Shown: positions 1 to 64,000 of the stretch, in pieces | How the letters are laid out: the number at the start of each line of letters is the position of its first letter | How positions within the stretch are numbered: the stretch's first letter is position 1 | Virus record (IMG/VR): IMGVR_UViG_2788500220_000014 | Coordinates: 37,405 to 101,404 of that record | From: a virus | Taxonomy: Duplodnaviria; Caudoviricetes | Length of the DNA: 64,000 bases | Direction: 5' to 3' (one strand) | Program-made: the position numbers and the translations under genes | The notes under the pieces: generated by a model | Databases searched by the model: none | Told to the model about the DNA's origin: nothing | Seen by the model: only the letters and a program-made list of their open reading frames with translations

Positions 1-193
1 GACTTTCATTGATAATACTCCACTTTGTATAGTCAAGTCGAGTCACCCAACTCCGACCATCATCACTTAGAATCCTCAACCGAGGGGTCTTTTGATACTC
101 TCCTGTCTTAGGCGGCATCACTCCCAGTACTAGGGCAATGCAACCATGTGCCTTAATCAGGTCACCTTCTTTGACATGGTTACCAGGTTTCAT
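1..193 (-). CDS. small SH3/KOW-like phage protein (GDL family), runs off window edge
   Basis: Manual translation MKPGNHVKEGDLIKAHGCIALVLG...; frame open to position 1. Confidence 0.6.
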   Translation of the reverse strand, partial: MKPGNHVKEGDLIKAHGCIALVLGVMPPKTGEYQKTPRLRILSDDGRSWVTRLDYTKWSIINES

Positions 194-363
194 TGAATTG
201 GCTCCATCAATCGTTGCAGTACCCAATTAAGCCGGCCGTCTGACCACTTAACAAGGTAGGTTGGATCTGCAGACTCAATAGCTTGGTGGTAACCAATAAT
301 GATACCCAATAGCCCACCTTCAGAGAGTTTATGTCTTACCATGTCACCGATCTTCATAGTCAT
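190..363 (-). CDS. small SH3/KOW-like phage protein (MKIGDMV family), 57 aa, absent from ORF track
   Basis: Manual translation MTMKIGDMVRHKLSEGGLLGIIIG...YLVKWSDG; ATGA overlaps with both neighbours. Confidence 0.7.
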   Translation of the reverse strand: MTMKIGDMVRHKLSEGGLLGIIIGYHQAIESADPTYLVKWSDGRLNWVLQRLMEPIQ

Positions 364-605
364 CGCAACAACTCTCCATACGCTTCTTTTCCATACTCTT
401 CCCAGTCATCCAGGGACCACAGATCATCTCGATCTGTCCAGAAGGTATATGGATCCAGGGTCGGTCGACCGGTAAGTGATCGCTTACTAGCCATGACCTC
501 GAAATTCCCTTCTCTTCCACCTCTGCCAGTAGTAACCACAATCCCAGTTTGCAGGTCATTATGATAGTAGTCTTCGAAAATCACCACGTCACCAAGCTTA
601 AGCAT
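360..605 (-). CDS. small SH3/KOW-like phage protein
   Basis: MLKLGDVVIFEDY..TGIVV; paralog of 616-879. Confidence 0.7.
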   Translation of the reverse strand: MLKLGDVVIFEDYYHNDLQTGIVVTTGRGGREGNFEVMASKRSLTGRPTLDPYTFWTDRDDLWSLDDWEEYGKEAYGELLR

Positions 606-615
606 ATTCTTTTTC

Positions 616-879
616 CTATCGTCGCTCGATGCCAAACCACTCTGGGCGGCCACACTCATTCCACTCGGCAGTCGTCATCAGATCCTCACGCTCTCGCCAG
701 ATAATCATCTCCTCATAAATCCCATGTTCCGGGAGTGCGCATACCTTCACCAAGTAGTGGCCGGCTTCGTATCCGGTGATGACTCCTGCCATGATAGCGT
801 TTGCGGCGAAGTCTTCGTAGTGAACGACGTCGTTAATCTTAAGCACTATATCTATCTTTCTAAAGTAGCGAGGATCCAT
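616..879 (-). CDS. small SH3/KOW-like phage protein
   Basis: LKINDVVHYED..AGVITG; W-x-x-R-x-D-L shared with 360-605; directly behind promoter motif. Confidence 0.7.
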   Translation of the reverse strand: MDPRYFRKIDIVLKINDVVHYEDFAANAIMAGVITGYEAGHYLVKVCALPEHGIYEEMIIWREREDLMTTAEWNECGRPEWFGIERR

Positions 880-896
880 TCCCCACCAACATTTAG

Positions 897-925
897 ATTA
901 TACCATGAAGGAAGTAGAAATGCAC
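897..925 (-). promoter_or_regulatory. phage sigma70-like promoter GTGCAT-N17-TATAAT
   Basis: Motif recurs at 15079, 49993, 50462, 54368. Confidence 0.7.
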
Positions 926-994
926 GATAATAACTTTATTGTGAAATAAAAGTTTGTATTGTAGCCATACGTAATATTACAACCTGAGGTTAAT

Positions 995-1189
995 ATGTTA
1001 GATAGATATAGAGAGTGGATTTCTCATATGTCAGATGGTCAAGCTGACCTAATGGCATCTTTTGGTTACCTGGTGTGGTGTAGCTTACTAGTAACCGGAA
1101 TATTATCATACGGTGCTGGTGCTTTAATACCTATGGTTCTATCTTTTGGCCTGGCCGGTGTATTAACTGCATCCGTATACATTCATTAA
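995..1189 (+). CDS. small two-TM membrane protein
   Basis: 64-aa hydrophobic ORF with GAGGT RBS. Confidence 0.6.
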   Translation: MLDRYREWISHMSDGQADLMASFGYLVWCSLLVTGILSYGAGALIPMVLSFGLAGVLTASVYIH

Positions 1190-2004
1190 ATGCAATCCTC
1201 AACATATTCAGGCCAGTATTGAAGTACTTCTGCCTGTGAGAAAAATTCATTCTGAGAATCTGTCCAGTGCTCCGGAGCATCATTTCTTGATATATTTTCA
1301 GTCCCTGTACCAGACCTCTGATGCCATGTGTGACAAAAATACTCTTTGGCAGCGGTCATGGCAACCTTGTCCTCAATATATTTGCATTTGTATTCAAGTG
1401 CTGGATCACCAGAATCCCAAAATGGCCAGGCCTTAATAGAAACCCACAGGGGTACCAAGCCATTCGCCTCATTGTCAATTGATAATATTTCACCATTCTC
1501 ATCTATCCCAGTTATAAAGGGGTATGTGTGCTGACGTGGGGTACTGTAAAACATATCTTGGTCTGAACAGGCGTTTCTTAAGAATATATCCATTCTTGCA
1601 TCTTCAGTTGTTATCCAGAATGGATCCATATTGGAAAATGCGCCAGCTTCGATACCAGCAACTATTCCATGTATTAGAGATTCGAAGCTATAATCTAGAT
1701 AATACAAAGGTTGGCCAGAAGGTGCTATCTGCGCCTGACGTTCATCAGGAGCTCCGTCTCCAAAAAGCCTCGGCCTTAATATCCGGTTCGTTGCATGGTC
1801 GATATAGAACTGAATTGCCTTCTCAATTTCTTCAGAGAAGACAGGTATCTGGTCAACATCAATCTGTTCTCCTGGGTCAGGAGGTATAATATGTTGAGAT
1901 GGTTGATCATCAACTTCCTGAATGTCAGGTGTGTTCGTTGTTGGTAGTTCAGTTTCTTGAGAATTTGCTTCGTGGATGCTGGGTTGGTCTGGGTTATGAT
2001 AGTT
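1186..2004 (-). CDS. open frame continuing the 2005-2829 gene past its TGA (C-terminal segment; readthrough product or pseudogene part)
   Basis: Stop-free from 2004 to TAA at 1186, in frame with the upstream gene; first start codon only at 1707 (TTG). Confidence 0.55.
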   Translation of the reverse strand, partial: NYHNPDQPSIHEANSQETELPTTNTPDIQEVDDQPSQHIIPPDPGEQIDVDQIPVFSEEIEKAIQFYIDHATNRILRPRLFGDGAPDERQAQIAPSGQPLYYLDYSFESLIHGIVAGIEAGAFSNMDPFWITTEDARMDIFLRNACSDQDMFYSTPRQHTYPFITGIDENGEILSIDNEANGLVPLWVSIKAWPFWDSGDPALEYKCKYIEDKVAMTAAKEYFCHTWHQRSGTGTENISRNDAPEHWTDSQNEFFSQAEVLQYWPEYVEDCI

Positions 2005-2829
2005 TCAATTTTCAATAAACTCTATCAACAAATCAGAAATATCATAGGCAGTCTCAATCAACACTTCAATGCTAGTACGTTCTTCTTCTGTAACATCTTC
2101 TTTTAAAGTAACCGGGAGGGAATCTAATAGGTCTTTTGCTTCTTTAGGTGATAATCCGGTTATATCCCGCACCAACTTGATCATATCGACTTTCTCATTT
2201 AGGTCATAGCCATGAAGCCGAACAGTATAGCTAACATCGTCAGCCGGTGGGGTAATAGTTTCTTCATCTTCATGAGAATCCTGCGTCATGAGCTCTGCTA
2301 GACTTACTTTCATATTGTTCAACTCAACAGCAATATCTGCACATAACTTTTCATTTTTAGCAATTTCATTTTTGAGTGCGTCAGTTGTTTGTTGTTCACG
2401 TTTTTCAAGATTGTTCAGCGCGTCGCTGTTGCTCTTGGTCTTACCCCAATGTTTGTCAATAGCAGTACTTAAAGCCTCAATCTCGCCAACAAAATGTTCA
2501 CTGATTGCCTTATCACAGCGGTTTGCAATTTCTTCTATTACGTCAATTCGCTTTGAGATCTTATCTAAGTCTAGCTTTGAGTCTAATTTAGACATCTCGT
2601 CTATAACCCTGTGTATGTTATCCCATATCCTTATTTGATCCATTGCCATTGTTGAAATAGATGACATGTATGAGCTCAAGGTTTGTTCAATTTCTTCATC
2701 GCTAGCATCTGAGCTTGCTATTACCTTTAATAGCGCAGATTTTCTTTCTAATTCAATCTCTTTTTTTATCTCTTTTTTAAGATCTTCATTATTTTTCTCT
2801 ATTCCAAATAATCTTAATATCCAGCTCAT
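2005..2829 (-). CDS. coiled-coil protein with ribosomal protein bL12 (L7/L12) C-terminal-like domain
   Basis: YTVRL..EKVDMIKLVRDITGLSPKEAKDLLDSLPVTLKEDVTEEE matches bL12 CTD pattern; AAAGGA RBS before ATG 2829. Confidence 0.75.
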   Translation of the reverse strand: MSWILRLFGIEKNNEDLKKEIKKEIELERKSALLKVIASSDASDEEIEQTLSSYMSSISTMAMDQIRIWDNIHRVIDEMSKLDSKLDLDKISKRIDVIEEIANRCDKAISEHFVGEIEALSTAIDKHWGKTKSNSDALNNLEKREQQTTDALKNEIAKNEKLCADIAVELNNMKVSLAELMTQDSHEDEETITPPADDVSYTVRLHGYDLNEKVDMIKLVRDITGLSPKEAKDLLDSLPVTLKEDVTEEERTSIEVLIETAYDISDLLIEFIEN

Positions 2830-2974
2830 GTGCGTCCGTCCTTTGTGGCAAATATGTCTAAGTATAAATATTTCGAACATGTTCAAGCGCTTCTCAGAAT
2901 TTTGAGTTATTTTACTCGAGTCAATGTATCGCTTATAATGTTTATAACGCTTATTCGACAGGAGATTTAAATCA

Positions 2975-3406
2975 ATGAAAAATATAAGCTTACTTGTTTT
3001 TACTAGCCTTATGCTAACTGCTTGCCCGGGCCCGGGTCCACAGTATCATGCACCGGCTGAGAGTTGCGTTAAAGAGTACTCATACGCAATGCGAGCACTA
3101 GCTGCTGTCGACCGTGGGGTGGGCGAAGATAGTGTGGAAGCTAACGAGCATGCATGTGACGCGTCATGGGCGGCATTCGTAGATTCAAGCATGTTAGATT
3201 CCGATGCACTTCCAGATTGGTATAGGTGGCATAATGAGCTATGGTTCAGCGATGAGCTTAAGGATGCAATGCCACAATGTCGTGGGAATGACGGGACTAG
3301 TGAGTATCACGCATGGACACTTTTAAAAGACGATGAAGTTATGAGAGTGCGATGTACACTTAAGTGTGATGGTCATGACCCGGGCTCTTGTGAACAACCA
3401 GAATAG
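2975..3406 (+). CDS. putative lipoprotein
   Basis: Signal peptide with lipobox LTAC; AGGAG RBS. Confidence 0.7.
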   Translation: MKNISLLVFTSLMLTACPGPGPQYHAPAESCVKEYSYAMRALAAVDRGVGEDSVEANEHACDASWAAFVDSSMLDSDALPDWYRWHNELWFSDELKDAMPQCRGNDGTSEYHAWTLLKDDEVMRVRCTLKCDGHDPGSCEQPE

Positions 3407-3504
3407 CTTCTTTTTGAATTAATGTAAGGTTTAGTGCAATACCATTGTATATTTATTTGGTGTCAAGGGTGATAAATTATCCCTCTTAATCCTAAGGATA
3501 TACA

Positions 3505-3858
3505 ATGAAAAACTTTACTTTACTTTGTTCTCTGTTGTTTTTGGTGGGTTGTCCAACACCTACCCCTGAACCAGAGCCGGATCCGCCCGAGCCAGTTGTC
3601 GAAGTACAATGTCAAACAATTGAACGATGTCAATTATTAGTGCAAGCATGCTTAAATGAAATGTGCCCAAAGTATTTTGCACAAGGTAAGAGTGCTGCCG
3701 ATGCATTTCAATATTGCACTGTTGATATGACCGCAAGGCACCCTATTATGAGGCAGCATGATTGTGCACAGTGTATCGAAGAAGACCGTAGGATTAATCG
3801 TGGCCGAAATTTCGGGTCGATTATATCCAACGTCGATAGGTGCCAAACCGGTAATTAG
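3505..3858 (+). CDS. putative Cys-rich lipoprotein
   Basis: Lipobox LVGC, Pro-rich linker, Cys-rich. Confidence 0.7.
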   Translation: MKNFTLLCSLLFLVGCPTPTPEPEPDPPEPVVEVQCQTIERCQLLVQACLNEMCPKYFAQGKSAADAFQYCTVDMTARHPIMRQHDCAQCIEEDRRINRGRNFGSIISNVDRCQTGN

Positions 3859-3873
3859 CCGAAAGCTTATATT

Positions 3874-4344
3874 ATGATTAAAATAATTTCTGCCGCCTTC
3901 GGTATTGCTTTTGTACTGGCCGCCGCCTGCAGTCCGCAAGTTGAACCGAATACAGGGCATACGTCCCAAGTCCCGAGCCTTTCAGCTTGCCATATATTAT
4001 ATGACTCAGAAACACAAACATGGGTAAGGGCAATATTGCCTCAAAACAGTACACAGTTCGAATTATGCGATCCACTCATCGATGATTACAACGTTGAATA
4101 CGAAGCACAGTGCCAGCTAATCAATTACGGTACTGTTTTAGGCTATGAAACAGAGCCTCAAAGATTCGAGCTTCTAGAAGAATATTGTTTGGATGAGCCT
4201 ATCGACGGTCGATGTGATACCTTTAACTGCCAAGACGTACATAAGGCAATTAATCCGGACGCGGGTTGGGCATATCCCTCAGGTTGTGTTGCAATATTAA
4301 ATCGTAATGAAGGTACATGTACAGCAATGTGGAACGATCAGTAA
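3874..4344 (+). CDS. putative lipoprotein
   Basis: Lipobox LAAAC; several Cys. Confidence 0.7.
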   Translation: MIKIISAAFGIAFVLAAACSPQVEPNTGHTSQVPSLSACHILYDSETQTWVRAILPQNSTQFELCDPLIDDYNVEYEAQCQLINYGTVLGYETEPQRFELLEEYCLDEPIDGRCDTFNCQDVHKAINPDAGWAYPSGCVAILNRNEGTCTAMWNDQ

Positions 4345-5244
4345 TTAATCTTCATCATAATCGTCGATATCATCAAATACATAACTACAATTATCTTCAA
4401 AATAGTCAATAATCAAATCGAGTGGTTCTGTATATTCAACATCATCGATAACCCAAAAATCATCCAGACCATCGGCAATGATCTCTGTTAAAATATCTTC
4501 GGGGTTATCTGGGCACCAATCTTCACAAAAATCTTGAATACGTATTTTTAACACGTCAAGTCTTTCTGCATTCCAAAAATAAGAATCAATCGTATCAGGC
4601 GTCGATAAAAAGATATATTTCTTTACCTTATGCTCTACGTCATCGGTGTTCCAATATTCTAACTCAAAAACTATCTCAATATTCTCATCATTGTCTTCAG
4701 GTATTGGAAACCTAAATGGGTCAAGAAAAAGGGACTGCAATGATACTCCACTCGGAGCGCCGCACCATGACAAATCAACCGGTGCCTCGAGGCTGGGTGA
4801 AAATAAGATCCGATTAGTAGAATTTGGAGGCTGTGTGTATACAGTATACAGCAGATTATTGTACTTTGACTTAAGGCCGACGATATCAGGAAATTTAGAA
4901 TTATTTAAAAGCTCTATTACATTATCTGCAGATATTACGCCGCCGCGGCCGCATAATGCAATACCGTCATGATTATTTAATAAATCCCATTCATGGCCAT
5001 ATACCTCTTTTTCAATCATCATTAGGCGATCATCGATATCAGATATGTCATGAAGCCCTAGTTCATCAATATCATCATAAAGCTCTGATATCGCTGTAGC
5101 GGTTATATTTTGTTGATCTACATGACCTTGTTTTAAAAGCTTTAAATTTGATACTAGCTCTTTTTCTTTTTTCTTTTGGTCGTTAACGAATTGATCAAAC
5201 TCTTTTTTTGAAACGGTCCCAAATAGCCTTGCCCAGAAAGACAT
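4345..5244 (-). CDS. acidic hypothetical protein
   Basis: 299-aa ORF; N-terminus MSFWARLFG resembles MSWILRLFG of the 2829 gene. Confidence 0.75.
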   Translation of the reverse strand: MSFWARLFGTVSKKEFDQFVNDQKKKEKELVSNLKLLKQGHVDQQNITATAISELYDDIDELGLHDISDIDDRLMMIEKEVYGHEWDLLNNHDGIALCGRGGVISADNVIELLNNSKFPDIVGLKSKYNNLLYTVYTQPPNSTNRILFSPSLEAPVDLSWCGAPSGVSLQSLFLDPFRFPIPEDNDENIEIVFELEYWNTDDVEHKVKKYIFLSTPDTIDSYFWNAERLDVLKIRIQDFCEDWCPDNPEDILTEIIADGLDDFWVIDDVEYTEPLDLIIDYFEDNCSYVFDDIDDYDED

Positions 5245-5420
5245 AATATTATGCTCCTTAAGTTATTTTTTTTCAGAACTAAACCTAAACAGCGATATCG
5301 CATGTGCGATATGCCTATAAATATGGAGCTACTGTATGATATAATACCGTATATATAATTTCACATAATATATGTAGACAGTTTAGATAGTTAATAATAG
5401 AACCCTAAGCTGGAAAAACG

Positions 5421-5762
5421 TTGAGACTTGCAATAATACTTTTAGCATTCCTCGCGTGCGCACCTGAACAGCAGGAACTTTTTGACCGATCGGTATTTGA
5501 AGATACGTGGTGGGAAGTTAATACACTGGGATACAATGCATGTTTTCTTGTACATCAATCTGGGGAAATATTTATATTTGAGCCAGATTATGGAACATAT
5601 TTTGCAGGTTCATGGGAGTATGAAGATCCCGGAATGTATCACGTTGAATCCGACTCACTAAATAATGCAGAAGTACTAGAAATTAAAAAGAAGAAAGACT
5701 GTTGGAAAATTTCAGGATACTCTATTTTAAAAATAGAAGCATGCGCATGTACATTACTATAA
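5421..5762 (+). CDS. putative lipoprotein
   Basis: Lipobox FLAC. Confidence 0.6.
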   Translation: MRLAIILLAFLACAPEQQELFDRSVFEDTWWEVNTLGYNACFLVHQSGEIFIFEPDYGTYFAGSWEYEDPGMYHVESDSLNNAEVLEIKKKKDCWKISGYSILKIEACACTLL

Positions 5763-5787
5763 AAAAAGGAGGGCGTTAGCCCTCCTT
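5760..5787 (-). terminator. intrinsic terminator
   Basis: AAGGAGGGC/GCCCTCCTT stem, T-run on minus strand, between convergent genes. Confidence 0.8.
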
Positions 5788-5813
5788 CGTATATCGAAAA
5801 CTAGTTAATAGTT

Positions 5814-6041
5814 TTACTTCACTGTTGCATCTGCATCATCAACATTAGTATTCTTGACAGCCGGTGCAATTTCAAACCCTGTAGTTTCTTGAGTCACTGC
5901 AGGTTTCGAAGGTATGACAGCCGGAGCCTTTGTTGAAGTTACAACATCAGGTTCTGAATTAGATGATTGAAGATAAAACAATCCAACAACTAATCCTAAA
6001 ACTGTTACTGCTGCTACAACATATGTAGTATACTTTTTCAT
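5814..6041 (-). CDS. small single-TM membrane protein
   Basis: MKKYTTY + TM helix; AAGGAG RBS. Confidence 0.7.
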   Translation of the reverse strand: MKKYTTYVVAAVTVLGLVVGLFYLQSSNSEPDVVTSTKAPAVIPSKPAVTQETTGFEIAPAVKNTNVDDADATVK

Positions 6042-6063
6042 GATTAAATCACTCCTTGTTTCG

Positions 6064-6097
6064 AAAAAAAGAGAAGCCCAGCATTCCAAGGCTTCTC
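6064..6097 (-). terminator. intrinsic terminator closing the large RNA
   Basis: GAGAAGCC...GGCTTCTC stem followed by T7. Confidence 0.75.
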
Positions 6098-6725
6098 GTT
6101 CTCATGACCGTCAAGCCTTTTGAGCCTGTCCCCCTCTTGGGGTTAGACGTGAACACACCGGTAAGTAACACCGTTCACAAGATTTCTCCCTGTTCTTGGC
6201 TCGTAAAAACCACGGAACAGCACGTCCTACTGTCATCAACATTCTGCGCTCAGTTGGGTAAGCTGTACACTTCCCCCCGCATTTGCGCGCCATGCTTCCA
6301 ATCCTTGGGAGAATGTCCACATAACCCCTTTCGGGACGATAGGTTCGTTGCCGACTCTACCAGAGAGACTTCTGCCAATGACAGTTAAATTCTAGAGGTT
6401 ATTAAGCCTCCTTCCCAAGACTTTTCGACTCCTTTTGGGAGTGTCTTTGGTTTGCCCTTATCCCGTTTCCACGATGAATTTACAAGTCCATGGATATTTT
6501 CAGCAGTATTTCCCTAGCGGAATAGGGACTCATGCATCCAACTACTAAACGACTTCGGAAGTTCCACCTTCCTTAACTCGTTCCCTCTCTTGGTGGGGCG
6601 GCATGCCGCAAGAACAACACCTTCCCCATTCGAGGTTTTCTCTATCATCTACTTTCGTAATTGCCCAGGAGCCAGTAATTCCACCTGAGTTTTTGGACCC
6701 GAGAACATGGGTCACATAAGTTTTC
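6098..6725 (-). ncRNA. large (~630 nt) ornate structured ncRNA candidate, family unassigned (ROOL/GOLLD size class)
   Basis: No credible ORF; many nested helices, GAAA tetraloops, 5'/3' long-range pairing, upstream promoter-like site and downstream terminator. Confidence 0.7.
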
Positions 6726-6754
6726 AAAGAACCTTCGTTTATTAACGTATGTTA

Positions 6755-6783
6755 AATATAACGACCCTCTATAGAGTGTATAA
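6755..6783 (-). promoter_or_regulatory. putative promoter of the ncRNA
   Basis: TTATAC-N17-TATATT on minus strand. Confidence 0.4.
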
Positions 6784-6789
6784 AACTAT

Positions 6790-7386
6790 TTAATTTAATT
6801 TTGCACCTACCCATAACCCTAAAGATGCCTGGTAAAGATGCTTCTGGAGCAATTGTTTTGGTATCACCCATTTAAGGGGTAACTCTTCCTTGGGCCTATC
6901 AATTATAGTATTATTTCTATAATCGTGATATGCTGTCATCTGTTGTTGCTTTATCCACCTAATTGTAGATGCATCGCTCCATGACCCACGAGATATAACT
7001 TGCAACATGTTATTATAAAGTAGCATCTCTATAGTAAACTGATTATCACTTAGGGTAATCGTTGTTTCAAGTAAATAATGACCGTTGTCATACGTACATT
7101 GCTTAGCATTTAAAGTATAGTCACAGCCCTCCCATATATATGATATTGTATCTCGGTTATAAACGTTAATTGGATTAACACCTTTAGCCAGTCGACTGTG
7201 CATGCTAGCTAAGCCGAATACTGAATTAACGTCAATATCTACATCAGCATCTTGAGACATGTCAATAACCTTAATAGGTGCTACATAAACTTCTGAAGAG
7301 CGAACATCGCTAACAACAATTGACATATCAACATCTTCTGCATGTGAAGATAATAAAGAGAAAGAGAGAAAGATAAGCGCTTTCAT
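6790..7386 (-). CDS. secreted hypothetical protein
   Basis: Signal peptide ending SHA; 198 aa. Confidence 0.7.
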   Translation of the reverse strand: MKALIFLSFSLLSSHAEDVDMSIVVSDVRSSEVYVAPIKVIDMSQDADVDIDVNSVFGLASMHSRLAKGVNPINVYNRDTISYIWEGCDYTLNAKQCTYDNGHYLLETTITLSDNQFTIEMLLYNNMLQVISRGSWSDASTIRWIKQQQMTAYHDYRNNTIIDRPKEELPLKWVIPKQLLQKHLYQASLGLWVGAKLN

Positions 7387-7429
7387 AACTCACCTATAGA
7401 TTAGTAATTTATCGATCACCTATAAATAA

Positions 7430-8143
7430 TCAATCTTCTATTGCATGTATACCTTTATTTCTTTGATAAGCCTGGACAGTTGTAGGAAATAAGTCTGCCG
7501 CAATTTCTAGACATGCCATGGCGACCTGTTGGATCTCCCACTGTGCACCTTCATGTATGCGTAAATCGATGAACTTTAATAGATTACCAAGGTTCACAGT
7601 GCCATAATATTGGGTGTACATATTTTGTGGTAATATCCCGCGTGCTTGCTCACGGCAAACACCCGCCTCGATCATTCTGTTAAATAAGTCAAGAGACATC
7701 TGATGGTGCAATCCGACCATTTCATCACAATCACTACCGCAGGAAAGGATTGGATTAATTAGCCCTTCGGTATTGGATGCTTGCCGGTTTGACTTATGCT
7801 GCGTCCTGAACTCTTTCGGTTCATAAAACTGAATATCGAAATCGGTATATCTCCTACTAATCTCGTTATAGCTCCATGTTCGATGCCTATGATGCTGGCT
7901 ACGAATAAATAAAGGTACTACAAATCGAAATGTTATTGAGCAGTGTTCCAATGTACTAGTATGCTTGTGCCGAATTAAATAGCTTATCAGCTTAATATCT
8001 CGTTCATCCATATGCTTCTTTTGTTTTCCAAAAGAGACCCTAGCACTATTAACTACAGTAAGATCAGAACCCATATGTTGAACATATTCTACTGCTCCCA
8101 CTCCATCATTGTATAGCCCTATAGATTTTGTATATTTCATCAT
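7430..8143 (-). CDS. thyX: FAD-dependent thymidylate synthase
   Basis: ARVSF, HTSTLEH, QHHRHRTWSYNEISRRY ThyX motif, EQARGILP, AQWEI. Confidence 0.96.
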   Translation of the reverse strand: MMKYTKSIGLYNDGVGAVEYVQHMGSDLTVVNSARVSFGKQKKHMDERDIKLISYLIRHKHTSTLEHCSITFRFVVPLFIRSQHHRHRTWSYNEISRRYTDFDIQFYEPKEFRTQHKSNRQASNTEGLINPILSCGSDCDEMVGLHHQMSLDLFNRMIEAGVCREQARGILPQNMYTQYYGTVNLGNLLKFIDLRIHEGAQWEIQQVAMACLEIAADLFPTTVQAYQRNKGIHAIED

Positions 8144-8163
8144 GATATCCTATATTAAAGTCC

Positions 8164-8676
8164 CTAATCATTGCAATTATCTTTAATTGCCTTGTCAACC
8201 GGCTTAGTGTCTAACTCTCCCCATCTTTTAGATTGAATTTCTTGATATTTTTTTAAGCACCCATTACATAACGTCCGGATCCATCCTTTGGTATTTTGTT
8301 TTCCCGGGGCTCCACATTCTTCGCATGTATAGTCAGACATTGCTTCTGCCATGGCAATCATTCCGCTGGTCCTATCATCACCACCGTGATAATAAAATCG
8401 AAGTCCTCCATACTTTTCTTTAACCTGAACTGCTTCTACCTGAGGTATGGGCTCACGGTTGCATTTAAACTTCTGCTTTTGATCTTCATATTTTCCGGTA
8501 CAATTATTCCAATCAATATGTTGTTGGATATTCGTACAAAGGACATTTAAAATGTTATACCACCCATCACCTGTCTCGATGCCCCAACACATTGCTGTCT
8601 CTTGCATAGAAAGATCTTTTTGCCGAAATATCTTTGGATATTTTTCAAATAATTTATCTTGTAACTCTTGTTTCAT
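8164..8676 (-). CDS. conserved phage hypothetical protein with Zn-ribbon
   Basis: QVKEKYGGLRFY, CEECG..TLCNGC. Confidence 0.8.
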   Translation of the reverse strand: MKQELQDKLFEKYPKIFRQKDLSMQETAMCWGIETGDGWYNILNVLCTNIQQHIDWNNCTGKYEDQKQKFKCNREPIPQVEAVQVKEKYGGLRFYYHGGDDRTSGMIAMAEAMSDYTCEECGAPGKQNTKGWIRTLCNGCLKKYQEIQSKRWGELDTKPVDKAIKDNCND

Positions 8677-8911
8677 ATTTTTCCCTCACTAGTTTAAGTT
8701 TTGCTTGGGCCAATATGGCATAACGTGCAATAACCTCATGAGATTGAACCTCACCATAATAATTTCTAATATAGTTGCATAAAAACCCTATATCGACCTC
8801 ATACTCTTCAATTTGTTGCATGAATTGGTCGTTATGTGTATCCATGAAACTATCATAAATAATATCACATTTAGTCCTGTATTTTTGCGCTGCTTCTAAC
8901 GGAGTCTTCAT
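8654..8911 (-). CDS. hypothetical protein
   Basis: ORF in tightly packed operon; GAGGTG RBS. Confidence 0.6.
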   Translation of the reverse strand: MKTPLEAAQKYRTKCDIIYDSFMDTHNDQFMQQIEEYEVDIGFLCNYIRNYYGEVQSHEVIARYAILAQAKLKLVREKYETRVTR

Positions 8912-9125
8912 AAGCCACCTCTCTTTCACATTCCATCCAGGCATCATAAACATCCTCGAAATAATCAAGTTCTATAATCGAATGTATCGAAATAATACCA
9001 TTTGACCATGCAACTAAAAAAGTAGTATCACCTAAACTATTACCATCATCCCTAGATACAATTATCCCAGGAATAGAATGATCGTTAAATGAATATCCTC
9101 GGACCACCATGTCACCTGACTTCAT
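8871..9125 (-). CDS. small SH3/KOW-like protein
   Basis: MKSGDMVVR..PGIIV..FLVAWSNG; paralog of 9112-9348. Confidence 0.75.
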   Translation of the reverse strand: MKSGDMVVRGYSFNDHSIPGIIVSRDDGNSLGDTTFLVAWSNGIISIHSIIELDYFEDVYDAWMECEREVAYEDSVRSSAKIQD

Positions 9126-9348
9126 TTAAGTCCTCAAGCTGATAGGTTAATGCTTCTTCTAAATAGTCTAATTCTACATCCATTTCACGAGATGTGTTAC
9201 CATCAGACCATGCTACAATAAAATTATGATCCGTATGTGCTACAAAGTCATCTCCATCTGGGTGATGTACCAACTCTTCATCAACAATAATGCCAGGAAC
9301 AAATGCGCGCCATGCATATGCGCGTACTACCATATCACCTATTTTCAC
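9112..9348 (-). CDS. small SH3/KOW-like protein
   Basis: GTG start VKIGDMVVR..PGIIV..FIVAWSDG; AGGAG RBS. Confidence 0.75.
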   Translation of the reverse strand: MKIGDMVVRAYAWRAFVPGIIVDEELVHHPDGDDFVAHTDHNFIVAWSDGNTSREMDVELDYLEEALTYQLEDLNEVR

Positions 9349-9556
9349 AGACACACTCCTTAATGCCGATGACAATCGATTCTTCAATGCACTTAGGGCA
9401 CCTGATATATTCTACACCCTTATCTTTATCATTCATTTGCCAGTATAGTGCCCACTCTTCTCCGAATGTCCGAATGAAGCTCCACGGACCAACAAACCAA
9501 TCAATACAACACTCAGGGATACCAGAATGCCTTCCACACTTAACATGATAATTCAT
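9335..9556 (-). CDS. Cys-rich hypothetical phage protein
   Basis: GRHSGIPECCIDWF..YIRCPKC; ATGA overlap. Confidence 0.65.
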   Translation of the reverse strand: MNYHVKCGRHSGIPECCIDWFVGPWSFIRTFGEEWALYWQMNDKDKGVEYIRCPKCIEESIVIGIKECVCENR

Positions 9557-9762
9557 TTTAAAATAATCCGTAAGTCCCGCCGGCGGGCAACACAAAGATC
9601 ACCGACGGGGTCTAGGTATATAACTGCCGGCTCACGCTTATTCGGTTTGAAAGCCTCTTCTGTAATCATTATAACAATTCCCGTCTTTCCCCACTCCCCA
9701 TCTCGCACCATCGGATCGGTTGGGAGCCTATCCCTATACTTAACCAAATCACCTACCTTCAT
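9553..9762 (-). CDS. small SH3/KOW-like protein
   Basis: MKVGDLVKY..TGIVI. Confidence 0.75.
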   Translation of the reverse strand: MKVGDLVKYRDRLPTDPMVRDGEWGKTGIVIMITEEAFKPNKREPAVIYLDPVGDLCVARRRDLRIILK

Positions 9763-10012
9763 AAATTAATTGAACCTTTTTTTGTTTGGTAAGCTTCTTA
9801 AAATAACTCTCTGCCTTTTGGGCGCTAGATCGATCTTCACATTCTTCCCAATACACTAATGAGACCGGACGTCGGGAACGTGTATATTTTGCACCCCGGG
9901 AACCTTCATTATGTTCTAGAACCCTACGCGGTATATCTGTTGTAACACCGGTATATAACGTATTATCACTACACTCTACAATATAAACAAACCACTTTTT
10001 TTTAGTCATCAT
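9749..10012 (-). CDS. GIY-YIG nuclease (UPF0213/YhbQ-like)
   Basis: WFVYIVECSDNTLYTGVTTDIPRRVLEHN.G..GAKYTRSRRPV. Confidence 0.92.
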   Translation of the reverse strand: MMTKKKWFVYIVECSDNTLYTGVTTDIPRRVLEHNEGSRGAKYTRSRRPVSLVYWEECEDRSSAQKAESYFKKLTKQKKVQLIYEGR

Positions 10013-10190
10013 CAACCAGCTCAAGCTCATCCTTATACAGGTGCTCAAATTCGCCTGTTGGCCAAAATATTAATCCGGCTGGAGGTAACGTCAGATCATT
10101 TACCTCAACAACAATCCCGACAGTCCTACCAAGCACATCAGTATATTCTTGTATACTTTGATTGACCCTGACAAGATCTCCGACTTTCAT
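10002..10190 (-). CDS. small SH3/KOW-like protein
   Basis: MKVGDLVRV..GIVV..W..ELELV. Confidence 0.75.
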   Translation of the reverse strand: MKVGDLVRVNQSIQEYTDVLGRTVGIVVEVNDLTLPPAGLIFWPTGEFEHLYKDELELVDDD

Positions 10191-10387
10191 AGTTCGCATA
10201 TTAACTCAACATGATCTTTAAGAAATGAAAAAGTTTTTTTATGTTGGGACGGAAAAATAACCTTGATTGCGCCCTCAAATTCTTCGATTATTAAGCCCAA
10301 TTCGTCAACCGGTGCATTTCTTTGAGCTGCCCTACGTTTTGATGCAAAAGTAACCCACTTAAGTTTAACAAGATCTCCGACTTTCAT
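10187..10387 (-). CDS. small SH3/KOW-like protein
   Basis: MKVGDLVKL..GLII. Confidence 0.75.
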   Translation of the reverse strand: MKVGDLVKLKWVTFASKRRAAQRNAPVDELGLIIEEFEGAIKVIFPSQHKKTFSFLKDHVELICEL

Positions 10388-10719
10388 TAATGATTCCGTT
10401 TACCGTCAAATACACATACAAATGTTAAATCCTCACATGAACTATCATTAAATACCTTATGAAATGCGCCATCCGGAATTAAGACTACATCACCTGGTCG
10501 GACGGGAAAGGTCTCATCAGCCACCATCATCACTCCTCGACCATGGACAAATTGGTATACCTCTTCCTGGCCGGGATGCGTGTGGCCTGTTGTCTCCTTA
10601 TTTGGGTGCAAAATTGTCTTAGATACCACCAGGCCCTGCAGTGATGTATTATCAATCACAATATACGTGCCATTGTTCTTTACGATCTTACCGCTAATAT
10701 CGTCGGTATTAACTTTCAT
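10387..10719 (-). CDS. cupin domain protein
   Basis: GHTHPGQEEVY..G.G..PGDVVLIPDGAFHKVFN. Confidence 0.9.
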   Translation of the reverse strand: MKVNTDDISGKIVKNNGTYIVIDNTSLQGLVVSKTILHPNKETTGHTHPGQEEVYQFVHGRGVMMVADETFPVRPGDVVLIPDGAFHKVFNDSSCEDLTFVCVFDGKRNH

Positions 10720-10943
10720 TTCCTCTCCTTGAATGGTGCACAATTTACCTTAAGGGTATCATTATCTTTTATGAACTGAATCCTATCACCTTCTTTGATT
10801 GTACATGGAATCATAGAACGAGGGATATGCATATACTCTAGCTTATTATCAGACATCTCAAACTCAACCAATACAGCGTTTCCGTGAATTTGGTCAATTA
10901 CACCAAAGAAACAAAATGCCAATAGTAGACTAAGCGTTTTCAT
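10716..10943 (-). CDS. small exported beta-barrel protein (DUF3006-like)
   Basis: GVIDQIHG..VLVE..IP..IKEGD. Confidence 0.55.
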   Translation of the reverse strand: MKTLSLLLAFCFFGVIDQIHGNAVLVEFEMSDNKLEYMHIPRSMIPCTIKEGDRIQFIKDNDTLKVNCAPFKERK

Positions 10944-11209
10944 TGTTGTACCGACTCAACTGATGTGTGAAATCCCTCGATGTCCCAAACCTGATCAGCT
11001 GCCTCTAAGGCATCATCCATGGTATCGAACTTTAAGGCCTTATTATTACCCCACCCTTCGACTACTTCAACCTTACCTGGTGGCCAGGCACGATTCCAGT
11101 TAGGATCAATATCTGATACGAACTCATTAGTTCCGCCAATTCGAATTGTAAAAGGCCCTTTTTCACGATCATCTTCGAAAAATGTTACTCCGGGATGTAA
11201 ACTACTCAT
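10940..11209 (-). CDS. hypothetical protein
   Basis: 89-aa ORF with overlapping stop/start junctions. Confidence 0.7.
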   Translation of the reverse strand: MSSLHPGVTFFEDDREKGPFTIRIGGTNEFVSDIDPNWNRAWPPGKVEVVEGWGNNKALKFDTMDDALEAADQVWDIEGFHTSVESVQQ

Positions 11210-11378
11210 TAATTACCTCAAATTCAGATTTATCTAAAAACCATATACCATTCTCAAATGAAACAGCCCAAACAGATCCTTCTCCAGGATCTTCATATAA
11301 AAGTACTCCGCACCAGGTTAATTGTACATCAACCTTCTCTATTAAATTAGTTAATCTAACTAAATCGCCTGACTTCAT
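11202..11378 (-). CDS. small SH3/KOW-like protein, 58 aa, absent from ORF track
   Basis: Manual translation MKSGDLVRLTNLIEKVDVQLTWCGVLLY...EFEVINE. Confidence 0.7.
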   Translation of the reverse strand: MKSGDLVRLTNLIEKVDVQLTWCGVLLYEDPGEGSVWAVSFENGIWFLDKSEFEVINE

Positions 11379-11565
11379 TTACTAACCTCACACGTCTCTG
11401 GAGAATCCAGCCGATTCCTACATCCCATAATACCTCAACGATTAATTCATTTGATAAACCAGTATTTCGAGACCTATAAACATCGGTGTTTGTTATTATA
11501 CCTACAGTTCTTCCTTGTGACTCGTCCGGATGGTCATTATATTCAACCAGGTCACCAATCTTCAT
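11356..11565 (-). CDS. small SH3/KOW-like protein
   Basis: MKIGDLVEY..GIIT..VEVLW. Confidence 0.75.
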   Translation of the reverse strand: MKIGDLVEYNDHPDESQGRTVGIITNTDVYRSRNTGLSNELIVEVLWDVGIGWILQRRVRLVNEVRRFS

Positions 11566-11774
11566 TACACAGTCTCCATATCATCAACAGGAAATCTATA
11601 CGCTCCAGATTCCGAAATGCATTCAACAACTGGGTCAATTCTAAATTGATGTGTATGAGATATAACATCAGTTACAAGCATGATCTCATCGAATAGCCAG
11701 CAATCATATACAGCTTCATGAGGCTCTTCACCTCTAAGCTCCTTTCGAATTCGAACCAAGTCACCGACTCTCAT
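11565..11774 (-). CDS. small SH3/KOW-like protein
   Basis: MRVGDLVRI. Confidence 0.75.
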   Translation of the reverse strand: MRVGDLVRIRKELRGEEPHEAVYDCWLFDEIMLVTDVISHTHQFRIDPVVECISESGAYRFPVDDMETV

Positions 11775-11976
11775 GAATTTCCCTTAGTTGCCAATCATAA
11801 AAGTCCATCTCCTCGCCCGTGGAGGGGATTAATACGTTAACTACCAATGTGACGTCTTCCTCATCATTGTCGGCGCGCCAGGCAAGCTTAGAATTAAGAA
11901 CGATACCGAACCTACCACGGTTACATTCACCTGCTGCTGCATGATCTTCAATTTGCACTAACGCGCCAATGGTCAT
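11761..11976 (-). CDS. small SH3/KOW-like protein
   Basis: MTIGALVQI..GIVL. Confidence 0.7.
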   Translation of the reverse strand: MTIGALVQIEDHAAAGECNRGRFGIVLNSKLAWRADNDEEDVTLVVNVLIPSTGEEMDFYDWQLREIHESR

Positions 11977-11980
11977 ATTA

Positions 11981-12172
11981 TCATCCATTCTTTTGAAGTG
12001 GTACCACAGTATAATGTGCACATCGACGTAGCGCACCATGCAGAAGGACAATATAATCAATTGACATCATCGACCCACCCCGCCTAGATTGTTGATCAAT
12101 CTTTGTTATAATGCCGATCAACTCTTCAGGAGATTGTGGATCATCGACTTGTACCAGGTCACCGACGTTCAT
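11981..12172 (-). CDS. small SH3/KOW-like protein
   Basis: MNVGDLVQV..GIITKI. Confidence 0.75.
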   Translation of the reverse strand: MNVGDLVQVDDPQSPEELIGIITKIDQQSRRGGSMMSIDYIVLLHGALRRCAHYTVVPLQKNG

Positions 12173-12350
12173 TCATTTCTCCAACGCAATAATTGTAACC
12201 ATCTTCTGACATATCTCTAATCTCTTCCATACAATCCATAATAGAGTACATACGGTCGGTATTTGGGACTACCCATGCAAAATACCACATCATACATAGC
12301 ATCATAATTGCTGCAACAAAAATAATATTTGAGATAATTTCTTTACTCAT
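12159..12350 (-). CDS. small membrane protein
   Basis: Single TM helix then Cys pair. Confidence 0.65.
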   Translation of the reverse strand: MSKEIISNIIFVAAIMMLCMMWYFAWVVPNTDRMYSIMDCMEEIRDMSEDGYNYCVGEMNERR

Positions 12351-12525
12351 TAATCGACCCCACGTTACACTCACTAATTAATACTAAAGTTTTAAGATCA
12401 CACCATTTGTCACATTCGACCCAACCCTGAAATGCTACCCACGCGTACCCTTCATCTATAGATGTTATTAGACCGAGCCCTAAATGCTTATGAATAACAT
12501 GCTTTACCAGGTCGCCGGCTTTCAT
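12343..12525 (-). CDS. small SH3/KOW-like protein
   Basis: MKAGDLVKH..LGLGLIT. Confidence 0.75.
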   Translation of the reverse strand: MKAGDLVKHVIHKHLGLGLITSIDEGYAWVAFQGWVECDKWCDLKTLVLISECNVGSINE

Positions 12526-12986
12526 GAAGTACCCTGCACATCTTTAGGCATATGACGAAAAACAAAATATGGGTAATAGTCATCCATATTGTCAGTTCCA
12601 AACTCAAGCCAGATATGGCCATCATTTACATCAACTAACCGATACCCTTGGCATGCTTCTGAGCCCCAGCTATCTCCCCTTTTTTCTCCATCATACACTT
12701 CAATACGAACTTTACCAAGTGATGTACGAAAGAAAATAGAGTTTGACTGGCTGCCGTACTCAATCACTCCGAGATGTGATCGGTAACCATCATCCGGATC
12801 TTCAAGCACCTTGAAAATAATATCGTCAAGCTTAAACTCATGTGCAGCATCGTCAGCACCGAAGTATTCAAGTTCCATACCTTCAAGGGCTGAGAAATGC
12901 GCAAATACTTGCTTCCAATATGGGCGGTGGCGCTCATTCTCGTCCCAATCCTCATTGGCGCTATGTGAGAAATAATCTGGTATCAT
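12522..12986 (-). CDS. hypothetical phage protein
   Basis: EDPDDGYRS..FGTDNMDDYYP; ATGA overlaps. Confidence 0.8.
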   Translation of the reverse strand: MIPDYFSHSANEDWDENERHRPYWKQVFAHFSALEGMELEYFGADDAAHEFKLDDIIFKVLEDPDDGYRSHLGVIEYGSQSNSIFFRTSLGKVRIEVYDGEKRGDSWGSEACQGYRLVDVNDGHIWLEFGTDNMDDYYPYFVFRHMPKDVQGTS

Positions 12987-13231
12987 AGTCGGCTCATCCT
13001 AATTGCTTCTGAAATATTTCTTGTAAAGTCGCTGTTGAACTCGTCACACTCTGGGCGATCTGGGCGCCGGCCGTGGACCTTGAGTGCACTGGTTACCTCA
13101 TCATCCTTAATAGAAAAACTAATTGTCGTGCCATTTTCCCTAACATCGATCCATTGCTCATAACTAGCGCACTGTTCTTCCGGCAAGTATCCGTTTTTTA
13201 AAAGTTTATTTTGTAGAAGTTTAAGCTTCAT
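12983..13231 (-). CDS. hypothetical protein
   Basis: GAGGTG RBS; operon packing. Confidence 0.65.
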   Translation of the reverse strand: MKLKLLQNKLLKNGYLPEEQCASYEQWIDVRENGTTISFSIKDDEVTSALKVHGRRPDRPECDEFNSDFTRNISEAIRMSRL

Positions 13232-13436
13232 GAGCCACCTCAAATTTATCTGTAGCAAAGTCAGAAACCGTTGCCTTCCGACCATGGTATGGGATAGGCT
13301 GGACCCATTCTACACGAATGTGCTTAATACCATCCTTTGATATCGACGGACCGGCAATGATGATACCGAGCTGACCAAAAAACCATTTGGCGTATGTTCC
13401 ATTATCTGTAAACATTACTACATCACCGATCTTCAC
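13221..13436 (-). CDS. small SH3/KOW-like protein
   Basis: VKIGDVVMF..LGIII..RVEW. Confidence 0.75.
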   Translation of the reverse strand: MKIGDVVMFTDNGTYAKWFFGQLGIIIAGPSISKDGIKHIRVEWVQPIPYHGRKATVSDFATDKFEVAHEA

Positions 13437-13437
13437 T

Positions 13438-13731
13438 TTATTCCCCTACTAGTTCTTGTGCAATTTTTTCTGATAGCCATACATATGGATCACCATCCCT
13501 TGCTTTTTGTGTACCATATGGCATTTCGTCACGATAATATTCTAGAAATATTTCATAAGGTGATATGGGCCAGCCGGTAACTGGATCTTTACGAGAAGTA
13601 GTAGCAAACCCTACATCATCGCCGTCAAGGACGAATGCCAACGTTGCAGCAATTTCTTGTGCATTTAGGCCGATTCCGTATTCATGAACAAGGCCGGTCA
13701 AAAAATGACCTGTATCTAAAACTTTACTCAC
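13438..13731 (-). CDS. hypothetical phage protein
   Basis: EMPYGTQKARDGDPYVW motif. Confidence 0.75.
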   Translation of the reverse strand: MSKVLDTGHFLTGLVHEYGIGLNAQEIAATLAFVLDGDDVGFATTSRKDPVTGWPISPYEIFLEYYRDEMPYGTQKARDGDPYVWLSEKIAQELVGE

Positions 13732-13933
13732 TGATTACCTCAATCAAATCTTTTTGGATTGTACTAATTCGATCACCATTAGGTGCATTACGTTCGAACC
13801 ACATAACCTCCGCACAAGTATATGCAGAGCCTACCGACCCATTTGATGCCTTTCTTTTAAAGGTGCGCATTCCCATAAAGAGACCCATCTCTTCAGGGTA
13901 TTTTTTATTTTTTACCAAATCACCCGGCTTCAT
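13724..13933 (-). CDS. small SH3/KOW-like protein
   Basis: MKPGDLVKN..AEVMW..LIEVISE. Confidence 0.75.
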   Translation of the reverse strand: MKPGDLVKNKKYPEEMGLFMGMRTFKRKASNGSVGSAYTCAEVMWFERNAPNGDRISTIQKDLIEVISE

Positions 13934-14114
13934 TAATTGCCTCAACATCCTTTCGCATATTACGTCCAATAGCACCATCCAAAAAATTCCAGCTTACATA
14001 AACCCAATTTGTTTCAAGTTTAGTAATAATACCAACAGCGCTAGGGTCATGACCCTCTGTAAATCTTACCAAGTCTCCAACTTTCAAAAGAAGCCGTTTA
14101 CCATATGATTTCAT
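13920..14114 (-). CDS. small SH3/KOW-like protein
   Basis: LKVGDLVRF..GIITK..VYVSW. Confidence 0.75.
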   Translation of the reverse strand: MKSYGKRLLLKVGDLVRFTEGHDPSAVGIITKLETNWVYVSWNFLDGAIGRNMRKDVEAINEAG

Positions 14115-14347
14115 ACAATCACCTCAAAAGTACTTTGGCCATAATTGCCGCAGCGTACCGTTTCGCCATCGACGGAAAGCACAACGTCACAGTAACCAGA
14201 TAGAGGCGGATTATTAAGCCTATCCGGCCGGACATCAATTACCACCCCAACATGCCCAGGCTCGATGGGCTTCCACCCACGGCTCTCATTGACTACTGGG
14301 TTTGTGCGTACGTACATAACATTTCTTACCATGTCACCGATTTTCAT
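14111..14347 (-). CDS. small SH3/KOW-like protein
   Basis: MKIGDMVRN..GVVIDV; AGGAG RBS. Confidence 0.75.
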   Translation of the reverse strand: MKIGDMVRNVMYVRTNPVVNESRGWKPIEPGHVGVVIDVRPDRLNNPPLSGYCDVVLSVDGETVRCGNYGQSTFEVIV

Positions 14348-14537
14348 TTTTAATCTCCTTAAGGTCGCCAGTATCAGCGCCCATTGTTTCACCGTTATCG
14401 TAAAGCACCAACCATTCCCATTCAAGAATATCTCCTGCAGCAAGAGAGCTGGTGCCTTTACCCACTTCAATATTGGGACCGTCGATTACAATACCACTCC
14501 TACCGAGGGCATAATCAAAAATCAACTTACCAATCAT
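14334..14537 (-). CDS. small SH3-like protein
   Basis: MIGKLIFD..GIVI..WLVLYDNG. Confidence 0.65.
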   Translation of the reverse strand: MIGKLIFDYALGRSGIVIDGPNIEVGKGTSSLAAGDILEWEWLVLYDNGETMGADTGDLKEIKNENR

Positions 14538-14538
14538 C

Positions 14539-14778
14539 TTATCTCCAAAGAGTGACGAGAGTTCCAAACTCCCGATCGAAAGTATAAAGTAGGCCCTCAT
14601 AATCCGATAGCCTCATCTCGTCAAGAACACGTTCGGTATACATATCATCATATCCCAACTTCTTGCAGAGACTTGAGGCAAGGCCTAATAGATAATATGC
14701 ATTACCCTTTGGGCCGGTAAGATCAACTTCAATCGGCGTTGGGCCCCGCGGACGATCTCTCAAAGATTTGATAGCCAT
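14539..14778 (-). CDS. conserved phage hypothetical protein
   Basis: IEVDLTGPKGNAYYLLG..DYEGLL.TFDREFG. Confidence 0.8.
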   Translation of the reverse strand: MAIKSLRDRPRGPTPIEVDLTGPKGNAYYLLGLASSLCKKLGYDDMYTERVLDEMRLSDYEGLLYTFDREFGTLVTLWR

Positions 14779-15053
14779 TATACAACCTCCACATAATTTG
14801 TGGTCTGGTCAGACCAGGTAGGTGTTCCGTTAACTGGAGGGGTAACAATACGGCCAACCCGGCGATCTTCTTCCTTACCTCCAAAAACATCACGATCCAC
14901 AAGGATACGATATCGTTGGCATCCCTCGATGTGATCGAAACCAATAACCTCACCCTCAACGTAACATGCTCGTTCTCCAGAAAGGTCGCGACCATAACCA
15001 TCATCCTGAGCAAAGTCGAACGAACGAACTCGATTTCCAATTTGAATGTCCAT
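14778..15053 (-). CDS. small SH3-like phage protein, first gene after promoter
   Basis: MDIQIGNRVRSFDF..CYVEG.V; AAGGAGG RBS. Confidence 0.8.
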   Translation of the reverse strand: MDIQIGNRVRSFDFAQDDGYGRDLSGERACYVEGEVIGFDHIEGCQRYRILVDRDVFGGKEEDRRVGRIVTPPVNGTPTWSDQTTNYVEVV

Positions 15054-15078
15054 AATGTTTCCTCCTTGGTATGGTTAT

Positions 15079-15107
15079 ATTATACAACAGGAGGCACCAA
15101 ATTGCAC
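15079..15107 (-). promoter_or_regulatory. phage promoter GTGCAA-N17-TATAAT heading the small-gene array
   Basis: Conserved motif found five times in the window. Confidence 0.75.
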
Positions 15108-15248
15108 GAAAATGTCAGATTAAAAAGCCTATTGTTATTATATAGTTACGCCTAGGGTCCTCTAGAGACCATTTTATGACCTCCCAGGCACCTATTGGGG
15201 CTTATAAACAAACTAATATATGGTGTATAATTGCAAAAAGGAGTGTTT

Positions 15249-15569
15249 ATGGGACTAATTGATGTATTGGCGCAACTTATTCCGGGCCTTGGTACCAGAG
15301 AACGAGAAAGATCAAAATTAGCTAAAGAAAATTTAGCACTTTCAGAAAAACTACTGCATGCAGAACAAAAAAATGCCGCCATGCTTCAAAAGTTGTTTCA
15401 TGGTCGGCAAACACTAGAACAAGAAATTAATGATATGTATAGAATGTATGATGAAGGAGTACTTGATCGAATGCAGGATCCTGTAAAAGGCCTTGTCTGT
15501 CTATACACTCATATGGTTTGTTCACATCTTGGTTTCGAAAATCCGATACCTATTGAGTTTGATGCCTGA
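15249..15569 (+). CDS. hypothetical coiled-coil protein
   Basis: AAGGAG RBS; ~106 aa. Confidence 0.65.
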   Translation: MGLIDVLAQLIPGLGTRERERSKLAKENLALSEKLLHAEQKNAAMLQKLFHGRQTLEQEINDMYRMYDEGVLDRMQDPVKGLVCLYTHMVCSHLGFENPIPIEFDA

Positions 15570-15713
15570 TTCATTTAATAGCTTTGCACGGTATATTGAA
15601 AACTGTTGGTACGATTGGCCTCCCTGGACTAGTTCAAGCTCTTCATCGCTTAGTTCTGTTACATCTTTAAGATCTTCTTGTGCGGCCTGAGGCTTATTTG
15701 TTTTCATCTTCAT
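15522..15713 (-). CDS. double-glycine-leader peptide (bacteriocin/RiPP precursor-like)
   Basis: ELSDEELELVQGG followed by a 31-aa putative core. Confidence 0.55.
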   Translation of the reverse strand: MKMKTNKPQAAQEDLKDVTELSDEELELVQGGQSYQQFSIYRAKLLNESGIKLNRYRIFETKM

Positions 15714-15945
15714 CTTCTTTTTGAGACTTTTTGCTCCACTTATCTTTGGGCATTAATTTTTCAATTCTGAAGCTTAAAGCTTTCATACCATTAACAGTAG
15801 GCTGTCCAAGGTCATCTACACCTATTTCTTTAACTGTTGTTCTTTTATTTTTAAAACGACCGGTAAGAATAATGTCACCCTTTTCTAAATCTAGCTCTAA
15901 CATTTCCCTTATTATCATTCTTAATTGACGCTCAGTAGTCTTCAT
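15694..15945 (-). CDS. leader-tagged protein (MKTTERQLRMIIRE)
   Basis: Shared leader; KGDIILTGRFKNK..GQPTVNG. Confidence 0.8.
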   Translation of the reverse strand: MKTTERQLRMIIREMLELDLEKGDIILTGRFKNKRTTVKEIGVDDLGQPTVNGMKALSFRIEKLMPKDKWSKKSQKEDEDENK

Positions 15946-16468
15946 TGTGGTGCCTAATTGTAAGAGCATGTTCCAATGATTGCTCAAGTTCTTTAGTAAT
16001 CCCTGTCAGAGCGTTGTATATTGCACCTAGTACTTTAGGGTCGGGCTCACCATGTGGACCAGCATATCCGAGCTCTGCTACAAGGTCCATTATTTGTTGA
16101 TATGCATCCTCATACGTAGTCTGATCTGCACCATCGTAGCCATATGGCCCTTTTTTGAGCTCTTCTTTGATATTTTTAATACGCCTGGAATATTGCTTAA
16201 TTGCATTTTCAGCAGCATAAAGGTACGGGCGGCTATAGTCTTTAGCAGGCATGCCCTCTTTTTCCCTAATACTATCTATATCATTTCGAAGTGAAAGAAG
16301 ATCTTCTATAGAGACATTAATATCATCGCTAGCGCCCATGGGACTAAGAAGCTGACCGTTTATAAAAGACACCAGCCTATCTTCACGCGATTCAAGACTT
16401 TGAAGGCTTGGCATGCCCACCATCGATTCTCTAATAATTTTCCTAAGCTGTCGTTTTGTAATCTTCAT
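15932..16468 (-). CDS. leader-tagged protein (putative head internal protein)
   Basis: MKITKRQLRKIIRES. Confidence 0.8.
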   Translation of the reverse strand: MKITKRQLRKIIRESMVGMPSLQSLESREDRLVSFINGQLLSPMGASDDINVSIEDLLSLRNDIDSIREKEGMPAKDYSRPYLYAAENAIKQYSRRIKNIKEELKKGPYGYDGADQTTYEDAYQQIMDLVAELGYAGPHGEPDPKVLGAIYNALTGITKELEQSLEHALTIRHHNEDY

Positions 16469-16765
16469 TTACCTGCGGTTCCTTGTTGCCGGTGAAGTAT
16501 GATGTTCTTCAGGGGGAATGGTCTTAGACTGCCTAACTTCTCTAGCGACAACCTCTAGAGCATGTGCAATACTCTCAACATATATAGGATTAATCCATAC
16601 ATCTTCGCCGATCATATCCTGAGAAAATTCTTCCTCGATGTAGTTCCAAACTCCATTTTGTACGCCACGTGAGATGCCCTCTTCAACATCCGGGCTCATC
16701 TCAGAAAGAAGGCGCGCTTTCTCTTCTTTAATGATTCTTCTTAGTTGTCTCTTTGTGGTTCTCAT
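16469..16765 (-). CDS. leader-tagged protein
   Basis: MRTTKRQLRRIIKEEKARLLSE. Confidence 0.8.
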   Translation of the reverse strand: MRTTKRQLRRIIKEEKARLLSEMSPDVEEGISRGVQNGVWNYIEEEFSQDMIGEDVWINPIYVESIAHALEVVAREVRQSKTIPPEEHHTSPATRNRR

Positions 16766-16806
16766 AATGTTATTTCCTTAAGTCCCGGTGCATCCCAACT
16801 GGGTGG

Positions 16807-17601
16807 TTACCGGCCTGCTGCCCGGGTGAAAATCTTGATTATCTCTGATAGCGCATGCGCTTCTTCATCATTGGCCGGAGGTTCATAAAAATAATATTCT
16901 CCGATCCACCGAGTTCCGTGTGGGCCTGGAGAAGGGGAGACAGCTTCGGCCATGGCTAAAATAATCTTGAGTACCCCTACCTGGGTCGGCTCCGGCGGAT
17001 CCTCTGGTAAATCTTTACTGAAACTGCCACCATAACCTTCGGTGCTCATAGTATATTCAACGGCTTTAGAGATGTACCCTAGAATTCCACTGGCCCCATG
17101 TCGCTCTAAAACATCCTGGTATCGGTTATCCTGAGGGCCTTTGAATGCTTTATGAAGATGAAAATCGAATTGCCTTGCAGTTGCTAGATCTGTCTGATAT
17201 TGATCCACATCAGCCTTGCCGCGTCCAGAATCCCACCAGCTCCCCTTGAACCATGCAGGTGTAGATATACTCTTCCTACCCTTCTTCCTGCCCTTCTTCC
17301 TGCCCTTCTTCCGAGGAAGAGTGGCAGCCAAAGTATCTAACCAGCCTGGTTGATTATTGGATATCCAGTCTAATTGTTCATCCCAATCCAGGTCTTGTTC
17401 ATATCCCGGGATTTTTTCCCATAAACCTGCATTAACTAAGTCATCTGCCAAAGCATTAGCGCCGTCGGTCATTGAATGCATATCCGATATTTCATCATAC
17501 TTTGCATATAACCTATCATATGCTGGCCCGCCACCCTCTGAAATGACCCGGGCCACTTCTTCTTTAATGATTCTTCGCAGTTGGCACTTGGTAATTTTCA
17601 T
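16807..17601 (-). CDS. leader-tagged protein with RKKG repeats
   Basis: MKITKCQLRRIIKEE; (RKKG)3. Confidence 0.8.
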   Translation of the reverse strand: MKITKCQLRRIIKEEVARVISEGGGPAYDRLYAKYDEISDMHSMTDGANALADDLVNAGLWEKIPGYEQDLDWDEQLDWISNNQPGWLDTLAATLPRKKGRKKGRKKGRKSISTPAWFKGSWWDSGRGKADVDQYQTDLATARQFDFHLHKAFKGPQDNRYQDVLERHGASGILGYISKAVEYTMSTEGYGGSFSKDLPEDPPEPTQVGVLKIILAMAEAVSPSPGPHGTRWIGEYYFYEPPANDEEAHALSEIIKIFTRAAGR

Positions 17602-18002
17602 TATACTTTATCCCTTTTCGAAAGTACTGATACTCCAATTGCAGAATATATTTCCGGACCTACATGGTGATTAACTTGTTTAAGCTTTATACCCTGCCAA
17701 TTAATCGGGGGCTCCAAATAATCAGTCGGAGGAAGTGCTGCACCCTCCGCTTTTAAAGCTTTCCATGCTATGTCCCTATCAGACTTGTCATCAAAAATAA
17801 CCATGTTTCGAATAGAGAACATCGTTTGCCCGCCTTTGCCTCTTTCTGATCGTTGTCCGGATTTTGGAAGGTTATTTAGAGGCTGGCCACCAAAGCGGTC
17901 TGCTATAGCAACAGTTGCAGACCCTACATCCCATTGATTTTCTGAAAGCATTTCAAGTTCTTCTTTAATGATTCGCCTGAGTTGTCTTTGAGTAATTTTC
18001 AT
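17601..18002 (-). CDS. leader-tagged protein
   Basis: MKITQRQLRRIIKEE. Confidence 0.8.
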   Translation of the reverse strand: MKITQRQLRRIIKEELEMLSENQWDVGSATVAIADRFGGQPLNNLPKSGQRSERGKGGQTMFSIRNMVIFDDKSDRDIAWKALKAEGAALPPTDYLEPPINWQGIKLKQVNHHVGPEIYSAIGVSVLSKRDKV

Positions 18003-18985
18003 TTTAAAATCCCAGCCAACCTTTGCCATTTTTCGATAAGTAGATCATCCCTGGTTTTTCTTGACTCTGTTTTTGTTGCATTTCCAAGAGCATTTCCAAG
18101 AGCAGTAAGAAACTTAAGTGTGCGTTTCTCATCACCAAGAGATTGTAGATCAACTTGTCCTGCAGTGCCTAGTGATGCTGAAGGATCGTTCAACATCGTT
18201 GCTGCCCACCGATGATGGCCATCAAGGATCTCTCCGTTCGTACCTGCCCAAGCATCTAGATCACCCCCTGCAATTTGGTTTTTTGGGTTCATTGCCATCC
18301 CTAGGGCCTTGTATATAAGAATATTTGATTGGGTTGGTATAGCATCGCTTGCAGGAACTGATCCACCCTTAACAACCTTGATATCATCATCATCTTTATT
18401 CCCATCATTTTCTTCATGGCCGGATGTCATAAATTCTTTAGATTCAGCGTCATCCATACCTACAAATGTATTGGGCGCAGGAGGTACATTAAACTTTCCC
18501 CTCTTAAGATTTACTTTTCTTTCCTTAAGGGCCCTGATGTTTGATACATCATTCTTTTGGACGGCTTCATTGTGTGTGTCAATATTAAACTTGCCTCCAG
18601 GCGAAAGAGCATCAACTACTTGATCGACTGAACCTTTGGCATCTTCCGGGCCAGGAAGAAACGGCATGACAGACTTAGGTAATCCAGAAGTTGGTATTTT
18701 TGATGCCAACGTTTTGATTCTAGAAGCAACTTCCTCAGGTCCAATTTTTTCTACCCACTCCTTTGCCTGTGCACCGTTAGTAGCGAACCACTGGCCTTGA
18801 GTTGATTTAACAATTGGGGCATTATCATCTCCGGAAAGTAGCTGATTTACTATTTCGATTGGGTCAACATCTTTAACATTTGTTGACTTATCAACTGCGT
18901 CGCCCCGAGGAGCATCACCAATTTTACCGGTTGATTTCTCCTCTTCTTCAAATAAGATACTTACTAAGCTTGGAATTTTTTTCAT
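17999..18985 (-). CDS. ParB/Sulfiredoxin-like domain protein
   Basis: IPTQS..ILDGHHRWAA; ends IEKWQRLAGILK. Confidence 0.75.
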   Translation of the reverse strand: MKKIPSLVSILFEEEEKSTGKIGDAPRGDAVDKSTNVKDVDPIEIVNQLLSGDDNAPIVKSTQGQWFATNGAQAKEWVEKIGPEEVASRIKTLASKIPTSGLPKSVMPFLPGPEDAKGSVDQVVDALSPGGKFNIDTHNEAVQKNDVSNIRALKERKVNLKRGKFNVPPAPNTFVGMDDAESKEFMTSGHEENDGNKDDDDIKVVKGGSVPASDAIPTQSNILIYKALGMAMNPKNQIAGGDLDAWAGTNGEILDGHHRWAATMLNDPSASLGTAGQVDLQSLGDEKRTLKFLTALGNALGNATKTESRKTRDDLLIEKWQRLAGILK

Positions 18986-19455
18986 CCTGATGTCCTCATC
19001 GGTCCTTCAATTATTTCATTTAAAAATGCCACAAAATTCTTAGCACTTTTCTTATCGTGGATGCTAAGTGCTTTTTTATCATCGACATATATTTCCATGG
19101 TCAGACCATCCCATGTCCACGCAGCCTTAATATTACCAATCCCGATTATGTCCTCTTCCCTAACTGGATCCCGCGGGCCAGATTGTTCTTTTTTCTTTTT
19201 GCCCCAAAACTCAGATAATTTACGAATTTCTTCTTTAATAAGTGCAGAAGGATCATGACGGCGCATACCAGAATCCCACCTAACCGAAATTTGCCTGTCT
19301 CTTTTATTTGATTTTGCAACAACACGGCCAACACCAAGGTGCGCATCGTCCTTATGGCGAACGATATCACCTACCGTGATGTTAAACGTAGGCCTAGACT
19401 CTGAGAATAATTCTTCTCTAATAATCTTTCTTAGTTGATGCTTGGTAATTTTCAT
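18982..19455 (-). CDS. leader-tagged protein with SH3/KOW-like domain
   Basis: MKITKHQLRKIIREE + VGDIVRH..LGVGRVV..SVRW. Confidence 0.8.
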   Translation of the reverse strand: MKITKHQLRKIIREELFSESRPTFNITVGDIVRHKDDAHLGVGRVVAKSNKRDRQISVRWDSGMRRHDPSALIKEEIRKLSEFWGKKKKEQSGPRDPVREEDIIGIGNIKAAWTWDGLTMEIYVDDKKALSIHDKKSAKNFVAFLNEIIEGPMRTSG

Positions 19456-19456
19456 C

Positions 19457-19801
19457 TTACCATTCTCCGGTGTCATTGCCATCTTCATCTAGCATTACAG
19501 CATATTCTTCAAGCTCTTCATATGTTGTAGCCATAGTAGTAGAAAAACTATTCGGATATTCATCAGATGCAGCAGCTGACATTATATGGCCATACCAATA
19601 GCGGAACGCCCTGGCTTCAATCGACCTATCTGGTACTAGCTTGGTAATCTCGAGCGCTTCTTCTGTTAGTACTTGAATCTCTTGCATGATATCCTTAAAT
19701 CGATATAGATCATTCTCATCTAGGCCCTCAAATTGCTCTTTAAGAATACGAGATTTTTCCTCACGAATTATTCTTCTTAACTGTCGTTTTGTAATTTTCA
19801 T
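19457..19801 (-). CDS. leader-tagged protein
   Basis: MKITKRQLRRIIREE. Confidence 0.8.
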   Translation of the reverse strand: MKITKRQLRRIIREEKSRILKEQFEGLDENDLYRFKDIMQEIQVLTEEALEITKLVPDRSIEARAFRYWYGHIMSAAASDEYPNSFSTTMATTYEELEEYAVMLDEDGNDTGEW

Positions 19802-20103
19802 TATCGTAACCCAAACTCTATAAGCTCTTCAGCATCATCAATAATCGTGCCAAGATAATCTGACAACTCTGGGAACAGTTCATAAAGAGATTCTTCCACC
19901 TCTTCGCGATCGCCTCCACCCTTAAAGATATTAACAGCTGTATCCCTGGCTTCCATTTCTATGTCCATGATCTTGGGTTCCCAGCCACCCTCAGGTTCTC
20001 CATACATGGTACCATCATGTGGATTAGCCTCACGATCAATAAAGAAATCTTTCTCAATAGTTTCCTTGATGATTCTTCTTAGTTGCTTTTTTGTAATTTT
20101 CAT
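19801..20103 (-). CDS. leader-tagged protein
   Basis: MKITKKQLRRIIKET. Confidence 0.8.
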   Translation of the reverse strand: MKITKKQLRRIIKETIEKDFFIDREANPHDGTMYGEPEGGWEPKIMDIEMEARDTAVNIFKGGGDREEVEESLYELFPELSDYLGTIIDDAEELIEFGLR

Positions 20104-20104
20104 T

Positions 20105-20893
20105 TTAAAGTTCCCTGTATATATCTGCTAATGCTTGCTTCAAATACTTTCGGCCATTTTCCCCTAGCTCAGCAAATAATTGCGATAAAATCTCCTTTAC
20201 AGAATCCTTATTGTTCGCTGCGTCAATAGCAACTAGAAGAGGTTGTACGCCACTTTTATCTAGTGCAATGTCTGCTTTTTTTCCTGCAGCAGTCTTTGAT
20301 TCTGCACCGGCATCAGCAGAAGCTTCATCTTCAGGATTTTCTTTAAGAATTTCTTCTCTAATAATTTGCCGTAAGCGGCTTTTCGTTATATTCATTGCTT
20401 TATTCTCCCATTGTCTTTGTGCACTTTTTGTTTTTAGACGTTTACCCATTCCAGATCTCTGAGGTACTTTTTCATAGTCTAAATCTAATCCAGGTACCTG
20501 TAGGGCTGCTAGCTCCTGTCGCTCTTTTTCCCACTCTGCTTCACGCTCAGCATTAAATGCATCATCTTCTGCCATAGCTTCAGCTTCACGATCTAAGTCA
20601 TCAATCGCCGCTTGAACTTGTGCGACTGTCTCAAACCTTGCCCAACGTGGTCGGATACCATGAAGCGATTTGAATGCGTCTGAGTACGTCTGAGATAAGA
20701 TCTCAAAGGCTAACTCTTCTCCAGTTGTAATACCTCTCTCTTCCCAAAATGACTGATCTGTAACAAGGGTCATACCATATAATCCTGGGCCAGCTTGGGC
20801 ATTAATTTTCTCAGCTTCTTCCTGTGCAGTAGGTGCAAAGCCTGACATAGCTTCACGAATTATCTTCTCTAGTTTTTTGCGACTAATTCTCAT
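20105..20893 (-). CDS. leader-tagged protein with second internal leader
   Basis: MRISRKKLEKIIRE; YSDAFKSLHGIRPRW; internal MNITKSRLRQIIREEILKE. Confidence 0.8.
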   Translation of the reverse strand: MRISRKKLEKIIREAMSGFAPTAQEEAEKINAQAGPGLYGMTLVTDQSFWEERGITTGEELAFEILSQTYSDAFKSLHGIRPRWARFETVAQVQAAIDDLDREAEAMAEDDAFNAEREAEWEKERQELAALQVPGLDLDYEKVPQRSGMGKRLKTKSAQRQWENKAMNITKSRLRQIIREEILKENPEDEASADAGAESKTAAGKKADIALDKSGVQPLLVAIDAANNKDSVKEILSQLFAELGENGRKYLKQALADIYREL

Positions 20894-20902
20894 GTTATCA
20901 TC

Positions 20903-22279
20903 CTAATCATAATATGGCATCATCGGTGGACCCTGGGGCGGCCGGCGGCCCAAGGTTTTTCCTGCTCTTCTGTTCAGGAAGTCTAAAAATTTTGGAACAT
21001 CAATCTGATCTTTTGGAACAGCCACCTCACCAACACCATGTGATATACTATCTGGTGCGGAAAGCCTTATATACCTCTTATACTCTTTCCATCCTAGGGT
21101 CTTTAAATCCTCAGGGGTGACCGTGGATGTAAAATGGTTTGCCAATAGTTCTAGCCATTCTTTATCTGGGTCAGATGTTATAGCACTACTTTGTCGAGCT
21201 TTTTCTATTTTCCACGCTTCATTTTCTATTGCATCAGTGTCACGACGTGTCACACCATTGCTGTACAATAGATCTGCTAGTTCACTATCATCTAAAAATA
21301 CTGGTAAATCAGACCACCCAAATATTGGCAATAATATCTCTGCAGCCTCCTTATATTTTTTTGCTTTGGCAAGTGGAACTACGACAGCTGCAATTTCATC
21401 ATCACTATTCTTTGCAGTAAGGGTTTCATTAATGATCCCTGCTATCTTTAAAATCCTATTATATGAAGCGGCAATCGTTTCTTTAGCAGGATCTTCACCT
21501 GATATCCATTCTCCATATTTCTTAATATATTTTGAGACTCCGTTGCTAATTCCTGTGTATACTGTATCAGCAACAATATCCTTGAATATCTGTTTACTAG
21601 GCCGGCTATTACCATACCCAAAACTATAAGAGCTCTTATTTTCATCTGGCAACGAGCTATATAAATCCGCAACTTCCTTACTGTCAGCCCACTCGGTATA
21701 GCCTGATGCGATATCTGCTGAGGCATCTTGCCCGTATTGAAGCACATAATCTCCGGGGCTATCCCATTGTTGGTAGCTGCTTCCATCTTGCCACATCTTA
21801 GGATTATTATAGGCATCATGCATAGTATCCATGGCCCAATCTTCTCCGCCGGCTTCAGCATCATTCAATATTTTTTCTTTGAGAGCTTCATATTTTTCTT
21901 CAGCTTCTTCTTCCTGGCGCTTTTCTTCAGCTTCAGCTTCATCTTCCCTGGCAAAATGCGCATCCCAGTCGTAGTCGGGATCTGACTCATCTGTAATCGG
22001 GCCTTTTTCTTCAGGCTCTATATACCACTGACTGTCTGGGTACCACTCTTGCTCTTCCATGGATTCACCAGCTGGAATCATCATTTCAAATGATTCCGGA
22101 TCTTCAACATCTGTCTCTACCTGATCACCTGGTTCGAGCTCATCCAAGAACATCTCCATATCAGCAGTCGTTTGAAATTCTGGAACAGTATATCCTGCAT
22201 CATACTCTTTAAGAAGTCTTTTTGCACGGATCACTTCTTCCTTGATGATTCTTTTCAGTTGTCGTTTTGTGATTTTCAT
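20903..22279 (-). CDS. leader-tagged acidic protein
   Basis: MKITKRQLKRIIKEE; internal RILKIAGIINE. Confidence 0.8.
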   Translation of the reverse strand: MKITKRQLKRIIKEEVIRAKRLLKEYDAGYTVPEFQTTADMEMFLDELEPGDQVETDVEDPESFEMMIPAGESMEEQEWYPDSQWYIEPEEKGPITDESDPDYDWDAHFAREDEAEAEEKRQEEEAEEKYEALKEKILNDAEAGGEDWAMDTMHDAYNNPKMWQDGSSYQQWDSPGDYVLQYGQDASADIASGYTEWADSKEVADLYSSLPDENKSSYSFGYGNSRPSKQIFKDIVADTVYTGISNGVSKYIKKYGEWISGEDPAKETIAASYNRILKIAGIINETLTAKNSDDEIAAVVVPLAKAKKYKEAAEILLPIFGWSDLPVFLDDSELADLLYSNGVTRRDTDAIENEAWKIEKARQSSAITSDPDKEWLELLANHFTSTVTPEDLKTLGWKEYKRYIRLSAPDSISHGVGEVAVPKDQIDVPKFLDFLNRRAGKTLGRRPPQGPPMMPYYD

Positions 22280-22577
22280 TATATTCCTCTTCCGGTATGC
22301 TACTTTCGACGTCATCAGCCAAGCCACGGAGGTCGGCAGCTAACTCATGCCATTCCGACGGATTCGTTTGATCCATTGCTTGATTTATTATGTCAGCAAG
22401 GGTATGCCATAGTGGTTGATCATAAGAGCGGCCTTTAATCTTAACGCTTGAAAGGCTTCCTCGTTGAGCATCCATCTTTGCTGCTGCGATCCCCATATCA
22501 GCAGGAGTCATTTCATTTATTAGCTTAGAATGTTCTTCTTTAATGATTCTTTTTAATTGTCGTTTTGTGATTTTCAT
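22209..22577 (-). CDS. leader-tagged protein
   Basis: MKITKRQLKRIIKEE; 3' end overlaps next gene by ~70 nt. Confidence 0.75.
   Translation of the reverse strand: MKITKRQLKRIIKEEHSKLINEMTPADMGIAAAKMDAQRGSLSSVKIKGRSYDQPLWHTLADIINQAMDQTNPSEWHELAADLRGLADDVESSIPEEEYNENHKTTTEKNHQGRSDPCKKTS
22235..22280. repeat. 46-nt perfect repeat of leader-coding DNA (second copy 24009-24054)
   Basis: TTCTTCCTTGATGATTCTTTTCAGTTGTCGTTTTGTGATTTTCATT at both sites. Confidence 0.85.
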
Positions 22578-23332
22578 TAGTCTAACCTTACGTCAATAAT
22601 ATCTGGCACCATACGCTTAAGTTCTCGTAAACCAGCTGGATACATACTTCCAGGCATCTCAACTACTATGTCGATTGCCGTACCGTTATCACCTAGTTCC
22701 ATTACAACACCTGACATTTCGTCACCAGGTTGTATTCCGCCATATTCATCTTCATAATCTTCCCATGCATCGAAGCCCATATAGAATGTACCACTGCTTG
22801 GGCTGTAGCCAAGATAAGACTCCTGCCCTTCGCTATATCCGGATCGTTGAAGATACTGCCAGGCCTCACCAACACCGGGGCCCTCATAAAATACCTGATA
22901 TACGTTTACTCCATCAACCATTACACCTTCAGGCCAGGCGGCACTAACTTGTTCTTCGGTAACATCTGGATCCGTAAGTTCGGCCGTGATACCACTCATA
23001 TTACTTTCAGAAAGCCCTTCTTCTGATTCTGCAGCTGCCTTAAGGGCAGCTTTAGCTCTTGCGCGCCGGGTTTCAGAAGCTTTTCGGGCCCGATAATCCG
23101 CGGGGGACTCATCACCATACGGATTTTCTCGGCCGTAATAGTCAGCCTGTCTCTCGTTCCGGGTCCGTTGCGCTTTACGTGCACGATAGTCTGCTGGAGA
23201 CTCGTCACCATATTCGTTGTCAGGGCCATGGAGTCGATCGTTTAATCTTCTTTGAGCCTCAGGTGAACGTTCAACAAGTCTTGAGATCTCTTCTTTGATT
23301 ATTCTTCTTAGTTGTTTTTGTGTAATTTTCAT
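22577..23332 (-). CDS. leader-tagged protein with duplicated YGDESPADYRARKA
   Basis: MKITQKQLRRIIKEE. Confidence 0.8.
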   Translation of the reverse strand: MKITQKQLRRIIKEEISRLVERSPEAQRRLNDRLHGPDNEYGDESPADYRARKAQRTRNERQADYYGRENPYGDESPADYRARKASETRRARAKAALKAAAESEEGLSESNMSGITAELTDPDVTEEQVSAAWPEGVMVDGVNVYQVFYEGPGVGEAWQYLQRSGYSEGQESYLGYSPSSGTFYMGFDAWEDYEDEYGGIQPGDEMSGVVMELGDNGTAIDIVVEMPGSMYPAGLRELKRMVPDIIDVRLD

Positions 23333-23775
23333 TCTTTCTGCATCCACTCGTCCCCCCAATCGAGGTCGTCCATCCATGAGTCATCGCCGGCGTCTTCGTC
23401 GTCTTCGTCGTCATCAAAGGTCCCAAGAGCCAATAGGCTATCCCTTAGGTCAGCTGGAGCAGACCCATCATCTATAGCCCAATTAATCTCATCCTCTACA
23501 TCGGTGGGATCAGGGCTGCCATCATCAGTCATTTGATCAATACGTTGAGATAGAGGGTGATCTGGGCCCAATACATCCCTTATGTCTTCCCACATATAGT
23601 CAACAGTGTCAGTCCGGCTCTCATACTGTTCCCAATGTGCATCGGCAGCCAGAAAATAAGGGTGCCTCTTCGGCTTCTTCTTCTTTTTGTTTTTCTTTTT
23701 CTTTTTCTCAATTAGAATATTTCTAGAAATTTCTTCCTTGATGATTCTTTTGAGTTGGCTCTTTGTGATTTTCAT
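23329..23775 (-). CDS. leader-tagged protein with poly-Lys tract and acidic tail
   Basis: MKITKSQLKRIIKEE. Confidence 0.8.
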   Translation of the reverse strand: MKITKSQLKRIIKEEISRNILIEKKKKKNKKKKKPKRHPYFLAADAHWEQYESRTDTVDYMWEDIRDVLGPDHPLSQRIDQMTDDGSPDPTDVEDEINWAIDDGSAPADLRDSLLALGTFDDDEDDEDAGDDSWMDDLDWGDEWMQKE

Positions 23776-24053
23776 AGTCTTATCCCCAGGTTCCGAGCGA
23801 TTCTTTCAAGCATTCCCTCAAGTTCCTCCGAAGCATCCATTAAATCATAGTCATCGGTACCATATGCTTCTTGCAGTTTATCAGCAAACTCAAACATTGC
23901 ATTTAAAAAGCCCTTTGTCCCATCATGTAATCTCCAGTAATCCTCACCTGATACTGCCATGGACTCATTTTGAAGTGAGGCTCTCTCTTTTTTACGGTCG
24001 CTTGATATTTCTTCCTTGATGATTCTTTTCAGTTGTCGTTTTGTGATTTTCAT
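23772..24053 (-). CDS. leader-tagged protein
   Basis: MKITKRQLKRIIKEE. Confidence 0.8.
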   Translation of the reverse strand: MKITKRQLKRIIKEEISSDRKKERASLQNESMAVSGEDYWRLHDGTKGFLNAMFEFADKLQEAYGTDDYDLMDASEELEGMLERIARNLGIRL

Positions 24054-24054
24054 T

Positions 24055-24291
24055 TTAAAATCCTCCTGCCCTAATTGTATCTGCTATATCGCGATCTGGT
24101 ATGCCCATTGCTCGACAGCGCTCAATGCATGCTGTGAGATCGTCTAACGCCTCGAGTTGATCTAGGCTTCGATTTACATATAACTCTTCATCGACGTCAT
24201 TGTATTGTTCACCATAACGAGGGGCCTCTTTTAGCAATTTAAGCTTCTCTTCCTTAATGATCCGTTTAAGCTGTCTCTTGGTTATTCTCAT
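24055..24291 (-). CDS. leader-tagged protein
   Basis: MRITKRQLKRIIKEE from ATG 24291. Confidence 0.8.
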   Translation of the reverse strand: MRITKRQLKRIIKEEKLKLLKEAPRYGEQYNDVDEELYVNRSLDQLEALDDLTACIERCRAMGIPDRDIADTIRAGGF

Positions 24292-24292
24292 T

Positions 24293-24394
24293 CTAACATT
24301 GCCCTTTACAGCTAGTGCAACCGCAACAACCGCAACAGCAACAACAATGACTGTCATTAAATAAATTTGCTAATCTGTGTAATACCTTTTTCAT
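24293..24394 (-). CDS. 33-aa Cys-rich peptide (metallothionein- or RiPP-precursor-like), absent from ORF track
   Basis: MKKVLHRLANLFNDSHCCCCCGCCGCTSCKGQC; AAGGAG RBS; fills the gap between two array genes. Confidence 0.7.
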   Translation of the reverse strand: MKKVLHRLANLFNDSHCCCCCGCCGCTSCKGQC

Positions 24395-24430
24395 TTTTAA
24401 TCTCCTTTTATTGTTGATTGGTAACCTTCA

Positions 24431-24808
24431 TTATACCGGGGTTCCTTCAATTAACCATGTAAATAGATGCCATGGCTCACTTTCATTCCAGTATTCAGAA
24501 TATCGATCAGCCCAATCTTCAAAAGCATCAGTAAAATCTTTATTAAGCGCTGCCTTATCTGGTGCGATTGTGCCAGATTCCAGGCCTGATATTACGTCGG
24601 TAAATTGGGATAGATCTCTCTTCATATCATCATACCATGTGGTTGACTTATCTTGTGGATTGATCTGTTCAAACCCATACATCTGATTAACAGTTTCGTG
24701 CCAGGTATCAGGCTCGCGAGGGCCCTGATATGGGTCGTCGACACTATCAAACCACGGGTCAAGTTCTTCTTTGATGATCTGCTTAAGCCGGCTTTTTGTA
24801 ATCTTCAC
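24431..24808 (-). CDS. leader-tagged protein
   Basis: GTG start VKITKSRLKQIIKEE. Confidence 0.8.
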   Translation of the reverse strand: MKITKSRLKQIIKEELDPWFDSVDDPYQGPREPDTWHETVNQMYGFEQINPQDKSTTWYDDMKRDLSQFTDVISGLESGTIAPDKAALNKDFTDAFEDWADRYSEYWNESEPWHLFTWLIEGTPV

Positions 24809-24809
24809 T

Positions 24810-25166
24810 TTAATATCCCTCCGGGCGGGCCCATGCAATTATTTCGTCATCCGACATATCTTGTGCCATTACACTCGATGCCTTTGCTGCGGCTACAAAT
24901 TTCCTTGAGTCTCTTTTTGCAAGAGAACCTGGTGAGATCGAAATATCCATCTCAGCAAAGTCTCTAAACCCTAATTCATATGCCATATGATCCAGGTCAA
25001 GTATTCCGATATCCAATGCCTCAGAAAACTCGTACCAATTGGAATCCTTTGGGGGATAGCCATTCACCGGTGATGGTGGGCCGTGCGTACCAGTTCGATA
25101 CTCATTAACAATATGGGATACTTCTTCCTTGATGATCCGCTTAAGCTGTCTTTTGGTTATTCTCAT
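24810..25166 (-). CDS. leader-tagged protein
   Basis: MRITKRQLKRIIKEE. Confidence 0.8.
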   Translation of the reverse strand: MRITKRQLKRIIKEEVSHIVNEYRTGTHGPPSPVNGYPPKDSNWYEFSEALDIGILDLDHMAYELGFRDFAEMDISISPGSLAKRDSRKFVAAAKASSVMAQDMSDDEIIAWARPEGY

Positions 25167-25167
25167 T

Positions 25168-25587
25168 TTACCATGCTCCTGGTGTACCTTGAGGAAAACT
25201 GTATGCCTTACCATACTCATCTTGTTCATCGAGGATCATAATAATATCCTCAAATGATCGGAGACCAGGAAGAGTATGATCGTATGCAGGTAAATTAAAC
25301 AGATTATGGCTTCGGGCCCAGCGTACAAACTCTGACATATCTGTAGGTTGTGGACTTAATTCATATTCAGGTGTACCATAATTCGGATGTAAAGAAATTG
25401 TATAATCATCAACCACCTTGCCGGTGTCATCATATACGGTTACAGATGCCGCATCTTCACTCATGCCTCGATAGTTGAGGATGTCATATTCACTGTGCGC
25501 GCCGGCTGGAATGTTTGACGATTCGTGAAGGAGGCGGGATACTTCTTCTTTAATGAGCCGCTTAAGCTGTCTTTTGGTTATTCTCAC
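25168..25587 (-). CDS. leader-tagged protein
   Basis: MRITKRQLKRLIKEE. Confidence 0.8.
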   Translation of the reverse strand: MRITKRQLKRLIKEEVSRLLHESSNIPAGAHSEYDILNYRGMSEDAASVTVYDDTGKVVDDYTISLHPNYGTPEYELSPQPTDMSEFVRWARSHNLFNLPAYDHTLPGLRSFEDIIMILDEQDEYGKAYSFPQGTPGAW

Positions 25588-25598
25588 CGTGTTGTCTC

Positions 25599-25922
25599 CT
25601 ATCGATACATATCGGGGTTTGATAATACGTCTTCTAACTCAGCAATCTTATCATCGATTGACATCATACCAAACTCAGAATCATTGACTGTAGTAGCACC
25701 CATTGCTCTTTCTGCTTCAAGCGCCTCGATTTGATCTGCCTCGAATCCCGGGGCAGAAAGTATCTTTCGGTCACCTATGATTACACCATCAAATGCTGTA
25801 CCTGAACTATAAGTTACATTAACGACATTCTCACGCAGCTTACGCCGGACCTTGGCCTCAGCAATCAGCTTAGCCTTCTCTTCTTTGATTATTCGTTTAA
25901 GCTGTCTCTTGGTTATTCTCAT
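25599..25922 (-). CDS. leader-tagged protein
   Basis: MRITKRQLKRIIKEEKAKLIAE. Confidence 0.8.
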   Translation of the reverse strand: MRITKRQLKRIIKEEKAKLIAEAKVRRKLRENVVNVTYSSGTAFDGVIIGDRKILSAPGFEADQIEALEAERAMGATTVNDSEFGMMSIDDKIAELEDVLSNPDMYR

Positions 25923-25939
25923 CGTGTTGTCTCCTATGA

Positions 25940-26365
25940 CTATTGTATTCTATATACCGCATCTAAAGTTGAGTTGTCAACGTCAACCCAGTCACCACCA
26001 TCCCACATCATATATGCATCTGGGCCGGCGCTATATGGCGAGTTCATATCATCCCACCAGTGAACCAGCGTGCCATTAACAATAAAGAATTCAGATTCTG
26101 ATAATAGTTGATTCTGCGTTGGAACTTCAGTTTCGAAGTCCCCAGGGGAATGATCTGCACCTAATAGCCAATTCAAAAGATTTTTCTCTAACATCATCAT
26201 GGCATCTGGGAACATAGATCTAGCATCTTCTAACGTTACCTGTCTATTGCCCGGGGCATTCTCACATAATTTACGCCTGACCAATCGTCGGACCTTGGTC
26301 TCAGCAACCAGCTTGGCTTTTTCTTCTTTGATGATCCGCTTAAGCTGTCTCTTGGTTATTCTCAC
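25940..26365 (-). CDS. leader-tagged protein
   Basis: MRITKRQLKRIIKEEKAKLVAE. Confidence 0.8.
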   Translation of the reverse strand: MRITKRQLKRIIKEEKAKLVAETKVRRLVRRKLCENAPGNRQVTLEDARSMFPDAMMMLEKNLLNWLLGADHSPGDFETEVPTQNQLLSESEFFIVNGTLVHWWDDMNSPYSAGPDAYMMWDGGDWVDVDNSTLDAVYRIQ

Positions 26366-26508
26366 CGTGTTGTCTCCTATGACTAATCATATAATAGAGA
26401 CTCTCACGACACCAGCTTATGTGCGATAAATTTTTGGATTGTGTGAGTCTCATTTTATTTTCTCCTCGTGGGCACAGACTTTACAATATCCCACGCTTTT
26501 CACTAAGT

Positions 26509-27303
26509 TTAAAATTCTAATTCAGAGGCCATTTGCTCTTCAGTTCCGATCAGGCCATTTGCTTCTAAGTTTGATATCAAATAAGCTAATGCTTCAGGTT
26601 CAAGCCGAACACCAAAGCTCGTATGCCATGAATCAGAAACATAATCCGGATCAATCCACCCAATGCCCATATGAATATCTTCAGCAAACTGATTATAATC
26701 ATCTTGGCTTATAGATAATTGATACCGATTATACTGTTCAAGTTCTTCTTTAATTAAATCTCTAAGTTGTTCTCTAGAAAACTTCATATCCTTGCTACCT
26801 TCTCCAAGTTCTGTTGGGCTTAGGTCCTGACTGTCGATCAACATGTCATCAATTGTGGCTAGGATCGCATCATAAGTTTGGCGTCGGACATCATCTCGCA
26901 TGTTTGTATCACCGAACCGACGGCCCAAGTATGGAACTTGTTCCCAAATCCATGCATTTGATTTCTGGATTCCCTGGCCACCAGGGCCGAAGAAAATATA
27001 TCCCATTGATTGATCTTCAAGCCCGACCTTACCAGGTTGATCAACAACTAGCCATTTTTGCTTAGAACCCTGTTCATCAATAAATTCAATTGATATTCCG
27101 GAATATCCTGAATCAAACATTTGCACATTTACATTAAAAAGGCCGGCGTCTTCAAACACTGTATCAATTTCATCTGCAAAGCTGACAAGGTGTGGATACT
27201 TTTCTTCATACTTGTCCATTCCCCAACCACGGCTCTTTGAAACAGGCATCTCATTAAGTGCTGTTTCCTTTATAAACTTACGCAACTGGTTAATTGAACT
27301 CAT
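26509..27303 (-). CDS. leader-tagged protein with internal leader
   Basis: MSSINQLRKFIKETALNE; internal MKFSREQLRDLIKEELE. Confidence 0.8.
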   Translation of the reverse strand: MSSINQLRKFIKETALNEMPVSKSRGWGMDKYEEKYPHLVSFADEIDTVFEDAGLFNVNVQMFDSGYSGISIEFIDEQGSKQKWLVVDQPGKVGLEDQSMGYIFFGPGGQGIQKSNAWIWEQVPYLGRRFGDTNMRDDVRRQTYDAILATIDDMLIDSQDLSPTELGEGSKDMKFSREQLRDLIKEELEQYNRYQLSISQDDYNQFAEDIHMGIGWIDPDYVSDSWHTSFGVRLEPEALAYLISNLEANGLIGTEEQMASELEF

Positions 27304-27412
27304 GTACATACCCTCTTTACCTTATTAAGTATCATGTCCGATAGTAAATATACAGCCATAATCACTCGTTGGATACTAGTTTATCCACTTAAAGTGAATA
27401 ACCAAGAATTAA

Positions 27413-27769
27413 TTATATCAGGGGCACCTCAAAGTTGTTAATTTCATCTAAAGACTCTAAAATTACAATCTTAATCGGGTTTTTTTCTTGCACATCTTTC
27501 ATTTTATGGCGCGCAGCGTCAGTCCAATATCCCTTTACTTCAATATAGACACCATAATCAGGTAAATAGAAGTCAGGAATGTACTTTCTCTTTCTTCCTC
27601 TGATTGTGTGATATAGGAAATGCATACTTTCATCCCTAACCCACTTTACTCCAAGCTCATCTAATCTTTTTGCGAAGGCTGTTTCCCATGAGCTATCCAT
27701 TGATACTTCAAGCCCATCAACGGTTGTGTATATTGATTGTTTGCTCCATAGCTTTTTTTTCTTACTCAT
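27413..27769 (-). CDS. PD-(D/E)xK endonuclease (phage endonuclease I-like)
   Basis: SSWE..YIPDFYL..IEVKGYW. Confidence 0.85.
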   Translation of the reverse strand: MSKKKKLWSKQSIYTTVDGLEVSMDSSWETAFAKRLDELGVKWVRDESMHFLYHTIRGRKRKYIPDFYLPDYGVYIEVKGYWTDAARHKMKDVQEKNPIKIVILESLDEINNFEVPLI

Positions 27770-27845
27770 TATACCCTCAAATTGTACCATATAATTATCA
27801 GCAAGTGCATGAATGCAATATAAGCACTTTATTGGATAAAATAAA

Positions 27846-27992
27846 ATGGATCAATTATTAATGGTATGGGTATGGCTAGATATCATAGCAGATATTATCA
27901 TTATAAGCTATGCCAGCTGGTATGCATATAGAAAATTATCGGCTTGGGGGAAAAAATTTAGCCAACATATCCGCCAAGGTCTTCGAAGCTAG
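27846..27992 (+). CDS. small membrane peptide
   Basis: Manual 48-aa ORF with one TM helix. Confidence 0.4.
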   Translation: MDQLLMVWVWLDIIADIIIISYASWYAYRKLSAWGKKFSQHIRQGLRS

Positions 27993-28261
27993 TAGTACGG
28001 ATTGATTCCTTGAGAATGATCTGTTGCATCTTCAACAGACTCGAGGCCTGGAAATTCCGTTGTCAAGGCATGCGTAATCATTAGCTTAAGCGTAATAGTT
28101 GAACTAGCACAGCCTTGACAGCCTCCCCCCATGGTAACGTATAGTATCCCTGACTCTTCATCATAACTATGGATATTCAAAAATCCTCCATGTGATGCCA
28201 GGCCTGGGTTAATATCTTCTTCGATATATTTTTCTATTTGTTCTTTACTTGGGCGATTCAT
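27989..28261 (-). CDS. NifU/NfuA C-terminal domain Fe-S carrier
   Basis: INPGLASHGG..GGGCQGC..DATDH..G.NPYY. Confidence 0.92.
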   Translation of the reverse strand: MNRPSKEQIEKYIEEDINPGLASHGGFLNIHSYDEESGILYVTMGGGCQGCASSTITLKLMITHALTTEFPGLESVEDATDHSQGINPYY

Positions 28262-28613
28262 CTTTTATCCTTCCTGGATCAAATGATATTGATTCGCCAC
28301 ACCCGCAAGACTTCGATGCATAGGGAGTATTAAATGTAAAACCTGAGGATAGAATCGTTTCCTCATATCCTATTTCAGTACCATTTAAAAATATGAACGA
28401 TTTTCGGTCGCAGTATATCTTAAGGCTGCCATGATCAAAGATCCGATATATATCTTCATTTTCAGGTGGTGATATAAAATCTAGCTCATACTTAAAACCC
28501 GAGCACCCCCCTCCACGAAGGCCTACTTGTAAAACATAGTCATCAGGCTTGTTCATTTTCTTCTTAAGCTCTAGAGCCTTTGCTAAAGCTACTTCTGTTA
28601 TTTTAAGATCCAT
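28245..28613 (-). CDS. iscA: A-type Fe-S cluster assembly protein (IscA/HesB family)
   Basis: GGGCSGFKY..SCGCGES. Confidence 0.92.
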   Translation of the reverse strand: MDLKITEVALAKALELKKKMNKPDDYVLQVGLRGGGCSGFKYELDFISPPENEDIYRIFDHGSLKIYCDRKSFIFLNGTEIGYEETILSSGFTFNTPYASKSCGCGESISFDPGRIKDESPK

Positions 28614-28692
28614 ATTCTAATCATACCTTTGTTATTAAAAGTGTATTAAGTCTATAAATATGTCGAAACTATAATACCTAATCAAAGGTAAC

Positions 28693-29940
28693 ATGTCGAC
28701 AATCATAATAATTTTATGTCTCCCTCTCTTATTTTTCTTGTGGTGTGGAATTCATGAGACAGCACACATTATAGCAGCAAGATCATATACAAAATTATCA
28801 AATGTTAAGTTCAAACTATATCCTCATAAAAATAAATCCCTAGGATTTGTGTGGGCTTCAGTATCATGGAAACCAGAAAAAAGATTGTCTGATTCAGAAT
28901 TTGCATGGGTATCAATAGCACCAAGATTCCCTGATATCCTGGCTGTAATCCTTTTTCCGCTGTGGGCATTAATGCCAAATGGCACAGCCATGCTTATATG
29001 GGGTGCAATATGGGGTGCAGGCCTGATTGATCTATTTGTAGGGTCACTTGGAATTAGTAAAACATCGGACTTGAGGAGAGCTGCAAAAGGGTGGGAATGC
29101 AACCCTTGGATACTTCGAATAAATGGAATGATGCTGATATTAGTTAGCGCAGTTACGGGTGTATTATTGTTTTTATATGCAGCACCCGTCAATGAAGCAG
29201 GCAACACACATGACATTGATGCAGAAACTATACAACATGCATCTAGCTCAACATGTGACCCAAGCGTACACCAGTTTCCGAATGAGGGTTTAACGGAGTG
29301 TAAGTCATCACCGGTATGCCCTGCAGGAATGGCACAAGTTGATAACTTTTGCATGGATAGATTCGAAGCATCGTTGATTAATATTGAAACAGGCTCATCA
29401 TGGTCACCATACCATCATCCACCAAAGAATATACGTATCCAGGCCGTGTCATTATTGGGTGCAGTACCCCAGGGGTATATCGACGGCCTGTCTGCTTCGC
29501 GTGCGTGCACGGCTAATAATAAAAGGTTATGTACGTCCAAGGAGTGGCTACGAGCATGCCGCGGCAAGAATATGCATATATACCCATATGGGAATAAAAG
29601 GTTACCAGGAACATGCAATGATGCAAGGACAATACATCCTGCAATAGAACTATTTGGCAGGCATAAAAACGTTTTTCAGAAAATCCAGAATCCATGTATC
29701 AATCAATTATTAGACAGTGTTAGCCTCACGGGGGGGCATCCAGAATGTGTTACAGGTGAATCTATATATGATATGATGGGGAACCTTCATGAATGGATTG
29801 CCGATGATACAGGGACGTTTAGGGGAGGTTACTATGTTGATACATACCGCAACGGGCCAGGTTGTCTATATAGAACAACTGCACACTCTATACACCACTG
29901 GGATTACTCAACCGGATTTAGGTGTTGTAAATCATTATGA
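28693..29940 (+). CDS. membrane zincin-like domain fused to FGE-sulfatase (SUMF1) domain
   Basis: N-terminal HETAH + TM helices; C-terminal CP.GM, FCMDRFE, KRLCT..EW..AC, YDMMGNLHEW, GFRCC. Confidence 0.85.
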   Translation: MSTIIIILCLPLLFFLWCGIHETAHIIAARSYTKLSNVKFKLYPHKNKSLGFVWASVSWKPEKRLSDSEFAWVSIAPRFPDILAVILFPLWALMPNGTAMLIWGAIWGAGLIDLFVGSLGISKTSDLRRAAKGWECNPWILRINGMMLILVSAVTGVLLFLYAAPVNEAGNTHDIDAETIQHASSSTCDPSVHQFPNEGLTECKSSPVCPAGMAQVDNFCMDRFEASLINIETGSSWSPYHHPPKNIRIQAVSLLGAVPQGYIDGLSASRACTANNKRLCTSKEWLRACRGKNMHIYPYGNKRLPGTCNDARTIHPAIELFGRHKNVFQKIQNPCINQLLDSVSLTGGHPECVTGESIYDMMGNLHEWIADDTGTFRGGYYVDTYRNGPGCLYRTTAHSIHHWDYSTGFRCCKSL

Positions 29941-30021
29941 TATTGATGTACAATAAAATAAATATTGCTTTTGAAAACTAGTGTTTAATTTGCATATTTA
30001 TTAATCGGAGGATCTATAGTC

Positions 30022-30375
30022 ATGGCAAAAAAGAAATCGCAGAAAAAAAGTCCTACCCCCGAACAAGAGAATGTGGTTAGCCGTAGCACAAAAAAACACA
30101 AAGAATATTGCACTATCGCTAAGCGGGCCCAAGAACAGAACTTGCCAGATGTTATAGCAAAACATGGCAATCATGATTGTACATGTAGATGGGATATTGC
30201 AGCGGAGACAGTAGATGAATTAATGGGTTGGGTAACTGACTTATGTGACGAAAATAATAAGTTAAAAGAGTCGTTGCAAAGAGCTATATCAAGGATCGGA
30301 AAGGGTAACGAAGAAATGAAAGAAATGATTTCAAAAGTATGCCCAGATGTTAACTCAGAACCTGAAAAAGATTAG
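30022..30375 (+). CDS. hypothetical protein
   Basis: GGAGGA RBS; 117 aa. Confidence 0.7.
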   Translation: MAKKKSQKKSPTPEQENVVSRSTKKHKEYCTIAKRAQEQNLPDVIAKHGNHDCTCRWDIAAETVDELMGWVTDLCDENNKLKESLQRAISRIGKGNEEMKEMISKVCPDVNSEPEKD

Positions 30376-30644
30376 ACTAATTTTTGAATTAATTCTAGGT
30401 CACTTGGATCTTCCTCTGATATCCCTCCCTTGTCATTGTTCCACCTAAGGTCGAACCACCTTACAGAAATTATAGTCATTTCTGCAGCAAGATTTGGGTC
30501 GCCGCCTAATAATATAACTGATGTTTCGATTACTAACCCGTATGGCCTGACACCAGCAGGGACTACCCATCGGACCCCAATACTTTTTCTACTTATGTCG
30601 CCCCGATATCTAACCAGGTCTCCTGGCTCAAAATGACGTGCCAT
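30372..30644 (-). CDS. small SH3/KOW-like protein
   Basis: FEPGDLVRY..GLVI..VRW..DLELI. Confidence 0.7.
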   Translation of the reverse strand: MARHFEPGDLVRYRGDISRKSIGVRWVVPAGVRPYGLVIETSVILLGGDPNLAAEMTIISVRWFDLRWNNDKGGISEEDPSDLELIQKLV

Positions 30645-30652
30645 GTAAGTAA

Positions 30653-30856
30653 TTATTTCTTAGGCTTTTGATTTATAGCGTATTCAGAAGAATATGGGTC
30701 TTTACCCATATTCTCTAGCATTTTTCGTATTCTTTCAACCCAGGCCAGGCCGGCTGGACAATCACAATATTCTGAAATAACCCTAGCATGGCGGTATGTT
30801 TGATACCGACCAAAGTCGTTGCAGCGATTACAGGGTGATTTTTTGCTATTACCCAT
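30653..30856 (-). CDS. small Zn-finger protein
   Basis: CNRCNDFG..CDCPAG. Confidence 0.65.
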   Translation of the reverse strand: MGNSKKSPCNRCNDFGRYQTYRHARVISEYCDCPAGLAWVERIRKMLENMGKDPYSSEYAINQKPKK

Positions 30857-30944
30857 TAAAACCTAGCTAGTTCATGTCCTACATCTTTAAGTATTTTACC
30901 ACGGATCCAAATATCTAGATACTTAGTAATAAAGTGGAGAAGTT

Positions 30945-31073
30945 ATGTACAAAAGACTTAAAGACTACATGGAATGGCGGGGGATTACACTCAAAGATAT
31001 TGTTGCCATGACAATTTGCCTTGGTATGTTATTAAGCACTGTCATTTTTGGTGTTATTGTATTGATAGCCTAA
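30945..31073 (+). CDS. small membrane peptide
   Basis: Manual 42-aa ORF, GGAG RBS, C-terminal TM helix. Confidence 0.45.
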   Translation: MYKRLKDYMEWRGITLKDIVAMTICLGMLLSTVIFGVIVLIA

Positions 31074-31128
31074 TATATTAAGCACATGGAAGCAATATTT
31101 AGTATTGAACCCGAGGGGACTATAAATA

Positions 31129-33465
31129 ATGAGCCATAGAACACCACCAAATGCCGATGTCGTAGCGTTTGACTCAGCAACCGAGGAAGATCCCACACCT
31201 GGCATTGGAGCCGGCACAATTGTCCAGGAAGACTTTGTAGGTGGGGTAGATAATGACGGAGTACCCCAAGTCGATTTCAAATCGATTTTGAAACACTGGA
31301 TGGAGCTAACACCTCAAAACAGGGGTAAGTCAATCAAACAACGGTTGGCTGGAGACAACGATCGTTGGGAAAAATTTAAGTGCCTTGTTAACTGGGCTGA
31401 TGAAAGTCACCCAAGAAAAAGTTACCTGACAGGAAATGGCTACTGGCACGCGACGGAGATGATGCAGGGTTGTCCGCCGGCGAACAGTAAAGGTGCATAT
31501 AAAGAAGATGGTGTATATTCCCAAGCTTTGGCCGATACGGTTGACAACCCGGATGAGCCCGAAGACACAAGGGTCTCAATCCCGTTAGGGCTATCATATG
31601 TCCCAGATGATCACCTTGGAGAATGCATCGATCTGCTAGCAGACAGTTCAATTATATGCAATGGCATACCCGGGTGTGTGGATATAGCTGCATGCAATTT
31701 TAAGCCAACGGCAACAGAAAATGATCCTGAGGATCCATGTATAATCCAGCCATCTTGGTTACCAGTGGAAGTAACTGATTTGTGCGAAGACGGTAACAAA
31801 TGTAGGGGTGTAAGGGTATCAGTCGTCTGTGACATGTGGTCAGACGGGGGTGATTTTGAAGAAGGCAACCCAGGTTATGAATGGGAATGGCAGACTGCGG
31901 AAGGCCTCAAAAAATATACATTTGCTGTGCAAAGTACCCATGGTATTAGTAAGATTCGCCTAGACTTCTGGGGTGGATGTATGCTTTCAGAACAAGCCAT
32001 GGCTGGTGGTACACCGATGCCCCACCATTGTGACACTGATGAGGATTGGGTCGGCACCGGTGGGTGTTCAGGAGATGAATGGGGATATAACTGTGGTGAG
32101 GGTAGTGAATCTTCCGGAAATGCATGCTTTAGAAGGGATCTATATTCAACTAACAACTGGACTGTTGAAAGATCTAGTGATGGCGGAGTCACAGCTACGA
32201 CTGTACAAACGGACGGCAGCTGTGATTCATCCAGGGTGGTGTGTGGTACATCATTCGCATCCGATGGTGCATGGCTTGACACTGACTGTGATGGTGATCC
32301 AAACTACCTGTTGCCAGGCTGCCCGGGGATCCCCCATATAGAAATAACTTCCCCAAATGCATCTAGTAATATTCCTGCTAGCGGTGATGGCGATCCGGTT
32401 AAGTTTATAACGATCTGGTTTAGGTCATCATACTTTACAACAGATCATCAATGGTTAACCCACATTAAGGTAACGGCCGAGGACATCGATGGAGTCGAGT
32501 ATCTGGAAGATGATGAATATTATTACCCGGAATATAGCGGAAATTTCCCCAATCAATTACCTGCCAGCGAGTTTGACTCTGAAGGGAACTTAATAGATGA
32601 CACCCCTTATTATGACGGGGGACCATGCGTTGGCTATGCCTTAGGTACTGATTGTTGCGAAGCACCAGAAGGATATCCATGGATACTACCTGGGCTGGGT
32701 GACGGAATATCATGCCCCGGGTATGGTGATACATTTCCTGGTTTAGATATTGGGGTAATTGACTCGAGTAAGTGGGATGATGATAGGTTTATCCACGGAG
32801 TTGATTTATTAGATGACACTATTGCCGAAGATGTGACGATCGAAGCCAACGACGATTTACTTACATGGATCGAAACCCTGACAACATGGGACGTGAACCA
32901 GGATGGTGTTATAGACAAGAATGAGTGTGTCATTGAGGGTACAATCATATTAACCCAACGTGGTGATGTCGCTGTTGAGGATCTTAAAGAAGATGACTTA
33001 TTATATGCACCTAACTTTACAGACGGATCATATGGGTATTTTAAGCTCAAACATAAAAAAGCATCAACCGCCCAAAGAATAGTTCAAATTGTAACAACAG
33101 GTGGTGCTGAATTATTTTGCAGTGTTTCTCACAATATATATCATGACTCTGCCCCAGAAAATAAAATGCCCGTTTCTAAGCTTAGGCCAGGCGCGCCGAT
33201 CTATATCTTAAGCGATGAACATATACTACATAAAGACTCAGTTGCAAAAATACGGCTTATTCATTCACCAGGTGTTACTGTATATGACCTAGATGTTGAA
33301 GAGCCTATCGATATATATTTTAGCAATGCTATATTATCACATAATAAGACTGTCGACCCTGGCCATGAAGGTGGACCTGAATTGCCTGGTGGTGAAGATG
33401 GACCGGCTGCAGGGGGTGCAGGGGTGGATGTGGTAGTCGGCACAGGCTCTGAAGATGGCGACTAA
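31129..33465 (+). CDS. large Cys/Asp-rich protein with C-terminal Hint (bacterial intein-like) domain
   Basis: Hint 32926-33345: CVIEGT..SHN..VYDLDVE..YFSNAILSHN; EF-hand-like DVNQDGVIDKNE; GC.D..ACN motif. Confidence 0.85.
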   Translation: MSHRTPPNADVVAFDSATEEDPTPGIGAGTIVQEDFVGGVDNDGVPQVDFKSILKHWMELTPQNRGKSIKQRLAGDNDRWEKFKCLVNWADESHPRKSYLTGNGYWHATEMMQGCPPANSKGAYKEDGVYSQALADTVDNPDEPEDTRVSIPLGLSYVPDDHLGECIDLLADSSIICNGIPGCVDIAACNFKPTATENDPEDPCIIQPSWLPVEVTDLCEDGNKCRGVRVSVVCDMWSDGGDFEEGNPGYEWEWQTAEGLKKYTFAVQSTHGISKIRLDFWGGCMLSEQAMAGGTPMPHHCDTDEDWVGTGGCSGDEWGYNCGEGSESSGNACFRRDLYSTNNWTVERSSDGGVTATTVQTDGSCDSSRVVCGTSFASDGAWLDTDCDGDPNYLLPGCPGIPHIEITSPNASSNIPASGDGDPVKFITIWFRSSYFTTDHQWLTHIKVTAEDIDGVEYLEDDEYYYPEYSGNFPNQLPASEFDSEGNLIDDTPYYDGGPCVGYALGTDCCEAPEGYPWILPGLGDGISCPGYGDTFPGLDIGVIDSSKWDDDRFIHGVDLLDDTIAEDVTIEANDDLLTWIETLTTWDVNQDGVIDKNECVIEGTIILTQRGDVAVEDLKEDDLLYAPNFTDGSYGYFKLKHKKASTAQRIVQIVTTGGAELFCSVSHNIYHDSAPENKMPVSKLRPGAPIYILSDEHILHKDSVAKIRLIHSPGVTVYDLDVEEPIDIYFSNAILSHNKTVDPGHEGGPELPGGEDGPAAGGAGVDVVVGTGSEDGD

Positions 33466-33697
33466 AATCGGAATTATTTAAAATATTTTCGAAAATTACC
33501 AGCTAAACTTACTATGTATTAATAGGGCGCCATGGCGCGCCTCAACGATTAGGTTACGGTTATGTATCTGTTGATTAGGTTCATTGATATAGCGGGTCAT
33601 CGCAAGGGGTTACGTTAGTTAAATTATCTTGGTTAATTAAGTGTACATAGTTGTAGCATATCTTTATTTTTTATTATGAATTATATGTGAGACAACA

Positions 33698-34327
33698 ATG
33701 TCAGACTGGGCGACAGTTTTAAATGTTTGGAGCAATATCACGATTATTATTGCCAGCCTATTGTGTATAGGTTACGTTGCCAAAAAAAATCCAATAGATA
33801 AATTATCAATGTTCTTTGCCGGGCTTACCGGACTCATTGGCATAGGAAGTACAATATATCATGTGTATGGTACTACCTGGGCCCAGCTTACAGATATCGT
33901 ACCGGTCTGGACATTTATGGTAACTTACACCGGAGCAGCCATGTATTATATGTTAGGCTGGTCAAAACGGATGACAACGTTATGTATGATTTTATTCATG
34001 ACGTCATTAGCAGCCACCGGTGTATTTCATATTGAAGCGCCGGCGGTGCCCTGGATCCCCGGGGCGGTGATGCTCTGGATATTCTATATCGTCCTATCTA
34101 GAAAAGGTGCTGCAGTAGCATACGGTATGAGGAATGCGGCGGCATGTTTCACCGTAGCGATACCGGTTAAGACTTTAGACCCATATGCATGCATGCATGC
34201 TGTCATCGGTACACATTGGGTATGGCATATAATCATTGCAGTTATGTTAACTTACCTGGTAACTAGTATGCATGATTATAGAACTAAAGACACCCCTTCC
34301 GATAAGCTCGATCATATAAACGAGTAA
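33698..34327 (+). CDS. ceramidase-like (CREST superfamily) membrane hydrolase
   Basis: Multi-TM; N..SN, GSTIYH, D, THWVWH. Confidence 0.8.
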   Translation: MSDWATVLNVWSNITIIIASLLCIGYVAKKNPIDKLSMFFAGLTGLIGIGSTIYHVYGTTWAQLTDIVPVWTFMVTYTGAAMYYMLGWSKRMTTLCMILFMTSLAATGVFHIEAPAVPWIPGAVMLWIFYIVLSRKGAAVAYGMRNAAACFTVAIPVKTLDPYACMHAVIGTHWVWHIIIAVMLTYLVTSMHDYRTKDTPSDKLDHINE

Positions 34328-34598
34328 CATGGTTTCTCAATTCATCTTCAGTGCTTAGCCATTGCAGGCGATAATTGTGAAATTGATCACGCGTAATTAT
34401 ACCTGATTCAAATTCCAAAATCTTGTCAGTGATATCTGCCCGGGCGGTATCACGATCTTTTTGAATGTCCATTATTCGTTCTAAAAGTGGAAGACATCTT
34501 TCTTCTAGGGATTTCTTTGTTGTCGTAGGATAATCCCATTTAATGGCACAACCGGTTATACCTAATGAGAATAATAATAGCGTAGTATATTTTTTCAT
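34284..34598 (-). CDS. putative lipoprotein
   Basis: Lipobox ITGC. Confidence 0.65.
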   Translation of the reverse strand: MKKYTTLLLFSLGITGCAIKWDYPTTTKKSLEERCLPLLERIMDIQKDRDTARADITDKILEFESGIITRDQFHNYRLQWLSTEDELRNHVTRLYDRAYRKGCL

Positions 34599-34753
34599 TT
34601 ATTTTCGCGTTCCTTAAGGATGGCACGACATAACCAGACAATTATTGCATTTCGATCGTCAAATATATTGAGCATATCGCTTGAGGCCTTGCGCAGCAGA
34701 TCACGTATTTCCTCATTACTAAGGTTTTTTTCTGGAATAGGTCGACCGGACAT
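34595..34753 (-). CDS. small hypothetical protein
   Basis: Manual 52-aa ORF, GGAGG RBS, ATGA overlap. Confidence 0.5.
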   Translation of the reverse strand: MSGRPIPEKNLSNEEIRDLLRKASSDMLNIFDDRNAIIVWLCRAILKERENK

Positions 34754-34830
34754 GGAAGCCTCCGTATTTAATTCTAATTAGTACGTACCGATAGTTAACC
34801 ATCTATCATGAGAAGAATACACTAGTTATA

Positions 34831-35331
34831 ATGTTAGGAATGGCTCTTCTTATAACCAGCTTGCTTACTGAGCCTGGGTTTCATGATCGATACATCGTCG
34901 AAGGATGGAAAAACGGAAAGAAGTTCGACCTTATGGTCACCCGTGTTCCTCTACGTGATCGATCAAATAGACCAGTATTACTCCGGACCGATGCAGCAGA
35001 GGGCTTCATGAATATGATGACCGAAGCTGCAAAGGTTGGATTTTTTCTGGACATTAATTATGCATATAGGTCCCACAAGGCACAAAGGGCCCTCTGGAGG
35101 TCGTACCAAAATAGGGGTATAACCAACCGCGCTGCCCGGCCGGGGTGGTCTACACACCAATCTGGCCTTTCTGTGGATATATCTGGGTGCTATCGAGACA
35201 TTAATAACAAGAGATACAAAACAACCACATTTTGGTGGCTTAAAGCAAATGGACCTAAGTTCGGATTTTATAATGATGTACCATCCGAACCATGGCATTG
35301 GACATTTTTTCCAAATAAAATCAAAAAATAA
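34831..35331 (+). CDS. M15B D-Ala-D-Ala carboxypeptidase (VanY-like)
   Basis: AYRS..Q, AARPGWSTHQSGLSVD, EPWHW. Confidence 0.9.
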   Translation: MLGMALLITSLLTEPGFHDRYIVEGWKNGKKFDLMVTRVPLRDRSNRPVLLRTDAAEGFMNMMTEAAKVGFFLDINYAYRSHKAQRALWRSYQNRGITNRAARPGWSTHQSGLSVDISGCYRDINNKRYKTTTFWWLKANGPKFGFYNDVPSEPWHWTFFPNKIKK

Positions 35332-35360
35332 ATTCGGCCGCCTATGAAAGAAGATAACAT

Positions 35361-35903
35361 GTGTGTTATGCCACAAAAATCCTTACCCTCCCCAATATTC
35401 GACAATGCACTGACTACACATGCGGTGCTGCCGCCTTGCTGTCAGTGTTACAATACTACCGGATATATGATGAGGGAGAATTAACACTTGCCCATGAGCT
35501 AAATACATCAACCGATCACGGAACCGACCCTGAAGATATTGTAAGGGTCGCATCAAATTATGGAATTGATGCGGTCATAAAGCGACTAACATTAGAAAAA
35601 ATATCAGAGTATATTCTGCAAGATATACCGGTTATTGTAACATATCAAGCTTGGTCAATTGATGAAAATGATTGGGCTGATGTATGGGAAGATGGGCATT
35701 ATTCAATTATCATTGGCATTGATGATTATAACGTGTATCTTGAAGATCCATCACTGTCACAAGAGATTGGGTATATACCCAGAGAGGAATTCCTAGAAAG
35801 ATGGCATGATGTTGATAGACATGGAAACAAACTATTAAATACAGGGATTATATGTCATCATCCTGTAGCCCAGCAAGCATTGTACTTTCGAAAAGTTGAT
35901 TAG
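35361..35903 (+). CDS. stand-alone C39-family cysteine peptidase
   Basis: Q..DYTCGAAAL..GHYSIIIG.D..EDP. Confidence 0.85.
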   Translation: MCYATKILTLPNIRQCTDYTCGAAALLSVLQYYRIYDEGELTLAHELNTSTDHGTDPEDIVRVASNYGIDAVIKRLTLEKISEYILQDIPVIVTYQAWSIDENDWADVWEDGHYSIIIGIDDYNVYLEDPSLSQEIGYIPREEFLERWHDVDRHGNKLLNTGIICHHPVAQQALYFRKVD

Positions 35904-36246
35904 CTAGTACCAGATTTCTCTTAAATACCTGCCTAATAGCACCATCGATTAACACTTCGTATATATCATATGCTTCAAAATGATCTGAGTCTCTAATTTG
36001 ATAGGGCCGACCAACATATGAAAGTATCGTTGCTAGCTGGTTGTGACGTACCTTGGTTGTTTTTCCCTTAAAGTCATTGCAACTTGGAAATGAATTAAGA
36101 TCGACATATTCATATACTATGCCAGTATCATGATCATATTTTTGTGCATAAGAAGATAAAGTTGTAAATCCGTCATCGGTACATCTCTTTTCCCTAATCG
36201 CTATTTTTACCAGTGTCCCGGTTTTGAGCCTATTAGATTTTGGCAT
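35848..36246 (-). CDS. hypothetical protein (SH3-like)
   Basis: LKTGTLVKI..YEVLIDG. Confidence 0.65.
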   Translation of the reverse strand: MPKSNRLKTGTLVKIAIREKRCTDDGFTTLSSYAQKYDHDTGIVYEYVDLNSFPSCNDFKGKTTKVRHNQLATILSYVGRPYQIRDSDHFEAYDIYEVLIDGAIRQVFKRNLVLANQLFESTMLAGLQDDDI

Positions 36247-36358
36247 AAATTTAAATATGCCATTAAATAATTGTTACAATGTTTAGTTATTATTAACCAA
36301 TACGAAACACAATCATATACTATATTAATTAACCTCTTAGAGAAAGGGCTACCGAAAC

Positions 36359-36877
36359 ATGTTACTTAACATTGTAGCATTTTGCGTGTTTTATGCACTG
36401 TCAGCATTAGCATACTATTTTAACCATAGATACATTTATCATACCAAGCCCCGGGGCCCTAGGGCCATTCAGGCACTATGGAAAATATGGGCAAAATTCC
36501 ATATGGATCACCATAGACATTGGAAGCAAGATGATCCTGAAACTAAAACGTACGTAAAGGTACCAATCGTCGGAAAGTTGGCAGGATTAATAATCATCTG
36601 TAGTCTGTGCCTGTTAATCAATCCAGGCGCCGGGTTAGGGGTTGGTGGATTTTTTATCGTTTATGGAATTAGACATGGCACAATTCATGGATTTAAAGTT
36701 GCTAATATATTTAAACCCGTTAACAAAGATACCCATATTTATAAGCACCATATGTCACACCATATGCCTGGTGGGTTGAATGTTAACCACTCTGGTGTTC
36801 ATCCTTTTATAGATCGCTTGTTTGGGACGTACCATGATCCGGATGACATTCTACGCCGATCATCGTCGGATCACTAA
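36359..36877 (+). CDS. fatty acid hydroxylase / sterol desaturase family protein
   Basis: His boxes HRYIYH, HMDHH, HGTIH, HMSHH; DRLFGT. Confidence 0.85.
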   Translation: MLLNIVAFCVFYALSALAYYFNHRYIYHTKPRGPRAIQALWKIWAKFHMDHHRHWKQDDPETKTYVKVPIVGKLAGLIIICSLCLLINPGAGLGVGGFFIVYGIRHGTIHGFKVANIFKPVNKDTHIYKHHMSHHMPGGLNVNHSGVHPFIDRLFGTYHDPDDILRRSSSDH

Positions 36878-37412
36878 TTTCAATAATCGGCCAAAAAGAA
36901 ATATCAAAAACCCTAGCAGTTACAGTGTAATCATATGGTGTATTTGTGTATCTGCAGTAAGCATTCTGAATTGATATATACCCTTCCGATATTTCAAAAT
37001 AACCGCTAGTACCCTCCGCCAATATAACTTCCTCACAATAACTTGAATTGGTGATACAGTCATCCTCTGTATCATATATTTCAATCGAGTTATTATCAAA
37101 CCCGACCCACTCACTCTTATCTGATGTAAATTCAATTCGTAAGAAGGTCGGATCATATGCAAATAAATCAGGTAGCCGAAGGCCTATCTGAAAAAATGAT
37201 TGCTGACTGTCAGCCGTTGTTGTAATAGTCGGTTCAATTTCGATAAATTGACCGTTTGCACTTAAGTTACCTAAACTTAGATTGGGCTCAACTAGCTCAT
37301 GCATTACATCGGGAGGCCCGCCATCTTCTGAACATATTATATCAAATGTATGTGTATCCTGTGCTCCGCACCCAAAACAACATAATGTTATTAATGCTAC
37401 TAAAGTTCTCAT
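36807..37412 (-). CDS. putative lipoprotein
   Basis: Signal peptide with CFGC. Confidence 0.65.
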   Translation of the reverse strand: MRTLVALITLCCFGCGAQDTHTFDIICSEDGGPPDVMHELVEPNLSLGNLSANGQFIEIEPTITTTADSQQSFFQIGLRLPDLFAYDPTFLRIEFTSDKSEWVGFDNNSIEIYDTEDDCITNSSYCEEVILAEGTSGYFEISEGYISIQNAYCRYTNTPYDYTVTARVFDISFWPIIEISDPTMIGVECHPDHGTSQTSDL

Positions 37413-37660
37413 ATTATACCCTTTATTAATATCCCTGCGACGAATCCGACGAATAAACATGCACCTATGCCTAAACCGACCCAAAAATTTGATGGCCGAG
37501 TAGGGTTACGCAAATTAATATCTTCAGAACTTTGTCTTAATAGTAGTTCTAAAAAATCGCTAAATGCTATATCAAGCTCAACCCTAACTTCTTCACGTAC
37601 ACAATGCCTTAACCATTCTTCATTTTTTTGAATGTCATTATCAGGTACTTTATACGTCAT
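37409..37660 (-). CDS. C-terminally anchored membrane protein
   Basis: TM helix at C-terminus. Confidence 0.65.
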   Translation of the reverse strand: MTYKVPDNDIQKNEEWLRHCVREEVRVELDIAFSDFLELLLRQSSEDINLRNPTRPSNFWVGLGIGACLFVGFVAGILIKGII

Positions 37661-37734
37661 TAAAATCTTACCTTACAACGTTTAGAATTGCCTAAAAAAT
37701 TGTACAGTAAGATCTTAAGATTTACAACATCTTA

Positions 37735-38061
37735 TTACGGTGGATTAGCTCTTGATGCGTCTGATCGATCGAAAAATTCTAATAATTCGATTAGGGTAAA
37801 TCCTGCATCCTGGAAACATGATGGGACTAATTCGGTGAAGCTTTTTTGAGGCTTGATACGTACCATTAACCTTAAAAGTTTTTTTCCTCCAGAGGTTCGA
37901 TCTATTGTCCATATAGGATAATACTCTACATTCTTAATATCATCTGCGTTAAGGCCCTGGTCATTCAAACAGTCTCTTAAAACTAATGCAAGACACTGGT
38001 TAACTACCAATTTTAAAAGATCTTCGTCTAGACTAACAGGTTGATGCATGCTTACTCTCAA
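37735..38061 (-). CDS. hypothetical protein
   Basis: 108-aa ORF. Confidence 0.55.
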   Translation of the reverse strand: MRVSMHQPVSLDEDLLKLVVNQCLALVLRDCLNDQGLNADDIKNVEYYPIWTIDRTSGGKKLLRLMVRIKPQKSFTELVPSCFQDAGFTLIELLEFFDRSDASRANPP

Positions 38062-38174
38062 AAAGTACTTAATACTATTATAATTACGCTCTTTAAGAGT
38101 TTAGTTCCTACACCAAATACACAACTACTAGTACAATATTTACAGACAGCTTATGGGGGGACAGGACACTAAAT

Positions 38175-38387
38175 ATGACAGAAAAAAAATTAAGTAATCA
38201 TGATTATATTTTTACACTATTAACAGCAGTAGTCAAAAAAAATGGAGGAGAATTACGAATTTCTGAAGATGAACTTTGTAAAGTCTCAAAATTAGACCTA
38301 GTTAAATTATTATGGGACCCGGAAAAGTCAGAAGTCGTCTTACGTGTTGACGCCATGATAGCTCCGGATACAAAGTATAAAAACTAG
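38175..38387 (+). CDS. hypothetical protein
   Basis: 70-aa ORF with RBS. Confidence 0.65.
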   Translation: MTEKKLSNHDYIFTLLTAVVKKNGGELRISEDELCKVSKLDLVKLLWDPEKSEVVLRVDAMIAPDTKYKN

Positions 38388-38401
38388 GAGGTATGCTACC
38401 A

Positions 38402-38566
38402 ATGGCTAAGCGAACAAAATTTTCACAGCGAAAACATGAAAGACGGAAAAAGAAAACTAGGCAAGGAGCTGGAAAGTTTACTAAGTGGGGCCATAAGGGT
38501 GGTGGGCCATCCGGTAGTACTGCATCAAAAAAATATCGAAAAAAATATAGGGGCCAAGGACGCTAA
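38402..38566 (+). CDS. small basic phage protein ending KKYRGQGR, absent from ORF track
   Basis: MAKRTKFSQRKHERRKKKTRQGAGK...KKYRKKYRGQGR; AGGAGG RBS. Confidence 0.8.
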   Translation: MAKRTKFSQRKHERRKKKTRQGAGKFTKWGHKGGGPSGSTASKKYRKKYRGQGR

Positions 38567-40119
38567 ATCCGGCCGGAAGCGTTCCACCCGGGAGGATATT
38601 CTTCAGCATCCCATGCCGCAGACCACCATCCTAATATGACGTCGGCTTCTATCATGCTAACTCCGTCTACTGTATGATCCCACCCTTCACTCATTGTTCT
38701 TGAGTTAGGTAAATCTTTTAACACAGTAAGACCGACGTCTTCAATCAGGTATTGTTTCGCAACCTGGTGTTCCGTAGCAGTAAGCCTACCCTTTGCGCCG
38801 CGCGCGATGTCGGCATATTGATCATAGATTGTGTCGATATTTCCACAATCATACAACGTCTGAAATATGCTTGCTAATCGATTGACAATATTTCTTTTTA
38901 TCCATGAAGGCTTATCTTCCCACGGGCCAGTAAAGTGCGCATTCTTCCACTTATAGTTTCCTTTATGAGAATAAACTGTCTGAGTTAAATAAGGTGAAAT
39001 AATAAAGTGAGGTGTAATGCCGCTAGGTCCCGTTATAAACTGTTGAGGTTCCGTTAGCCCATATGGTACTGTTAGATAGAGGCCACCATCATAGAGTTCT
39101 GTTTCGTATTGTTTTTGCGTAGGCCTATCCCAGTACTTAGCTGATGCCTCTGGGTTCCAATGAACAGCAAAATTCTCTGGCTTTAGTGTCACCTTCTCTG
39201 GCTTCATAAGCCCCGGGATGCTACAACTTGCAGCAACACCTTTTAGCACAGTAAATTCAGGATCATGATAAGATATTGCTGCAATCGGGGGATGTACACC
39301 TTCGTGAATGTCCCCATTAGGTGTTATATGAGGACCGAGCTGATCTACTAGCACCCCTTCTCTTGTATTCCAAATATTTAACGGCATTTTATTCCATACA
39401 TCAGTTGTAAGCAATGAAACTGGACATAGAAATGATTCCGATGAATTCATATCAAGATACTTTGGAAAAACACTAGCCGTTTTTTCGAAACACACAGAAT
39501 TATTATTTACACCCGTACAGAATATCGTTTTGAGGACCATCATTATTGTTCCAGGATCAGACCAGGGTGGTGAAAACGGGCTCGTTTTCTTACTTGAAGG
39601 TGCCAACAAGAGACATACCCATGCAACTATGTCCCTTATCCTACCCTTATCAGACCATGGTACCTGACATAATTCCCAATATCGCGGAAGCCAGACATCA
39701 AAAAGCCATGCTCGTTGACGGCGTTGTTTCGACCGAACCCAAGGCCAGCGGCTTAAAGGAGATGACAGTTCTAAACTTAATGCAGATAAGAACTCTTTTC
39801 CTGGTCGGCCTATAAATAGGCCACATGCGTATGCAATTGCATTAATACTACCTGCAGAACAACCGGCTATACTTATCACCCGGGGAGGGTACTCATCACC
39901 CTCTGCTGGGCATGACATTATTCTTGCTATACTGCCCGCAATCTCTGGCCAGCGAGACCCGCCGCCAGAAGCACAAACCATCACTGGACGGCGTTTTAAT
40001 ACTACGACGCACTTCTCACATTTACAGACCGGATCGTACTCGCACATATATGACGCGCCACCAGGCAGGAACTCCATTACTTCGCTGGGTATCTCTACCT
40101 TACCTTTTATATTATCCAT
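38563..40119 (-). CDS. patatin-like phospholipase
   Basis: SGGGSR, GCSAG, ASCSIPG, YDGG. Confidence 0.85.
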   Translation of the reverse strand: MDNIKGKVEIPSEVMEFLPGGASYMCEYDPVCKCEKCVVVLKRRPVMVCASGGGSRWPEIAGSIARIMSCPAEGDEYPPRVISIAGCSAGSINAIAYACGLFIGRPGKEFLSALSLELSSPLSRWPWVRSKQRRQRAWLFDVWLPRYWELCQVPWSDKGRIRDIVAWVCLLLAPSSKKTSPFSPPWSDPGTIMMVLKTIFCTGVNNNSVCFEKTASVFPKYLDMNSSESFLCPVSLLTTDVWNKMPLNIWNTREGVLVDQLGPHITPNGDIHEGVHPPIAAISYHDPEFTVLKGVAASCSIPGLMKPEKVTLKPENFAVHWNPEASAKYWDRPTQKQYETELYDGGLYLTVPYGLTEPQQFITGPSGITPHFIISPYLTQTVYSHKGNYKWKNAHFTGPWEDKPSWIKRNIVNRLASIFQTLYDCGNIDTIYDQYADIARGAKGRLTATEHQVAKQYLIEDVGLTVLKDLPNSRTMSEGWDHTVDGVSMIEADVILGWWSAAWDAEEYPPGWNASGRI

Positions 40120-40187
40120 ATCATTTCTCCAATATTTTAAATATGGTTACCGACGAAATTGATGCATAATATAAATGAAGTTATTGT

Positions 40188-40709
40188 CTATCTATCGTTA
40201 GTACCTCTAGTATGTGCACGTTCAATCGTAGTCATTTCGGCCCGAAGGCTATCTGCTAATCTTAAAATCCTTCTAGCATATCTTACCCCGGAAGGAATAG
40301 GATTACGGCCTTTGCACCTAAACCCAGCATAATAACCACATAGGCCTATGCGTTCCGAACCCCTACCATATACCTGCCACCAATATCTAAATGTCTTTGC
40401 ACCGGCATTGATATTGACGGTAGGATCATATAGTTGTTCACATGTCAGTCTCGGAACGCCAGTTTGCCTAGAGCCTGTATATTTCGGCATAATTTGCATC
40501 AATCCGCATGCAGGAGCATTACTTCTTGCGCGGGGATTAAAACGACTTTCATAATGAATAATGGCAACTATAAGTTCTGGCCGGATACCATTCTCTTGAG
40601 CTGCGGATACAATCGTATCAGTTTGTTGGCATGCATATTGACCTCGTTGTGGAGTATCGCCAACATTTAATGATAATAAGGCTAAGCATAATAATTCTGC
40701 AAGTGTCAC
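40188..40709 (-). CDS. lytic transglycosylase (SLT domain)
   Basis: IHYESRFNP.A.S..GLMQIMP..L.DP..NI. Confidence 0.9.
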   Translation of the reverse strand: MTLAELLCLALLSLNVGDTPQRGQYACQQTDTIVSAAQENGIRPELIVAIIHYESRFNPRARSNAPACGLMQIMPKYTGSRQTGVPRLTCEQLYDPTVNINAGAKTFRYWWQVYGRGSERIGLCGYYAGFRCKGRNPIPSGVRYARRILRLADSLRAEMTTIERAHTRGTNDR

Positions 40710-40769
40710 TAAAACTCACTCTCCCTTCTTAGTCACGTGGAGCTCAGTTGATACCTTAAATATATTAAC

Positions 40770-41069
40770 CTAACTTTTATCGAAATTATTTTTTGAAGAA
40801 GCAGACTTTTTCTTTTGGGGCTTCTTCTTTTTACCTTTTTTCTCTTTTTGTTTTTCAATAACGTCCGGATGAATTCGCGTCTTGATGACAAATCCGGCAG
40901 GATCATTCATGCGCTTAATCTTAAATTGAGAATCCTTTGAGTCAGGAGAAGATGCTAGCTCTTCTTTTGCCTTACTAGCAGCAGAATATTCCTGATATCG
41001 GCCTATAATTTTCCAGGGTGTACCCTGCTTTTGACCATCTTGCTTTTTCGAATCATGGGTATTTTTCAT
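40770..41069 (-). CDS. basic hypothetical protein
   Basis: 99 aa, ATGA overlap with dNK. Confidence 0.65.
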   Translation of the reverse strand: MKNTHDSKKQDGQKQGTPWKIIGRYQEYSAASKAKEELASSPDSKDSQFKIKRMNDPAGFVIKTRIHPDVIEKQKEKKGKKKKPQKKKSASSKNNFDKS

Positions 41070-41770
41070 ACTGTTCTCCTGTGTAGATCTAAAAACATAT
41101 CAGCAGGCTGATACGTCGTAATATTATTCGCAACTTCGCCTACAATGCCTGCCCGGGCGAGTGGTGTACTTCGATCTTCATCCCAAGGTATGCTAATAAT
41201 TTGTACACCCTGTTGGCGTAATGTATCAACCATATGATTTTCTTCTCTTTGAAGTGAATATAGATAGCTTAAATCAATAGCTGACTCACATTTACGGCCA
41301 AGGCGCTCTTCCATTCTACGCTGAATCCTATCAGAAGAGACTTCCGGAGACACTAGTAGGTGTACACAAACATTCGGCAATAAGACGCTGGCGGTCATCG
41401 CATGATAAATGCTTTGGTATGTTTGGAACTCACGCATAGTCATTGCGCCGGTTTTAACTTGTAAGCGGGCAAAAGCAGTATCACCGAAATATGATCGATC
41501 AAGTACTGCATTATGTTTAAGAGTCATAGCATGCCATTGAGCGTGTAAATGCATTTTAAATCTTTCTTGAAGTAAATGCGTTTGCATAGTAAATGCCCAG
41601 CGCTCTTGATTATCATAAAAATCAGATAAGTAGGGGTTCCCATTATCCTTCTCGTCAGGTTCCCTAAGATACAAGGTATTATCACCCAGTGCCTCGGCTA
41701 GCTCTTTAGAAAATGAACTTTTACCTGCACCGATAATTCCTTCAACTACTACTACTTTCCCTCGCTTCAT
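41066..41770 (-). CDS. deoxynucleoside kinase
   Basis: VEGIIGAGKSS, REP, DRS..D..F, R..E. Confidence 0.92.
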   Translation of the reverse strand: MKRGKVVVVEGIIGAGKSSFSKELAEALGDNTLYLREPDEKDNGNPYLSDFYDNQERWAFTMQTHLLQERFKMHLHAQWHAMTLKHNAVLDRSYFGDTAFARLQVKTGAMTMREFQTYQSIYHAMTASVLLPNVCVHLLVSPEVSSDRIQRRMEERLGRKCESAIDLSYLYSLQREENHMVDTLRQQGVQIISIPWDEDRSTPLARAGIVGEVANNITTYQPADMFLDLHRRTV

Positions 41771-41848
41771 TTTATTACTACCTCTTTATTGATTATATGA
41801 ATTATATGTAACCCATATGAAATGTTCATGACCCATATATGATCCATA

Positions 41849-42772
41849 TTAAGGGGGAAATGGCGATCCAGGATATAACAGGCAATTGTCCCCAATCCGC
41901 TTATGAGTCCAGGTTCTATTATCTAAAACCATATATCTTAGTGTTTCGGGTATTTGGCCTCGCCTATCACGATAAAACCTACGCATTGACTCATGTGTAG
42001 TTGTGCCGCGGCGGACCAGGACTGCTACGCGTGTTGATGGGTATCTACTATGATAATTGTCATGAAAAGATCTGTACCAGCTTCCATATGTAGAATCTGA
42101 AAATATAATGTTGCCCGGGCGGAGCTGTTCTAATGCATCTGAACGGGACATTGATAAAATGCCAGAACCCCCCGCAGAATGGCCAAAAAGATAAACATTT
42201 TCCCCAGAAATATCAAATATTGTCACACCTAAAAACTGTAACATGGAAATCATTGAATTTTCCCACCTTTGAAATTCTCCAGGTTGTCTAAAGGGCCCTG
42301 TACCGTTTCTAGAAGTCCTTGTTGACGTCCAGTGAGACCATGGTTGTTCAACGAGGATAAAAACAGGATTTAAGCCACGCCTGTATAGTTCCGGAACATG
42401 TCTTAAAATTCGATTCTCAAACTTATTAAATCCATTGTGGCCGTGGAGCCATATAAAAATATCTGCTTGTTTAGTCCGGTCAAATTGTGCTGGTACAAAA
42501 ATGATAGTGTCACGATTACCATTCATATGTCTTGAATCTGTTGTATATGGCCCTATCCATGTCCTTCCATATACGGCCGTAGAGTTTTGATGGCGTGTCC
42601 AAAGATCTACCGTCGATTGATTTGCTCCAGGAGCAATAGTAATAACGTTTTTTGATATACACTCTTCGTCAGTATTACCACACACAGACTGAGCATAAGT
42701 AATGTTTGGCGCTATTAAAGCCAGGATAAAAATTGTGACACACCTTGACAGGTGTATGGTACATGTATACAC
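41849..42772 (-). CDS. secreted alpha/beta hydrolase-fold protein
   Basis: WLHG, GHSAGG nucleophile elbow, DS.Y, H. Confidence 0.75.
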   Translation of the reverse strand: MYTCTIHLSRCVTIFILALIAPNITYAQSVCGNTDEECISKNVITIAPGANQSTVDLWTRHQNSTAVYGRTWIGPYTTDSRHMNGNRDTIIFVPAQFDRTKQADIFIWLHGHNGFNKFENRILRHVPELYRRGLNPVFILVEQPWSHWTSTRTSRNGTGPFRQPGEFQRWENSMISMLQFLGVTIFDISGENVYLFGHSAGGSGILSMSRSDALEQLRPGNIIFSDSTYGSWYRSFHDNYHSRYPSTRVAVLVRRGTTTHESMRRFYRDRRGQIPETLRYMVLDNRTWTHKRIGDNCLLYPGSPFPP

Positions 42773-42810
42773 TTTTAATCTCCAATATTGTTGTTAGGTT
42801 AATTCTCTAA

Positions 42811-42999
42811 TCAGTCTTCTTCGAATTTATTATTAATATCAAATTTCCGGCCGGACATGGCGGCTAGGCGCTTTTGTCTTTCATACTCTTCTTTTGCTAA
42901 TTTAAACTCAATCTGCTTAGCAACAGCATTCATGCTGTTTATGTATATGAGGATAGCAATAACAAACCCAATTAAAAAAAATAAAACCTGATTATCCAC
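42811..42999 (-). CDS. small membrane protein
   Basis: N-terminal TM helix. Confidence 0.55.
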   Translation of the reverse strand: MDNQVLFFLIGFVIAILIYINSMNAVAKQIEFKLAKEEYERQKRLAAMSGRKFDINNKFEED

Positions 43000-43003
43000 T
43001 TAA

Positions 43004-43366
43004 CTAGTCACCCCTTATAAGCCTATGAGAATCGCTATCAAAGTGTTGAGTTGAAAATTCGAATACCTCTGAATCTTCAAAGGCAATAATTTGATGTCTA
43101 AGGCCTGTATATACATGGAAGCTGTCACCTGGTTTAAGAATTACCTGATCCGCCTTAGATATATCATCCCCCTCAGAGTAATAAACGATTACAGAACCTG
43201 ATTGTAGATAAAATACTTCATCCTTTATTTTGTGATAATGCCAGGAACAACGTTTCCCCTTTTCTAAAAATAAAAGTTTACCACAATATTCTGGCTTATT
43301 AACGATCCATTTTTCATGACCCCACCCCTTACTAACATATGTAATATCATTTAGTTTACTAGTCAT
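43004..43366 (-). CDS. cupin (sugar isomerase-like)
   Basis: KGWGHE, CSWHYHKIKDEVFY, EFST. Confidence 0.88.
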   Translation of the reverse strand: MTSKLNDITYVSKGWGHEKWIVNKPEYCGKLLFLEKGKRCSWHYHKIKDEVFYLQSGSVIVYYSEGDDISKADQVILKPGDSFHVYTGLRHQIIAFEDSEVFEFSTQHFDSDSHRLIRGD

Positions 43367-43426
43367 TAATGCACCCTATATATTTAAATTGTAATAAGGT
43401 ATTTAGCCTGGGTAAATTTAGAAGTT

Positions 43427-43708
43427 ATGATATTCGGAAAAATTAGGGAAATTCTTACACATTATGAAACCAGGCGGTTTATTGTAGTCGCTACAAAGCT
43501 TAGCTTATTTGTTGCATGTATCGGTTATTTTCTCCCATATATCTGGCATCAAATGTTGCCTCCGCAAATTAAGCTAGGGGGATCTTATCTAGAGTTTGTT
43601 TGTGCAACAATTCTTAGTTATTTTTTAATTGCATCCTGGATAAAAAGAAAGTCTGTTTATATGCAAATAGACGATGATTGGTATGTAGAGGAAGACTATA
43701 AAAAGTGA
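43427..43708 (+). CDS. membrane protein
   Basis: Two TM helices. Confidence 0.55.
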   Translation: MIFGKIREILTHYETRRFIVVATKLSLFVACIGYFLPYIWHQMLPPQIKLGGSYLEFVCATILSYFLIASWIKRKSVYMQIDDDWYVEEDYKK

Positions 43709-43968
43709 ACTGGTTCTTATACATAGCTAAGGAAGGATTTTTTATGCCCGGTGAAAATACACAAAGGTTTATTAAGCCAGGATTTGGTGTTGGCAAGTGT
43801 GAATTAAGACCGGGAATTCTTGATGCGCCACATGGAACAATGCTTGTAGTTCCAGGAGACTATATATTCTCGAAGATTAAATGGAGAGGCAGAAATAGCG
43901 ACGTCACAACCTGGCCGAACTGTGTTGCTGACTCTGTTCGAAAGTTAATACTGGCATACTACTATTAG
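43705..43968 (+). CDS. hypothetical protein
   Basis: GTGA overlap with upstream gene. Confidence 0.5.
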   Translation: MNWFLYIAKEGFFMPGENTQRFIKPGFGVGKCELRPGILDAPHGTMLVVPGDYIFSKIKWRGRNSDVTTWPNCVADSVRKLILAYYY

Positions 43969-44492
43969 TCTTTCTTTTTCTTTGCTAACATATTAAACTT
44001 GTCCGGGTAGATTATTTCAGCCTCAACAATCTTGGTTGGTGGTTTCTCCTTCGACTCTATAACTGTAACACCAGGCAACCGTTGCTTCGGGCTCCATGCC
44101 GGTGGTGGTTTATAGGTCTCAAACCCAAGTTCCTCTCTCTTCTTTCTCATTATTTCTAATAATTTATCTGTCTCAACTTTTTTGTCAATATGCTTAAGAA
44201 TAGTTGTTATAGCATCTTTATCATATGCTAATAACTTTCCCCCATTTCGAATATCTGGCCTGGTACAAAATCCAACATCACCAGGCTCTGTGTAATATAC
44301 AATACTCATCCCCTTTCCTGGCCCAGCTGGAAATGAAATGCCGGAAGGGAGTGTCTTTATAATTGTAACAGGCCCAACACCGGTCAAATACCATCTCTGG
44401 CCAGGCAAAATAGGGGTAGAGTCAGCTAGCAATATTATGGACATGATCCACATAAATAAGAAAAATAACACTATCGAGCTAAATATCAACAT
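43965..44492 (-). CDS. membrane-anchored hypothetical protein
   Basis: N-terminal TM helix. Confidence 0.7.
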   Translation of the reverse strand: MLIFSSIVLFFLFMWIMSIILLADSTPILPGQRWYLTGVGPVTIIKTLPSGISFPAGPGKGMSIVYYTEPGDVGFCTRPDIRNGGKLLAYDKDAITTILKHIDKKVETDKLLEIMRKKREELGFETYKPPPAWSPKQRLPGVTVIESKEKPPTKIVEAEIIYPDKFNMLAKKKKD

Positions 44493-44608
44493 TACTTTAA
44501 ACTATTTATAAATTGAGCAAACTACACTTATTGTAAATTACTATAATTTAAAGGTAAATATTTACAATTATTAGTAAAAGGAAGACACTTAAATTAGATA
44601 GACTGTTT

Positions 44609-44965
44609 ATGAAGAATACTTTCAAAGATTTAACGATACGGTTCATTGATGATCGATCATTAAAACTAGCTATTTGTATTATCTTTCTATTTAATATATT
44701 CGATGCATTCCTAACATTAGCGTGGGTTGAAACTGGATTAGCTCATGAAACTAATCCCATCATGGCCTATGTTCTAGAAATTGGCCCGAATGTTTTTCTG
44801 ACAATAAAAATATCAATAGTTACATTAGGGCTTATAATCCTCTGGTTTACAAAACAATATGCTTGGGTCAGACCAATTACCCTTGGGCTGCTTGCATTAT
44901 ATTCATATATTGTAGGAATTCATTTACACTTTATACAGTATCTCAAATTATTGCATATAGTTTAG
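44609..44965 (+). CDS. DUF5658-like membrane protein
   Basis: NIFDAFLT..G.A.E.NPIM..F..K. Confidence 0.75.
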   Translation: MKNTFKDLTIRFIDDRSLKLAICIIFLFNIFDAFLTLAWVETGLAHETNPIMAYVLEIGPNVFLTIKISIVTLGLIILWFTKQYAWVRPITLGLLALYSYIVGIHLHFIQYLKLLHIV

Positions 44966-45201
44966 GGATTCCCTTTCTTCTCTAAAAGTATTAATGCATC
45001 CCGAGGGTACCAGAATGATTTTTTATCTAGGAATGTATTGTTATCCGTTGACCAGAAAACGTTGACGTATGGAATTCCGTCATCATCTTCATACGATTCC
45101 AGGACCACACCGACACCTTCATGACATAATGGTAGGCCCCACTTTGATTGGGCAGCGGCTGATGTTTTTACAAGGTCGCCGTCTTCAATACAGTTGTCCA
45201 T
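44962..45201 (-). CDS. small SH3/KOW-like protein
   Basis: IEDGDLVKT..GVVL..VNVFW. Confidence 0.65.
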   Translation of the reverse strand: MDNCIEDGDLVKTSAAAQSKWGLPLCHEGVGVVLESYEDDDGIPYVNVFWSTDNNTFLDKKSFWYPRDALILLEKKGNP

Positions 45202-45214
45202 AATATCTCTCTTT

Positions 45215-46276
45215 CTAATTTGAGCCTTGCTCAAACTTTCTTAATAGTTCTCTTTGCTCTGATGTTATCTTTTTTGGAATTTGAATTTCAATGTGTACAT
45301 AATGATCTCCGTACATAGAGCCCCTAAGGTTCTTAATCCCCTTGCCATGAATTCGCAAAGTTGTATTAGGTTGAGTTCCGAACGGTACCTTTATTTTTTC
45401 ATTTCCCTGAACTGTTTCAACATCCAAAACTCCACCCAAGCATGCAGTAACAAAAGATATTCTAGATGTTGTATGAATATCGGTACCCCTTCTTTCAAAT
45501 TTCCTAGATGGGTTAATTTGAATAGACGCCATTAAATCGCCAGGGGGGCCGCCCAATGAACCAGCATTTCCTTTTCCTGCAACTCGTAAACGATTTCCTA
45601 CGTTGATGCCAGGGGGAATGTTGATAGCAATGCTATCAGTAACATCGATGCTACCAACGCCGCGGCACATACTACAGGGGGTTGTCGGTATAGAGCCCGA
45701 CCCCCTGCATTTTGGACATGCAGACTGTACTACCATAGGGCCTTGTTGAAAACTAGAATATCCTGTACCACGACACATATCACATACGGTACGTGATGTA
45801 TTAGGCTCCTGACCTAAACCAGTGCATCCAGTACATGTGTCTTTTCTGGTAAGATTTATTGACTTTTGGCAACCCTTAACTGCCTCTAAAAAATCGATTG
45901 TTAAACTAATATTGATATCCGGGCCACGTTGGGGCCCCTGGGGACGTGTCTGGTGGTGGCCGCGGCGACCAAAAAATTCACCAAATATATCCTCAAATCC
46001 CCGGAATGGATCTGAGTGTTGTGATGATCTTCTATATTGATTATCAAATGGATTAGGCCCGGAATGACCAAAAGCATCATAGTCTTTGCGCTTCTGCTCG
46101 TCAGATAATGTTTGATATGCCTCGGAAACTTCCTTAAATTTGTCTTCGGCCGTTTTATCACCAGGATTCTTATCAGGATGATACTCTAAAGCTGCCTTCC
46201 GATAGGCTTTTTTAATCTCTTTGCTATTAGCAGTACGAGCTATACCAAGCACCTCATAATAATCGCGCTTGGCCAC
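45215..46276 (-). CDS. dnaJ: molecular chaperone DnaJ (full class A architecture)
   Basis: [12 protein letters not shown], four CxxCxGxG repeats, C-terminal domain. Confidence 0.96.
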
Positions 46277-46315
46277 GGGTTCGCTCCAGTTTATCCCTAC
46301 AACTATAAAACATAA

Positions 46316-46504
46316 TTATTCTTTCGCCCATTCTTTTATGTGGGCGGGCTTCTCTATAGATTCCAGTCTGAAATTTGAATATTCTGGATGCACACCAGAA
46401 ATAATATCTATAATCTTAGATTTTTTATACGGCGGGGCCTGTAATATAAAACTTACATCAACATCTTTATCAGCATTAAAAACTGTCATGTTCCAAAATT
46501 TCAT
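46316..46504 (-). CDS. hypothetical protein
   Basis: 62-aa ORF in operon. Confidence 0.5.
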   Translation of the reverse strand: MKFWNMTVFNADKDVDVSFILQAPPYKKSKIIDIISGVHPEYSNFRLESIEKPAHIKEWAKE

Positions 46505-46520
46505 ATCATTTTGCCATAAA

Positions 46521-46880
46521 CTATTTTATCTCTATATTAGCATTTAAATTAAGTGCTAGTGTAATTATATCCTCAACGTCACCTGTTCTATCTTCAGATG
46601 GATAGGCATATATTATATCAGAATTTTGTACGATTTTTCTATTTCGGGCTTGTTGAGACCTTAAGTACTCTCTAGGGCTAGCATCCTCAGGGGGTTTATA
46701 TGGAAGAAAAGCCATTGTCGGGCGTGAGAATTCCTCAGCTGCTTCTGCAATCCAAGAATCAAACCCTTTTTTCTCCCCACCTGTAACTATAATAGTACCC
46801 TCAGGAAGTGAGCTAATGAGCTTTTTTATATTCTCTTTTTCTTTTTTTCTTTCTAAACTTCCAATTATCCCAACGTTCAT
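46521..46880 (-). CDS. SLOG/DprA-like (YspA-type) protein
   Basis: VGIIGS..IVTGG..G.D..ARN..IVQNSD. Confidence 0.75.
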   Translation of the reverse strand: MNVGIIGSLERKKEKENIKKLISSLPEGTIIVTGGEKKGFDSWIAEAAEEFSRPTMAFLPYKPPEDASPREYLRSQQARNRKIVQNSDIIYAYPSEDRTGDVEDIITLALNLNANIEIK

Positions 46881-47224
46881 GCATCGCCCTTTTGATTCAT
46901 CATCATCTGTAAATTTGCTAACTGTAAATTAATACTATCGTTGATTGCAGAAGTTAACTCTTTATTCTTGCTAGTATCTGATGCCTTCATTTCATCTAGC
47001 ATAAACCATAGCGATGAAACCTCGTCTTGCAAATCTTCAATCAAGGGGTTCAAATCATCAAAAATCTTTTTAGATATATGCCTCGATAATGTTGAACGCG
47101 CGGACGCTGATTGTAAGTTTAATTGTGCATTGGCATACTCTAATAGTGATGACTCAATTGATGACTCAATTATATCTAACCTTGCCTGCCTCTCAGCTTC
47201 AAGTTTTTTTTCATTTTCCGACAT
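46877..47224 (-). CDS. coiled-coil hypothetical protein
   Basis: 115 aa. Confidence 0.7.
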   Translation of the reverse strand: MSENEKKLEAERQARLDIIESSIESSLLEYANAQLNLQSASARSTLSRHISKKIFDDLNPLIEDLQDEVSSLWFMLDEMKASDTSKNKELTSAINDSINLQLANLQMMMNQKGDA

Positions 47225-47723
47225 TTTCTTCCCTTAGGGCTGTTTCAATGCCACCAGCCCATTCAATATAACCCATTAAACACTCTGTCATAACTTTATC
47301 ATACTTCTGATCTCGTACAAATAAATCTAAACGATTGGCTAAACGGCGCCCTCTTTTCCAAGCATCAATTTCTTCTGCTATTAATGAAACACGATACGCG
47401 CGCGATCTGGTACATCTTCCATCACCAGATGCTGCATACATTGGGTGCTCTTTTGCAAATTGCTTCCAACCGTTCCGAATTAAAATATGGCCACATTCAT
47501 GTAGCATTGTATAAAATCTTGTCTCTGCATGACTTCTAGAGCAGATCTGTACTTCTAATAGTTCAAAATCAACCTGATCCTCAACATCAGGATCATATCT
47601 AACTGTGTATCCTTTCTCAAGAAGCCAATTAGTAATCTTCTTAATTTGAAAAGCCCAGAAGGACTTAGATAATTCTTGTCCTTCTGGGCTCAAAATAATT
47701 TTGGGATCTGGCATAATTTCCAC
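47211..47723 (-). CDS. HExxH metallopeptidase-like protein
   Basis: LHECGH..EEIDAW. Confidence 0.75.
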   Translation of the reverse strand: MEIMPDPKIILSPEGQELSKSFWAFQIKKITNWLLEKGYTVRYDPDVEDQVDFELLEVQICSRSHAETRFYTMLHECGHILIRNGWKQFAKEHPMYAASGDGRCTRSRAYRVSLIAEEIDAWKRGRRLANRLDLFVRDQKYDKVMTECLMGYIEWAGGIETALREENVGK

Positions 47724-47789
47724 CTATTAATACTATTATACCAGCATAAACCAGTATTTATATTCAACAGATCTAAATAGGTCAAGAAA

Positions 47790-47993
47790 CTAAGATTTAG
47801 TCAATTGATTATCATTTACTTTATTTTTCCACCACTTTTCGAAAAAATAGTGTAATACCGTCATGACGATAGAGAATATTACGGTTAGTTCAATCGACTG
47901 CCTTATCTCACCTAGATATGCATACGTGATGATGGTACCAACAATCAGCGATATTACACGCCAGGTAATGACCTTTGATACATCACCCTTCAT
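47790..47993 (-). CDS. DUF2061-like small membrane protein
   Basis: KVITWRVIS..YFFEKWW. Confidence 0.75.
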   Translation of the reverse strand: MKGDVSKVITWRVISLIVGTIITYAYLGEIRQSIELTVIFSIVMTVLHYFFEKWWKNKVNDNQLTKS

Positions 47994-48217
47994 CTACAAT
48001 CTGCTGCATTATAATATTTGTACGATTTTCCCCTGCGGACGACTGTATAAGGCACCTGGGCAAAGTCTTCGATAATTAACTTTATCATACTCTCATCTAT
48101 ACCTGTCTCATATGATAACTTGTCTAAAGACTTAAACTTCATATAACTTAATGCAGAATTAATCGTATGCCATTGATCTTCAGTCCATGGCACTTTCTTT
48201 TTCTTAGGCATCCTCAC
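47990..48217 (-). CDS. hypothetical protein
   Basis: Operon packing. Confidence 0.55.
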   Translation of the reverse strand: MRMPKKKKVPWTEDQWHTINSALSYMKFKSLDKLSYETGIDESMIKLIIEDFAQVPYTVVRRGKSYKYYNAADCR

Positions 48218-48887
48218 TCCTTACGAACTGACCATCGAACCCACAACAATGATACCTTGTCCCTAAAATATCCCATGTCTTCTTAACATGATGATGACCA
48301 AAATACCAAACAGGGGGCTTATGACTACACACCCTCAATGCATTATCTAGATTACGTGGGGTAGGGCTGTCAGCCCTAGCATACTTCTCCATTGGGACCC
48401 GAAGAGGGGCATCATGAGTAACTACGACATCGGGCTTCTCTAACTCCAGTCTCTCGGCAAACAGCGAAAACTCCTGATAGCTTGGTGTTTCATTTCTCCA
48501 CCAACTCTTCCCCTCGGTACGATGATACCGATCGATCGATTCCGCACCACCAAGAAACAAATGCTTCTTTCCCTCCAGGGTAAGTACAACCCCCCGCTGG
48601 GCCCAGAAACACCCAGGTGCCAGCTCTACCAAGTCCGGATTTCCCTGCTTCTTTGCAAGCTCGGTCCACTTATCCCAATTATCATGATTGCCACCACATG
48701 TAATCCACATAGGTGCATCCTTTGGGCGTTTTGAAAAGTATTTATGGATCTTACATGGATCACCACCCCAACGGGCACCAAAATCACCAACCTGAACCAC
48801 GTGTGATGCGTCATCCTTAATTGCAATTGCGTCTACAGTTGCGACATCTTGTGCAACACCGTGGATATCTCCAACATAATAAATCAT
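48204..48887 (-). CDS. calcineurin-like metallophosphoesterase
   Basis: GDIHG, VGDFG, GNHD, THDAP, FGHHH. Confidence 0.92.
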   Translation of the reverse strand: MIYYVGDIHGVAQDVATVDAIAIKDDASHVVQVGDFGARWGGDPCKIHKYFSKRPKDAPMWITCGGNHDNWDKWTELAKKQGNPDLVELAPGCFWAQRGVVLTLEGKKHLFLGGAESIDRYHRTEGKSWWRNETPSYQEFSLFAERLELEKPDVVVTHDAPLRVPMEKYARADSPTPRNLDNALRVCSHKPPVWYFGHHHVKKTWDILGTRYHCCGFDGQFVRSEDA

Positions 48888-49081
48888 TCTTTCTTTCCGT
48901 CGTTAACTATTCTTAAGTCCCTCACCTTTTCAGATGCGTTTCCGTCGCCAGACCAAAGAACATGAGCCCACTTAGCCTGTGAGCCTAATGTAAAAATATC
49001 TAATATAATCCCTGTAGAGTTTTCATCCAACCCAGGATATTTTAGCTTAACTAGATCTCCTATTTTAGCATTATCCTGCAT
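48884..49081 (-). CDS. small SH3/KOW-like protein
   Basis: KIGDLVKL..GIIL..HVLWS. Confidence 0.7.
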   Translation of the reverse strand: MQDNAKIGDLVKLKYPGLDENSTGIILDIFTLGSQAKWAHVLWSGDGNASEKVRDLRIVNDGKKE

Positions 49082-49268
49082 CGCGTAAATAGCACTCCCA
49101 CTCTTTTGTTGTCGTACCATCAGCCCAAAGAACCTCATATGAAGCCTGCATCTTGTTCGTATGAGGGCGATGATTCTCATTTCGAATAAGAATTAATCCA
49201 GGCTCGGAGCGAGTCGTTGAATCAAATACTTTAGGAGTGCTAAATAAAACTAAATCACCCACTTTCAT
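49071..49268 (-). CDS. small SH3/KOW-like protein
   Basis: MKVGDLVLF..YEVLWADG. Confidence 0.75.
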   Translation of the reverse strand: MKVGDLVLFSTPKVFDSTTRSEPGLILIRNENHRPHTNKMQASYEVLWADGTTTKEWECYLRDAG

Positions 49269-49627
49269 CGCGTATGTACCTGTATATTTCCGGTTTCATA
49301 ATCAATTAGATACCGATAGTGCGTAGTACCATAATGATCATCAAACCAATTAGACTCATCAATTACATAGGGTTCATTATCATCTAGGAACTCTGTAGAG
49401 GGTGGAGTAGGTTCTGACGGGATCTTGTCATTCCACCTCGGACAGTGAAAGCTTCTAATTCCGCCCGTTGCTTGGGCCCTCAAAATCAAAAGAGACAAAC
49501 ATGTCGTCGTATACTTGTCTAAATAGTCTTCAATTCTACCTGATATCGTTGAGCCATCATAATGCACATAGCATCCATTAACCCTGCCATCTGGAAACTT
49601 AATCCCTATTACTGCATGAGTACTCAT
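49265..49627 (-). CDS. conserved phage hypothetical protein
   Basis: MST.A.IG..YVHYDG. Confidence 0.75.
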   Translation of the reverse strand: MSTHAVIGIKFPDGRVNGCYVHYDGSTISGRIEDYLDKYTTTCLSLLILRAQATGGIRSFHCPRWNDKIPSEPTPPSTEFLDDNEPYVIDESNWFDDHYGTTHYRYLIDYETGNIQVHTR

Positions 49628-49956
49628 TAAATCACCCCAAGCCGTTCCAGTTCAGCCTTGACAGCTTCACCAGCTTCGAATGTCATAGCCAGGTTTGGGT
49701 TGTCAGAGCATATTGCACGCGTTACCCAAAGTTCCAGAAGTGTACACCATGCAGAAGGTACCTGCTCCATGGGCATAAACTGATCTAGATATGCATGGCC
49801 CAGGCCTTGGGGCATATTTGTATGTGGGTTATTCAAGTAGCAGATGTCGACATGTCGATCATTATCATACACTTTAGTAATAAGCACTGGGCCGGAAAAC
49901 ATTACTGCAGTACCTGAATAGCGACACTTATCAAAAACAATATCACCGACTTTCAC
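49627..49956 (-). CDS. small SH3/KOW-like protein
   Basis: VKVGDIVF; first gene after promoter. Confidence 0.7.
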   Translation of the reverse strand: MKVGDIVFDKCRYSGTAVMFSGPVLITKVYDNDRHVDICYLNNPHTNMPQGLGHAYLDQFMPMEQVPSAWCTLLELWVTRAICSDNPNLAMTFEAGEAVKAELERLGVI

Positions 49957-49992
49957 TGATCACCTCTTGCTATTTTCCTCATCAACATGTAT

Positions 49993-50021
49993 ATTATACC
50001 CTGTGTAGAGAAAATTTGCAC
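49993..50021 (-). promoter_or_regulatory. phage promoter GTGCAA-N17-TATAAT
   Basis: Conserved motif. Confidence 0.75.
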
Positions 50022-50036
50022 GAAAATGTTTAATAA

Positions 50037-50444
50037 TTAGTCAGAAATGCCAAGCCAACCAGTTGGAACATGGATACACTCACAATCCTCATGAAGCCGA
50101 ATAAGCTCTTCTTCATCATCATCATGATGCCTTAAAGACCCAAGCCGCTTAATTGTATCTGCTTTCCATTCACCGTTTGTAAAATGGATACCCGAAATCT
50201 GGCCAAAGATACCTTCACTTCTTAGAAAATCAGAAACGCGAGGGGCATCATGGTGCCCTACTTTTTCGAACTTTTCATGACGTGAAGTAACAATATGTAC
50301 TTCATTCCCCATATCTAGGTGAGCCTTAAGACATTGAACCATCACAAGATTTGGGCCCATATGAACAAAATCTTCATTCTCTTCATCCCATCTTGAGACA
50401 GTAAGTGTTTGATCAAAGTCAAATGTAACTAGCATAATATCCAT
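50037..50444 (-). CDS. HAD-superfamily phosphatase-like protein
   Basis: FDFDQTL, IVTSR, K, HDDD. Confidence 0.85.
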   Translation of the reverse strand: MDIMLVTFDFDQTLTVSRWDEENEDFVHMGPNLVMVQCLKAHLDMGNEVHIVTSRHEKFEKVGHHDAPRVSDFLRSEGIFGQISGIHFTNGEWKADTIKRLGSLRHHDDDEEELIRLHEDCECIHVPTGWLGISD

Positions 50445-50461
50445 ACCTTTCTTATAAATCT

Positions 50462-50490
50462 ATTATACCAGGTAATATTCGAATTTACAC
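50462..50490 (-). promoter_or_regulatory. phage promoter GTGTAA-N17-TATAAT
   Basis: Conserved motif. Confidence 0.75.
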
Positions 50491-50700
50491 GAAAGGTAAT
50501 TTATGATTAATTTGATAATTAACCTTATTTTTTAATTGGTTGTATGCATTGAGCGATCAAACACCTAAAATATCATGGAAAAGAATTGGTAGATTTAGCA
50601 AATGGGCACTAATATTATTCATATTATTTGAAATATCTCAAATGATTATTGGTGCATATATTGGTATTAAAATTGCCTTAAGCGCTAGCGGAATCACATT

Positions 50701-51315
50701 TTAAGATTTCTTAAAATCCCCCATTAGACGATCATCTTTCTTAAGTTCTTTACCTAAATTCCCAAGATCATTTTGAACTTTTGAATACGCAAATGAAGGA
50801 CGTGCAAGAGAATCACTGTATGGATCGAAGTGCAGTTCTGGGGCATCGTCATCGACAAACCAAAGTTTTCCTGCATCTGGACTATACCTTGTCGTTATTT
50901 CTTCGCCTGCCTCTATTTCTCGCTTTGTTCGAAAAATTAACGCATTATACCCAGATCTTTTATCTGCCTCCTTAGATCTACCAGGAAGTTCATTTTCTGA
51001 AATGATGTCCCAAAAAGCATTTGGTTCATGTCGGTGATTGTATATGCCAGACCACCCTAGAGGAAATGCAATCAGGCCGGGCCCGAAACCAAACACATAA
51101 TCCATAAAAATATGGCGTGTGCCGGCTGCGCAACAAAATTCATTCAATGTATGAAGTGTATCAACATGGGCAATTACAACCGGTGCAGATTCAATAACCT
51201 CATGTTTCGGAATTTTTTCAGTAGCGAATACACCAATTCCATGAATATCTGAGTCACGAATTTCAAGTTTATGACTAATAAACCATTTTTTGACTTCTTC
51301 TTTTTCGCGAAACAT
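50701..51315 (-). CDS. SET-domain protein-lysine methyltransferase
   Basis: S.IHGIGVFA, YNH..PN, I.AGEEIT..Y. Confidence 0.9.
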   Translation of the reverse strand: MFREKEEVKKWFISHKLEIRDSDIHGIGVFATEKIPKHEVIESAPVVIAHVDTLHTLNEFCCAAGTRHIFMDYVFGFGPGLIAFPLGWSGIYNHRHEPNAFWDIISENELPGRSKEADKRSGYNALIFRTKREIEAGEEITTRYSPDAGKLWFVDDDAPELHFDPYSDSLARPSFAYSKVQNDLGNLGKELKKDDRLMGDFKKS

Positions 51316-51319
51316 TAGG

Positions 51320-51517
51320 TTACTCCAACCGCATCAGATCTTCAGCTCGGTATACCTCGCTAAGACCGGTCTCATCTAACTTTATAGTTGCCAAAAACCT
51401 ACGATCCGTAGTACCTCCCGCGAACCACGTATTAACAGGCTCCTGCTTTAAGTCAATAACAACACCAGTCTTAGTCATGCTTCTAAAGGGTGCAACCTTA
51501 TCACCAATTTTAATCAT
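51320..51517 (-). CDS. small SH3/KOW-like protein
   Basis: MIKIGDKV..GVVID. Confidence 0.7.
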   Translation of the reverse strand: MIKIGDKVAPFRSMTKTGVVIDLKQEPVNTWFAGGTTDRRFLATIKLDETGLSEVYRAEDLMRLE

Positions 51518-51566
51518 ATTTAGCTCCAGCTTTTATTAATATTAATAAGCCTTGCCGATATTGTAT

Positions 51567-52394
51567 TCAGCCCTTAGTATTAATATCATCAATATTTCCT
51601 AAAAATACCAATAATGCTGCATGTGATATAGATAATGATATTACCGGAAGACGACTATGTACAGCCTGAACTACGCCGACAACTTGGCCCCTAGAATTAA
51701 CAATCGGTGAACCTGAAGATCCTGGAGCTGCGAATAAAGTATACATACCTAATGCGCTTTGATTTCTTGGTGTGCCACTAAAGTACCCAGAAAATAATGG
51801 TAATGTCCCTGGGAATCCGCGTTCAGAACTTACACTCAATGGATTCCCAGCATACCATACCATATCACCCCATGTGGGGGCACTGGAAGAAATACTCAAA
51901 ACAGGAGTACCCCTTGGTACATTAACGGGTAAGAAACAAACATCATTGCCAATATTGCATTTAGGTGATCCAGCTAATTCAAGCGGAGGATGATTTAATC
52001 TTATAAGGTCAAAGGATGTTGCTGTAGCAACTACACCCTCTAGTTGATCCGGGTCATGAAAATCGCGAGGATCCAATATTATTCCATGAGCTGCTGTTAA
52101 GACGCCAGTATTTCCTTGAGGGGTTCGTATAAGAGTACCAGATAATGATACTGAGCCTACCATTTGAGGCATACATGTTCGAAGGTTTTGTGGATCCGTA
52201 CAATTTGATAATTTTATCATCATCATTGTTGTGCGGATTCTTACGAACGAATTTTGAATATTTTCAGTTGATGTAGATGAAAGCCAAGTAGGGCCAGAGT
52301 GCCGAGGTTGAGATGAACGGTGGCCAAGGGTTGCACAAGAACTAATTAATGTTATTGCAACTAGGGCTAAAACTATCTTTATAAACTGTTTCAC
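51567..52394 (-). CDS. trypsin-like serine protease lipoprotein
   Basis: Lipobox ISSC; LTAAH, D, PGSSGSP. Confidence 0.88.
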   Translation of the reverse strand: MKQFIKIVLALVAITLISSCATLGHRSSQPRHSGPTWLSSTSTENIQNSFVRIRTTMMMIKLSNCTDPQNLRTCMPQMVGSVSLSGTLIRTPQGNTGVLTAAHGIILDPRDFHDPDQLEGVVATATSFDLIRLNHPPLELAGSPKCNIGNDVCFLPVNVPRGTPVLSISSSAPTWGDMVWYAGNPLSVSSERGFPGTLPLFSGYFSGTPRNQSALGMYTLFAAPGSSGSPIVNSRGQVVGVVQAVHSRLPVISLSISHAALLVFLGNIDDINTKG

Positions 52395-52483
52395 ATACGG
52401 ATTCCGCGTAAAGAAATAGAATCGATCAAATGACTCCTAAATTTAATTATTAGTTTAGATAATTTTTACAGTAAAAAAAAGGC

Positions 52484-54364
52484 CTATATGCCCTTAAGAG
52501 CTAATTCTTTAATCGTATTAACGGATTTTCCGGTTTCATGAAGAATACCCAGGCCTCCTGCAGCATTCCATGTGCTAATCGTACTAGCTTTATCATCAAT
52601 TAAAATATTTGAAATACCAGCCGTAACAGCATACTCGGATTTCATTTTTGCAGAACGAACTATTACCTCTGAAGGAACTGGGCTTAGCCACTTGGTAGTC
52701 CACTGCTTTTTCCCATCTGCAGCCGTTGGAGCATCAATTCCATTACGCATATTGATAGGTGCAGTAAGTAACTTAACATCAAATCCAGAATTATTAATAT
52801 ATGACCATAATGCTCCGATACCGTCGTCTAAGGGTAGAAGACTAGCAAAAAAAGCTCCAGGTGCAAAACTAATTGCCGCATACATCAATGTACGTACAAA
52901 GGGTAAGTTAAGATCTTTCTTTGTTCGAGGGCGCCAACGGGGTCCTGAAGTATCATTTATATTTCTTATCGCCCTTCGCATAGACTTAGAATTCTGAACC
53001 CAGTCGGCACCTACAGTACCATCTAAAATCTTGCTGCAAAGCTCAATAGCACCGGTTTCAAAATCAACCAACACACCATCCATATCACAATATATTGTTG
53101 ACTTGGGTGTTATATCAGGTTCCCTATTATTATTTTGCTGTTGTTCATGCTCAAGTTCTTCGTTTAAAATAGACCTGATTAGGGCACGAACTTCTCCTAC
53201 TAATGTGCTATATGCTTCAGCCTCTGCATCATTCATTGCCTTACCTATGGCCGGCCCCTTTATCCCCTGGGCCATAAGATCCTTAGGATTAACTGCTGGT
53301 GGTGCATCGGCAAACTTTAGAAAAGCCTGGATGATGGATTCCGAAGGTGCACCCATAACCCTTGAGTACTCCTTAACCGTCGTCAACTGAATATCGAATC
53401 GGTTGTAATCTTTCTTAAGGGACGGTGCTGACTCCTTTGATATAGTTCCAAACCCGAGTAAGAACCGAATTGCTTTTTGTTCATCATTCGAGTATGTCAT
53501 ATTCTTAAGAACTGTGGAAACGGCGTCCTTAGAATTGTAGCTAAGGATTGCTGCAATTTGTGCTATAGGGTCGCTCGTTGAAGCCGGCATAATTTTTATA
53601 TCTAATCCAGGAAAAATCTGTCTAAATAAGCCTAACTCTTTTGTTAAATGCAGAAAGTGATTTACATCCTTGGCGGATGATATCCCCTTTATAAACTCAT
53701 CCCTAATTCTTTCAGGTGAAACTTCACTCAATGTATTGTCATTAAGAATGGCCTGCTTAGTCTCTGGATCTAAATCGGATCCCATTCTGCCGGCGAATCT
53801 TACGGCACGCAGAATTCTTAGGGGATCCTCATCGAATCTCTCGGCCGGATCGCCAACTGCCTTAATGACCCCATTTTCAATATCGCTTATGCCACCGACA
53901 TAGTCAACCACCTCACGTGTATCCATATCATAGAAGAGTGCATTGATCGTAAGGTCTCTTCGATTGACATCATCCTCGATTGTCGTAAACTTCACAGAGT
54001 CCGGACGTCGGCCCTTGCCAATATCTTCTCTAAATGTTGCTATCTCATATTCGCCACCCGCGCGCGTCTTCACCCTTACAACACCAAATGATTCACCAGT
54101 TAAATCAAGTCGCAACTGGCCTTGGCTCTGTAGTATCTGGATAACCTTATCAGGGACGGCATCGGTTGCCAGGTCATAGTCCTTCGGTGTCTTACCAAGC
54201 AGCACATCACGTACGGCACCACCAACAACATATAATTGTTTTCCGGCACCCTTCATTCGTTTATGAATATCCTGCAAGTCAGCAGGTATTGGCAGATCCA
54301 TGGATTGTCTCACCGGTTCCTCCAGCGTCATTGCTTCTCTTATGTAAGCATATAATATATTCAT
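52484..54364 (-). CDS. cca: CCA tRNA nucleotidyltransferase fused to 5'(3')-nucleotidase-like HAD domain
   Basis: VGGAVRD..KDYDLAT, RRDLTINA, EDPLRILRAVRF, ERI; C-terminal YCDMDGVL..LIDD. Confidence 0.9.
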   Translation of the reverse strand: MNILYAYIREAMTLEEPVRQSMDLPIPADLQDIHKRMKGAGKQLYVVGGAVRDVLLGKTPKDYDLATDAVPDKVIQILQSQGQLRLDLTGESFGVVRVKTRAGGEYEIATFREDIGKGRRPDSVKFTTIEDDVNRRDLTINALFYDMDTREVVDYVGGISDIENGVIKAVGDPAERFDEDPLRILRAVRFAGRMGSDLDPETKQAILNDNTLSEVSPERIRDEFIKGISSAKDVNHFLHLTKELGLFRQIFPGLDIKIMPASTSDPIAQIAAILSYNSKDAVSTVLKNMTYSNDEQKAIRFLLGFGTISKESAPSLKKDYNRFDIQLTTVKEYSRVMGAPSESIIQAFLKFADAPPAVNPKDLMAQGIKGPAIGKAMNDAEAEAYSTLVGEVRALIRSILNEELEHEQQQNNNREPDITPKSTIYCDMDGVLVDFETGAIELCSKILDGTVGADWVQNSKSMRRAIRNINDTSGPRWRPRTKKDLNLPFVRTLMYAAISFAPGAFFASLLPLDDGIGALWSYINNSGFDVKLLTAPINMRNGIDAPTAADGKKQWTTKWLSPVPSEVIVRSAKMKSEYAVTAGISNILIDDKASTISTWNAAGGLGILHETGKSVNTIKELALKGI

Positions 54365-54367
54365 TGT

Positions 54368-54397
54368 ATTATACTCCTGAGAACTGAAGATTTACAC
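54368..54397 (-). promoter_or_regulatory. phage promoter GTGTAA-N18-TATAAT abutting cca start
   Basis: Conserved motif. Confidence 0.55.
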
Positions 54398-54399
54398 GA

Positions 54400-54645
54400 T
54401 TAAATCCAGATTTTAATACAGCCATAATTTAAAAGGCTTTCAGATCTATTTACATCATATTGATCTAGTATCGATAAAACAATTTTCTTCATTTTATCTG
54501 AATTACCGGTGATGATATAAGCTTCCTCTAATTTACTCCAATGATCTGATAGAAAGTTGTGGCACTTTGCCTCTACATCCTCATGATTTGTACCATGAAG
54601 ATCAAGGGAAGGGGCGGGACGCTTCTTTTTATTTTTTCTTGCCAT
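54400..54645 (-). CDS. Smr/MutS2 C-terminal domain protein
   Basis: LDLHG..IITGNS..N.G. Confidence 0.88.
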   Translation of the reverse strand: MARKNKKKRPAPSLDLHGTNHEDVEAKCHNFLSDHWSKLEEAYIITGNSDKMKKIVLSILDQYDVNRSESLLNYGCIKIWI

Positions 54646-54976
54646 AAACTTTAGCTAAGCCCTCTTCTAGAAGCCAGTTGTTAATCGAAAGCTCTTCTTC
54701 ATTTTCATTAATGAATATCTCACCAAGCCAGCGGCCATACTTCCCACGCTTGTCTTTTGTAGTTTTTACCTTAACCCATTTATTTCCTATTTTTGCGCGA
54801 AGGGCATCCCTAGACTTAAGACCCTCTGGCCGCTCGGGACCTCGGACCTCTGGAGTATTAATGCCCAAAAGCCGAATCTTCTGTCCTCCTAAAGTTATTC
54901 CAAACCCTAGATCAAAATCGACAGTAATGGTATCACCATCATAAACTTTGCGAACAAATGCTCTATATTCATACAT
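54629..54976 (-). CDS. thermonuclease (SNase-like)
   Basis: VYDGDT, IRLLGINTPE, GKYGRWLG. Confidence 0.92.
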   Translation of the reverse strand: MYEYRAFVRKVYDGDTITVDFDLGFGITLGGQKIRLLGINTPEVRGPERPEGLKSRDALRAKIGNKWVKVKTTKDKRGKYGRWLGEIFINENEEELSINNWLLEEGLAKVYGKKK

Positions 54977-55054
54977 GATAATATTTTCCTATAGTAAAAA
55001 CTGTTTGTGATAATCTTTCATGAAGACTGGAGGCGGGCCAACTCCTGACCCGTA

Positions 55055-56209
55055 TCATTGTGCCATTCCTAATATAAGCAGCAATAATAAGGGCATGCCT
55101 ATTACAACAGCTAATAATACCCAAACCCACAATTTAACTTTCTGTTCAGGTGCCTGTTCAATCTTTTTAGGAGGCTTAGGATCTGGGTTATCTATCAGTC
55201 CCCACACTTCTATCATGTGACCATTCCTTGGGCCTGTAGGCGGACATGAATTTGAGCGCATGCGCCAAAAATCATTATAGCTCATTAATAAATACCCGGG
55301 AGGTAAATCCGGATCATTGGATGGAAGAAGCCCCCAGCTGTTTTGTATTATGAATCCTTTCTTATTCCATCCGATGATTGTCATAGCATGGCCGCCTTGC
55401 CATACACCTTCGCCTTGTTGGGCCCAAAAGTTTGAAGATGGATTGATTGCCCATACACCCCTATCCACTTCAACATTTGCATAAACAGAGACACCGAGGA
55501 GAAGCGGGCCAATTTTCATAAGTGCATGTTTAATACGCTGACATGCATCCCACCCCTTAGAGTCTAAAATTCGTTTAGGCAAATCAAATTGTACATACAC
55601 TTGATTGTTGGTTTCATTATAGAACTTTGTACGAAAATCTTTTGTTAGCTCTTGCCAGCCATCAGGCCATGCTTCTAGGGGGACAAATGGATCTTGCCAA
55701 CCATCGCTCATATCCTTGTCCGTCCAGTCTTTGTTGTATTCAAATATTCCAGGCGTTTCTGATCTACTTTTAATGACTTCCCATACATCCTCTGGACAAG
55801 GCATACCATACTTTATTGCAATCGATGCCGCCGTACGACCAGACATACCGGCGCTACACAACCACCTCTTAACACCTGCAATCGATTCGGTCATATATTT
55901 CTCTTGACCAGCTGGCCCACGTAGCAAATAATGTGAGACGGGAGAATACTTTACATATTTTCCTGTATCTCGCTCTTGTTGGATTTCCCTAACCTTCGTT
56001 ACAGCATGAGATGCACAGGAACCCCATTTTAGCTGATCTAAGACATCGTCATCAATCGATGAAGCAAAATACTCAATTGGAAACTCTTGATCGTCAATTA
56101 TTGCATAATCGGTATAAGAATAATCCCTAGTATCTTCAGAACTTGGCACAGTTCCTAAAAATACCTGTTGCCCTGTAGTAAGAATTGATGTTTTTGCCTT
56201 TTGGGTCAT
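55055..56209 (-). CDS. C1 papain-family cysteine protease with C-terminal TM anchor
   Basis: DQ..GSC, GGHAM, QNSWG. Confidence 0.9.
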   Translation of the reverse strand: MTQKAKTSILTTGQQVFLGTVPSSEDTRDYSYTDYAIIDDQEFPIEYFASSIDDDVLDQLKWGSCASHAVTKVREIQQERDTGKYVKYSPVSHYLLRGPAGQEKYMTESIAGVKRWLCSAGMSGRTAASIAIKYGMPCPEDVWEVIKSRSETPGIFEYNKDWTDKDMSDGWQDPFVPLEAWPDGWQELTKDFRTKFYNETNNQVYVQFDLPKRILDSKGWDACQRIKHALMKIGPLLLGVSVYANVEVDRGVWAINPSSNFWAQQGEGVWQGGHAMTIIGWNKKGFIIQNSWGLLPSNDPDLPPGYLLMSYNDFWRMRSNSCPPTGPRNGHMIEVWGLIDNPDPKPPKKIEQAPEQKVKLWVWVLLAVVIGMPLLLLLILGMAQ

Positions 56210-57072
56210 CTCTTTTTTCTCCGTTTTTGACGAGCAAGTACTTTACCTTGCTCCTTACTTATATCAACACCCATTCCCTTTCGGATTGTTTGCACAACTT
56301 CTTTATACATTTCCATCATCATCTTAACATCAGCTAACGCATTATGCCAATCATCAATATTGATGCCGTAAGCCTTTGATACTACACCCATTGATACAGA
56401 GTGATATCCCCAATTACCTTTCTTTATATACAGCTTATCAAGCAACTCCTGGGCCTCTGAGTCCCCTTCTCCTGCTCTCGTTTGGGTCTTTAATAGGGGA
56501 ACAAGGTAGTATTGCATGAGTTGCATGGTGTCTAGGACAGGATACTTCGGTAAGCTACCCTTTGATCTTACGTTTAGAAACTTTAAATCAAATGAAGCAT
56601 TCTGGGCGATGAATAATGGGTTTGGAAACCCGGCAGCCCATTCGAAAAAGTTGCCTAAGACTTCTTGCTCATCGCCGTATGTTCGGCCTTTTTCTCCATA
56701 TCGGGTCATAGCCAAGACTGCCTGAGGGTCTTTTAGCGGGCGCCGTGATTGTGAATTTTTCTTTTCCCACTCTTTTCGCTCTTCTGATTCTGGGTCATTC
56801 ATCAAGCGATCAGTTTCATCAGTGAACTTTATCTTCTCATTAAATTGGTCAAGCATTGTAGCATCCGACTGCCATGCATTTGGATCTACTGCAATTGCCC
56901 CTATCTCTGTTAACTGTGCAGAATTAGGGTGCATTCCTGTCGTCTCAGTATCAAAGAAGATCCATGTATTGTCAGCATATCCGTCGAGCAAATCTAGCAC
57001 ACCCTTAACTGTGCGGCCGGATAACTTATTCTCCACCAGCAATTCTCTTATGTACTCACGAAGTAGATTCAT
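56206..57072 (-). CDS. leader-tagged DEDDh 3'-5' exonuclease
   Basis: MNLLREYIRELLVE; DTETTG, NASFD, DT, HNALAD. Confidence 0.9.
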   Translation of the reverse strand: MNLLREYIRELLVENKLSGRTVKGVLDLLDGYADNTWIFFDTETTGMHPNSAQLTEIGAIAVDPNAWQSDATMLDQFNEKIKFTDETDRLMNDPESEERKEWEKKNSQSRRPLKDPQAVLAMTRYGEKGRTYGDEQEVLGNFFEWAAGFPNPLFIAQNASFDLKFLNVRSKGSLPKYPVLDTMQLMQYYLVPLLKTQTRAGEGDSEAQELLDKLYIKKGNWGYHSVSMGVVSKAYGINIDDWHNALADVKMMMEMYKEVVQTIRKGMGVDISKEQGKVLARQKRRKKR

Positions 57073-57743
57073 TCTGACAGGTCCTTTATCATCCAATCGA
57101 TTGCCGTATTTAGTGTGTACGTAGTCGCCTGGAGCTGTTCATTTCCATAAGCATTTTTATGACGTTTGATTGTCTTTGTATCATCCCAATCCTCAACGCT
57201 CTCCAATAATGCCTCTGCAAGATAAATTATGGAAAGATATGCTAGCTTTCCTACTTCAAAAACAGAGTCTGGAAATTCCTGCTCGCTGGCCTTGACGCTT
57301 TCAAGCCTTGATAACTTTTCAGTTGCATTAGCAATTAACTTAGGAGAAACATCACGGATATCCTGTACAGCTCTCTCAGCTGTTTCTCTCATTCTATCTT
57401 GATACTCTTCCTTATATTGAGTTACATCATTGAGCTGCATAACATACACGTCTTTTGAGTACTCAGAAACAACATCCATCATGATGCCTATTTCTTCGTT
57501 AAGGTGTTCTTCTTCAACTCGGGCCATTGCATGCCACTCTGTCTTACCGTCATACCCAACCCTCTTTCCTAAAGATCCTAAAATACAATGTGCAGCCTCC
57601 GCATACCTTGCAGCTCCTACGTTATACTCCATTATACTATTATATCCACCAGACGATGGAATTCCCCCATAGTTATGCCCCCTAATTGGGCACATATTTT
57701 CATTAATAAGCAAGGTGCGTATATATGTACGTAATAAACTCAT
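57069..57743 (-). CDS. leader-tagged hypothetical protein
   Basis: MSLLRTYIRTLLINE. Confidence 0.8.
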   Translation of the reverse strand: MSLLRTYIRTLLINENMCPIRGHNYGGIPSSGGYNSIMEYNVGAARYAEAAHCILGSLGKRVGYDGKTEWHAMARVEEEHLNEEIGIMMDVVSEYSKDVYVMQLNDVTQYKEEYQDRMRETAERAVQDIRDVSPKLIANATEKLSRLESVKASEQEFPDSVFEVGKLAYLSIIYLAEALLESVEDWDDTKTIKRHKNAYGNEQLQATTYTLNTAIDWMIKDLSE

Positions 57744-58267
57744 TAGAAATTCACCGCCCCTATAACATCAACATCTGGATACTGTTTTTCCATTTTGTCT
57801 TTGAGGTGACCTATCTCCTGTCGCATCATCTTACCAAAATGAATTAACATACCTGGCTTTGCATACCTTTTAAAGAACTCATCCATTAGTTGGCTAGCCA
57901 CCTTCTGGCCACCTTTGTCACCGCGGGTCTTCATATAATCGATATACCAGCCGTTGTCACCGTATTTATGAAAATCCAGAAATCCTATGACGCAAACGTC
58001 TGAAACACCGGGGACCATTTGGCCCTTGCGAGGCTTCTTTAACCTTCTGCCTGATCGGCCATAATGATCCCACTCTTGATATTCATTAAAATATGCATCA
58101 CGCATTGGCTTACCGGTCGGTGACATATTGGGTTCCTTTACTGAAGTATCGCAAAGTGCTAATCTTTTTACATTCCTTGCTCTGGCATATGTAAGAGGAG
58201 AGTCAAGCTCTCTAAACTCAATACCCTCTGCCAAAACTTCTCTTATGTATTTCTTTAATAAAATCAC
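57743..58267 (-). CDS. leader-tagged GNAT-like protein
   Basis: ILLKKYIREVLAE; IGFL..YIDYM..GQKVASQLM. Confidence 0.65.
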   Translation of the reverse strand: MILLKKYIREVLAEGIEFRELDSPLTYARARNVKRLALCDTSVKEPNMSPTGKPMRDAYFNEYQEWDHYGRSGRRLKKPRKGQMVPGVSDVCVIGFLDFHKYGDNGWYIDYMKTRGDKGGQKVASQLMDEFFKRYAKPGMLIHFGKMMRQEIGHLKDKMEKQYPDVDVIGAVNF

Positions 58268-58279
58268 TTTATAGATCCC

Positions 58280-59143
58280 TTAATATGCCATGTAGGTTTC
58301 CCAAAAGCCCTCACCATGTTTATCTTCCCACTCAGCATACTCACCTCTAGAATTATTACCATCTGGGAAAATAAATCTAGAGCCATCCTTCATAATAATT
58401 TCCCAATTAATCCCATTAAATGGTTCATCATGATCTGAATAAGTAGATATTGATTTTAAATGAGATTTCCCAATATCTCTATCGTACATAATCCCCAAAA
58501 TTGTATAAATATCTTGCATAGTCTTACGAGAAGGAGACGATCCAGCAGCATTAGGCATCGGGCCTGTTGTCGTAACAGTTACTGCAGTTACCCACTTTCC
58601 GCGGTCACGGTTCATATTTTTAAACCTTTTTAATTCTACCTTTGTACCAGCAGGAAGATTGTCAATTTTCTTTGCGAATCTGTCACCGGACTTTTTCCAC
58701 TTATCAAAAATTAACTCATCTGCATAAGAATGAAGACCAGAACGATTTCCGAGGCCTGGCCAGATATTTTTTCCAGCGACTGTTACCCGGTTTCCTTCTT
58801 CTGCCCAGTTTAGTATTTCTTGTGTTGGATCACCTGATCCTATTTGATCACCATACGATTCTCGGATGCGGGCTGCGCCACTTAAATAGTACCAGTCAAC
58901 GGCCGCGTTGACATCCTCATCTGTAAACTCACCTGGATATGCAGCCTTAGCATCATCAACCGCTATAGCATTAGAGTCACTCCATGTAGAATACCCAAGA
59001 TCAAACCCCATTTCTTGAATCATATCTAAAACTTCTTGAAAGCGGCGCGCGCGGTGTTGATCTATATTCAGTGATGGATCAGGGCCTTCTGTAATAGATT
59101 TCCGAATTAACTTTCGTAATCGTGATTTGGTTATTTTTATCAT
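58280..59143 (-). CDS. leader-tagged hypothetical protein
   Basis: MIKITKSRLRKLIRKSITE. Confidence 0.8.
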   Translation of the reverse strand: MIKITKSRLRKLIRKSITEGPDPSLNIDQHRARRFQEVLDMIQEMGFDLGYSTWSDSNAIAVDDAKAAYPGEFTDEDVNAAVDWYYLSGAARIRESYGDQIGSGDPTQEILNWAEEGNRVTVAGKNIWPGLGNRSGLHSYADELIFDKWKKSGDRFAKKIDNLPAGTKVELKRFKNMNRDRGKWVTAVTVTTTGPMPNAAGSSPSRKTMQDIYTILGIMYDRDIGKSHLKSISTYSDHDEPFNGINWEIIMKDGSRFIFPDGNNSRGEYAEWEDKHGEGFWETYMAY

Positions 59144-59161
59144 ACTAAAACTCTCCTAACA

Positions 59162-59620
59162 TCATCTAGGTACCTCTTCTATTCTACCACATATAACTAT
59201 GGGGGGTATAGGCTCAAAATCCCCTAAGCCAAAATCATTCGACATCTCTGGTCGACCGGCAGTCTGGGGATTCGTTGCAATGGTTATATGAGGATAAGAT
59301 ATACCAAGTGTATATAAAGGCAGATCACCAAGCTCAACTAGCCCAGTAATAACCTGATCATTCTTTGCGATTCCAACTATAGTTACACACTCTTCTGAGC
59401 CAATCCACCTAGATGGTAATCTATGCTTTGATTGTTGTCCGGATGCAGGTGATATTATAGTCATATGATGTGAGTGCAATTTCCATTTCTCAGGAGATAG
59501 TTTGGATAGTTCTTGATGAGATGTGCCATCTAAAACGAGTGCTGTATACTCTATGCTTTTATCAGGTGTTAAGTACATCTCAGATAACAGTTCCTTTATG
59601 TATACGCGTAGTAAATTCAT
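59162..59620 (-). CDS. leader-tagged 2H phosphoesterase
   Basis: MNLLRVYIKELLSE; HHMTI and PHITI; P..SN. Confidence 0.8.
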   Translation of the reverse strand: MNLLRVYIKELLSEMYLTPDKSIEYTALVLDGTSHQELSKLSPEKWKLHSHHMTIISPASGQQSKHRLPSRWIGSEECVTIVGIAKNDQVITGLVELGDLPLYTLGISYPHITIATNPQTAGRPEMSNDFGLGDFEPIPPIVICGRIEEVPR

Positions 59621-59826
59621 TATTCTTTTCTCCTATGTGAATAATCATTCCAGCCTTGGATCTTTTTACACATAGAATCTAGATTGAAGCTCTCCGGGGG
59701 GCTCCAGAATGGAAGTATTCCATGAAGGATAAGAAATATGCTACTCAACCCTAAATGAATTGCAACCTTACCGGCAAAGATTAGGTGGCTTATATACGTC
59801 TCGTTATTTTCCCTAAGGTGCTTCAT
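59620..59826 (-). CDS. DUF6356-like small membrane protein
   Basis: HL.EN.ETY..H..FA..HG..PF. Confidence 0.7.
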   Translation of the reverse strand: MKHLRENNETYISHLIFAGKVAIHLGLSSIFLILHGILPFWSPPESFNLDSMCKKIQGWNDYSHRRKE

Positions 59827-61889
59827 TTTCCGTCCACCATATTGACTATCTCTTTGATTGTGGCAGTATATACATCAATTCCCTCATCAGACATCTCTTG
59901 AATAAACTGCCTAAACTCTTCTTCACTAGGGTGATTCGGCATACCCCTACGTTGGTAATACTTTTTCCAGATATATACATTCTTGACCTGAATCTTATCC
60001 ATGACTATTTCGTCATACATTTTTAGTCGATGATAACTATCACTTGGCAGCTTGACTGAATCAACCACTGCCTCCCTAAGTGTGCCAGCATACTTCATCA
60101 TAACTTTCTCTGCTGAGTCTAAATAGTGCTTAATCATCGAGTTGAGCTGAACTTTATCACGCCGGCGGGCAACTTCACGCCATGTATCTAGCCCAGTACC
60201 TGCTTCAGGTTCATTTTTTTCTAGCCACCCGTTTATCGATGACAACAAGTCTTTTTTCATGGGATCAGTAATACTGGGATCCTTAACTAATCTCACAATA
60301 TATTCCATTGTAATATTTCTTCTGCCACCCTTCTCTGGAAGGGTGAACATGTCTTCCATACCTGATGCTATTTGTTGTCCCTCTACCTCTATGACAACTC
60401 CGCCCCTGGCAGTAATGCCCCCTTTTATAAAGTCAGCATTAGCTCCCCTAGTAAACACAGATGCTTGTTTGGAGGTACCCCTAATATCCAATAAACCGTA
60501 TGCCCCATTTAAGTTAGTAATGTGATAACCTTTCACCTCTTGTTTAAGACTCCCAAATATTCTGGTCATCATTTGTGAGCCGAGAGGAAGGAACATATCA
60601 TCTTCATCTCGAAATTGAATCATTGTTGAGTAACTTTCCTGATTTATAATCTTTTGCTTTTTTCCATACTTCTCAGTCAAAATCCTTTCGGTGTAAAGGC
60701 CATCTCCCTCATAAATAAATTCATTACGCTGATTAAATGCCAGCCCCTGAGCATCTCCTAAAATTTCGACCTCGGCCATACATTCGTTACGTGCTCCACC
60801 CATGATATCTGAGCCGGACCATGAAGGGAGAATATCTGATAGTTCTGGTACCCAAAACCCATAGTCCTCTAGATCATCAAATAGTAATTCACTAACCCCT
60901 ATCTTTTCAACATCTTCTTCATCTAAGTCCCGAATATCTTGAACATTATTATCAATCATATATTCAACAATCTTTACAACTGACGTTCTATCAAAACAAA
61001 CGTTCGAATCCATTACATCACGAAAAAAACCATACCCCTTATCAAAGAAAGTTGCACCTGACATGAGATCATCAAACAGCTCTTCGTCATAATCTAACTT
61101 TTCAAAATAGTAATGACGTAAGTCATCTTCAGAGACCATTCCTAAAGTATCGGCACCATTATATAAAAATAAAACCTTATTATACTCGTTGGCCGCATGA
61201 AGAAGGTCACCTATGTCGAATGAGAATCCGCTCTCGTATTCAGGTTGAACATCAACCACCACCACACTTCCGCTTGATGCTTGCTCCAACAAGGTGTGTG
61301 TGTACAATTCCATAAGGCCTAAAGATTTAAGAAAATTCTCTTGATTGTCTTTGTCAGATTGCTCCATACCCTCTTTATCAAGCAGCATATTTCTTCTGTT
61401 GGCAGTCTCCCAGCTATACTCATTAGACTCTTTCATCCATGCATCGCGATCCTGCATCATCGCATAGAGATCATCGTCCCATGGGCCTTCTCCACCTTTC
61501 ATGGCACAATTGAGTATAGCTTCTTCAGCAGTAAATTCTTTGTATACCTCAGGTTGGTACATGTCGTAATAGGCCTCTTTGTCAACTCCATTCGGTTTAG
61601 TTACCTTGGTCTGATCATCAAAAACCAGATCGCCCATCTCGACCCAACCGTGGACAACTGGCTTTGGAGGACTCTTCCATTTGTTTGTTACTGTACCATG
61701 AACAACCTTAAACTTGCTCTTGTCATTTAAGTCCGGATGCTTCTTTGCCGATCGGCCTGGCCTTCCCTTGGTATAGTATTTCTCAAACCATTCCTCGGCT
61801 TTCTGGTATGCAAAGGGAAAGCACATGCCTGTGGCAAGGACGTTTTGCTCTTTAAGGAGTTCCCTTATGTACTCACGGAGAAGTTTCAT
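59823..61889 (-). CDS. leader-tagged multi-domain protein (Cys-His-Asp hydrolase-like + isochorismatase-like + possible ART-like)
   Basis: MKLLREYIRELLKE; GMCF/HGWVE/FD; VVDVQP..GG..EC; YHIT..S..DEIV. Confidence 0.7.
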   Translation of the reverse strand: MKLLREYIRELLKEQNVLATGMCFPFAYQKAEEWFEKYYTKGRPGRSAKKHPDLNDKSKFKVVHGTVTNKWKSPPKPVVHGWVEMGDLVFDDQTKVTKPNGVDKEAYYDMYQPEVYKEFTAEEAILNCAMKGGEGPWDDDLYAMMQDRDAWMKESNEYSWETANRRNMLLDKEGMEQSDKDNQENFLKSLGLMELYTHTLLEQASSGSVVVVDVQPEYESGFSFDIGDLLHAANEYNKVLFLYNGADTLGMVSEDDLRHYYFEKLDYDEELFDDLMSGATFFDKGYGFFRDVMDSNVCFDRTSVVKIVEYMIDNNVQDIRDLDEEDVEKIGVSELLFDDLEDYGFWVPELSDILPSWSGSDIMGGARNECMAEVEILGDAQGLAFNQRNEFIYEGDGLYTERILTEKYGKKQKIINQESYSTMIQFRDEDDMFLPLGSQMMTRIFGSLKQEVKGYHITNLNGAYGLLDIRGTSKQASVFTRGANADFIKGGITARGGVVIEVEGQQIASGMEDMFTLPEKGGRRNITMEYIVRLVKDPSITDPMKKDLLSSINGWLEKNEPEAGTGLDTWREVARRRDKVQLNSMIKHYLDSAEKVMMKYAGTLREAVVDSVKLPSDSYHRLKMYDEIVMDKIQVKNVYIWKKYYQRRGMPNHPSEEEFRQFIQEMSDEGIDVYTATIKEIVNMVDGK

Positions 61890-62652
61890 CTTTTAACTCC
61901 TGGAATAAGCTGTAGAACCGCTTAACGTATCTTTTCTTTGTTTTCTCCGAAACTTTGCTCAAACGAAGTGGCTCGTAATTGAGATCAAATAGGTATTTTT
62001 GAAAATCCCTAAAGTCATCATTCTCTATAGCCGACCGCAATTTATCTCCTGTGTGACCTTTATCATCTCTGATAGCTTTTCGTGTAGAAGATATGATGGG
62101 AATAAGGCGAGCTTGTACTTCTTCTGTAGAGTCCTCATAAGCCTGTTTAGAAATATCAAACTGATCATCTCCACCAGCAGCCCTATATTTTTTGTCACCC
62201 GAGCGTGTCTTATTGATCTGATGAGTGAGTTCATGTTCTAAAATTGAAATGACTTGGGGGTCATTCGCAAAATAGCTTAACGCATTACCGGATTTTTGTA
62301 CCTTCTCAAAGACCGGTGGCGTAGGAAATATCTGCAACTCATTATCCGGAGTTATTTCTGCTCTCTTTTTGAGATAGCGAGAATTCGGATCCTTATTGGG
62401 ATTGATGATTGTGACAAAGAGTTCTTCGAACCCGTCAATCAAATCGGTACCTTCCTCAGGTAGCGGCATCTCTTTCATCTCATAGACTTTATAAACCATA
62501 CCGGAACCATCAACACCAAATTCTGGTCCTACATCAGCAAAATTTGAGCCAGATCTCATGCTAGAAATAATGGTGTCAATAAGATCAACATATTGCGAAT
62601 CCGATTTTCTTTCGGTCAACAGCTCTCTTATATACTCGCGTAGTAGTTTCAT
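61873..62652 (-). CDS. leader-tagged HExxH zincin-like protein
   Basis: MKLLREYIRELLTE; LEHELTH..EEVQAR. Confidence 0.75.
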   Translation of the reverse strand: MKLLREYIRELLTERKSDSQYVDLIDTIISSMRSGSNFADVGPEFGVDGSGMVYKVYEMKEMPLPEEGTDLIDGFEELFVTIINPNKDPNSRYLKKRAEITPDNELQIFPTPPVFEKVQKSGNALSYFANDPQVISILEHELTHQINKTRSGDKKYRAAGGDDQFDISKQAYEDSTEEVQARLIPIISSTRKAIRDDKGHTGDKLRSAIENDDFRDFQKYLFDLNYEPLRLSKVSEKTKKRYVKRFYSLFQELKDETSP

Positions 62653-63323
62653 AGTTTCACCAACCTGCCTGCAGAACTAAGCGCATCTAAAGTTGGTGAT
62701 CCAGTCGACTTATACAACTTTGATAGAGGGCTCTGTAATAAAATATCTTTACCATAAGGATCCCAAGGAGTCTCTTCATTCTCTTCATCCCAAAAATAAC
62801 CATCTTGATGCTCGTACGATAACCACTGCGGGCAATCGTCCCCCTTTGTCTCTGGTGTGAGACGACCAGATAAATCGTCTAACTGAATAGTGATTACATC
62901 TGGACGACGAGTGGCATAATAGTTCCAAATAGAATATGCATCGCTAGAAATGTTTCTTCTATCTGGTAGTAAACCGCTTCCTTCAGCAGTTGCAGTTTCC
63001 ATTGCAATATCATAAAGCATAGGACCAAATCCTTTAGCTTCATCATCAACATGAGCCCAACTAATCTCATATCCCCCTAGACAATCAGCTTCATCTGATT
63101 TAACTGCAGAAAGGATACCGATAGATGCCCTATTCATAATAGATGTCATGCCTAGATTTTTAGAAGAATTATTTTTCCAGTAGTCTACCTCTTTAGGATC
63201 CGCAATCCAGATCTCTATATCTCCATCATCTCTACTTAAATACACCTTCATATTACCGAGAGACTCGGGGCCCTTTGCAGCTTCCCTAATTAGCTCTTTT
63301 ATGTACTCACGTAGGAGGGTCAT
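62649..63323 (-). CDS. leader-tagged GNAT-like protein
   Basis: MTLLREYIKELIRE; KGFGPMLYDIAME..DR..S.DA..W. Confidence 0.7.
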   Translation of the reverse strand: MTLLREYIKELIREAAKGPESLGNMKVYLSRDDGDIEIWIADPKEVDYWKNNSSKNLGMTSIMNRASIGILSAVKSDEADCLGGYEISWAHVDDEAKGFGPMLYDIAMETATAEGSGLLPDRRNISSDAYSIWNYYATRRPDVITIQLDDLSGRLTPETKGDDCPQWLSYEHQDGYFWDEENEETPWDPYGKDILLQSPLSKLYKSTGSPTLDALSSAGRLVKL

Positions 63324-64000
63324 TCTCCGCTCCATATCTCGTTTTGTGATCTGTCGAAGATAGGTACGCCTATTTCACGAGCTAGCTTAATTATCTTTCC
63401 AACTCTGCCAGGTGGATCTTCATCAAGATCGCGACCCTTATTTAGTCTCTTTAATATTTGTATGACTTCATAGTCTGGAATGAGGCCTAAGGGTTTCCAA
63501 TTATCAACCAGCGCTTCACCACCATGAGACACTGAGTCCCACATCGATTGATCTAATACGTACGGAATATTACGAGCCATCTTTTCAGCAAACTCATTAC
63601 CACGTGTAAGTTGCCCATAACGACTATAGTCCTTCGACACAGTCGGTCGCTTATTTCTTCCGGAAGACTTATCTCTATGTGTGACCTCTTCTTCAGAACC
63701 CTCTTTCCCAAGGCCATAATCATCATAGTGGCCGGTATAGAGATTATCCATATCATTACCTGCTAGTGTGATTCTTCCTTTTACCCATAGACCAGTATTG
63801 CTTCCACTTATTGCAAAGTCTTCACCAGGTAAACTCATAAGTGTAGATAGCTCATCTTTGCCCTTACCTATCAAATCTTCTAAGGCATATACATCGCCCC
63901 AATGTACTGTGTTTAGGGTTGATAGCCATTTGTGATCTGCATTTTTTGCAAAGGCACGCTTAATTGCTCTACCCCCGCCTTTTCCAGGATCACCACCAAA
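63320..64000 (-). CDS. hypothetical protein, 5' end beyond window (possible ART-like fold)
   Basis: Frame open to 64000; TVHW..ELST..GL.VKG..D.LYT..EALVDN. Confidence 0.7.
   Translation of the reverse strand, partial: FGGDPGKGGGRAIKRAFAKNADHKWLSTLNTVHWGDVYALEDLIGKGKDELSTLMSLPGEDFAISGSNTGLWVKGRITLAGNDMDNLYTGHYDDYGLGKEGSEEEVTHRDKSSGRNKRPTVSKDYSRYGQLTRGNEFAEKMARNIPYVLDQSMWDSVSHGGEALVDNWKPLGLIPDYEVIQILKRLNKGRDLDEDPPGRVGKIIKLAREIGVPIFDRSQNEIWSGE

Follow-up and report, generated by a model that had tools for sequence, protein, structure and literature searches.

A predicted large, pseudoknotted non-coding RNA with a boxA-like leader from large marine phages

Introduction

To our knowledge, natural RNAs as large and complex as the one considered here are very few once ribosomes, RNase P and introns are set aside. 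Processive anti-termination by NusB and S10 takes place at the boxA elements of phage lambda nut sites and of rRNA (rrn) operons, and the anti-termination complex of rRNA operons also aids co-transcriptional folding. Among giant phage RNAs, GOLLD (which we take to be Rfam family RF02032) was reportedly described by Weinberg et al. in 2009.

GOLLD and ROOL are phage RNAs encoded near tRNA islands that form RNA-only cages; both are homo-oligomeric, GOLLD being a 14-mer and ROOL a closed cage (PMC12286853). Cages assembled through kissing loops and GNRA–receptor contacts have been reported for the manA phage RNAs (10.64898/2026.07.01.735769).

The locus described here lies in a stretch of phage DNA of 64,000 nucleotides, the whole of which is referred to below as the window. 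Like GOLLD, its product would be a giant, ornate and pseudoknotted phage RNA of unknown function that is often encoded in or beside tRNA arrays, occurs in marine and lake samples and is more conserved in its 3′ than in its 5′ part. It differs from GOLLD in length (about 650–680 nt, compared with over 800 for GOLLD), in the absence of a nested tRNA and in the lack of any sequence or covariance-model similarity. With ROOL (RF03087; Weinberg et al. 2017, PMC5737381) it shares a size of about 600 nt, multiple pseudoknots, an occurrence in phages or prophages near tRNA islands, and the want of a known protein partner and of a known function. ROOL, however, is found in phages of rumen or gut Firmicutes, whereas the new RNA is found in large marine phages, does not match the ROOL model, carries boxA in its leader and incorporates its terminator hairpin into the fold. 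manA (RF01745) is likewise a structured RNA of marine phages, and provides a precedent for the role proposed below for the invariant loops, but it is shorter than 200 nt and resides in 5′ UTRs, and its model has no match in the window. The RNA thus resembles GOLLD and ROOL in size and setting but fails their membership test. Taken as a whole, the observations are best explained by a gene that stands on its own and encodes a heavily pseudoknotted RNA of about 680 nt, non-coding, belonging to an uncatalogued family and carried by a large marine phage; we put the probability of this explanation, together with the biogenesis inferred below, at roughly 0.6.

Experimental Section

Homologue searches: The region was compared by BLAST with 50,697 phage records, without a match. 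Since no homologue had come from this comparison of DNA, the 198-aa protein encoded next to the RNA was used as an anchor. Further members were sought with the invariant stretches of the first alignment as search patterns; one of these, GGGAGAAATCTTGTGAAC, gave chance matches only. Loci were examined with nhmmer and BLAST and with covariance model R1, which covers the core only (161 nt) and scores 181 bits on the core domain of the window (6229–6385).

Consensus fold: RNAalifold was applied to 13 and then to 20 sequences, and the consensus was revised by hand wherever covariation preferred other pairings. Alignment A5 and all fold statistics refer to 20 homologous sequences. The 5′ end of the RNA was inferred to lie about 7–10 nt past the −10 box, and the 3′ end within the T-run.

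Results and Discussion

The locus and its source

The window is the final 64 kb of a 101-kb contig from a metagenome bin (4.9-Mb assembly of 33 contigs). The following features define the locus:

6064–6745, minus strand: whole predicted RNA, about 680 nt, delimited by the nhmmer/BLAST homology block, alignment A5 and the fold statistics
6790–7386, minus strand: gene upstream of the RNA, encoding a 198-aa protein without a known function, which served as anchor for finding the first homologues of the RNA
7430–8143, minus strand: thyX (Pfam Thy1), 5′ of the 198-aa open reading frame (ORF)
5814–6041, minus strand: small ORF for a membrane protein downstream of the RNA; it has a ribosome-binding site of its own, lies past the terminator and is not part of the RNA

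On the minus strand, the order is therefore thyX, the 198-aa ORF, about 700 bases without a credible gene, the small membrane ORF and a terminator. The G+C content is 45–52% between positions 6100 and 6700 and about 36–40% in the flanks.

The RNA is present as a single copy in its own assembly. It was not found in 60 relatives searched by DNA, nor in another 150 genomes from the same bacterial family as the bin when these were searched with the covariance model. Genes for a T4-type major capsid protein and portal protein are located on another contig of the same bin with a similar composition (C13), a tRNA array is located on a further one, also of similar composition (C16), and a contig of 176,782 bases is also recorded as carrying the 198-aa neighbour. 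The contig is probably part of a large T4-like phage that was binned with a bacterial genome; the phage itself is probably T4-like, and its host is not established. A Bacteroidota host was considered because one homologue of the RNA (L119) lies in a Flavobacteriales bin. The 16S rRNA of the bin's relatives (two genomes of the family) is not of the CFB type, as judged by what we take to be the CFB/Bacteroidota signature. A search for T9SS tails gave none for the bin, and none in the control genomes either.

Some further observations concern the contig and its bin. ARAGORN detected neither a tRNA nor a tmRNA in the window, and located a tmRNA gene with the tag ANNNDNFEYALAA on the contig that also carries the RNA (G000, C25:4159–4521, minus strand); if this contig is phage, the tmRNA is phage-borne. 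A 626-aa protein encoded in the window (52484–54364, minus strand) has an N-terminal half that matches tRNA nucleotidyltransferase (CCA-adding enzyme; PHROG 2244, E 1e-60) and a C-terminal part that matches a 5′–3′ deoxyribonucleotidase-like family; this fusion occurs in a phage with tRNA arrays. An identical stretch of at least 65 bases around a GTTCTTTAAAA site is present both in C25 (near position 95282) and in C16 (near position 25054), which may reflect two phage strain variants in the bin or an overlap of the contigs.

Homologues and conservation

At the three metagenome loci with the closest relatives of the 198-aa protein (47–59% identity), the RNA was found directly downstream. Its nucleotide identity amounts to 82–87% where the adjacent protein is only 47–59% identical. 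Neither nhmmer nor model R1 detected the RNA at 15 viral loci with 198-aa homologues of 33–43% identity, or at 77 metagenome loci with more distant ones, so the linkage between this gene and the RNA is confined to the closest clade.

In all, about 22 RNA loci plus duplicates were obtained (nhmmer/BLAST and the core covariance model), which come from marine metagenomes, from large viral contigs of 15–316 kb and from one species genome. The latter (L119) is the one true match from a 20-mer scan of species genomes. Matches of Maribacter to a hairpin of the RNA were discarded as chance matches to identical copies of a mobile element: the chromosome of Maribacter sp. IgM3_T14_3 contains more than 20 identical copies (L105–L127) of a sequence with the 20-mer GGACAGGCTCAAAAGGCTTG, and was taken to hold a multicopy mobile element because the flanks are identical over at least 120 bases.

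Conservation is higher in the 3′ half of the RNA than in the 5′ half, and several blocks of 11–14 nt do not vary at all among phages with proteins that are only about 50% identical. Conservation of the RNA far exceeds that of the neighbouring proteins.

The 198-aa protein itself has no match in Pfam or PHROG. More than 180 relatives occur in marine metagenomes; Cys88, Cys97, His103 and a C-terminal KEELPLKW...QASLGLW motif are invariant. The protein is widespread in marine phages, and its function is unknown.

Evidence for a structured RNA

Thermodynamic folding (z = −2.8 for the minus strand and −2.3 for the plus strand) says little on its own. The weight lies on the comparison of the 20 homologues, in which covariation, proposed in a preliminary description of this DNA as a check on a non-coding RNA, is strong. 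The curated fold comprises 36 helices with 186 base pairs in total; 96.2% of its cells are standard-paired, compared with 85% after shuffling. Double (compensatory) changes occur at 105 of the 186 pairs, and at only 26–37 when the 3′ partners are slid by 1–3 columns. The covariation score is 0.46 (0.08–0.12 in the controls), and none of 500 shuffles reached the observed value of any measure. Since G–U cells far outnumber A–C cells in the paired columns (540 compared with 37), the RNA is assigned to the minus strand.

The same alignment bears on the possibility that no RNA gene is present and that the interval is the remnant of a protein gene, the cis-regulatory leader of the small downstream ORF or an element acting at the level of DNA. 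Several overlapping ORFs of 60–110 codons can indeed be read in it, and a small membrane ORF does follow. Those open frames, however, differ in place and frame between members, so that the earlier description of the interval (6100–6700) as a gap without a gene holds and none of the overlapping ORFs has a conserved coding signature; the variable columns lack a three-base periodicity (70/80/75). The excess of G–U over A–C cells fits an RNA from the minus strand only, the terminator separates the RNA from the downstream ORF, and in distant members tRNAs follow instead of that ORF. Contradicted by the covariation data as well, this explanation can hardly be maintained.

At least 36 helices and three pseudoknots are demonstrably maintained by compensatory evolution. 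On comparative sequence evidence alone, without expression data, the gene-free stretch of about 680 bases is a stand-alone gene for a real structured non-coding RNA.

Architecture of the RNA

From 5′ to 3′ the gene is composed as follows:

6755–6783, minus strand: predicted promoter found by a scan, with TTATAC (6778–6783), 17 nt and TATATT (6755–6760)
6721–6734, minus strand: boxA-like leader AGGUUCUUUGAAAA, with UCUUU invariant in 20 of 20 members
6696–6713, minus strand: P1 hairpin GACCC-AUGUUCUC-GGGUC (helix 1)
6638–6642, minus strand: GAGAA, which pairs with the P1 loop UUCUC (6701–6705) as pseudoknot PK1 (helix 2, 98% paired)
6496–6689, minus strand: 5′ domain (helices 3–13), including a variable GNRA hairpin at 6650–6659; most pairs covary
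6468–6494, minus strand: hairpin H14 (helix 14, 100% paired, four covarying pairs)
6476–6482 and 6386–6392, minus strand: pseudoknot PK2, H14 loop UAAAUUC with GAAUUUA (helix 15, 100% paired, four covarying pairs)
6229–6385, minus strand: conserved core domain of 157 nt, closed by helix 6229–6235/6379–6385
6190–6220, minus strand: hairpin H29, with an invariant base (CUGUUC/GAACAG) and a covarying tip
6101–6181, minus strand: 3′ domain (helices 30–35) with closing helix 6175–6181/6101–6107, hairpins H31, H34 and H35, and helix H33
6081–6086 and 6151–6156, minus strand: pseudoknot PK3, terminal-hairpin loop GAAUGC with GUGUUC (helix 32)
6064–6095, minus strand: terminal hairpin (6072–6095; helix 36) and T-run (6064–6070), a predicted intrinsic terminator

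The promoter-like site had already been recognised. It is recovered by the scan and is rare in the window (two matches, 0.18 expected), and TTATACAC and TATAYTTA are conserved in the six closest relatives, with a variable spacer.

The minus-strand segments listed in the preliminary description are complementary, as was confirmed in the sequence, and the homologues separate those that form helices from those that do not. The pairing 6229–6236/6378–6385 is retained with seven pairs, which are formed in 20 of 20 sequences and include four with compensatory changes. The 5′ hairpin at 6696–6713 is real, with an AU/GC swap among the 20 homologues. Both proposed GAAA hairpins stand: that at 6326–6335 is invariant in all 20 sequences, and all three pairs of that at 6650–6659 covary. 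By contrast, 6239–6245/6310–6316 is not the best pairing, as one of its positions is paired in only eight of 20 sequences; its 3′ strand pairs better with columns 479–481 and 490–492 of A5 (20 of 20, with a CG/UA swap). The helix 6146–6151/6221–6226 finds no support, since two of its positions are paired in two and 11 of the 20 sequences, respectively.

A pseudoknot closing the two ends of the RNA had also been proposed, in which the loop of P1 was to pair with GAGAAC at 6098–6103. The loop does engage in a pseudoknot, but that partner is not conserved; the real one is internal, at 6638–6642. In L138 and L141 the loop reads CUGUC and its partner GCCAG, which amounts to two double compensations. 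For PK3, UA/CG and CG/UA swaps were found in eight of the 20 sequences.

The core contains the invariant blocks GGCAGAAG-UCUCUG, CGUCCCGAAAGGGG (with the GAAA hairpin 6326–6335), GAAGUGUACAGCU (6259–6271) and CAGAAU. Helix 28, which presents a GUAC loop, remains unproven because it is invariant.

An intrinsic terminator had been placed at 6064–6097, and its elements are present in the sequence: an 8-bp, G+C-rich stem is followed by seven T. A simple terminator scan missed the hairpin, presumably because the loop exceeds the 8-nt limit of the scan. A T-run of at least six is present in nine of 20 members; in the other 11 it is weak or missing and the hairpin is retained. Because it is kept without a T-run, the terminal hairpin is regarded as a part of the fold that doubles as a terminator in some phages.

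Comparison with catalogued RNAs

At gathering score, none of the 4227 covariance models of Rfam 15 matched anywhere in the window, and the 12 homologous loci searched in the same way gave tRNAs only. When the threshold was relaxed to E values of up to 10 for positions 5700–7100, nothing was found on the RNA except a chance-level, 44-nt match to PhotoRC-I on the plus strand (E 9.6). No Rfam model match was obtained for OLE, RNase P RNA, tmRNA, group I and II introns or HEARO. An RNase P-like P4 pairing noticed by eye was dropped: a GGG/CCC helix (577–579/597–599) covaries instead, and the RNase P models do not match. A full-text literature search found no description of this RNA.

Whether the RNA could still belong to GOLLD or ROOL as a highly divergent member, and not to a separate family, has to be judged against the same searches. 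The setting (phages and tRNA islands) is the same, the size is similar and the 3′ half is the more conserved one, as in GOLLD. Yet neither model gave a match at E values of up to 10 in the region of the window or in the divergent members L135 and L102, and at gathering score neither appeared at the 12 loci. Six invariant motifs are furthermore absent from the constructs and alignments of GOLLD, ROOL and OLE deposited with PMC12286853, a weak test because these files are incomplete and gapped. Divergent membership is considered very improbable. On the sequence comparisons available, the RNA belongs to an uncatalogued family of large marine phages. The alternatives offered in the preliminary description, a ROOL/GOLLD-like RNA or a new class of large RNA, are supported, and the tRNA-array setting of distant members matches that of GOLLD and ROOL.

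A large ribozyme, acting for example in the processing or modification of tRNA or another RNA, would give the invariant single-stranded blocks the part of an active site. The persistence of 11–14 nt blocks in phages whose proteins have drifted to about 50% identity would suit an enzyme, as would the multiple pseudoknots and GNRA loops, the embedding in tRNA arrays and the CCA-adding enzyme that is also encoded by the phage. On the other hand, neither RNase P, group I and II introns nor any other Rfam ribozyme model matched, no catalytic-core motif could be recognised, and those comparable giant RNAs of phages whose structures have been solved are cages and not enzymes (PMC12286853). We regard a ribozyme as doubtful.

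Genomic setting and boxA-like leader

No protein partner is conserved beside the RNA among the loci compared. In the closest clade the RNA is predicted to form its own transcription unit, with varying neighbour genes: L017 lacks thyX, and L101 lacks both thyX and the 198-aa gene. From these differences, the two genes appear to behave as insertable cassettes. In the window, thyX sits between a 170-aa gene and the 198-aa gene, a position in which it is missing in L017; in L101 the RNA directly follows the 170-aa gene. Distant members have the RNA embedded in tRNA arrays of the same strand. Same-strand tRNAs occur within 3.3 kb at 11 of 21 loci, and at five loci (L130, L131, L135, L144 and L146) a tRNA ends no more than 26 nt upstream on the same strand.

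Each member begins with G.TCTTT[GA]A[AC]A, of which UCUUU.A.A is invariant in 20 of 20 members and lies at a fixed distance before P1. Leader variants, among them GATCTTTAACAAC and GTTCTTTAACAAC, are close to the boxA consensus of the E. coli rrn operons, which we take to be GCUCUUUAACAA. In two complete genomes of the bin's family, GCTCTTTAAAA or GATCTTTAACA is found 244–290 nt upstream of 16S in all four rrn leaders; in one genome, the motif is located where its two rRNA operon copies start being alike. The 16S–23S spacer also shows a weak match to the leader region of L129 just after its tRNA. A tRNA-Ala was observed just upstream of the boxA in the 16S leader of two of the four operon copies (L147–L150; G006 and G030), which is an unusual placement.

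As in rrn leaders and spacers and at lambda nut sites, the motif marks the 5′ edge of a structured RNA that is long and untranslated. In the phage RNA it often comes directly after a tRNA, as it does in rrn spacers. From the comparison with rrn leaders and spacers, the order of tRNA, boxA and large structured RNA is inferred to copy that of rrn operons. Unlike the rrn and nut elements, the motif precedes a phage RNA and not rRNA, no boxB or boxC was identified, and there are no binding data. Being short, the motif is not rare (about 37 per Mb in the bin genome), so that its weight rests on position and invariance; no enrichment elsewhere in the phage contigs was found. Alternatively, it may belong to the fold as a strand that pairs with GGAGA at 6185–6189, a pairing beyond the reach of a covariation test because both sides are invariant. 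Its designation as a host-type boxA is indirect, because the contig sits in a metagenome bin and the host is unknown.

An rRNA-style leader in all members, and an order of elements that follows rrn spacers, could also mean that the RNA mimics an rRNA precursor, boxA included, and serves as a decoy or scaffold, to which ribosomes, ribosomal proteins or Nus factors of the host would bind and which would redirect translation or transcription. GOLLD has been reported to pull down ribosomes (PMC12286853). Mimicry at the level of sequence was rejected because no similarity to a 16S–23S operon of the bin's family was found, and the lack of a conserved protein partner beside the RNA also counts against a decoy, which we consider improbable.

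Proposed biogenesis and function

For the free-standing RNA gene favoured here, transcription would start at the conserved sigma-70-like promoter, or further upstream within a tRNA operon. The boxA leader would then recruit the NusB/S10 anti-termination machinery of the host, as in rRNA operons, and RNA polymerase would be enabled to cross 650 untranslated and highly structured nucleotides without premature termination. The 3′ end may be set by the terminator hairpin, itself locked into the fold; in arrays, tRNA-processing enzymes may cut the ends of the RNA instead. In the absence of expression or binding data, this route, from promoter or tRNA operon through boxA and NusB–S10 to ends made by the terminator or by tRNA enzymes, is held to be somewhat better supported than not.

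What the mature RNA does can be addressed only with more reserve. It may be an abundant architectural particle, RNA-only or RNA–protein and possibly a homo-oligomer, whose assembly contacts would be provided by the invariant GAAA tetraloop and by the loop with the self-complementary GUAC. During infection, it would take part in processes linked to tRNA or translation. Such an architectural role like that of GOLLD and ROOL, perhaps as a homo-oligomer, is a tentative suggestion by analogy, and the odds are against it; cage formation in particular is pure analogy, because no sequence or model similarity to either RNA exists. The broader proposal of an independent class of giant phage RNA, a self-assembling RNA-only particle or a new ribozyme that would be made with the boxA/Nus system of the host and act on tRNA or ribosome function while marine bacteria are being infected, is put forward as a speculation that we think unlikely to hold in full.

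Conclusion

GOLLD and ROOL were recently proved to be RNA-only cages, the purpose of which is open, and the new family offers an independent system in which the question of function can be pursued. Because an unrelated family shares their size and their tRNA-array setting and has an rRNA-style leader, giant RNAs are suggested to be a recurrent invention of phages. Its high conservation, its three defined pseudoknots and its compact core of 160 nt make the RNA a good target for cryo-EM, and one that could be deleted in a cultured marine T4-like phage. The link to boxA, finally, would provide a concrete and testable step in the making of giant phage RNAs.

Follow-up and report, generated by a model that had tools for sequence, protein, structure and literature searches.

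A shared leader on unrelated proteins of an uncultured marine T4-like jumbo phage, a candidate capsid-targeting tag

A protein leader at the start of unrelated genes

A six-frame regular-expression scan of the window (the whole 64-kb stretch of DNA analysed) found 21 copies of a short leader between positions 15904 and 26359, all on the minus strand. Twenty of these stand at ORF N-termini and one is internal, with a Met just before it (Table 1). The 20 minus-strand ORFs, which run from 15.7 to 26.4 kb, share the consensus start M[KR]ITKRQL[RK]RII[KR]EE, and three of them begin with GTG. The leader, about 22 residues long, is a basic amphipathic helix at the N-terminus; it reads MKITKRQLRRIIKEE and usually continues with xxRLLxE. 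In the 114-residue product it falls within a predicted helix at residues 5-25 (AF2 model, low confidence). Two subfamilies of near-identical leader DNA lie at 22.2-26.4 kb.

Table 1. Leader genes and associated features of the window.
Position	Strand	Length (aa)	Feature	Remarks
15694..15945	-	83	tagged gene	leader variant MKTTERQLRMIIRE; basic payload; HMM 26.0 bits
15932..16468	-	178	tagged gene	acidic payload
16469..16765	-	98	tagged gene	MRTTKRQLRRIIKEEKARLLSE; two [LI]xE sites
16807..17601	-	264	tagged gene	HMM 38.1 bits
17601..18002	-	133 from leader Met	tagged gene	basic payload
17999..18985	-	328	untagged gene	DGHHR motif; breaks up array
18982..19455	-	157	tagged gene	basic payload
19457..19801	-	114	tagged gene	
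19801..20103	-	100	tagged gene	
20105..20893	-	262	two-cassette ORF	diverged N-terminal leader MRISRKKLEKIIRE; internal leader MNITKSRLRQIIREE at 20354-20395
20903..22279	-	458	tagged gene	biggest payload of array
22209..22577	-	122	tagged gene	3' end overlaps next gene's leader by 70 nt, out of frame
22577..23332	-	251	tagged gene	
23329..23775	-	148	tagged gene	poly-K after leader; very acidic tail
23772..24053	-	93	tagged gene	
24055..24291	-	78	tagged gene	
24431..24808	-	125	tagged gene	GTG start
24810..25166	-	118	tagged gene	
25168..25587	-	139	tagged gene	GTG start
25599..25922	-	107	tagged gene	
25940..26365	-	141	tagged gene	GTG start; array's first canonical leader gene
26509..27309	-	266	ORF at array head	diverged leader-like segments: N-terminal SINQLRKFIKE, internal MKFSREQLRDLIKEE (~residue 179)
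27412..27441	-		sigma-70-type promoter-like site	TTAACA, 18 nt, TGATATAAT
52484..63323	-		second array, eight consecutive genes	type-2 leader M.LL[RK].YI[RK]E[LV]L.E
58280-59143			diverged type-1 leader gene	MIKITKSRLRKLIRKS; interspersed among type-2 genes

A 17-residue leader HMM was searched against the phage contigs and a 4.6-Mb bacterial bin. The array gave 21 matches and contig C16, past the end of the window, one more; these 22 score 21.9-38.1 bits, with the two leaders of the two-cassette ORF at 21.9 and 28.5 bits. The gap below them is clean, as the next phage match scores 9.8 bits, and the leader was not found in the host bin, where the best score was 10.8 bits.

A preliminary description of this DNA had reported 21 genes in one contiguous minus-strand array, their products unrelated, mostly acidic and often carrying further [IL]xE sites after the leader. 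The leader family is real, but the array is not contiguous, since the untagged gene at 17999-18985 intervenes. A family search with its product gave no match; its homologues adjoin leader genes in relatives (L026, 68% identity; L012, 46%). The ORF at the array head, also counted as a member, has diverged leader-like segments but no canonical leader (8.7 bits), and one such segment matches a leader region with E 7e-5. The other points held up: blastp at E<=0.01 found no match among 231 pairs of payloads, and 18 of 21 leader-bearing ORFs (the array-head ORF included) have a pI of 4.1-5.4, the other three being basic. All 21 array leaders have I-x-E ending at residue 14, and 13 of 21 have a second [LIV]xE ending at residues 21-23. 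Neither fold nor family match was found for the biggest payload. That of the 83-residue protein is the most conserved among relatives (9 loci, 77-86% identity), and metagenomic homologues of the 114-residue protein, at 45-50% identity, keep the leader.

The leader is conserved as protein and not as DNA: the DNA sequences of the leaders average only 70% identity, and codons for the same amino acid differ in 53% of pairs. This synonymous-site analysis largely refutes the view that the repeat acts as nucleic acid, whether as a site for recombination or cassette shuffling or as a 5' coding element that boosts translation, and that the peptide itself is functionless. The two DNA subfamilies, the A-rich first codons and stop-to-start gene packing, which suggests translational coupling, would fit such a feature; the idea is nevertheless very improbable, as the peptide is kept across phages of GC 0.34 to 0.51, shares homology with a head-module protein's N-terminus (below), and is conserved in internal copies of fused ORFs even with V, I, T or G in place of Met.

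The phage and the spread of the leader

The DNA of the window is viral and not bacterial: the contigs are those of a T4-like jumbo phage, mis-binned with a Halobacteriovorax-like MAG. The array's owner is an uncultured marine T4-like jumbo phage of roughly 255-290 kb, represented by contigs C25, C16, C13 and C6, which group together by tetranucleotide correlation (0.96-0.99 versus <=0.85 for other contigs). C13 encodes gp20 (Portal_T4, E 5e-79), the S77 prohead protease gp21 (Peptidase_S77/gp21, E 8e-27), a scaffold and gp23 (E 4e-62). The major capsid protein (MCP) of the lineage is at most 42% identical to that of any cultured phage. The phage also encodes a full-length DnaJ.

Pooling leaders from about 60 viral loci gave 333 tagged ORFs, in which E14 is conserved in 100% and I12 in 97%. 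A second cleavage-type site is present in 53%, versus 10% of control windows. Payload median pI is 4.65, with 82% below 6. No domain could be recognised in about 95% of payloads; enzymes are among the tagged payloads (a P-loop kinase, a tRNA-ligase CPD domain). Payload orthologues are 45-86% identical across phages, which implies folded, functional proteins. Metagenomes hold more than 8,000 leader-bearing protein clusters. Across 185,579 species genomes the leader turned up at just six loci, each of them in a MAG, with unrelated phyla represented, and these loci look mis-binned. With these exceptions, the leader is limited to phage contigs.

The promoter-like site, some 100 nt ahead of the first array gene, is near-consensus and the best sigma-70-type match on the 101-kb contig, and clusters of tiny early-type genes surround the array. 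Together these point to early transcription by the host's RNA polymerase and not to late expression alone. The late promoter of T4, TATAAATA, showed no enrichment and is hence no usable gauge of late expression. The promoter-like site and the surroundings of the array favor an explanation unrelated to capsids, in which many small early host-takeover proteins dock onto one hub through the leader, an amphipathic basic helix; the hub, shared with the head-module protein, might for example be a chaperone (of host or phage), RNA polymerase, the ribosome or a membrane. Phage early genes typically encode small acidic proteins without known domains, the phage has its DnaJ, basic residues flank a hydrophobic core in the leader, and the payloads do not avoid the cleavage motif. 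We consider this unlikely, given what it leaves unexplained. A T4-type Peptidase_S77/gp21 gene, which the preliminary description had proposed to look for, is present in this phage, and leader and protease co-occur strictly in all 14 large leader-bearing contigs (gp23 is encoded in 4/4 tested). Docking also does not account for the enriched second [LIV]xE site, nor for leader genes that adjoin head genes in two relatives: in G007 five lie directly downstream of the MCP gene, and in the huge phage LR756508 (484 kb) the protease gene is flanked by leader-type genes, five on its upstream and six on its downstream side. Most relatives have their arrays far from the head module, which counts against a capsid-targeting role.

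Likeness of the leader to head-module sequences

A connection to the head comes from a protein of about 140 residues encoded directly after gp21, between protease and scaffold, in 10 of 10 head modules. The sequence, which begins MAK[IVM][ST][KR]xxLKx[IL][VI]KECLVEILxE, gave no family match, and from gene position alone the protein is a probable prohead core protein. Its N-terminus aligns with the leader over 24 columns (hhalign probability 95.2%, E 2.5e-8). The score of 30.7 was reached by 0 of 300 column shuffles (mean 7.8, maximum 17.8), and a control alignment of the leader with the scaffold N-terminus scored 8.4. The product of the next gene, a basic protein of about 95 residues with KLTPxxLRRLVLEEKRKL, also aligns with the leader (E 1.3e-4 to 1.8e-4). 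The preliminary description had proposed to check scaffold and MCP precursors for the leader; it is absent from both, but a homologous N-terminus stands on the protein after gp21. The docking explanation provides no reason for this in-register homology at an extreme N-terminus, nor for an I-[KR]-E with invariant Glu that matches the MCP site. When MCP N-termini are aligned with T4 gp23, the T4 site FLTE|AEIGG falls on [VQ]L[RK]E|A[NS] of the lineage, so that the leader's I-[KR]-E matches a putative MCP maturation site, L-[RK]-E|A.

Because the leader matches the start of a head-module protein and carries the predicted MCP cleavage motif, we propose that it is most likely a head-loading tag like the T4 capsid-targeting sequence (CTS), with payloads cut free by the gp21-type protease and injected, a reading to which we assign a probability of about 0.6. 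Protease, phage-only distribution, head-module homology and motif match all favor this interpretation, already put forward in the preliminary description and now supported in part. We hypothesize that the leader imitates the N-terminal helix of the conserved core protein, so that a tagged protein would co-assemble with scaffold and core during prohead formation. The protease would then cleave behind I-[KR]-E at residue 14, often with a second cut after [LIV]-x-E at residues 21-23, and release the payload within the head. Several cleavage sites per propeptide are known for gp21-type proteases (PMC5694885, PMC9026906). Payloads would enter the next host along with the DNA and most plausibly serve there as a first response, in counter-defence or host takeover. 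Core binding, cleavage, virion presence, injection and effector function are all steps that we infer. Within payloads, [LI][KR]E occurs at 1.36x expectation, versus 1.32x in untagged proteins; this lack of depletion counts against capsid targeting.

It is also possible, though rather improbable, that the leader targets the prohead core and the tagged proteins are assembly fillers, acidic core components degraded by the protease and gone before DNA packaging in the manner of T4 gp67 and gp68. Payloads are mainly acidic, as are T4 gp67, gp68 and the scaffold, their [LIV]xE motifs occur at or above expectation, and the closest relative of the leader is itself a probable core protein. Fillers would not be expected to include enzymes, among them those with the second leader (below), or to be conserved as folded, functional orthologues. 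Nor would structural need yield so many unrelated, fast-turnover payload families in each genome and worldwide, which look like an arms-race repertoire.

A second leader and comparison with known systems

The type-2 leader of the second array (MKLLREYIRE) resembles the T4 CTS and tags enzymes, including a CCA-adding enzyme fused to a HAD domain and an RNase T-type exonuclease. C16 continues the series with two further type-2 genes and one type-1 gene. L4, Y7 and I8 are invariant and E10 is usual. Mutagenesis of the T4 IPIII CTS assigned positions 4 and 7 to targeting and 8 and 10 to processing, the same positions (PMC9026906). A strict pattern common to both was found at 0 of 8,846 host ORF starts.

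As in T4, where IPI, IPII, IPIII and Alt carry the CTS, the array leader is short, N-terminal and borne by otherwise unrelated proteins, ends in aliphatic-x-Glu of the kind gp21 cuts, and occurs in a phage with a gp21-type (S77) protease, gp22-like scaffold and gp23 MCP. In both cases the leader looks like the start of a head core or scaffold protein: the T4 CTS (MKTYQEFIAE|A) resembles the N-terminus of T4 gp22 (MLKEQLIAE|A), the same logic of mimicry. Unlike the T4 CTS, the array leader has 15-22 residues versus 10-19, is strongly basic and occurs as internal copies in fused ORFs. It has no detectable homology to the T4 CTS, and a leader profile run against the complete T4 genome gave no match, which counts against capsid targeting. 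The payloads are mostly acidic, whereas T4 internal proteins are basic (pI 8.9-9.5), a difference that counts against capsid targeting.

In phiKZ-like giants (phiKZ, 201phi2-1, SPN3US) a gp21-related protease cuts many different head-internal proteins, such as ejection and inner-body proteins, C-terminal to Glu, and propeptides have redundant cleavage sites; certain paralogues retain the same N-terminus, as SPN3US gp53 and gp54 do with MANFVKSKLARESVE (PMC5694885). Unlike the array leader, these propeptides mostly exceed 100 residues, with the motif A/S-x-E and no single portable tag. The array's phage differs from them in its T4-type head module, with recognisable Portal_T4 and Gp23, and no phiKZ-type features were seen in it.

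T4 internal proteins have only the 10-19-residue CTS in common and are otherwise a diverse set of defence-countering proteins from hypervariable loci, as this array is (PMC3012670, PMC9026906, PMC9391042). The T-even loci, which like the array have variable ORFs retaining the leader alone, have been read as a repertoire shaped by an arms race with host restriction (PMC3012670, PMC9026906). That such proteins can form a diverse set is therefore already known. The present case differs in that two leader classes coexist in one genome of an uncultured marine jumbo group and, as anticipated, in a much larger repertoire: T4 has 3-4 tagged genes, this array 20+ and each related genome 17-39. The novelty lies in the scale, in a leader that is longer and different, and in the phage lineage.

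The leader array and its payloads

The preliminary description had claimed 21 genes that share an N-terminal leader. An ORF listing and a six-frame regex scan of the window recovered exactly 21 copies of [IT][TS]xxxL[RKE]x[ILF]I[KR]E between 15904 and 26359, all on the minus strand. Twenty of these lie at ORF N-termini, and one is internal to ORF 20105-20893, where it has kept its own Met. A 17-residue HMM of this type-1 leader gave 22 matches at 21.9 to 38.1 bits, comprising the 21 array copies and one gene just beyond the window end on C16, a phage contig from the same bin; elsewhere on the phage contigs scores did not exceed 9.8 bits, and in the 4.6-Mb remainder of the bin they did not exceed 10.8 bits. 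The array is real and far beyond chance. Its genes are tightly packed stop-to-start (TAAnATG, ATGA), and the contiguity described for it holds over 15.7 to 26.4 kb except for a single untagged gene that breaks the series. At the head of the array, ORF 26509-27309 has only diverged leader-like segments.

The payloads, that is the tagged proteins minus their leaders, are as unrelated and as acidic as had been proposed. With the first 23 residues cut off beforehand, 0 of 231 payload pairs in the window matched at E<=0.01 (blastp), and payload pI is 4.1 to 5.4 for all but three basic ones. Across the fetched loci, 341 tagged ORFs fall into about 191 payload families. Payloads have a median pI of 4.65, and 82% are below 6. 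Pfam and PHROGs searches of all window payloads gave no match above noise, a 458-aa payload had no usable match in the ESM Atlas, and an AF2 model of 19457-19801 with five homologues reached a pLDDT of 58, below use in a fold search. By eye, two basic payloads resembled a neighbouring SH3-like small-gene family, a likeness that found no blastp support.

Two features of the array stand apart. The motif of the untagged gene is reminiscent of ParB/sulfiredoxin-type domains, its product has no Pfam or PHROG match, and its homologues (68% and 46% identity) adjoin leader genes on two other phage contigs. ORF 22209-22577 has no stop before the next gene and extends out of frame for 70 nt into the leader of that gene, so that read-through (window 22209-22279) adds a 23-residue tail.

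At the DNA level, the leaders are 70% identical on average, and in 53% of codon pairs for the same residue the two codons differ. Selection therefore acts on the peptide, and it is scarcely credible that the leader is a nucleic-acid-level feature. Two near-identical leader DNA subfamilies at 22.2 to 26.4 kb suggest that neighbours were recently duplicated or underwent gene conversion.

About 100 nt upstream of the first gene of the array is the best sigma-70-type site on the contig, which overlaps the stop codon of ORF 27413-27790. The T4 late promoter TATAAATA occurs at chance level on the phage contigs, and GTATAATA, which is enriched in intergenic DNA and not diagnostic, is absent upstream of the array. 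The neighbourhood looks early-type, which counts against a capsid targeting sequence (CTS) of the T4 kind and would suit a docking helix shared by early proteins that have no relation to the capsid, a reading we regard as unlikely. T4 likewise transcribes its internal protein (IP) and alt genes ahead of the late stage; with that precedent, an early promoter upstream of the array would not be decisive.

Coordinates of selected features in the window, on C16 and C13 (phage contigs of the same bin) and in related phage loci (L-numbers)
Feature	Location	Strand	Details
Sigma-70-type promoter	window 27412-27441	-	near-consensus extended -10; TTAACA, 18 nt, TGATATAAT
Untagged gene in array	window 17999-18985	-	328 aa; 'DGHHRWAATML' motif
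Type-2 leader array	window 52484-63323, then C16:31304-34011	-	10 consecutive larger genes
Type-1 leader genes among type-2 genes	window 58280-59143; C16:33358-34011		
Six small proteins between gp21 and scaffold	C13:49606-52398 (L086:7606-10398)		
bS21-like gene	L078:5597-5821, L080:4729-4956, L081:5338-5556, L085:8689-8946		
Annotated RpsU	L089:8098-8325		Mel-JY01
Cell-like auxiliary protein loci	window 2005-2886, 27989-28613, 28693-29940, 38563-40119, 45215-46276		
Family just after MCP	LR756508 177696-183575 (L094, L095)		~250 aa; paralogous

A T4-type head module and a predicted cleavage motif

The window (C25:37405-101404) lies on C25, one of 33 contigs in a 4.9-Mb bin. Three others, C16, C13 and C6, correlate with it in tetranucleotide composition (r 0.99, 0.97 and 0.96), and the remaining contigs reach at most 0.85. 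The final 31 kb of C25 overlap with C16 at 98.3% identity (531 mismatches over 31,176 bp), a duplication that suggests two strains or assembly redundancy. Together the four contigs represent a T4-like jumbo phage of about 287 kb summed, or about 256 kb non-redundant, and the finding exposes this sequence as wrongly binned with a Halobacteriovorax-like MAG. The RpoC encoded on the remaining contigs is 95% identical to that of a Bacteriovoracaceae MAG, and no SSU rRNA was found in the bin. Leader contigs also occur in MAGs labelled Methylococcaceae, Verrucomicrobiales, Gemmatimonadetes and Peribacter, and one leader protein is on a contig labelled Euryarchaeota. Because these labels differ, binning is not evidence of the host.

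C13, with nearly all genes on one strand, is the structural module and encodes Portal_T4 (E 5e-79), the prohead protease Peptidase_S77/gp21 (PF03420, E 8e-27; C13:52398-53027), an acidic, scaffold-like protein of 608 to 620 aa and a 621-aa Gp23-type major capsid protein (MCP). The protease, whose presence the preliminary description had left to be checked, was also found in 14 of 14 large leader-bearing contigs tested, and the phage has a T4-type gp21 and head module. Its MCP is at most 42% identical to that of any cultured phage (the nearest being Flavobacterium phage immuto, RM378 and Microcystis phage Mel-JY01) and 38% identical to that of LR756508, an uncultured huge phage of 484 kb. Ten lineage members share the gene order portal, ~284-aa protein, gp21, ~115-aa protein, ~140-aa protein, ~95-aa basic protein, three small proteins, scaffold and MCP.

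The six small proteins between gp21 and scaffold, kept in 10 of 10 lineage head modules, have no family match and are candidates for lineage-specific prohead core or internal proteins. In the head modules of several relatives, a gene for a small bS21-like ribosomal protein separates the core-protein genes from the scaffold gene; at that position the head module of the window phage has no such gene. The window itself encodes cell-like auxiliary proteins, namely L7/L12 C-terminal-domain, NifU-like and IscA-like Fe-S, FGE-sulfatase-domain and patatin-like phospholipase proteins and a full-length type-I DnaJ.

The I-x-E of the leader ends at residue 14 in all 21 window leaders. Further [IL]xE sites had been reported, and a second [LIV]xE indeed ends at residues 21 to 23 in 13 of the 21. 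Among 333 leaders, E14 is conserved in 100%, I12 in 97%, I11 in 94% and L8 in 97%, and a second [LIVM]xE falls at residues 18 to 24 in 53%, compared with 10% of control windows. When MCP N-termini were aligned to T4 gp23, the T4 maturation site FLTE|AEIGG corresponded to [VQ]L[RK]E|A[NS] in lineage members, to LISE|AN in Mel-JY01 and to LLKE|AS in LR756508. The leader I-[KR]-E and the predicted lineage MCP site L-[RK]-E|A agree in an aliphatic P3, a basic P2 and Glu at P1, so at the sequence level the predicted propeptide would end in the aliphatic-x-Glu motif of the protease. For gp21-type proteases, propeptides with redundant sites are on record (PMC5694885, PMC9026906). An internal second leader is present in twelve ORFs, often with V, I, T or G in place of its Met, so the element is kept internally, as expected of a cleavable inter-domain linker.

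The leader also resembles proteins of the head module. The N-terminus of the ~140-aa protein encoded after gp21 reads MAK[IVM][ST][KR]xxLKx[IL][VI]KECLVEILxEGL (in the related phage G009 it reads MAKITKRMLKGIVKE), and profile-profile comparison aligned it with the leader over 24 columns in register (probability 95.2%, E 2.5e-8). The score of 30.7 was reached by 0 of 300 column shuffles (mean 7.8, SD 2.0, maximum 17.8). The ~95-aa protein, KLTPxxLR[KR]LVLEEK[RK][KR]L, aligns with the leader too (E 1.3e-4 to 1.8e-4). The scaffold, suggested earlier as a possible carrier of the same motif, served as the negative control, its N-terminus scoring just 8.4. A likeness to T4 gp67 'DLIKEEKIAIAR' was not significant (2.9 bits, third of 461 fragments). 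In a related phage, G007, five leader genes lie directly downstream of the MCP gene, and in LR756508 the protease gene has five leader-type genes upstream of it and six downstream, with more 15 to 22 kb past the MCP. The tag appears to derive from, or to mimic, the helix at the N-terminus of a prohead-core protein, the ~140-aa protein being a putative core component placed there by synteny. Tagged proteins that are targeted to the core for assembly and are not delivered would be compatible with this resemblance as well, an explanation we consider improbable.

A second leader class and the distribution of type 1

A second leader, M.LL[RK].YI[RK]E[LV]L.E, begins eight consecutive minus-strand genes in the window and two on C16. 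Among its payloads are an RNase T-type exonuclease and a fusion of a CCA-adding enzyme with a HAD-type domain. The pattern has one chance match in the host bin, and the class is kept in G008 and G009, both related phages. M1, L4, Y7 and I8 are invariant and E10 is present in seven of eight. In T4 IPIII, mutagenesis assigned CTS positions 4 and 7 to targeting and 8 and 10 to processing (PMC9026906), and the conserved type-2 positions coincide with these, although the motif match is short and post hoc. Neither a relation of type 2 to the scaffold N-terminus (hhalign probability 0.4%) nor one between types 1 and 2 (E 0.018, probability 2.6%, register as expected) was significant. In LR756508, the N-terminus M[KR]LK.[IL]L.E of the ~250-aa family just after the MCP may be another leader class.

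An IMG/VR scan for type 1 found 60 leader loci, many on contigs of 140 to 293 kb, with a GC content of 0.34 to 0.51 and as many as 23 same-strand copies arrayed within 20 kb. Near-complete genomes have 17, 27, 23, 31 and 39 leader ORFs, with several clusters in each. Gp23 was present in four of four leader contigs tested, and the NCLDV capsid was absent from the tested contigs. Of 1.84 billion cluster representatives searched with the profile, 8,024 carry the leader at E<=0.001, many in two or three copies. Among selected records, LR756508 has about 15 copies, and T4, RM378 and Mel-JY01 gave no match. A tblastn search of INPHARED with a tagged protein and the 23-aa leader also gave no match, though the low-complexity filter may mask the leader. 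The motif was not found in the literature searched, either as a string or as a description.

Relation to T4 internal proteins

T4 IPs have CTS propeptides of 10 to 19 residues, which direct the proteins to the scaffolding core and are cut off by gp21; the IPs are otherwise diverse and counter host defences (PMC3012670, PMC9026906, PMC5694885, PMC9391042). The T4 record gives MKTYQEFIAE|A as the beginning of IPII and IPIII and MLKEQLIAE|A as that of gp22; therefore, the T4 tag also resembles the N-terminus of a core protein. Like the T4 system, the array has a short, putative N-terminal propeptide common to otherwise unrelated proteins. However, neither leader profile matched anything in the whole T4 genome. 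The type-2 leader resembles MKTYQEFIAE at positions 1, 2, 6, 7, 8 and 10, yet shares with it only the short pattern M-K-x3-E-[FY]-I-x-E, the strict form of which, M[KR]xxxE[FY]IxE, occurs at 0 of 8,846 host ORF starts. Unlike phiKZ-like ejection and inner-body proteins, which have individual propeptides of more than 100 aa, A/S-x-E sites and a phiKZ-type head, the proteins here have a common leader of 15 to 22 residues and a T4-type head module. By analogy, the array would work like the T4 CTS system, in which the leader is both required and enough for entry into the prohead core, but it falls outside strict membership for want of sequence homology and basic payloads.

We favor, with a probability of roughly 0.6, the reading that the leader is a CTS-type encapsidation and processing tag, at a scale not described for T4. 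Besides the early-looking promoter, several observations count against it: the payloads are mostly acidic, unlike the mature T4 IPs, which are basic (pI 8.9 to 9.5), associate with DNA and are injected together with the genome; they show no depletion of the [LI][KR]E cleavage motif; and about 95% of them have no domain. The synteny-based role of the ~140-aa protein is a further weakness. If the leader is a capsid-targeting tag, virions of abundant marine jumbo phages would hold dozens of internal proteins, enlarging a paradigm based on the three to four of T4, and there would be a second, independent case of tags that arose as copies of the helix at the N-terminus of a prohead core protein. 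The leader may also be usable as a new portable signal for packaging proteins to be delivered by phage capsids.

More tentatively, and at somewhat less than even odds, an entire uncultured marine clade of T4-like jumbo and huge phages could use a portable two-leader encapsidation code to pre-load 30 to 50 proteins per virion for injection, in which type 1 MKITKRQLRRIIKEE would be mostly on small acidic proteins and type 2 MKLLREYIRELL mostly on enzymes. If this is true, the leader marks more than 8,000 unannotated ocean-metagenome families as virion-delivered first-response effectors, a ready-made catalogue of anti-defence candidates and possibly an injected RNA-repair kit. For a capsid-targeting tag in general, a simple sequence rule would single out, as likely injected effectors, thousands of proteins that otherwise defy annotation, so that what phages inject with their DNA, as a first response to defence, would become directly testable at metagenome scale.

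Follow-up and report, generated by a model that had tools for sequence, protein, structure and literature searches.

T-even phages carry polymorphic internal-protein (IP) loci with a capsid targeting sequence (Repoila et al. 1994, cited in PMC2839356, PMC3012670, and PMC9026906). As the citing papers describe them, IP loci are hypervariable, differ in content among related phages, and encode unrelated proteins with a common short N-terminal leader that ends in a head-protease site, and the array reported here is like them in each of these features and in belonging to a phage with a T4 gp21-type protease. Against the same descriptions, the array is unlike the IP loci in that it holds 22 cassettes where they hold a few, its 15-residue leader has no demonstrable homology to MKTYQEFIAE, and its cargo is mostly acidic, with no promoter or stem-loop between genes. 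The coding-leader joint proposed below would be set apart from the IP loci only as far as the citing papers describe them. In the T4-type phages RB49 and phi1, modular shuffling is mediated by PeSLs (Arbiol et al. 2010, PMC2839356); for T4-type recombination, homology of <50 bp is enough, and cassettes are excised through the PeSL repeats (PMC2839356). The proposed process would resemble PeSL shuffling in that general phage recombination, acting at short conserved repeats on either side of each cassette, moves small ORFan cassettes without an integrase. A PeSL is intergenic, measures about 100 bp, and combines a sigma-70 promoter with a G/C stem-loop, a feature absent at the junctions here, whereas the repeat in the array lies in coding sequence (the leader, alone or together with the ribosome-binding site), lacks a hairpin or promoter, and leaves products in frame.

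The array shares with integron gene cassettes a single direction, promoterless cassettes, and unrelated content, but the phage contigs have no IntI-type integrase and the junctions have no attC-like folded sites; the likeness is confined to layout. In bacterial CDI and Rhs systems, orphan toxin-tip arrays recombine at a conserved coding motif that precedes the C-terminal tip of one large gene. In those arrays, as proposed here, a short conserved coding sequence is the in-frame recombination joint at which variable modules are swapped, but here there are many separate genes, each with its own N-terminal leader. We read the array as the probable coding-sequence counterpart of the cassette shuffling established in T4-like phages.

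Layout of the leader-cassette array

The window is the whole stretch of DNA analyzed, 64 kb in length, and the leader-cassette array occupies positions 15694 to 27309 on its minus strand. The leader is a 15-codon tag heading 22 tightly packed minus-strand genes of a T4-type phage contig, which amount to 22 reading units with leaders, spread over about 21 genes, and each cassette starts with a leader like MKITKRQLRRIIKEE followed by mostly acidic cargo, the cargos being mutually unrelated. The 45-nt leader-coding segments, all on the minus strand, lie at 15901-15945, 16424-16468, 16721-16765, 17557-17601, 17958-18002, 19411-19455, 19757-19801, 20059-20103, 20351-20395 (internal), 20849-20893, 22235-22279, 22533-22577, 23288-23332, 23731-23775, 24009-24053, 24247-24291, 24764-24808, 25122-25166, 25543-25587, 25878-25922, 26321-26365, and 26743-26787 (internal). 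The array also contains g06 (17999 to 18985, minus strand), a gene with ParB-like cargo that lacks a leader; leader-like N-termini are present on its relatives in L128, L129, and L134.

All-against-all BLASTP of the cargos returned a sole match, an 18-residue leader extension common to g20 and g21, which agrees with the preliminary description of the cargo as unrelated and rules out recent tandem gene duplication as the origin of the array. The same search found no duplicated cargo indicative of unequal crossover, and the accompanying proposal that the array expands was not borne out. Searches of the cargos against Pfam and PHROGs gave no match above the cut-off, searches of phage records with the array (megablast) and the extended leader (tblastn) likewise gave none, and the leader peptide string was absent from the literature in a full-text search. 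Intergenic gaps in the array are mostly -14 to +17 nt, and neither promoter-like sites (25 versus 33 expected) nor terminator-like sites (4 versus 9 expected) are enriched; internal promoters between cassettes were ruled out by the site counts below expectation together with the tight packing.

The array belongs to an uncultured T4-type phage of roughly 230 to 290 kb. Contigs C25, C6, and C13 are linked, C25 to C13 through C6, with an overlap of exactly 99 nt between C25 and C6; the assembly also contains a second strain of the phage. The phage has a RecA/UvsX-like gene, located at C13:14908-15711. The array had been likened to an integrase-free cassette array, and the likeness was upheld: no tyrosine integrase was found on the phage contigs C25, C13, C16, and C6, the seven Phage_integrase matches in the assembly all lie on host-like contigs, and folding found no hairpin in leader DNA. 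Leader DNA, which is 51% A, folded no better than shuffled sequence (z of +0.2 to +1.2), and single-strand DNA folds of eight junctions gave -0.5 to -2.4 kcal/mol with z-scores of -0.55 to +1.21, ruling out attC-like or PeSL-like hairpins at the junctions. For the L022 group, an element placing a stop in each of the three frames at the junction was also considered and rejected, as its three stops share one frame when inspected by eye.

Repeats, dialects, and shared haplotypes of leader DNA

A perfect 46-nt repeat had been reported in the array, and the copies at 22235 to 22280 and 24009 to 24054 (minus strand) are indeed identical. On the coding strand the repeat runs from position -1 to +45, that is, 1 nt upstream plus exactly the 15 leader codons of g11 (start at 22279) and g15 (start at 24053), the cargos of which are unrelated. 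The bases flanking the two copies differ, identity drops to random level on either side, and the pair is the only exact repeat of at least 30 nt within the window. Three repeats of about 41 nt at 25562, 25897, and 26340, said to include the ribosome-binding site and spacer, were likewise confirmed, with 39 to 40 of 41 nt matching and 15 nt of noncoding ribosome-binding site and spacer inside each. They fall in the g19 leader with its 15 nt of common ribosome-binding site and spacer (25543 to 25602), in the g20 leader with a 20-nt common upstream junction (25878 to 25942, the extended leader running downstream to about 25843), and in the g21 leader with the same 20-nt junction (26321 to 26385), all on the minus strand. 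The g20 and g21 copies have 20 nt upstream in common and are 90% identical over 100 nt, and the g21 junction is preceded by a 143-nt spacer rather than by a gene end.

The clustering of leader subtypes by position proved real, with g13 and g17 as exceptions, and was evident both in leader DNA (Mantel r = 0.28, p = 0.001) and in synonymous codons (Mantel r = 0.21, p = 0.007). The leaders of block B (g11 to g15, 22235 to 24053, minus strand) have a common DNA dialect, with a synonymous-codon difference of 0.29 internally versus 0.52 to 0.65 to other blocks, and those of block C (g16 to g21, 24247 to 26365, minus strand) have a second dialect, with a difference of 0.33 within the block. Pairwise identity among leaders is 0.79, 0.77, and 0.47 at codon positions 1, 2, and 3, respectively, and thus the leader is conserved as a peptide. 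Synonymous-site analysis divided the earlier claim that identity exceeds what protein constraint requires: an excess stood for pairs and blocks but not for the array as a whole. Twelve leader pairs of the array lie within 4 nt of each other, where within-column codon shuffling predicts 0.77, but leaders of the array have a same-codon fraction of 0.476 among themselves and 0.484 against leaders of other genomes. Because synonymous identity within the array is not above the foreign-leader level, most of it is family-wide codon bias, and array-wide concerted evolution or local homogenization was rejected on the same fractions. Pooled leader codon usage accounts for the array-wide excess of identity, and position-specific codon preferences are strong throughout the family (e.g., GAA at codon 14). 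Exact matches of at least 20 nt are shared by 11 of 231 leader pairs of the array and matches of at least 30 nt by 1 of 231, and the neighbor effect in 16 foreign arrays is weak or marginal (0.640 versus 0.621, P = 0.053).

Whole-leader DNA haplotypes recur on unrelated cargos far more commonly than codon-preserving shuffles permit. Haplotype sharing was compared with two codon-preserving nulls, position-specific codon usage and a column shuffle within each genome. Within genomes, 7 leader pairs no more than 1 nt apart head nonhomologous cargo, versus 0.09 expected under the former null and 1.27 under the latter, and between genomes there are 44 such pairs versus 1.9 and 16.7 expected. For near-identical leader pairs, flanking identity reaches background within one codon on either side. 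A single nucleotide separates the g11/g15 leader from one that heads yet another unrelated cargo, in L134, and the g11/g15 haplotype encodes Leu as CTG, a 2% codon at that position. Identity that is confined to the leader and has unrelated flanks needs conversion patches or repeated events, not a single crossover.

Cassette turnover in relatives and the source of the joints

Some units of the array are joined through internal leaders. An intact one lies in g10 (20351 to 20395, minus strand), which is a fusion of two cassettes, and the second module of g10 is a separate gene in L134. A decayed internal leader in g11 (21425 to 21460, minus strand), which ends in I-N-E, joins module A to module B, and the two modules are separate leader-headed genes in relatives, including L137. 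The internal leader of g22 (26743 to 26787, minus strand) lies between N-terminal and C-terminal modules; in relatives module A comes next after the N-terminal module, and in L146 the C-terminal module stands as a leader-headed unit of its own, with its 5′ end open at the contig edge. Module A occurs in relatives either alone behind a leader or after the g22 N-terminal module or other modules, in which case the joint is an internal leader, and each fused protein with an internal leader is encoded by a single open frame. The end of g12 overlaps the g11 leader by 71 nt (22209 to 22279, minus strand), and a TAT codon stands where other junctions carry a TAA stop. The sequence suggests that the g12 stop was lost by a TAA-to-TAT point change, a better fit than recombination as the source of this overlap.

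Array content is not fixed. It differs in every relative examined, the cassette order in L131 to L146 is scrambled relative to the array, and the same cargo modules are reordered, split, and fused. In the nearest relative, L132, homology to g10 (87% amino-acid identity) begins right after the g10 leader. The same leader-array pattern is present in many independent contigs from different samples. Searches for a close relative of the array itself returned none among viral contigs with g11 alone as the query, only chance-level matches of 34 to 67 nt among GTDB relatives, and one relative, at 55%, among genome contigs; a second copy was not found in the same assembly. The proposal that cassettes are swapped at the leader was sustained in part by the relatives, in which cargo is scrambled, split, and fused with a leader at every joint, but no event was documented in this particular array, where leader-to-leader events presumably occurred as well.

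Indels and breakpoints were drawn from close relatives within the phage family, contigs that are 85 to 99.6% identical. As in PeSL-bearing phages, close relatives in this set differ by whole-cassette insertions and deletions. In 8 of 12 clean cassette indels the junction is exactly leader DNA, with an overlap of 33 to 63 nt, although a leader-length overlap is expected for any whole-cassette indel, wherever the break fell in the repeat unit; the other 4 have an overlap of only 1 to 14 nt. Breakpoints had been predicted to lie inside leader DNA, and 37 of 227 homology breakpoints do so versus 9.9 +/- 2.9 expected, an enrichment inflated by the tendency of BLAST matches to stop at conserved islands. 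Between L144 and L145, an 860-nt unaligned insertion has flanks that are 97 to 99.6% identical and a junction that maps within the first 16 nt of a leader. Breakpoints at leaders could also reflect selection for intact cassettes.

The repeats are cassette 5′ ends, and we favor, with moderate confidence, the reading that leader DNA is used as a joint by the general homologous recombination of the phage. The cassette consists of a ribosome-binding site, a 15-codon leader, and unrelated, usually acidic cargo, and cassettes abut without spacers, leaving leader-coding DNA, alone or joined by the ribosome-binding site, as the sole common sequence, always in the same reading frame. Because it is the only such sequence, general recombination of the UvsX type would use it as the joint without an integrase. 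Short conversion patches would copy whole leader haplotypes onto unrelated cassettes, and leader-to-leader exchanges, within and between co-infecting relatives, would delete, insert, fuse, or reorder whole cassettes with all products in frame. We infer that crossovers start inside leader DNA, as opposed to being filtered by selection.

Selection on the products could instead account for joints at leaders. Illegitimate or microhomology breaks would then fall at random, only products with an intact leader and cargo would survive, and the leader pairs that are nearly identical would stem from a handful of recent leader duplications, superimposed on codon bias. The tight packing, in which nearly any other break destroys a gene, is consistent with this account, as are the 4 clean indels with the shortest overlaps, the L144/L145 junction that requires just 16 nt of identity, the poor quality of most leader pairs of the array as homologous substrates (<20 nt of exact match), and the absence of array-wide homogenization. 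We nevertheless consider it rather unlikely. Haplotypes on unrelated cargos are 3 to 80 times above the codon-preserving nulls, within and between genomes, and such an excess means that leader DNA must be copied between cassettes; moreover, seven independent indels terminate at homologous positions of two leaders, and the phage encodes a UvsX-type recombinase.

It is improbable that nucleotide-level selection produced the shared leaders by convergence, with an A-rich unstructured mRNA start or a regulator site favoring a few DNA versions. The A-rich composition and weak folding of leader DNA, the strong family-wide codon preferences, and the sufficiency of pooled codon usage for the array-wide excess all agree with such selection, but third codon positions vary freely, the g11/g15 haplotype carries the rare CTG codon, and the haplotype excess remains when the position-specific codon composition of each genome is kept. 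More improbable still is that the repeats or cassette orders are chimeric assembler joins at the repeated leader. Every sequence is a metagenome assembly, and two phage strains coexist in one of them, but the exact C25/C6 overlap suggests that the word size used in assembly was well in excess of the 46-nt repeat, the pattern recurs across independent contigs and samples, and the fused proteins read through their internal leaders as single open frames.

If leader DNA is the joint, it would explain the building and renewal of dozens of unrelated, probably capsid-packaged proteins in large marine T4-type phages, and the cargos would be candidate injected counter-defense factors. The ideas developed for T4, polymorphic internal-protein loci and PeSL shuffling, would extend to a coding linker that ensures in-frame, correctly addressed products. 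Virome searches with the leader could locate cargo of this kind, and cassette turnover could be gauged directly from leader-to-leader variants in long reads.

The leader peptide as a candidate capsid-targeting tag

The reading of the leader as a tag is based on T4 capsid-targeting biology (PMC9026906, PMC3012670). Judged from sequence, the leader is most likely a capsid-targeting tag ending in an I-x-E site cut by the gp21-type protease of the phage, and packaging of the cargos and removal of the leader at I-x-E are predicted. A Peptidase_S77 (T4 gp21-type) prohead protease is encoded at C13:52509-52931 (94 bits), and no T4-type head module other than that of C13 occurs in the assembly; the major capsid protein and portal are also encoded on C13. 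Each of five large IMG/VR contigs carrying leader arrays also encodes the S77 protease (5 of 5). I-[K/R]-E stands at residues 12 to 14 in 19 of 22 leaders, with R-E-x there in g02, g08, and g10a, but the leader search pattern required [I/L]-I-[K/R]-E at residues 11 to 14, so that the 22 leaders carry the motif by construction. Decayed internal leaders, which were not selected by the pattern, retain [I/L]-x-E, as either I-N-E or L-K-E. The features common to the leader and the T4 targeting sequence are only the M-K start and the I-x-E end, the peptides being too short for statistics, and searches of the phage record collection and PHROGs gave no match.

Tentatively, the leader may be dual purpose, its peptide a prohead address and protease site and its DNA an in-frame, portable recombination linker. 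Cleavage at every leader would then give nearly the same mature proteins from fused and split cassettes, and since the protease is proposed to cut every leader, fusion, fission, and reordering would be close to neutral. Large uncultured phages would thereby achieve an exon-shuffling-like turnover of their packaged-protein arsenal without a dedicated recombinase.

Separately, leader-like N-termini in the C13 head module bear a loose resemblance to the leader, scoring 5.5 bits with the leader profile.

Organization of the leader array

The leader array occupies window positions 15694 to 27309 on the minus strand. A shared 5′ tag of 15 codons, the leader, of type MKITKRQLRRIIKEE, is present 22 times across its roughly 21 genes, at the N terminus in 20 cases and internally in two (g10 and g22). 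A profile search found the leader nowhere outside the array except in one further gene on C16, another contig of the same assembly. The cargos, that is, the remainder of each protein, are 63 to 443 residues long, and 18 of the 22 have a pI of less than 5.5. By all-against-all BLASTP they were mutually unrelated, with the sole exception of an 18-residue leader extension common to g20 and g21. The genes abut, with gaps mostly of −14 to +17 nt, and neither promoter-like nor terminator-like sites were in excess within the array.

The sole long gap is a 143-nt spacer between g22 and g21 (26366-26508, minus strand), which holds a 36-codon open reading frame (ORF) starting at 26453 with a GAGGAG site in front. 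The first residues of this ORF are faintly similar to the leader, and the ORF may be a decayed cassette. A 20-nt junction common with g20 follows the spacer, where no gene ends. Further along, g12 overruns g11 by 71 nt (22209-22279, minus strand) in what looks like a single-base stop loss, as a TAT codon sits at the place of the TAA followed by A-ATG found at five other junctions. A short Cys-rich ORF without a leader lies between g17 and g16 (24293-24394, minus strand). The ParB-like g06 (17999-18985, minus strand) also lacks a leader, one being present in its relatives at loci L128, L129, and L134 and in the fused protein P0016. The C-terminal end of g06 is W-x-R-L-A-G-I-L, a possible second conserved junction motif that opens the next gene in L129 and is internal in P0016. 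Upstream, the array is adjoined by a small PD-(D/E)XK nuclease gene (27413-27790, minus strand) with matches to DUF790 and, at 30.2 bits against a cut-off of 29.1, to Pfam Phage_endo_I. Holliday junctions are resolved by T7 endonuclease I, and the placement of the nuclease gene beside a recombining array may be chance.

The window is C25:37405-101404 of a 33-contig assembly. The start of contig C25 is overlapped by C6 over 99 nt, and C6 in turn matches the end of C13 at 94% identity. Moreover, C16:1-30500 corresponds to C25:70229-100728 at 99.9% identity, and C16 runs 18 kb past the end of C25. These contigs therefore belong to one phage population, and the overlaps indicate that the "bacterial" assembly contains two or more strains of a single large phage. 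A RecA/UvsX-like gene is present on C13 and no tyrosine integrase was found on the phage contigs, in line with the proposal in the preliminary description that the array behaves like an integrase-free cassette array.

Leader DNA shared between unrelated cargos

A perfect 46-nt repeat had been noted in the array, and 22235-22280 is indeed identical to 24009-24054. The repeat is the only exact one of at least 30 nt in the window and extends precisely from position −1 through codon 15 of g11 and g15. Three further repeats of about 41 nt, at 25562, 25897, and 26340, match at 39 to 40 of 41 nt and take in 15 to 20 nt of ribosome-binding site and spacer. Clustering of leader subtypes by position was likewise borne out, both for leader DNA (Mantel r = 0.28, p = 0.001) and for synonymous codons (r = 0.21, p = 0.007). 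Synonymous-codon difference was 0.29 inside g11-g15 (block B) and 0.33 inside g16-g21 (block C), versus 0.52 to 0.65 elsewhere. In another lineage of these phages, a unit of about 72 nt, consisting of a 27-nt upstream element and the leader, is repeated at near identity (L022:1518, L024:1225 and 2273, L073:2628, L104:31, and L076:5500), with unrelated flanks on both sides within and between contigs.

Conservation of the leader is at the peptide level: between pairs of leaders, identity is 0.79 at the first codon position, 0.77 at the second, and 0.47 at the third. Identity beyond protein constraint, as claimed from the sequence at first reading, was upheld for whole-leader haplotypes but not array-wide. 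Where leaders have the same residue, the fraction using the same codon was 0.476, which exceeded the 0.386 expected from cargo usage, was equal to the leaders' pooled usage (0.458), and was no higher than that against 265 leaders from other genomes (0.484). Most of the excess is therefore a family-wide, position-specific codon preference, one that favors A-rich, unstructured DNA; no folding was found in leader DNA. Against a null preserving the position-by-position codon composition of every genome, 12 leader pairs in the array lay within 4 nt of each other versus 0.77 expected. Among 339 leaders, 7 pairs within genomes and 44 between genomes were on non-homologous cargo and differed by at most 1 nt, versus 1.27 and 16.7 expected, respectively. 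The g11/g15 haplotype, in which Leu is encoded by a codon of 2% usage at that position, is also found, a single change apart, on yet another unrelated cargo, in the metagenome contig L134. For near-identical leader pairs on unrelated cargo, identity fell to background within one codon on either side. The shared haplotypes and the ending of identity at leader edges thus indicate that leader DNA has a genealogy separate from that of its cargo, and this demands that leader DNA has been copied from one cassette to another.

Breakpoints and module order in relatives

Because no relative of the array closer than about 60 to 87% amino acid identity was found in any collection searched, breakpoints were compared, as the preliminary description had suggested, in family contig pairs at 85 to 99.6% nucleotide identity. 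Homology ended inside a leader at 37 of 227 internal end points versus 9.9 ± 2.9 expected (maximum of 21 in 1,000 randomizations), a count to be read with the tendency of BLAST matches to stop at conserved islands. Eight of 12 clean indels (seven independent events) had a 33- to 63-nt junction overlap that was exactly leader-coding DNA, as expected of any whole-cassette indel. The remaining four indels had overlaps of only 1 to 14 nt. L144 and L145, with 97 to 99.6% identity in the flanks, differ by an unaligned insertion of 860 nt, and the point at which they switch lies within the leader's first 16 nt.

More than 120 IMG/VR stretches contained the leader DNA pattern, and many of these lie in contigs of 184 to 293 kb. 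Judged by its protein relatives, g11 is a fusion of two modules, A (residues 16 to about 272) and B, joined by a decayed leader ending I-N-E (21425-21460). In some phages, module A is a separate gene headed by a leader; in others it comes after the g22 N-terminal module or another module, joined through an internal leader that is intact or decayed. Module B is found in relatives behind its own leader or fused ahead of a ParB-like domain. The 19 module A loci examined (16 metagenome, 2 viral, and 1 genome) hold recognizable homologues of g01, g03, g07, g10, g12, g13, and g22 in differing order, and the one adjacency that resembles the array is in L132, where g10 follows module A. There, adjacent cassettes are 39%, 64%, and 87% identical to their window counterparts, and the 87% homology starts just past the g10 leader. 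With orders scrambled and modules split or fused, the content of the array therefore varies widely among relatives.

Proposed cassette exchange and probable leader function

The leader, with or without the ribosome-binding site, is the only DNA common to cassettes, and frame is always kept. We propose that leader DNA is subject to conversion-like copying between cassettes and that leader-to-leader exchange would move them. T4-type recombination works with less than 50 bp of homology (PMC2839356). In the array, an exact match of at least 20 nt is shared by 11 of 231 leader pairs and one of 46 nt by just 1, and activity would therefore concentrate in blocks B and C. In T4-type phages, conserved promoter/stem-loop repeats (PeSLs) excise and shuffle ORFan cassettes and have been likened to elements at T-even internal-protein loci (PMC2839356). 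Leaders are proposed to move cassettes as PeSLs do, but the leader repeat is coding sequence. On this reading, the leader, whether or not the ribosome-binding site is included, is the coding-sequence counterpart of PeSL-like linkers; the leader itself had no match in the searchable literature.

The only T4-type head module of the assembly lies on C13 and encodes a portal, a Peptidase_S77 protease, and a major capsid protein. Leader array and S77 protease occurred together in five of five large viral contigs tested, with the protease 78 to 80% identical to that of C13. I-[K/R]-E is found at residues 12 to 14 in 19 of 22 leaders, and decayed internal leaders retain [I/L]-x-E. The T4 capsid-targeting tag has targeting residues at its N-terminal end and processing residues at its end (PMC9026906; PMC3012670), and the terminal motif of the leader agrees with the latter. 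The leader is best read as a putative capsid-targeting tag removed by the protease. In the region between the genes for the head protease and the capsid, two small genes (C13:51281-52051, minus strand) have loosely leader-like N termini and occupy the place of the T4 scaffold-core genes.
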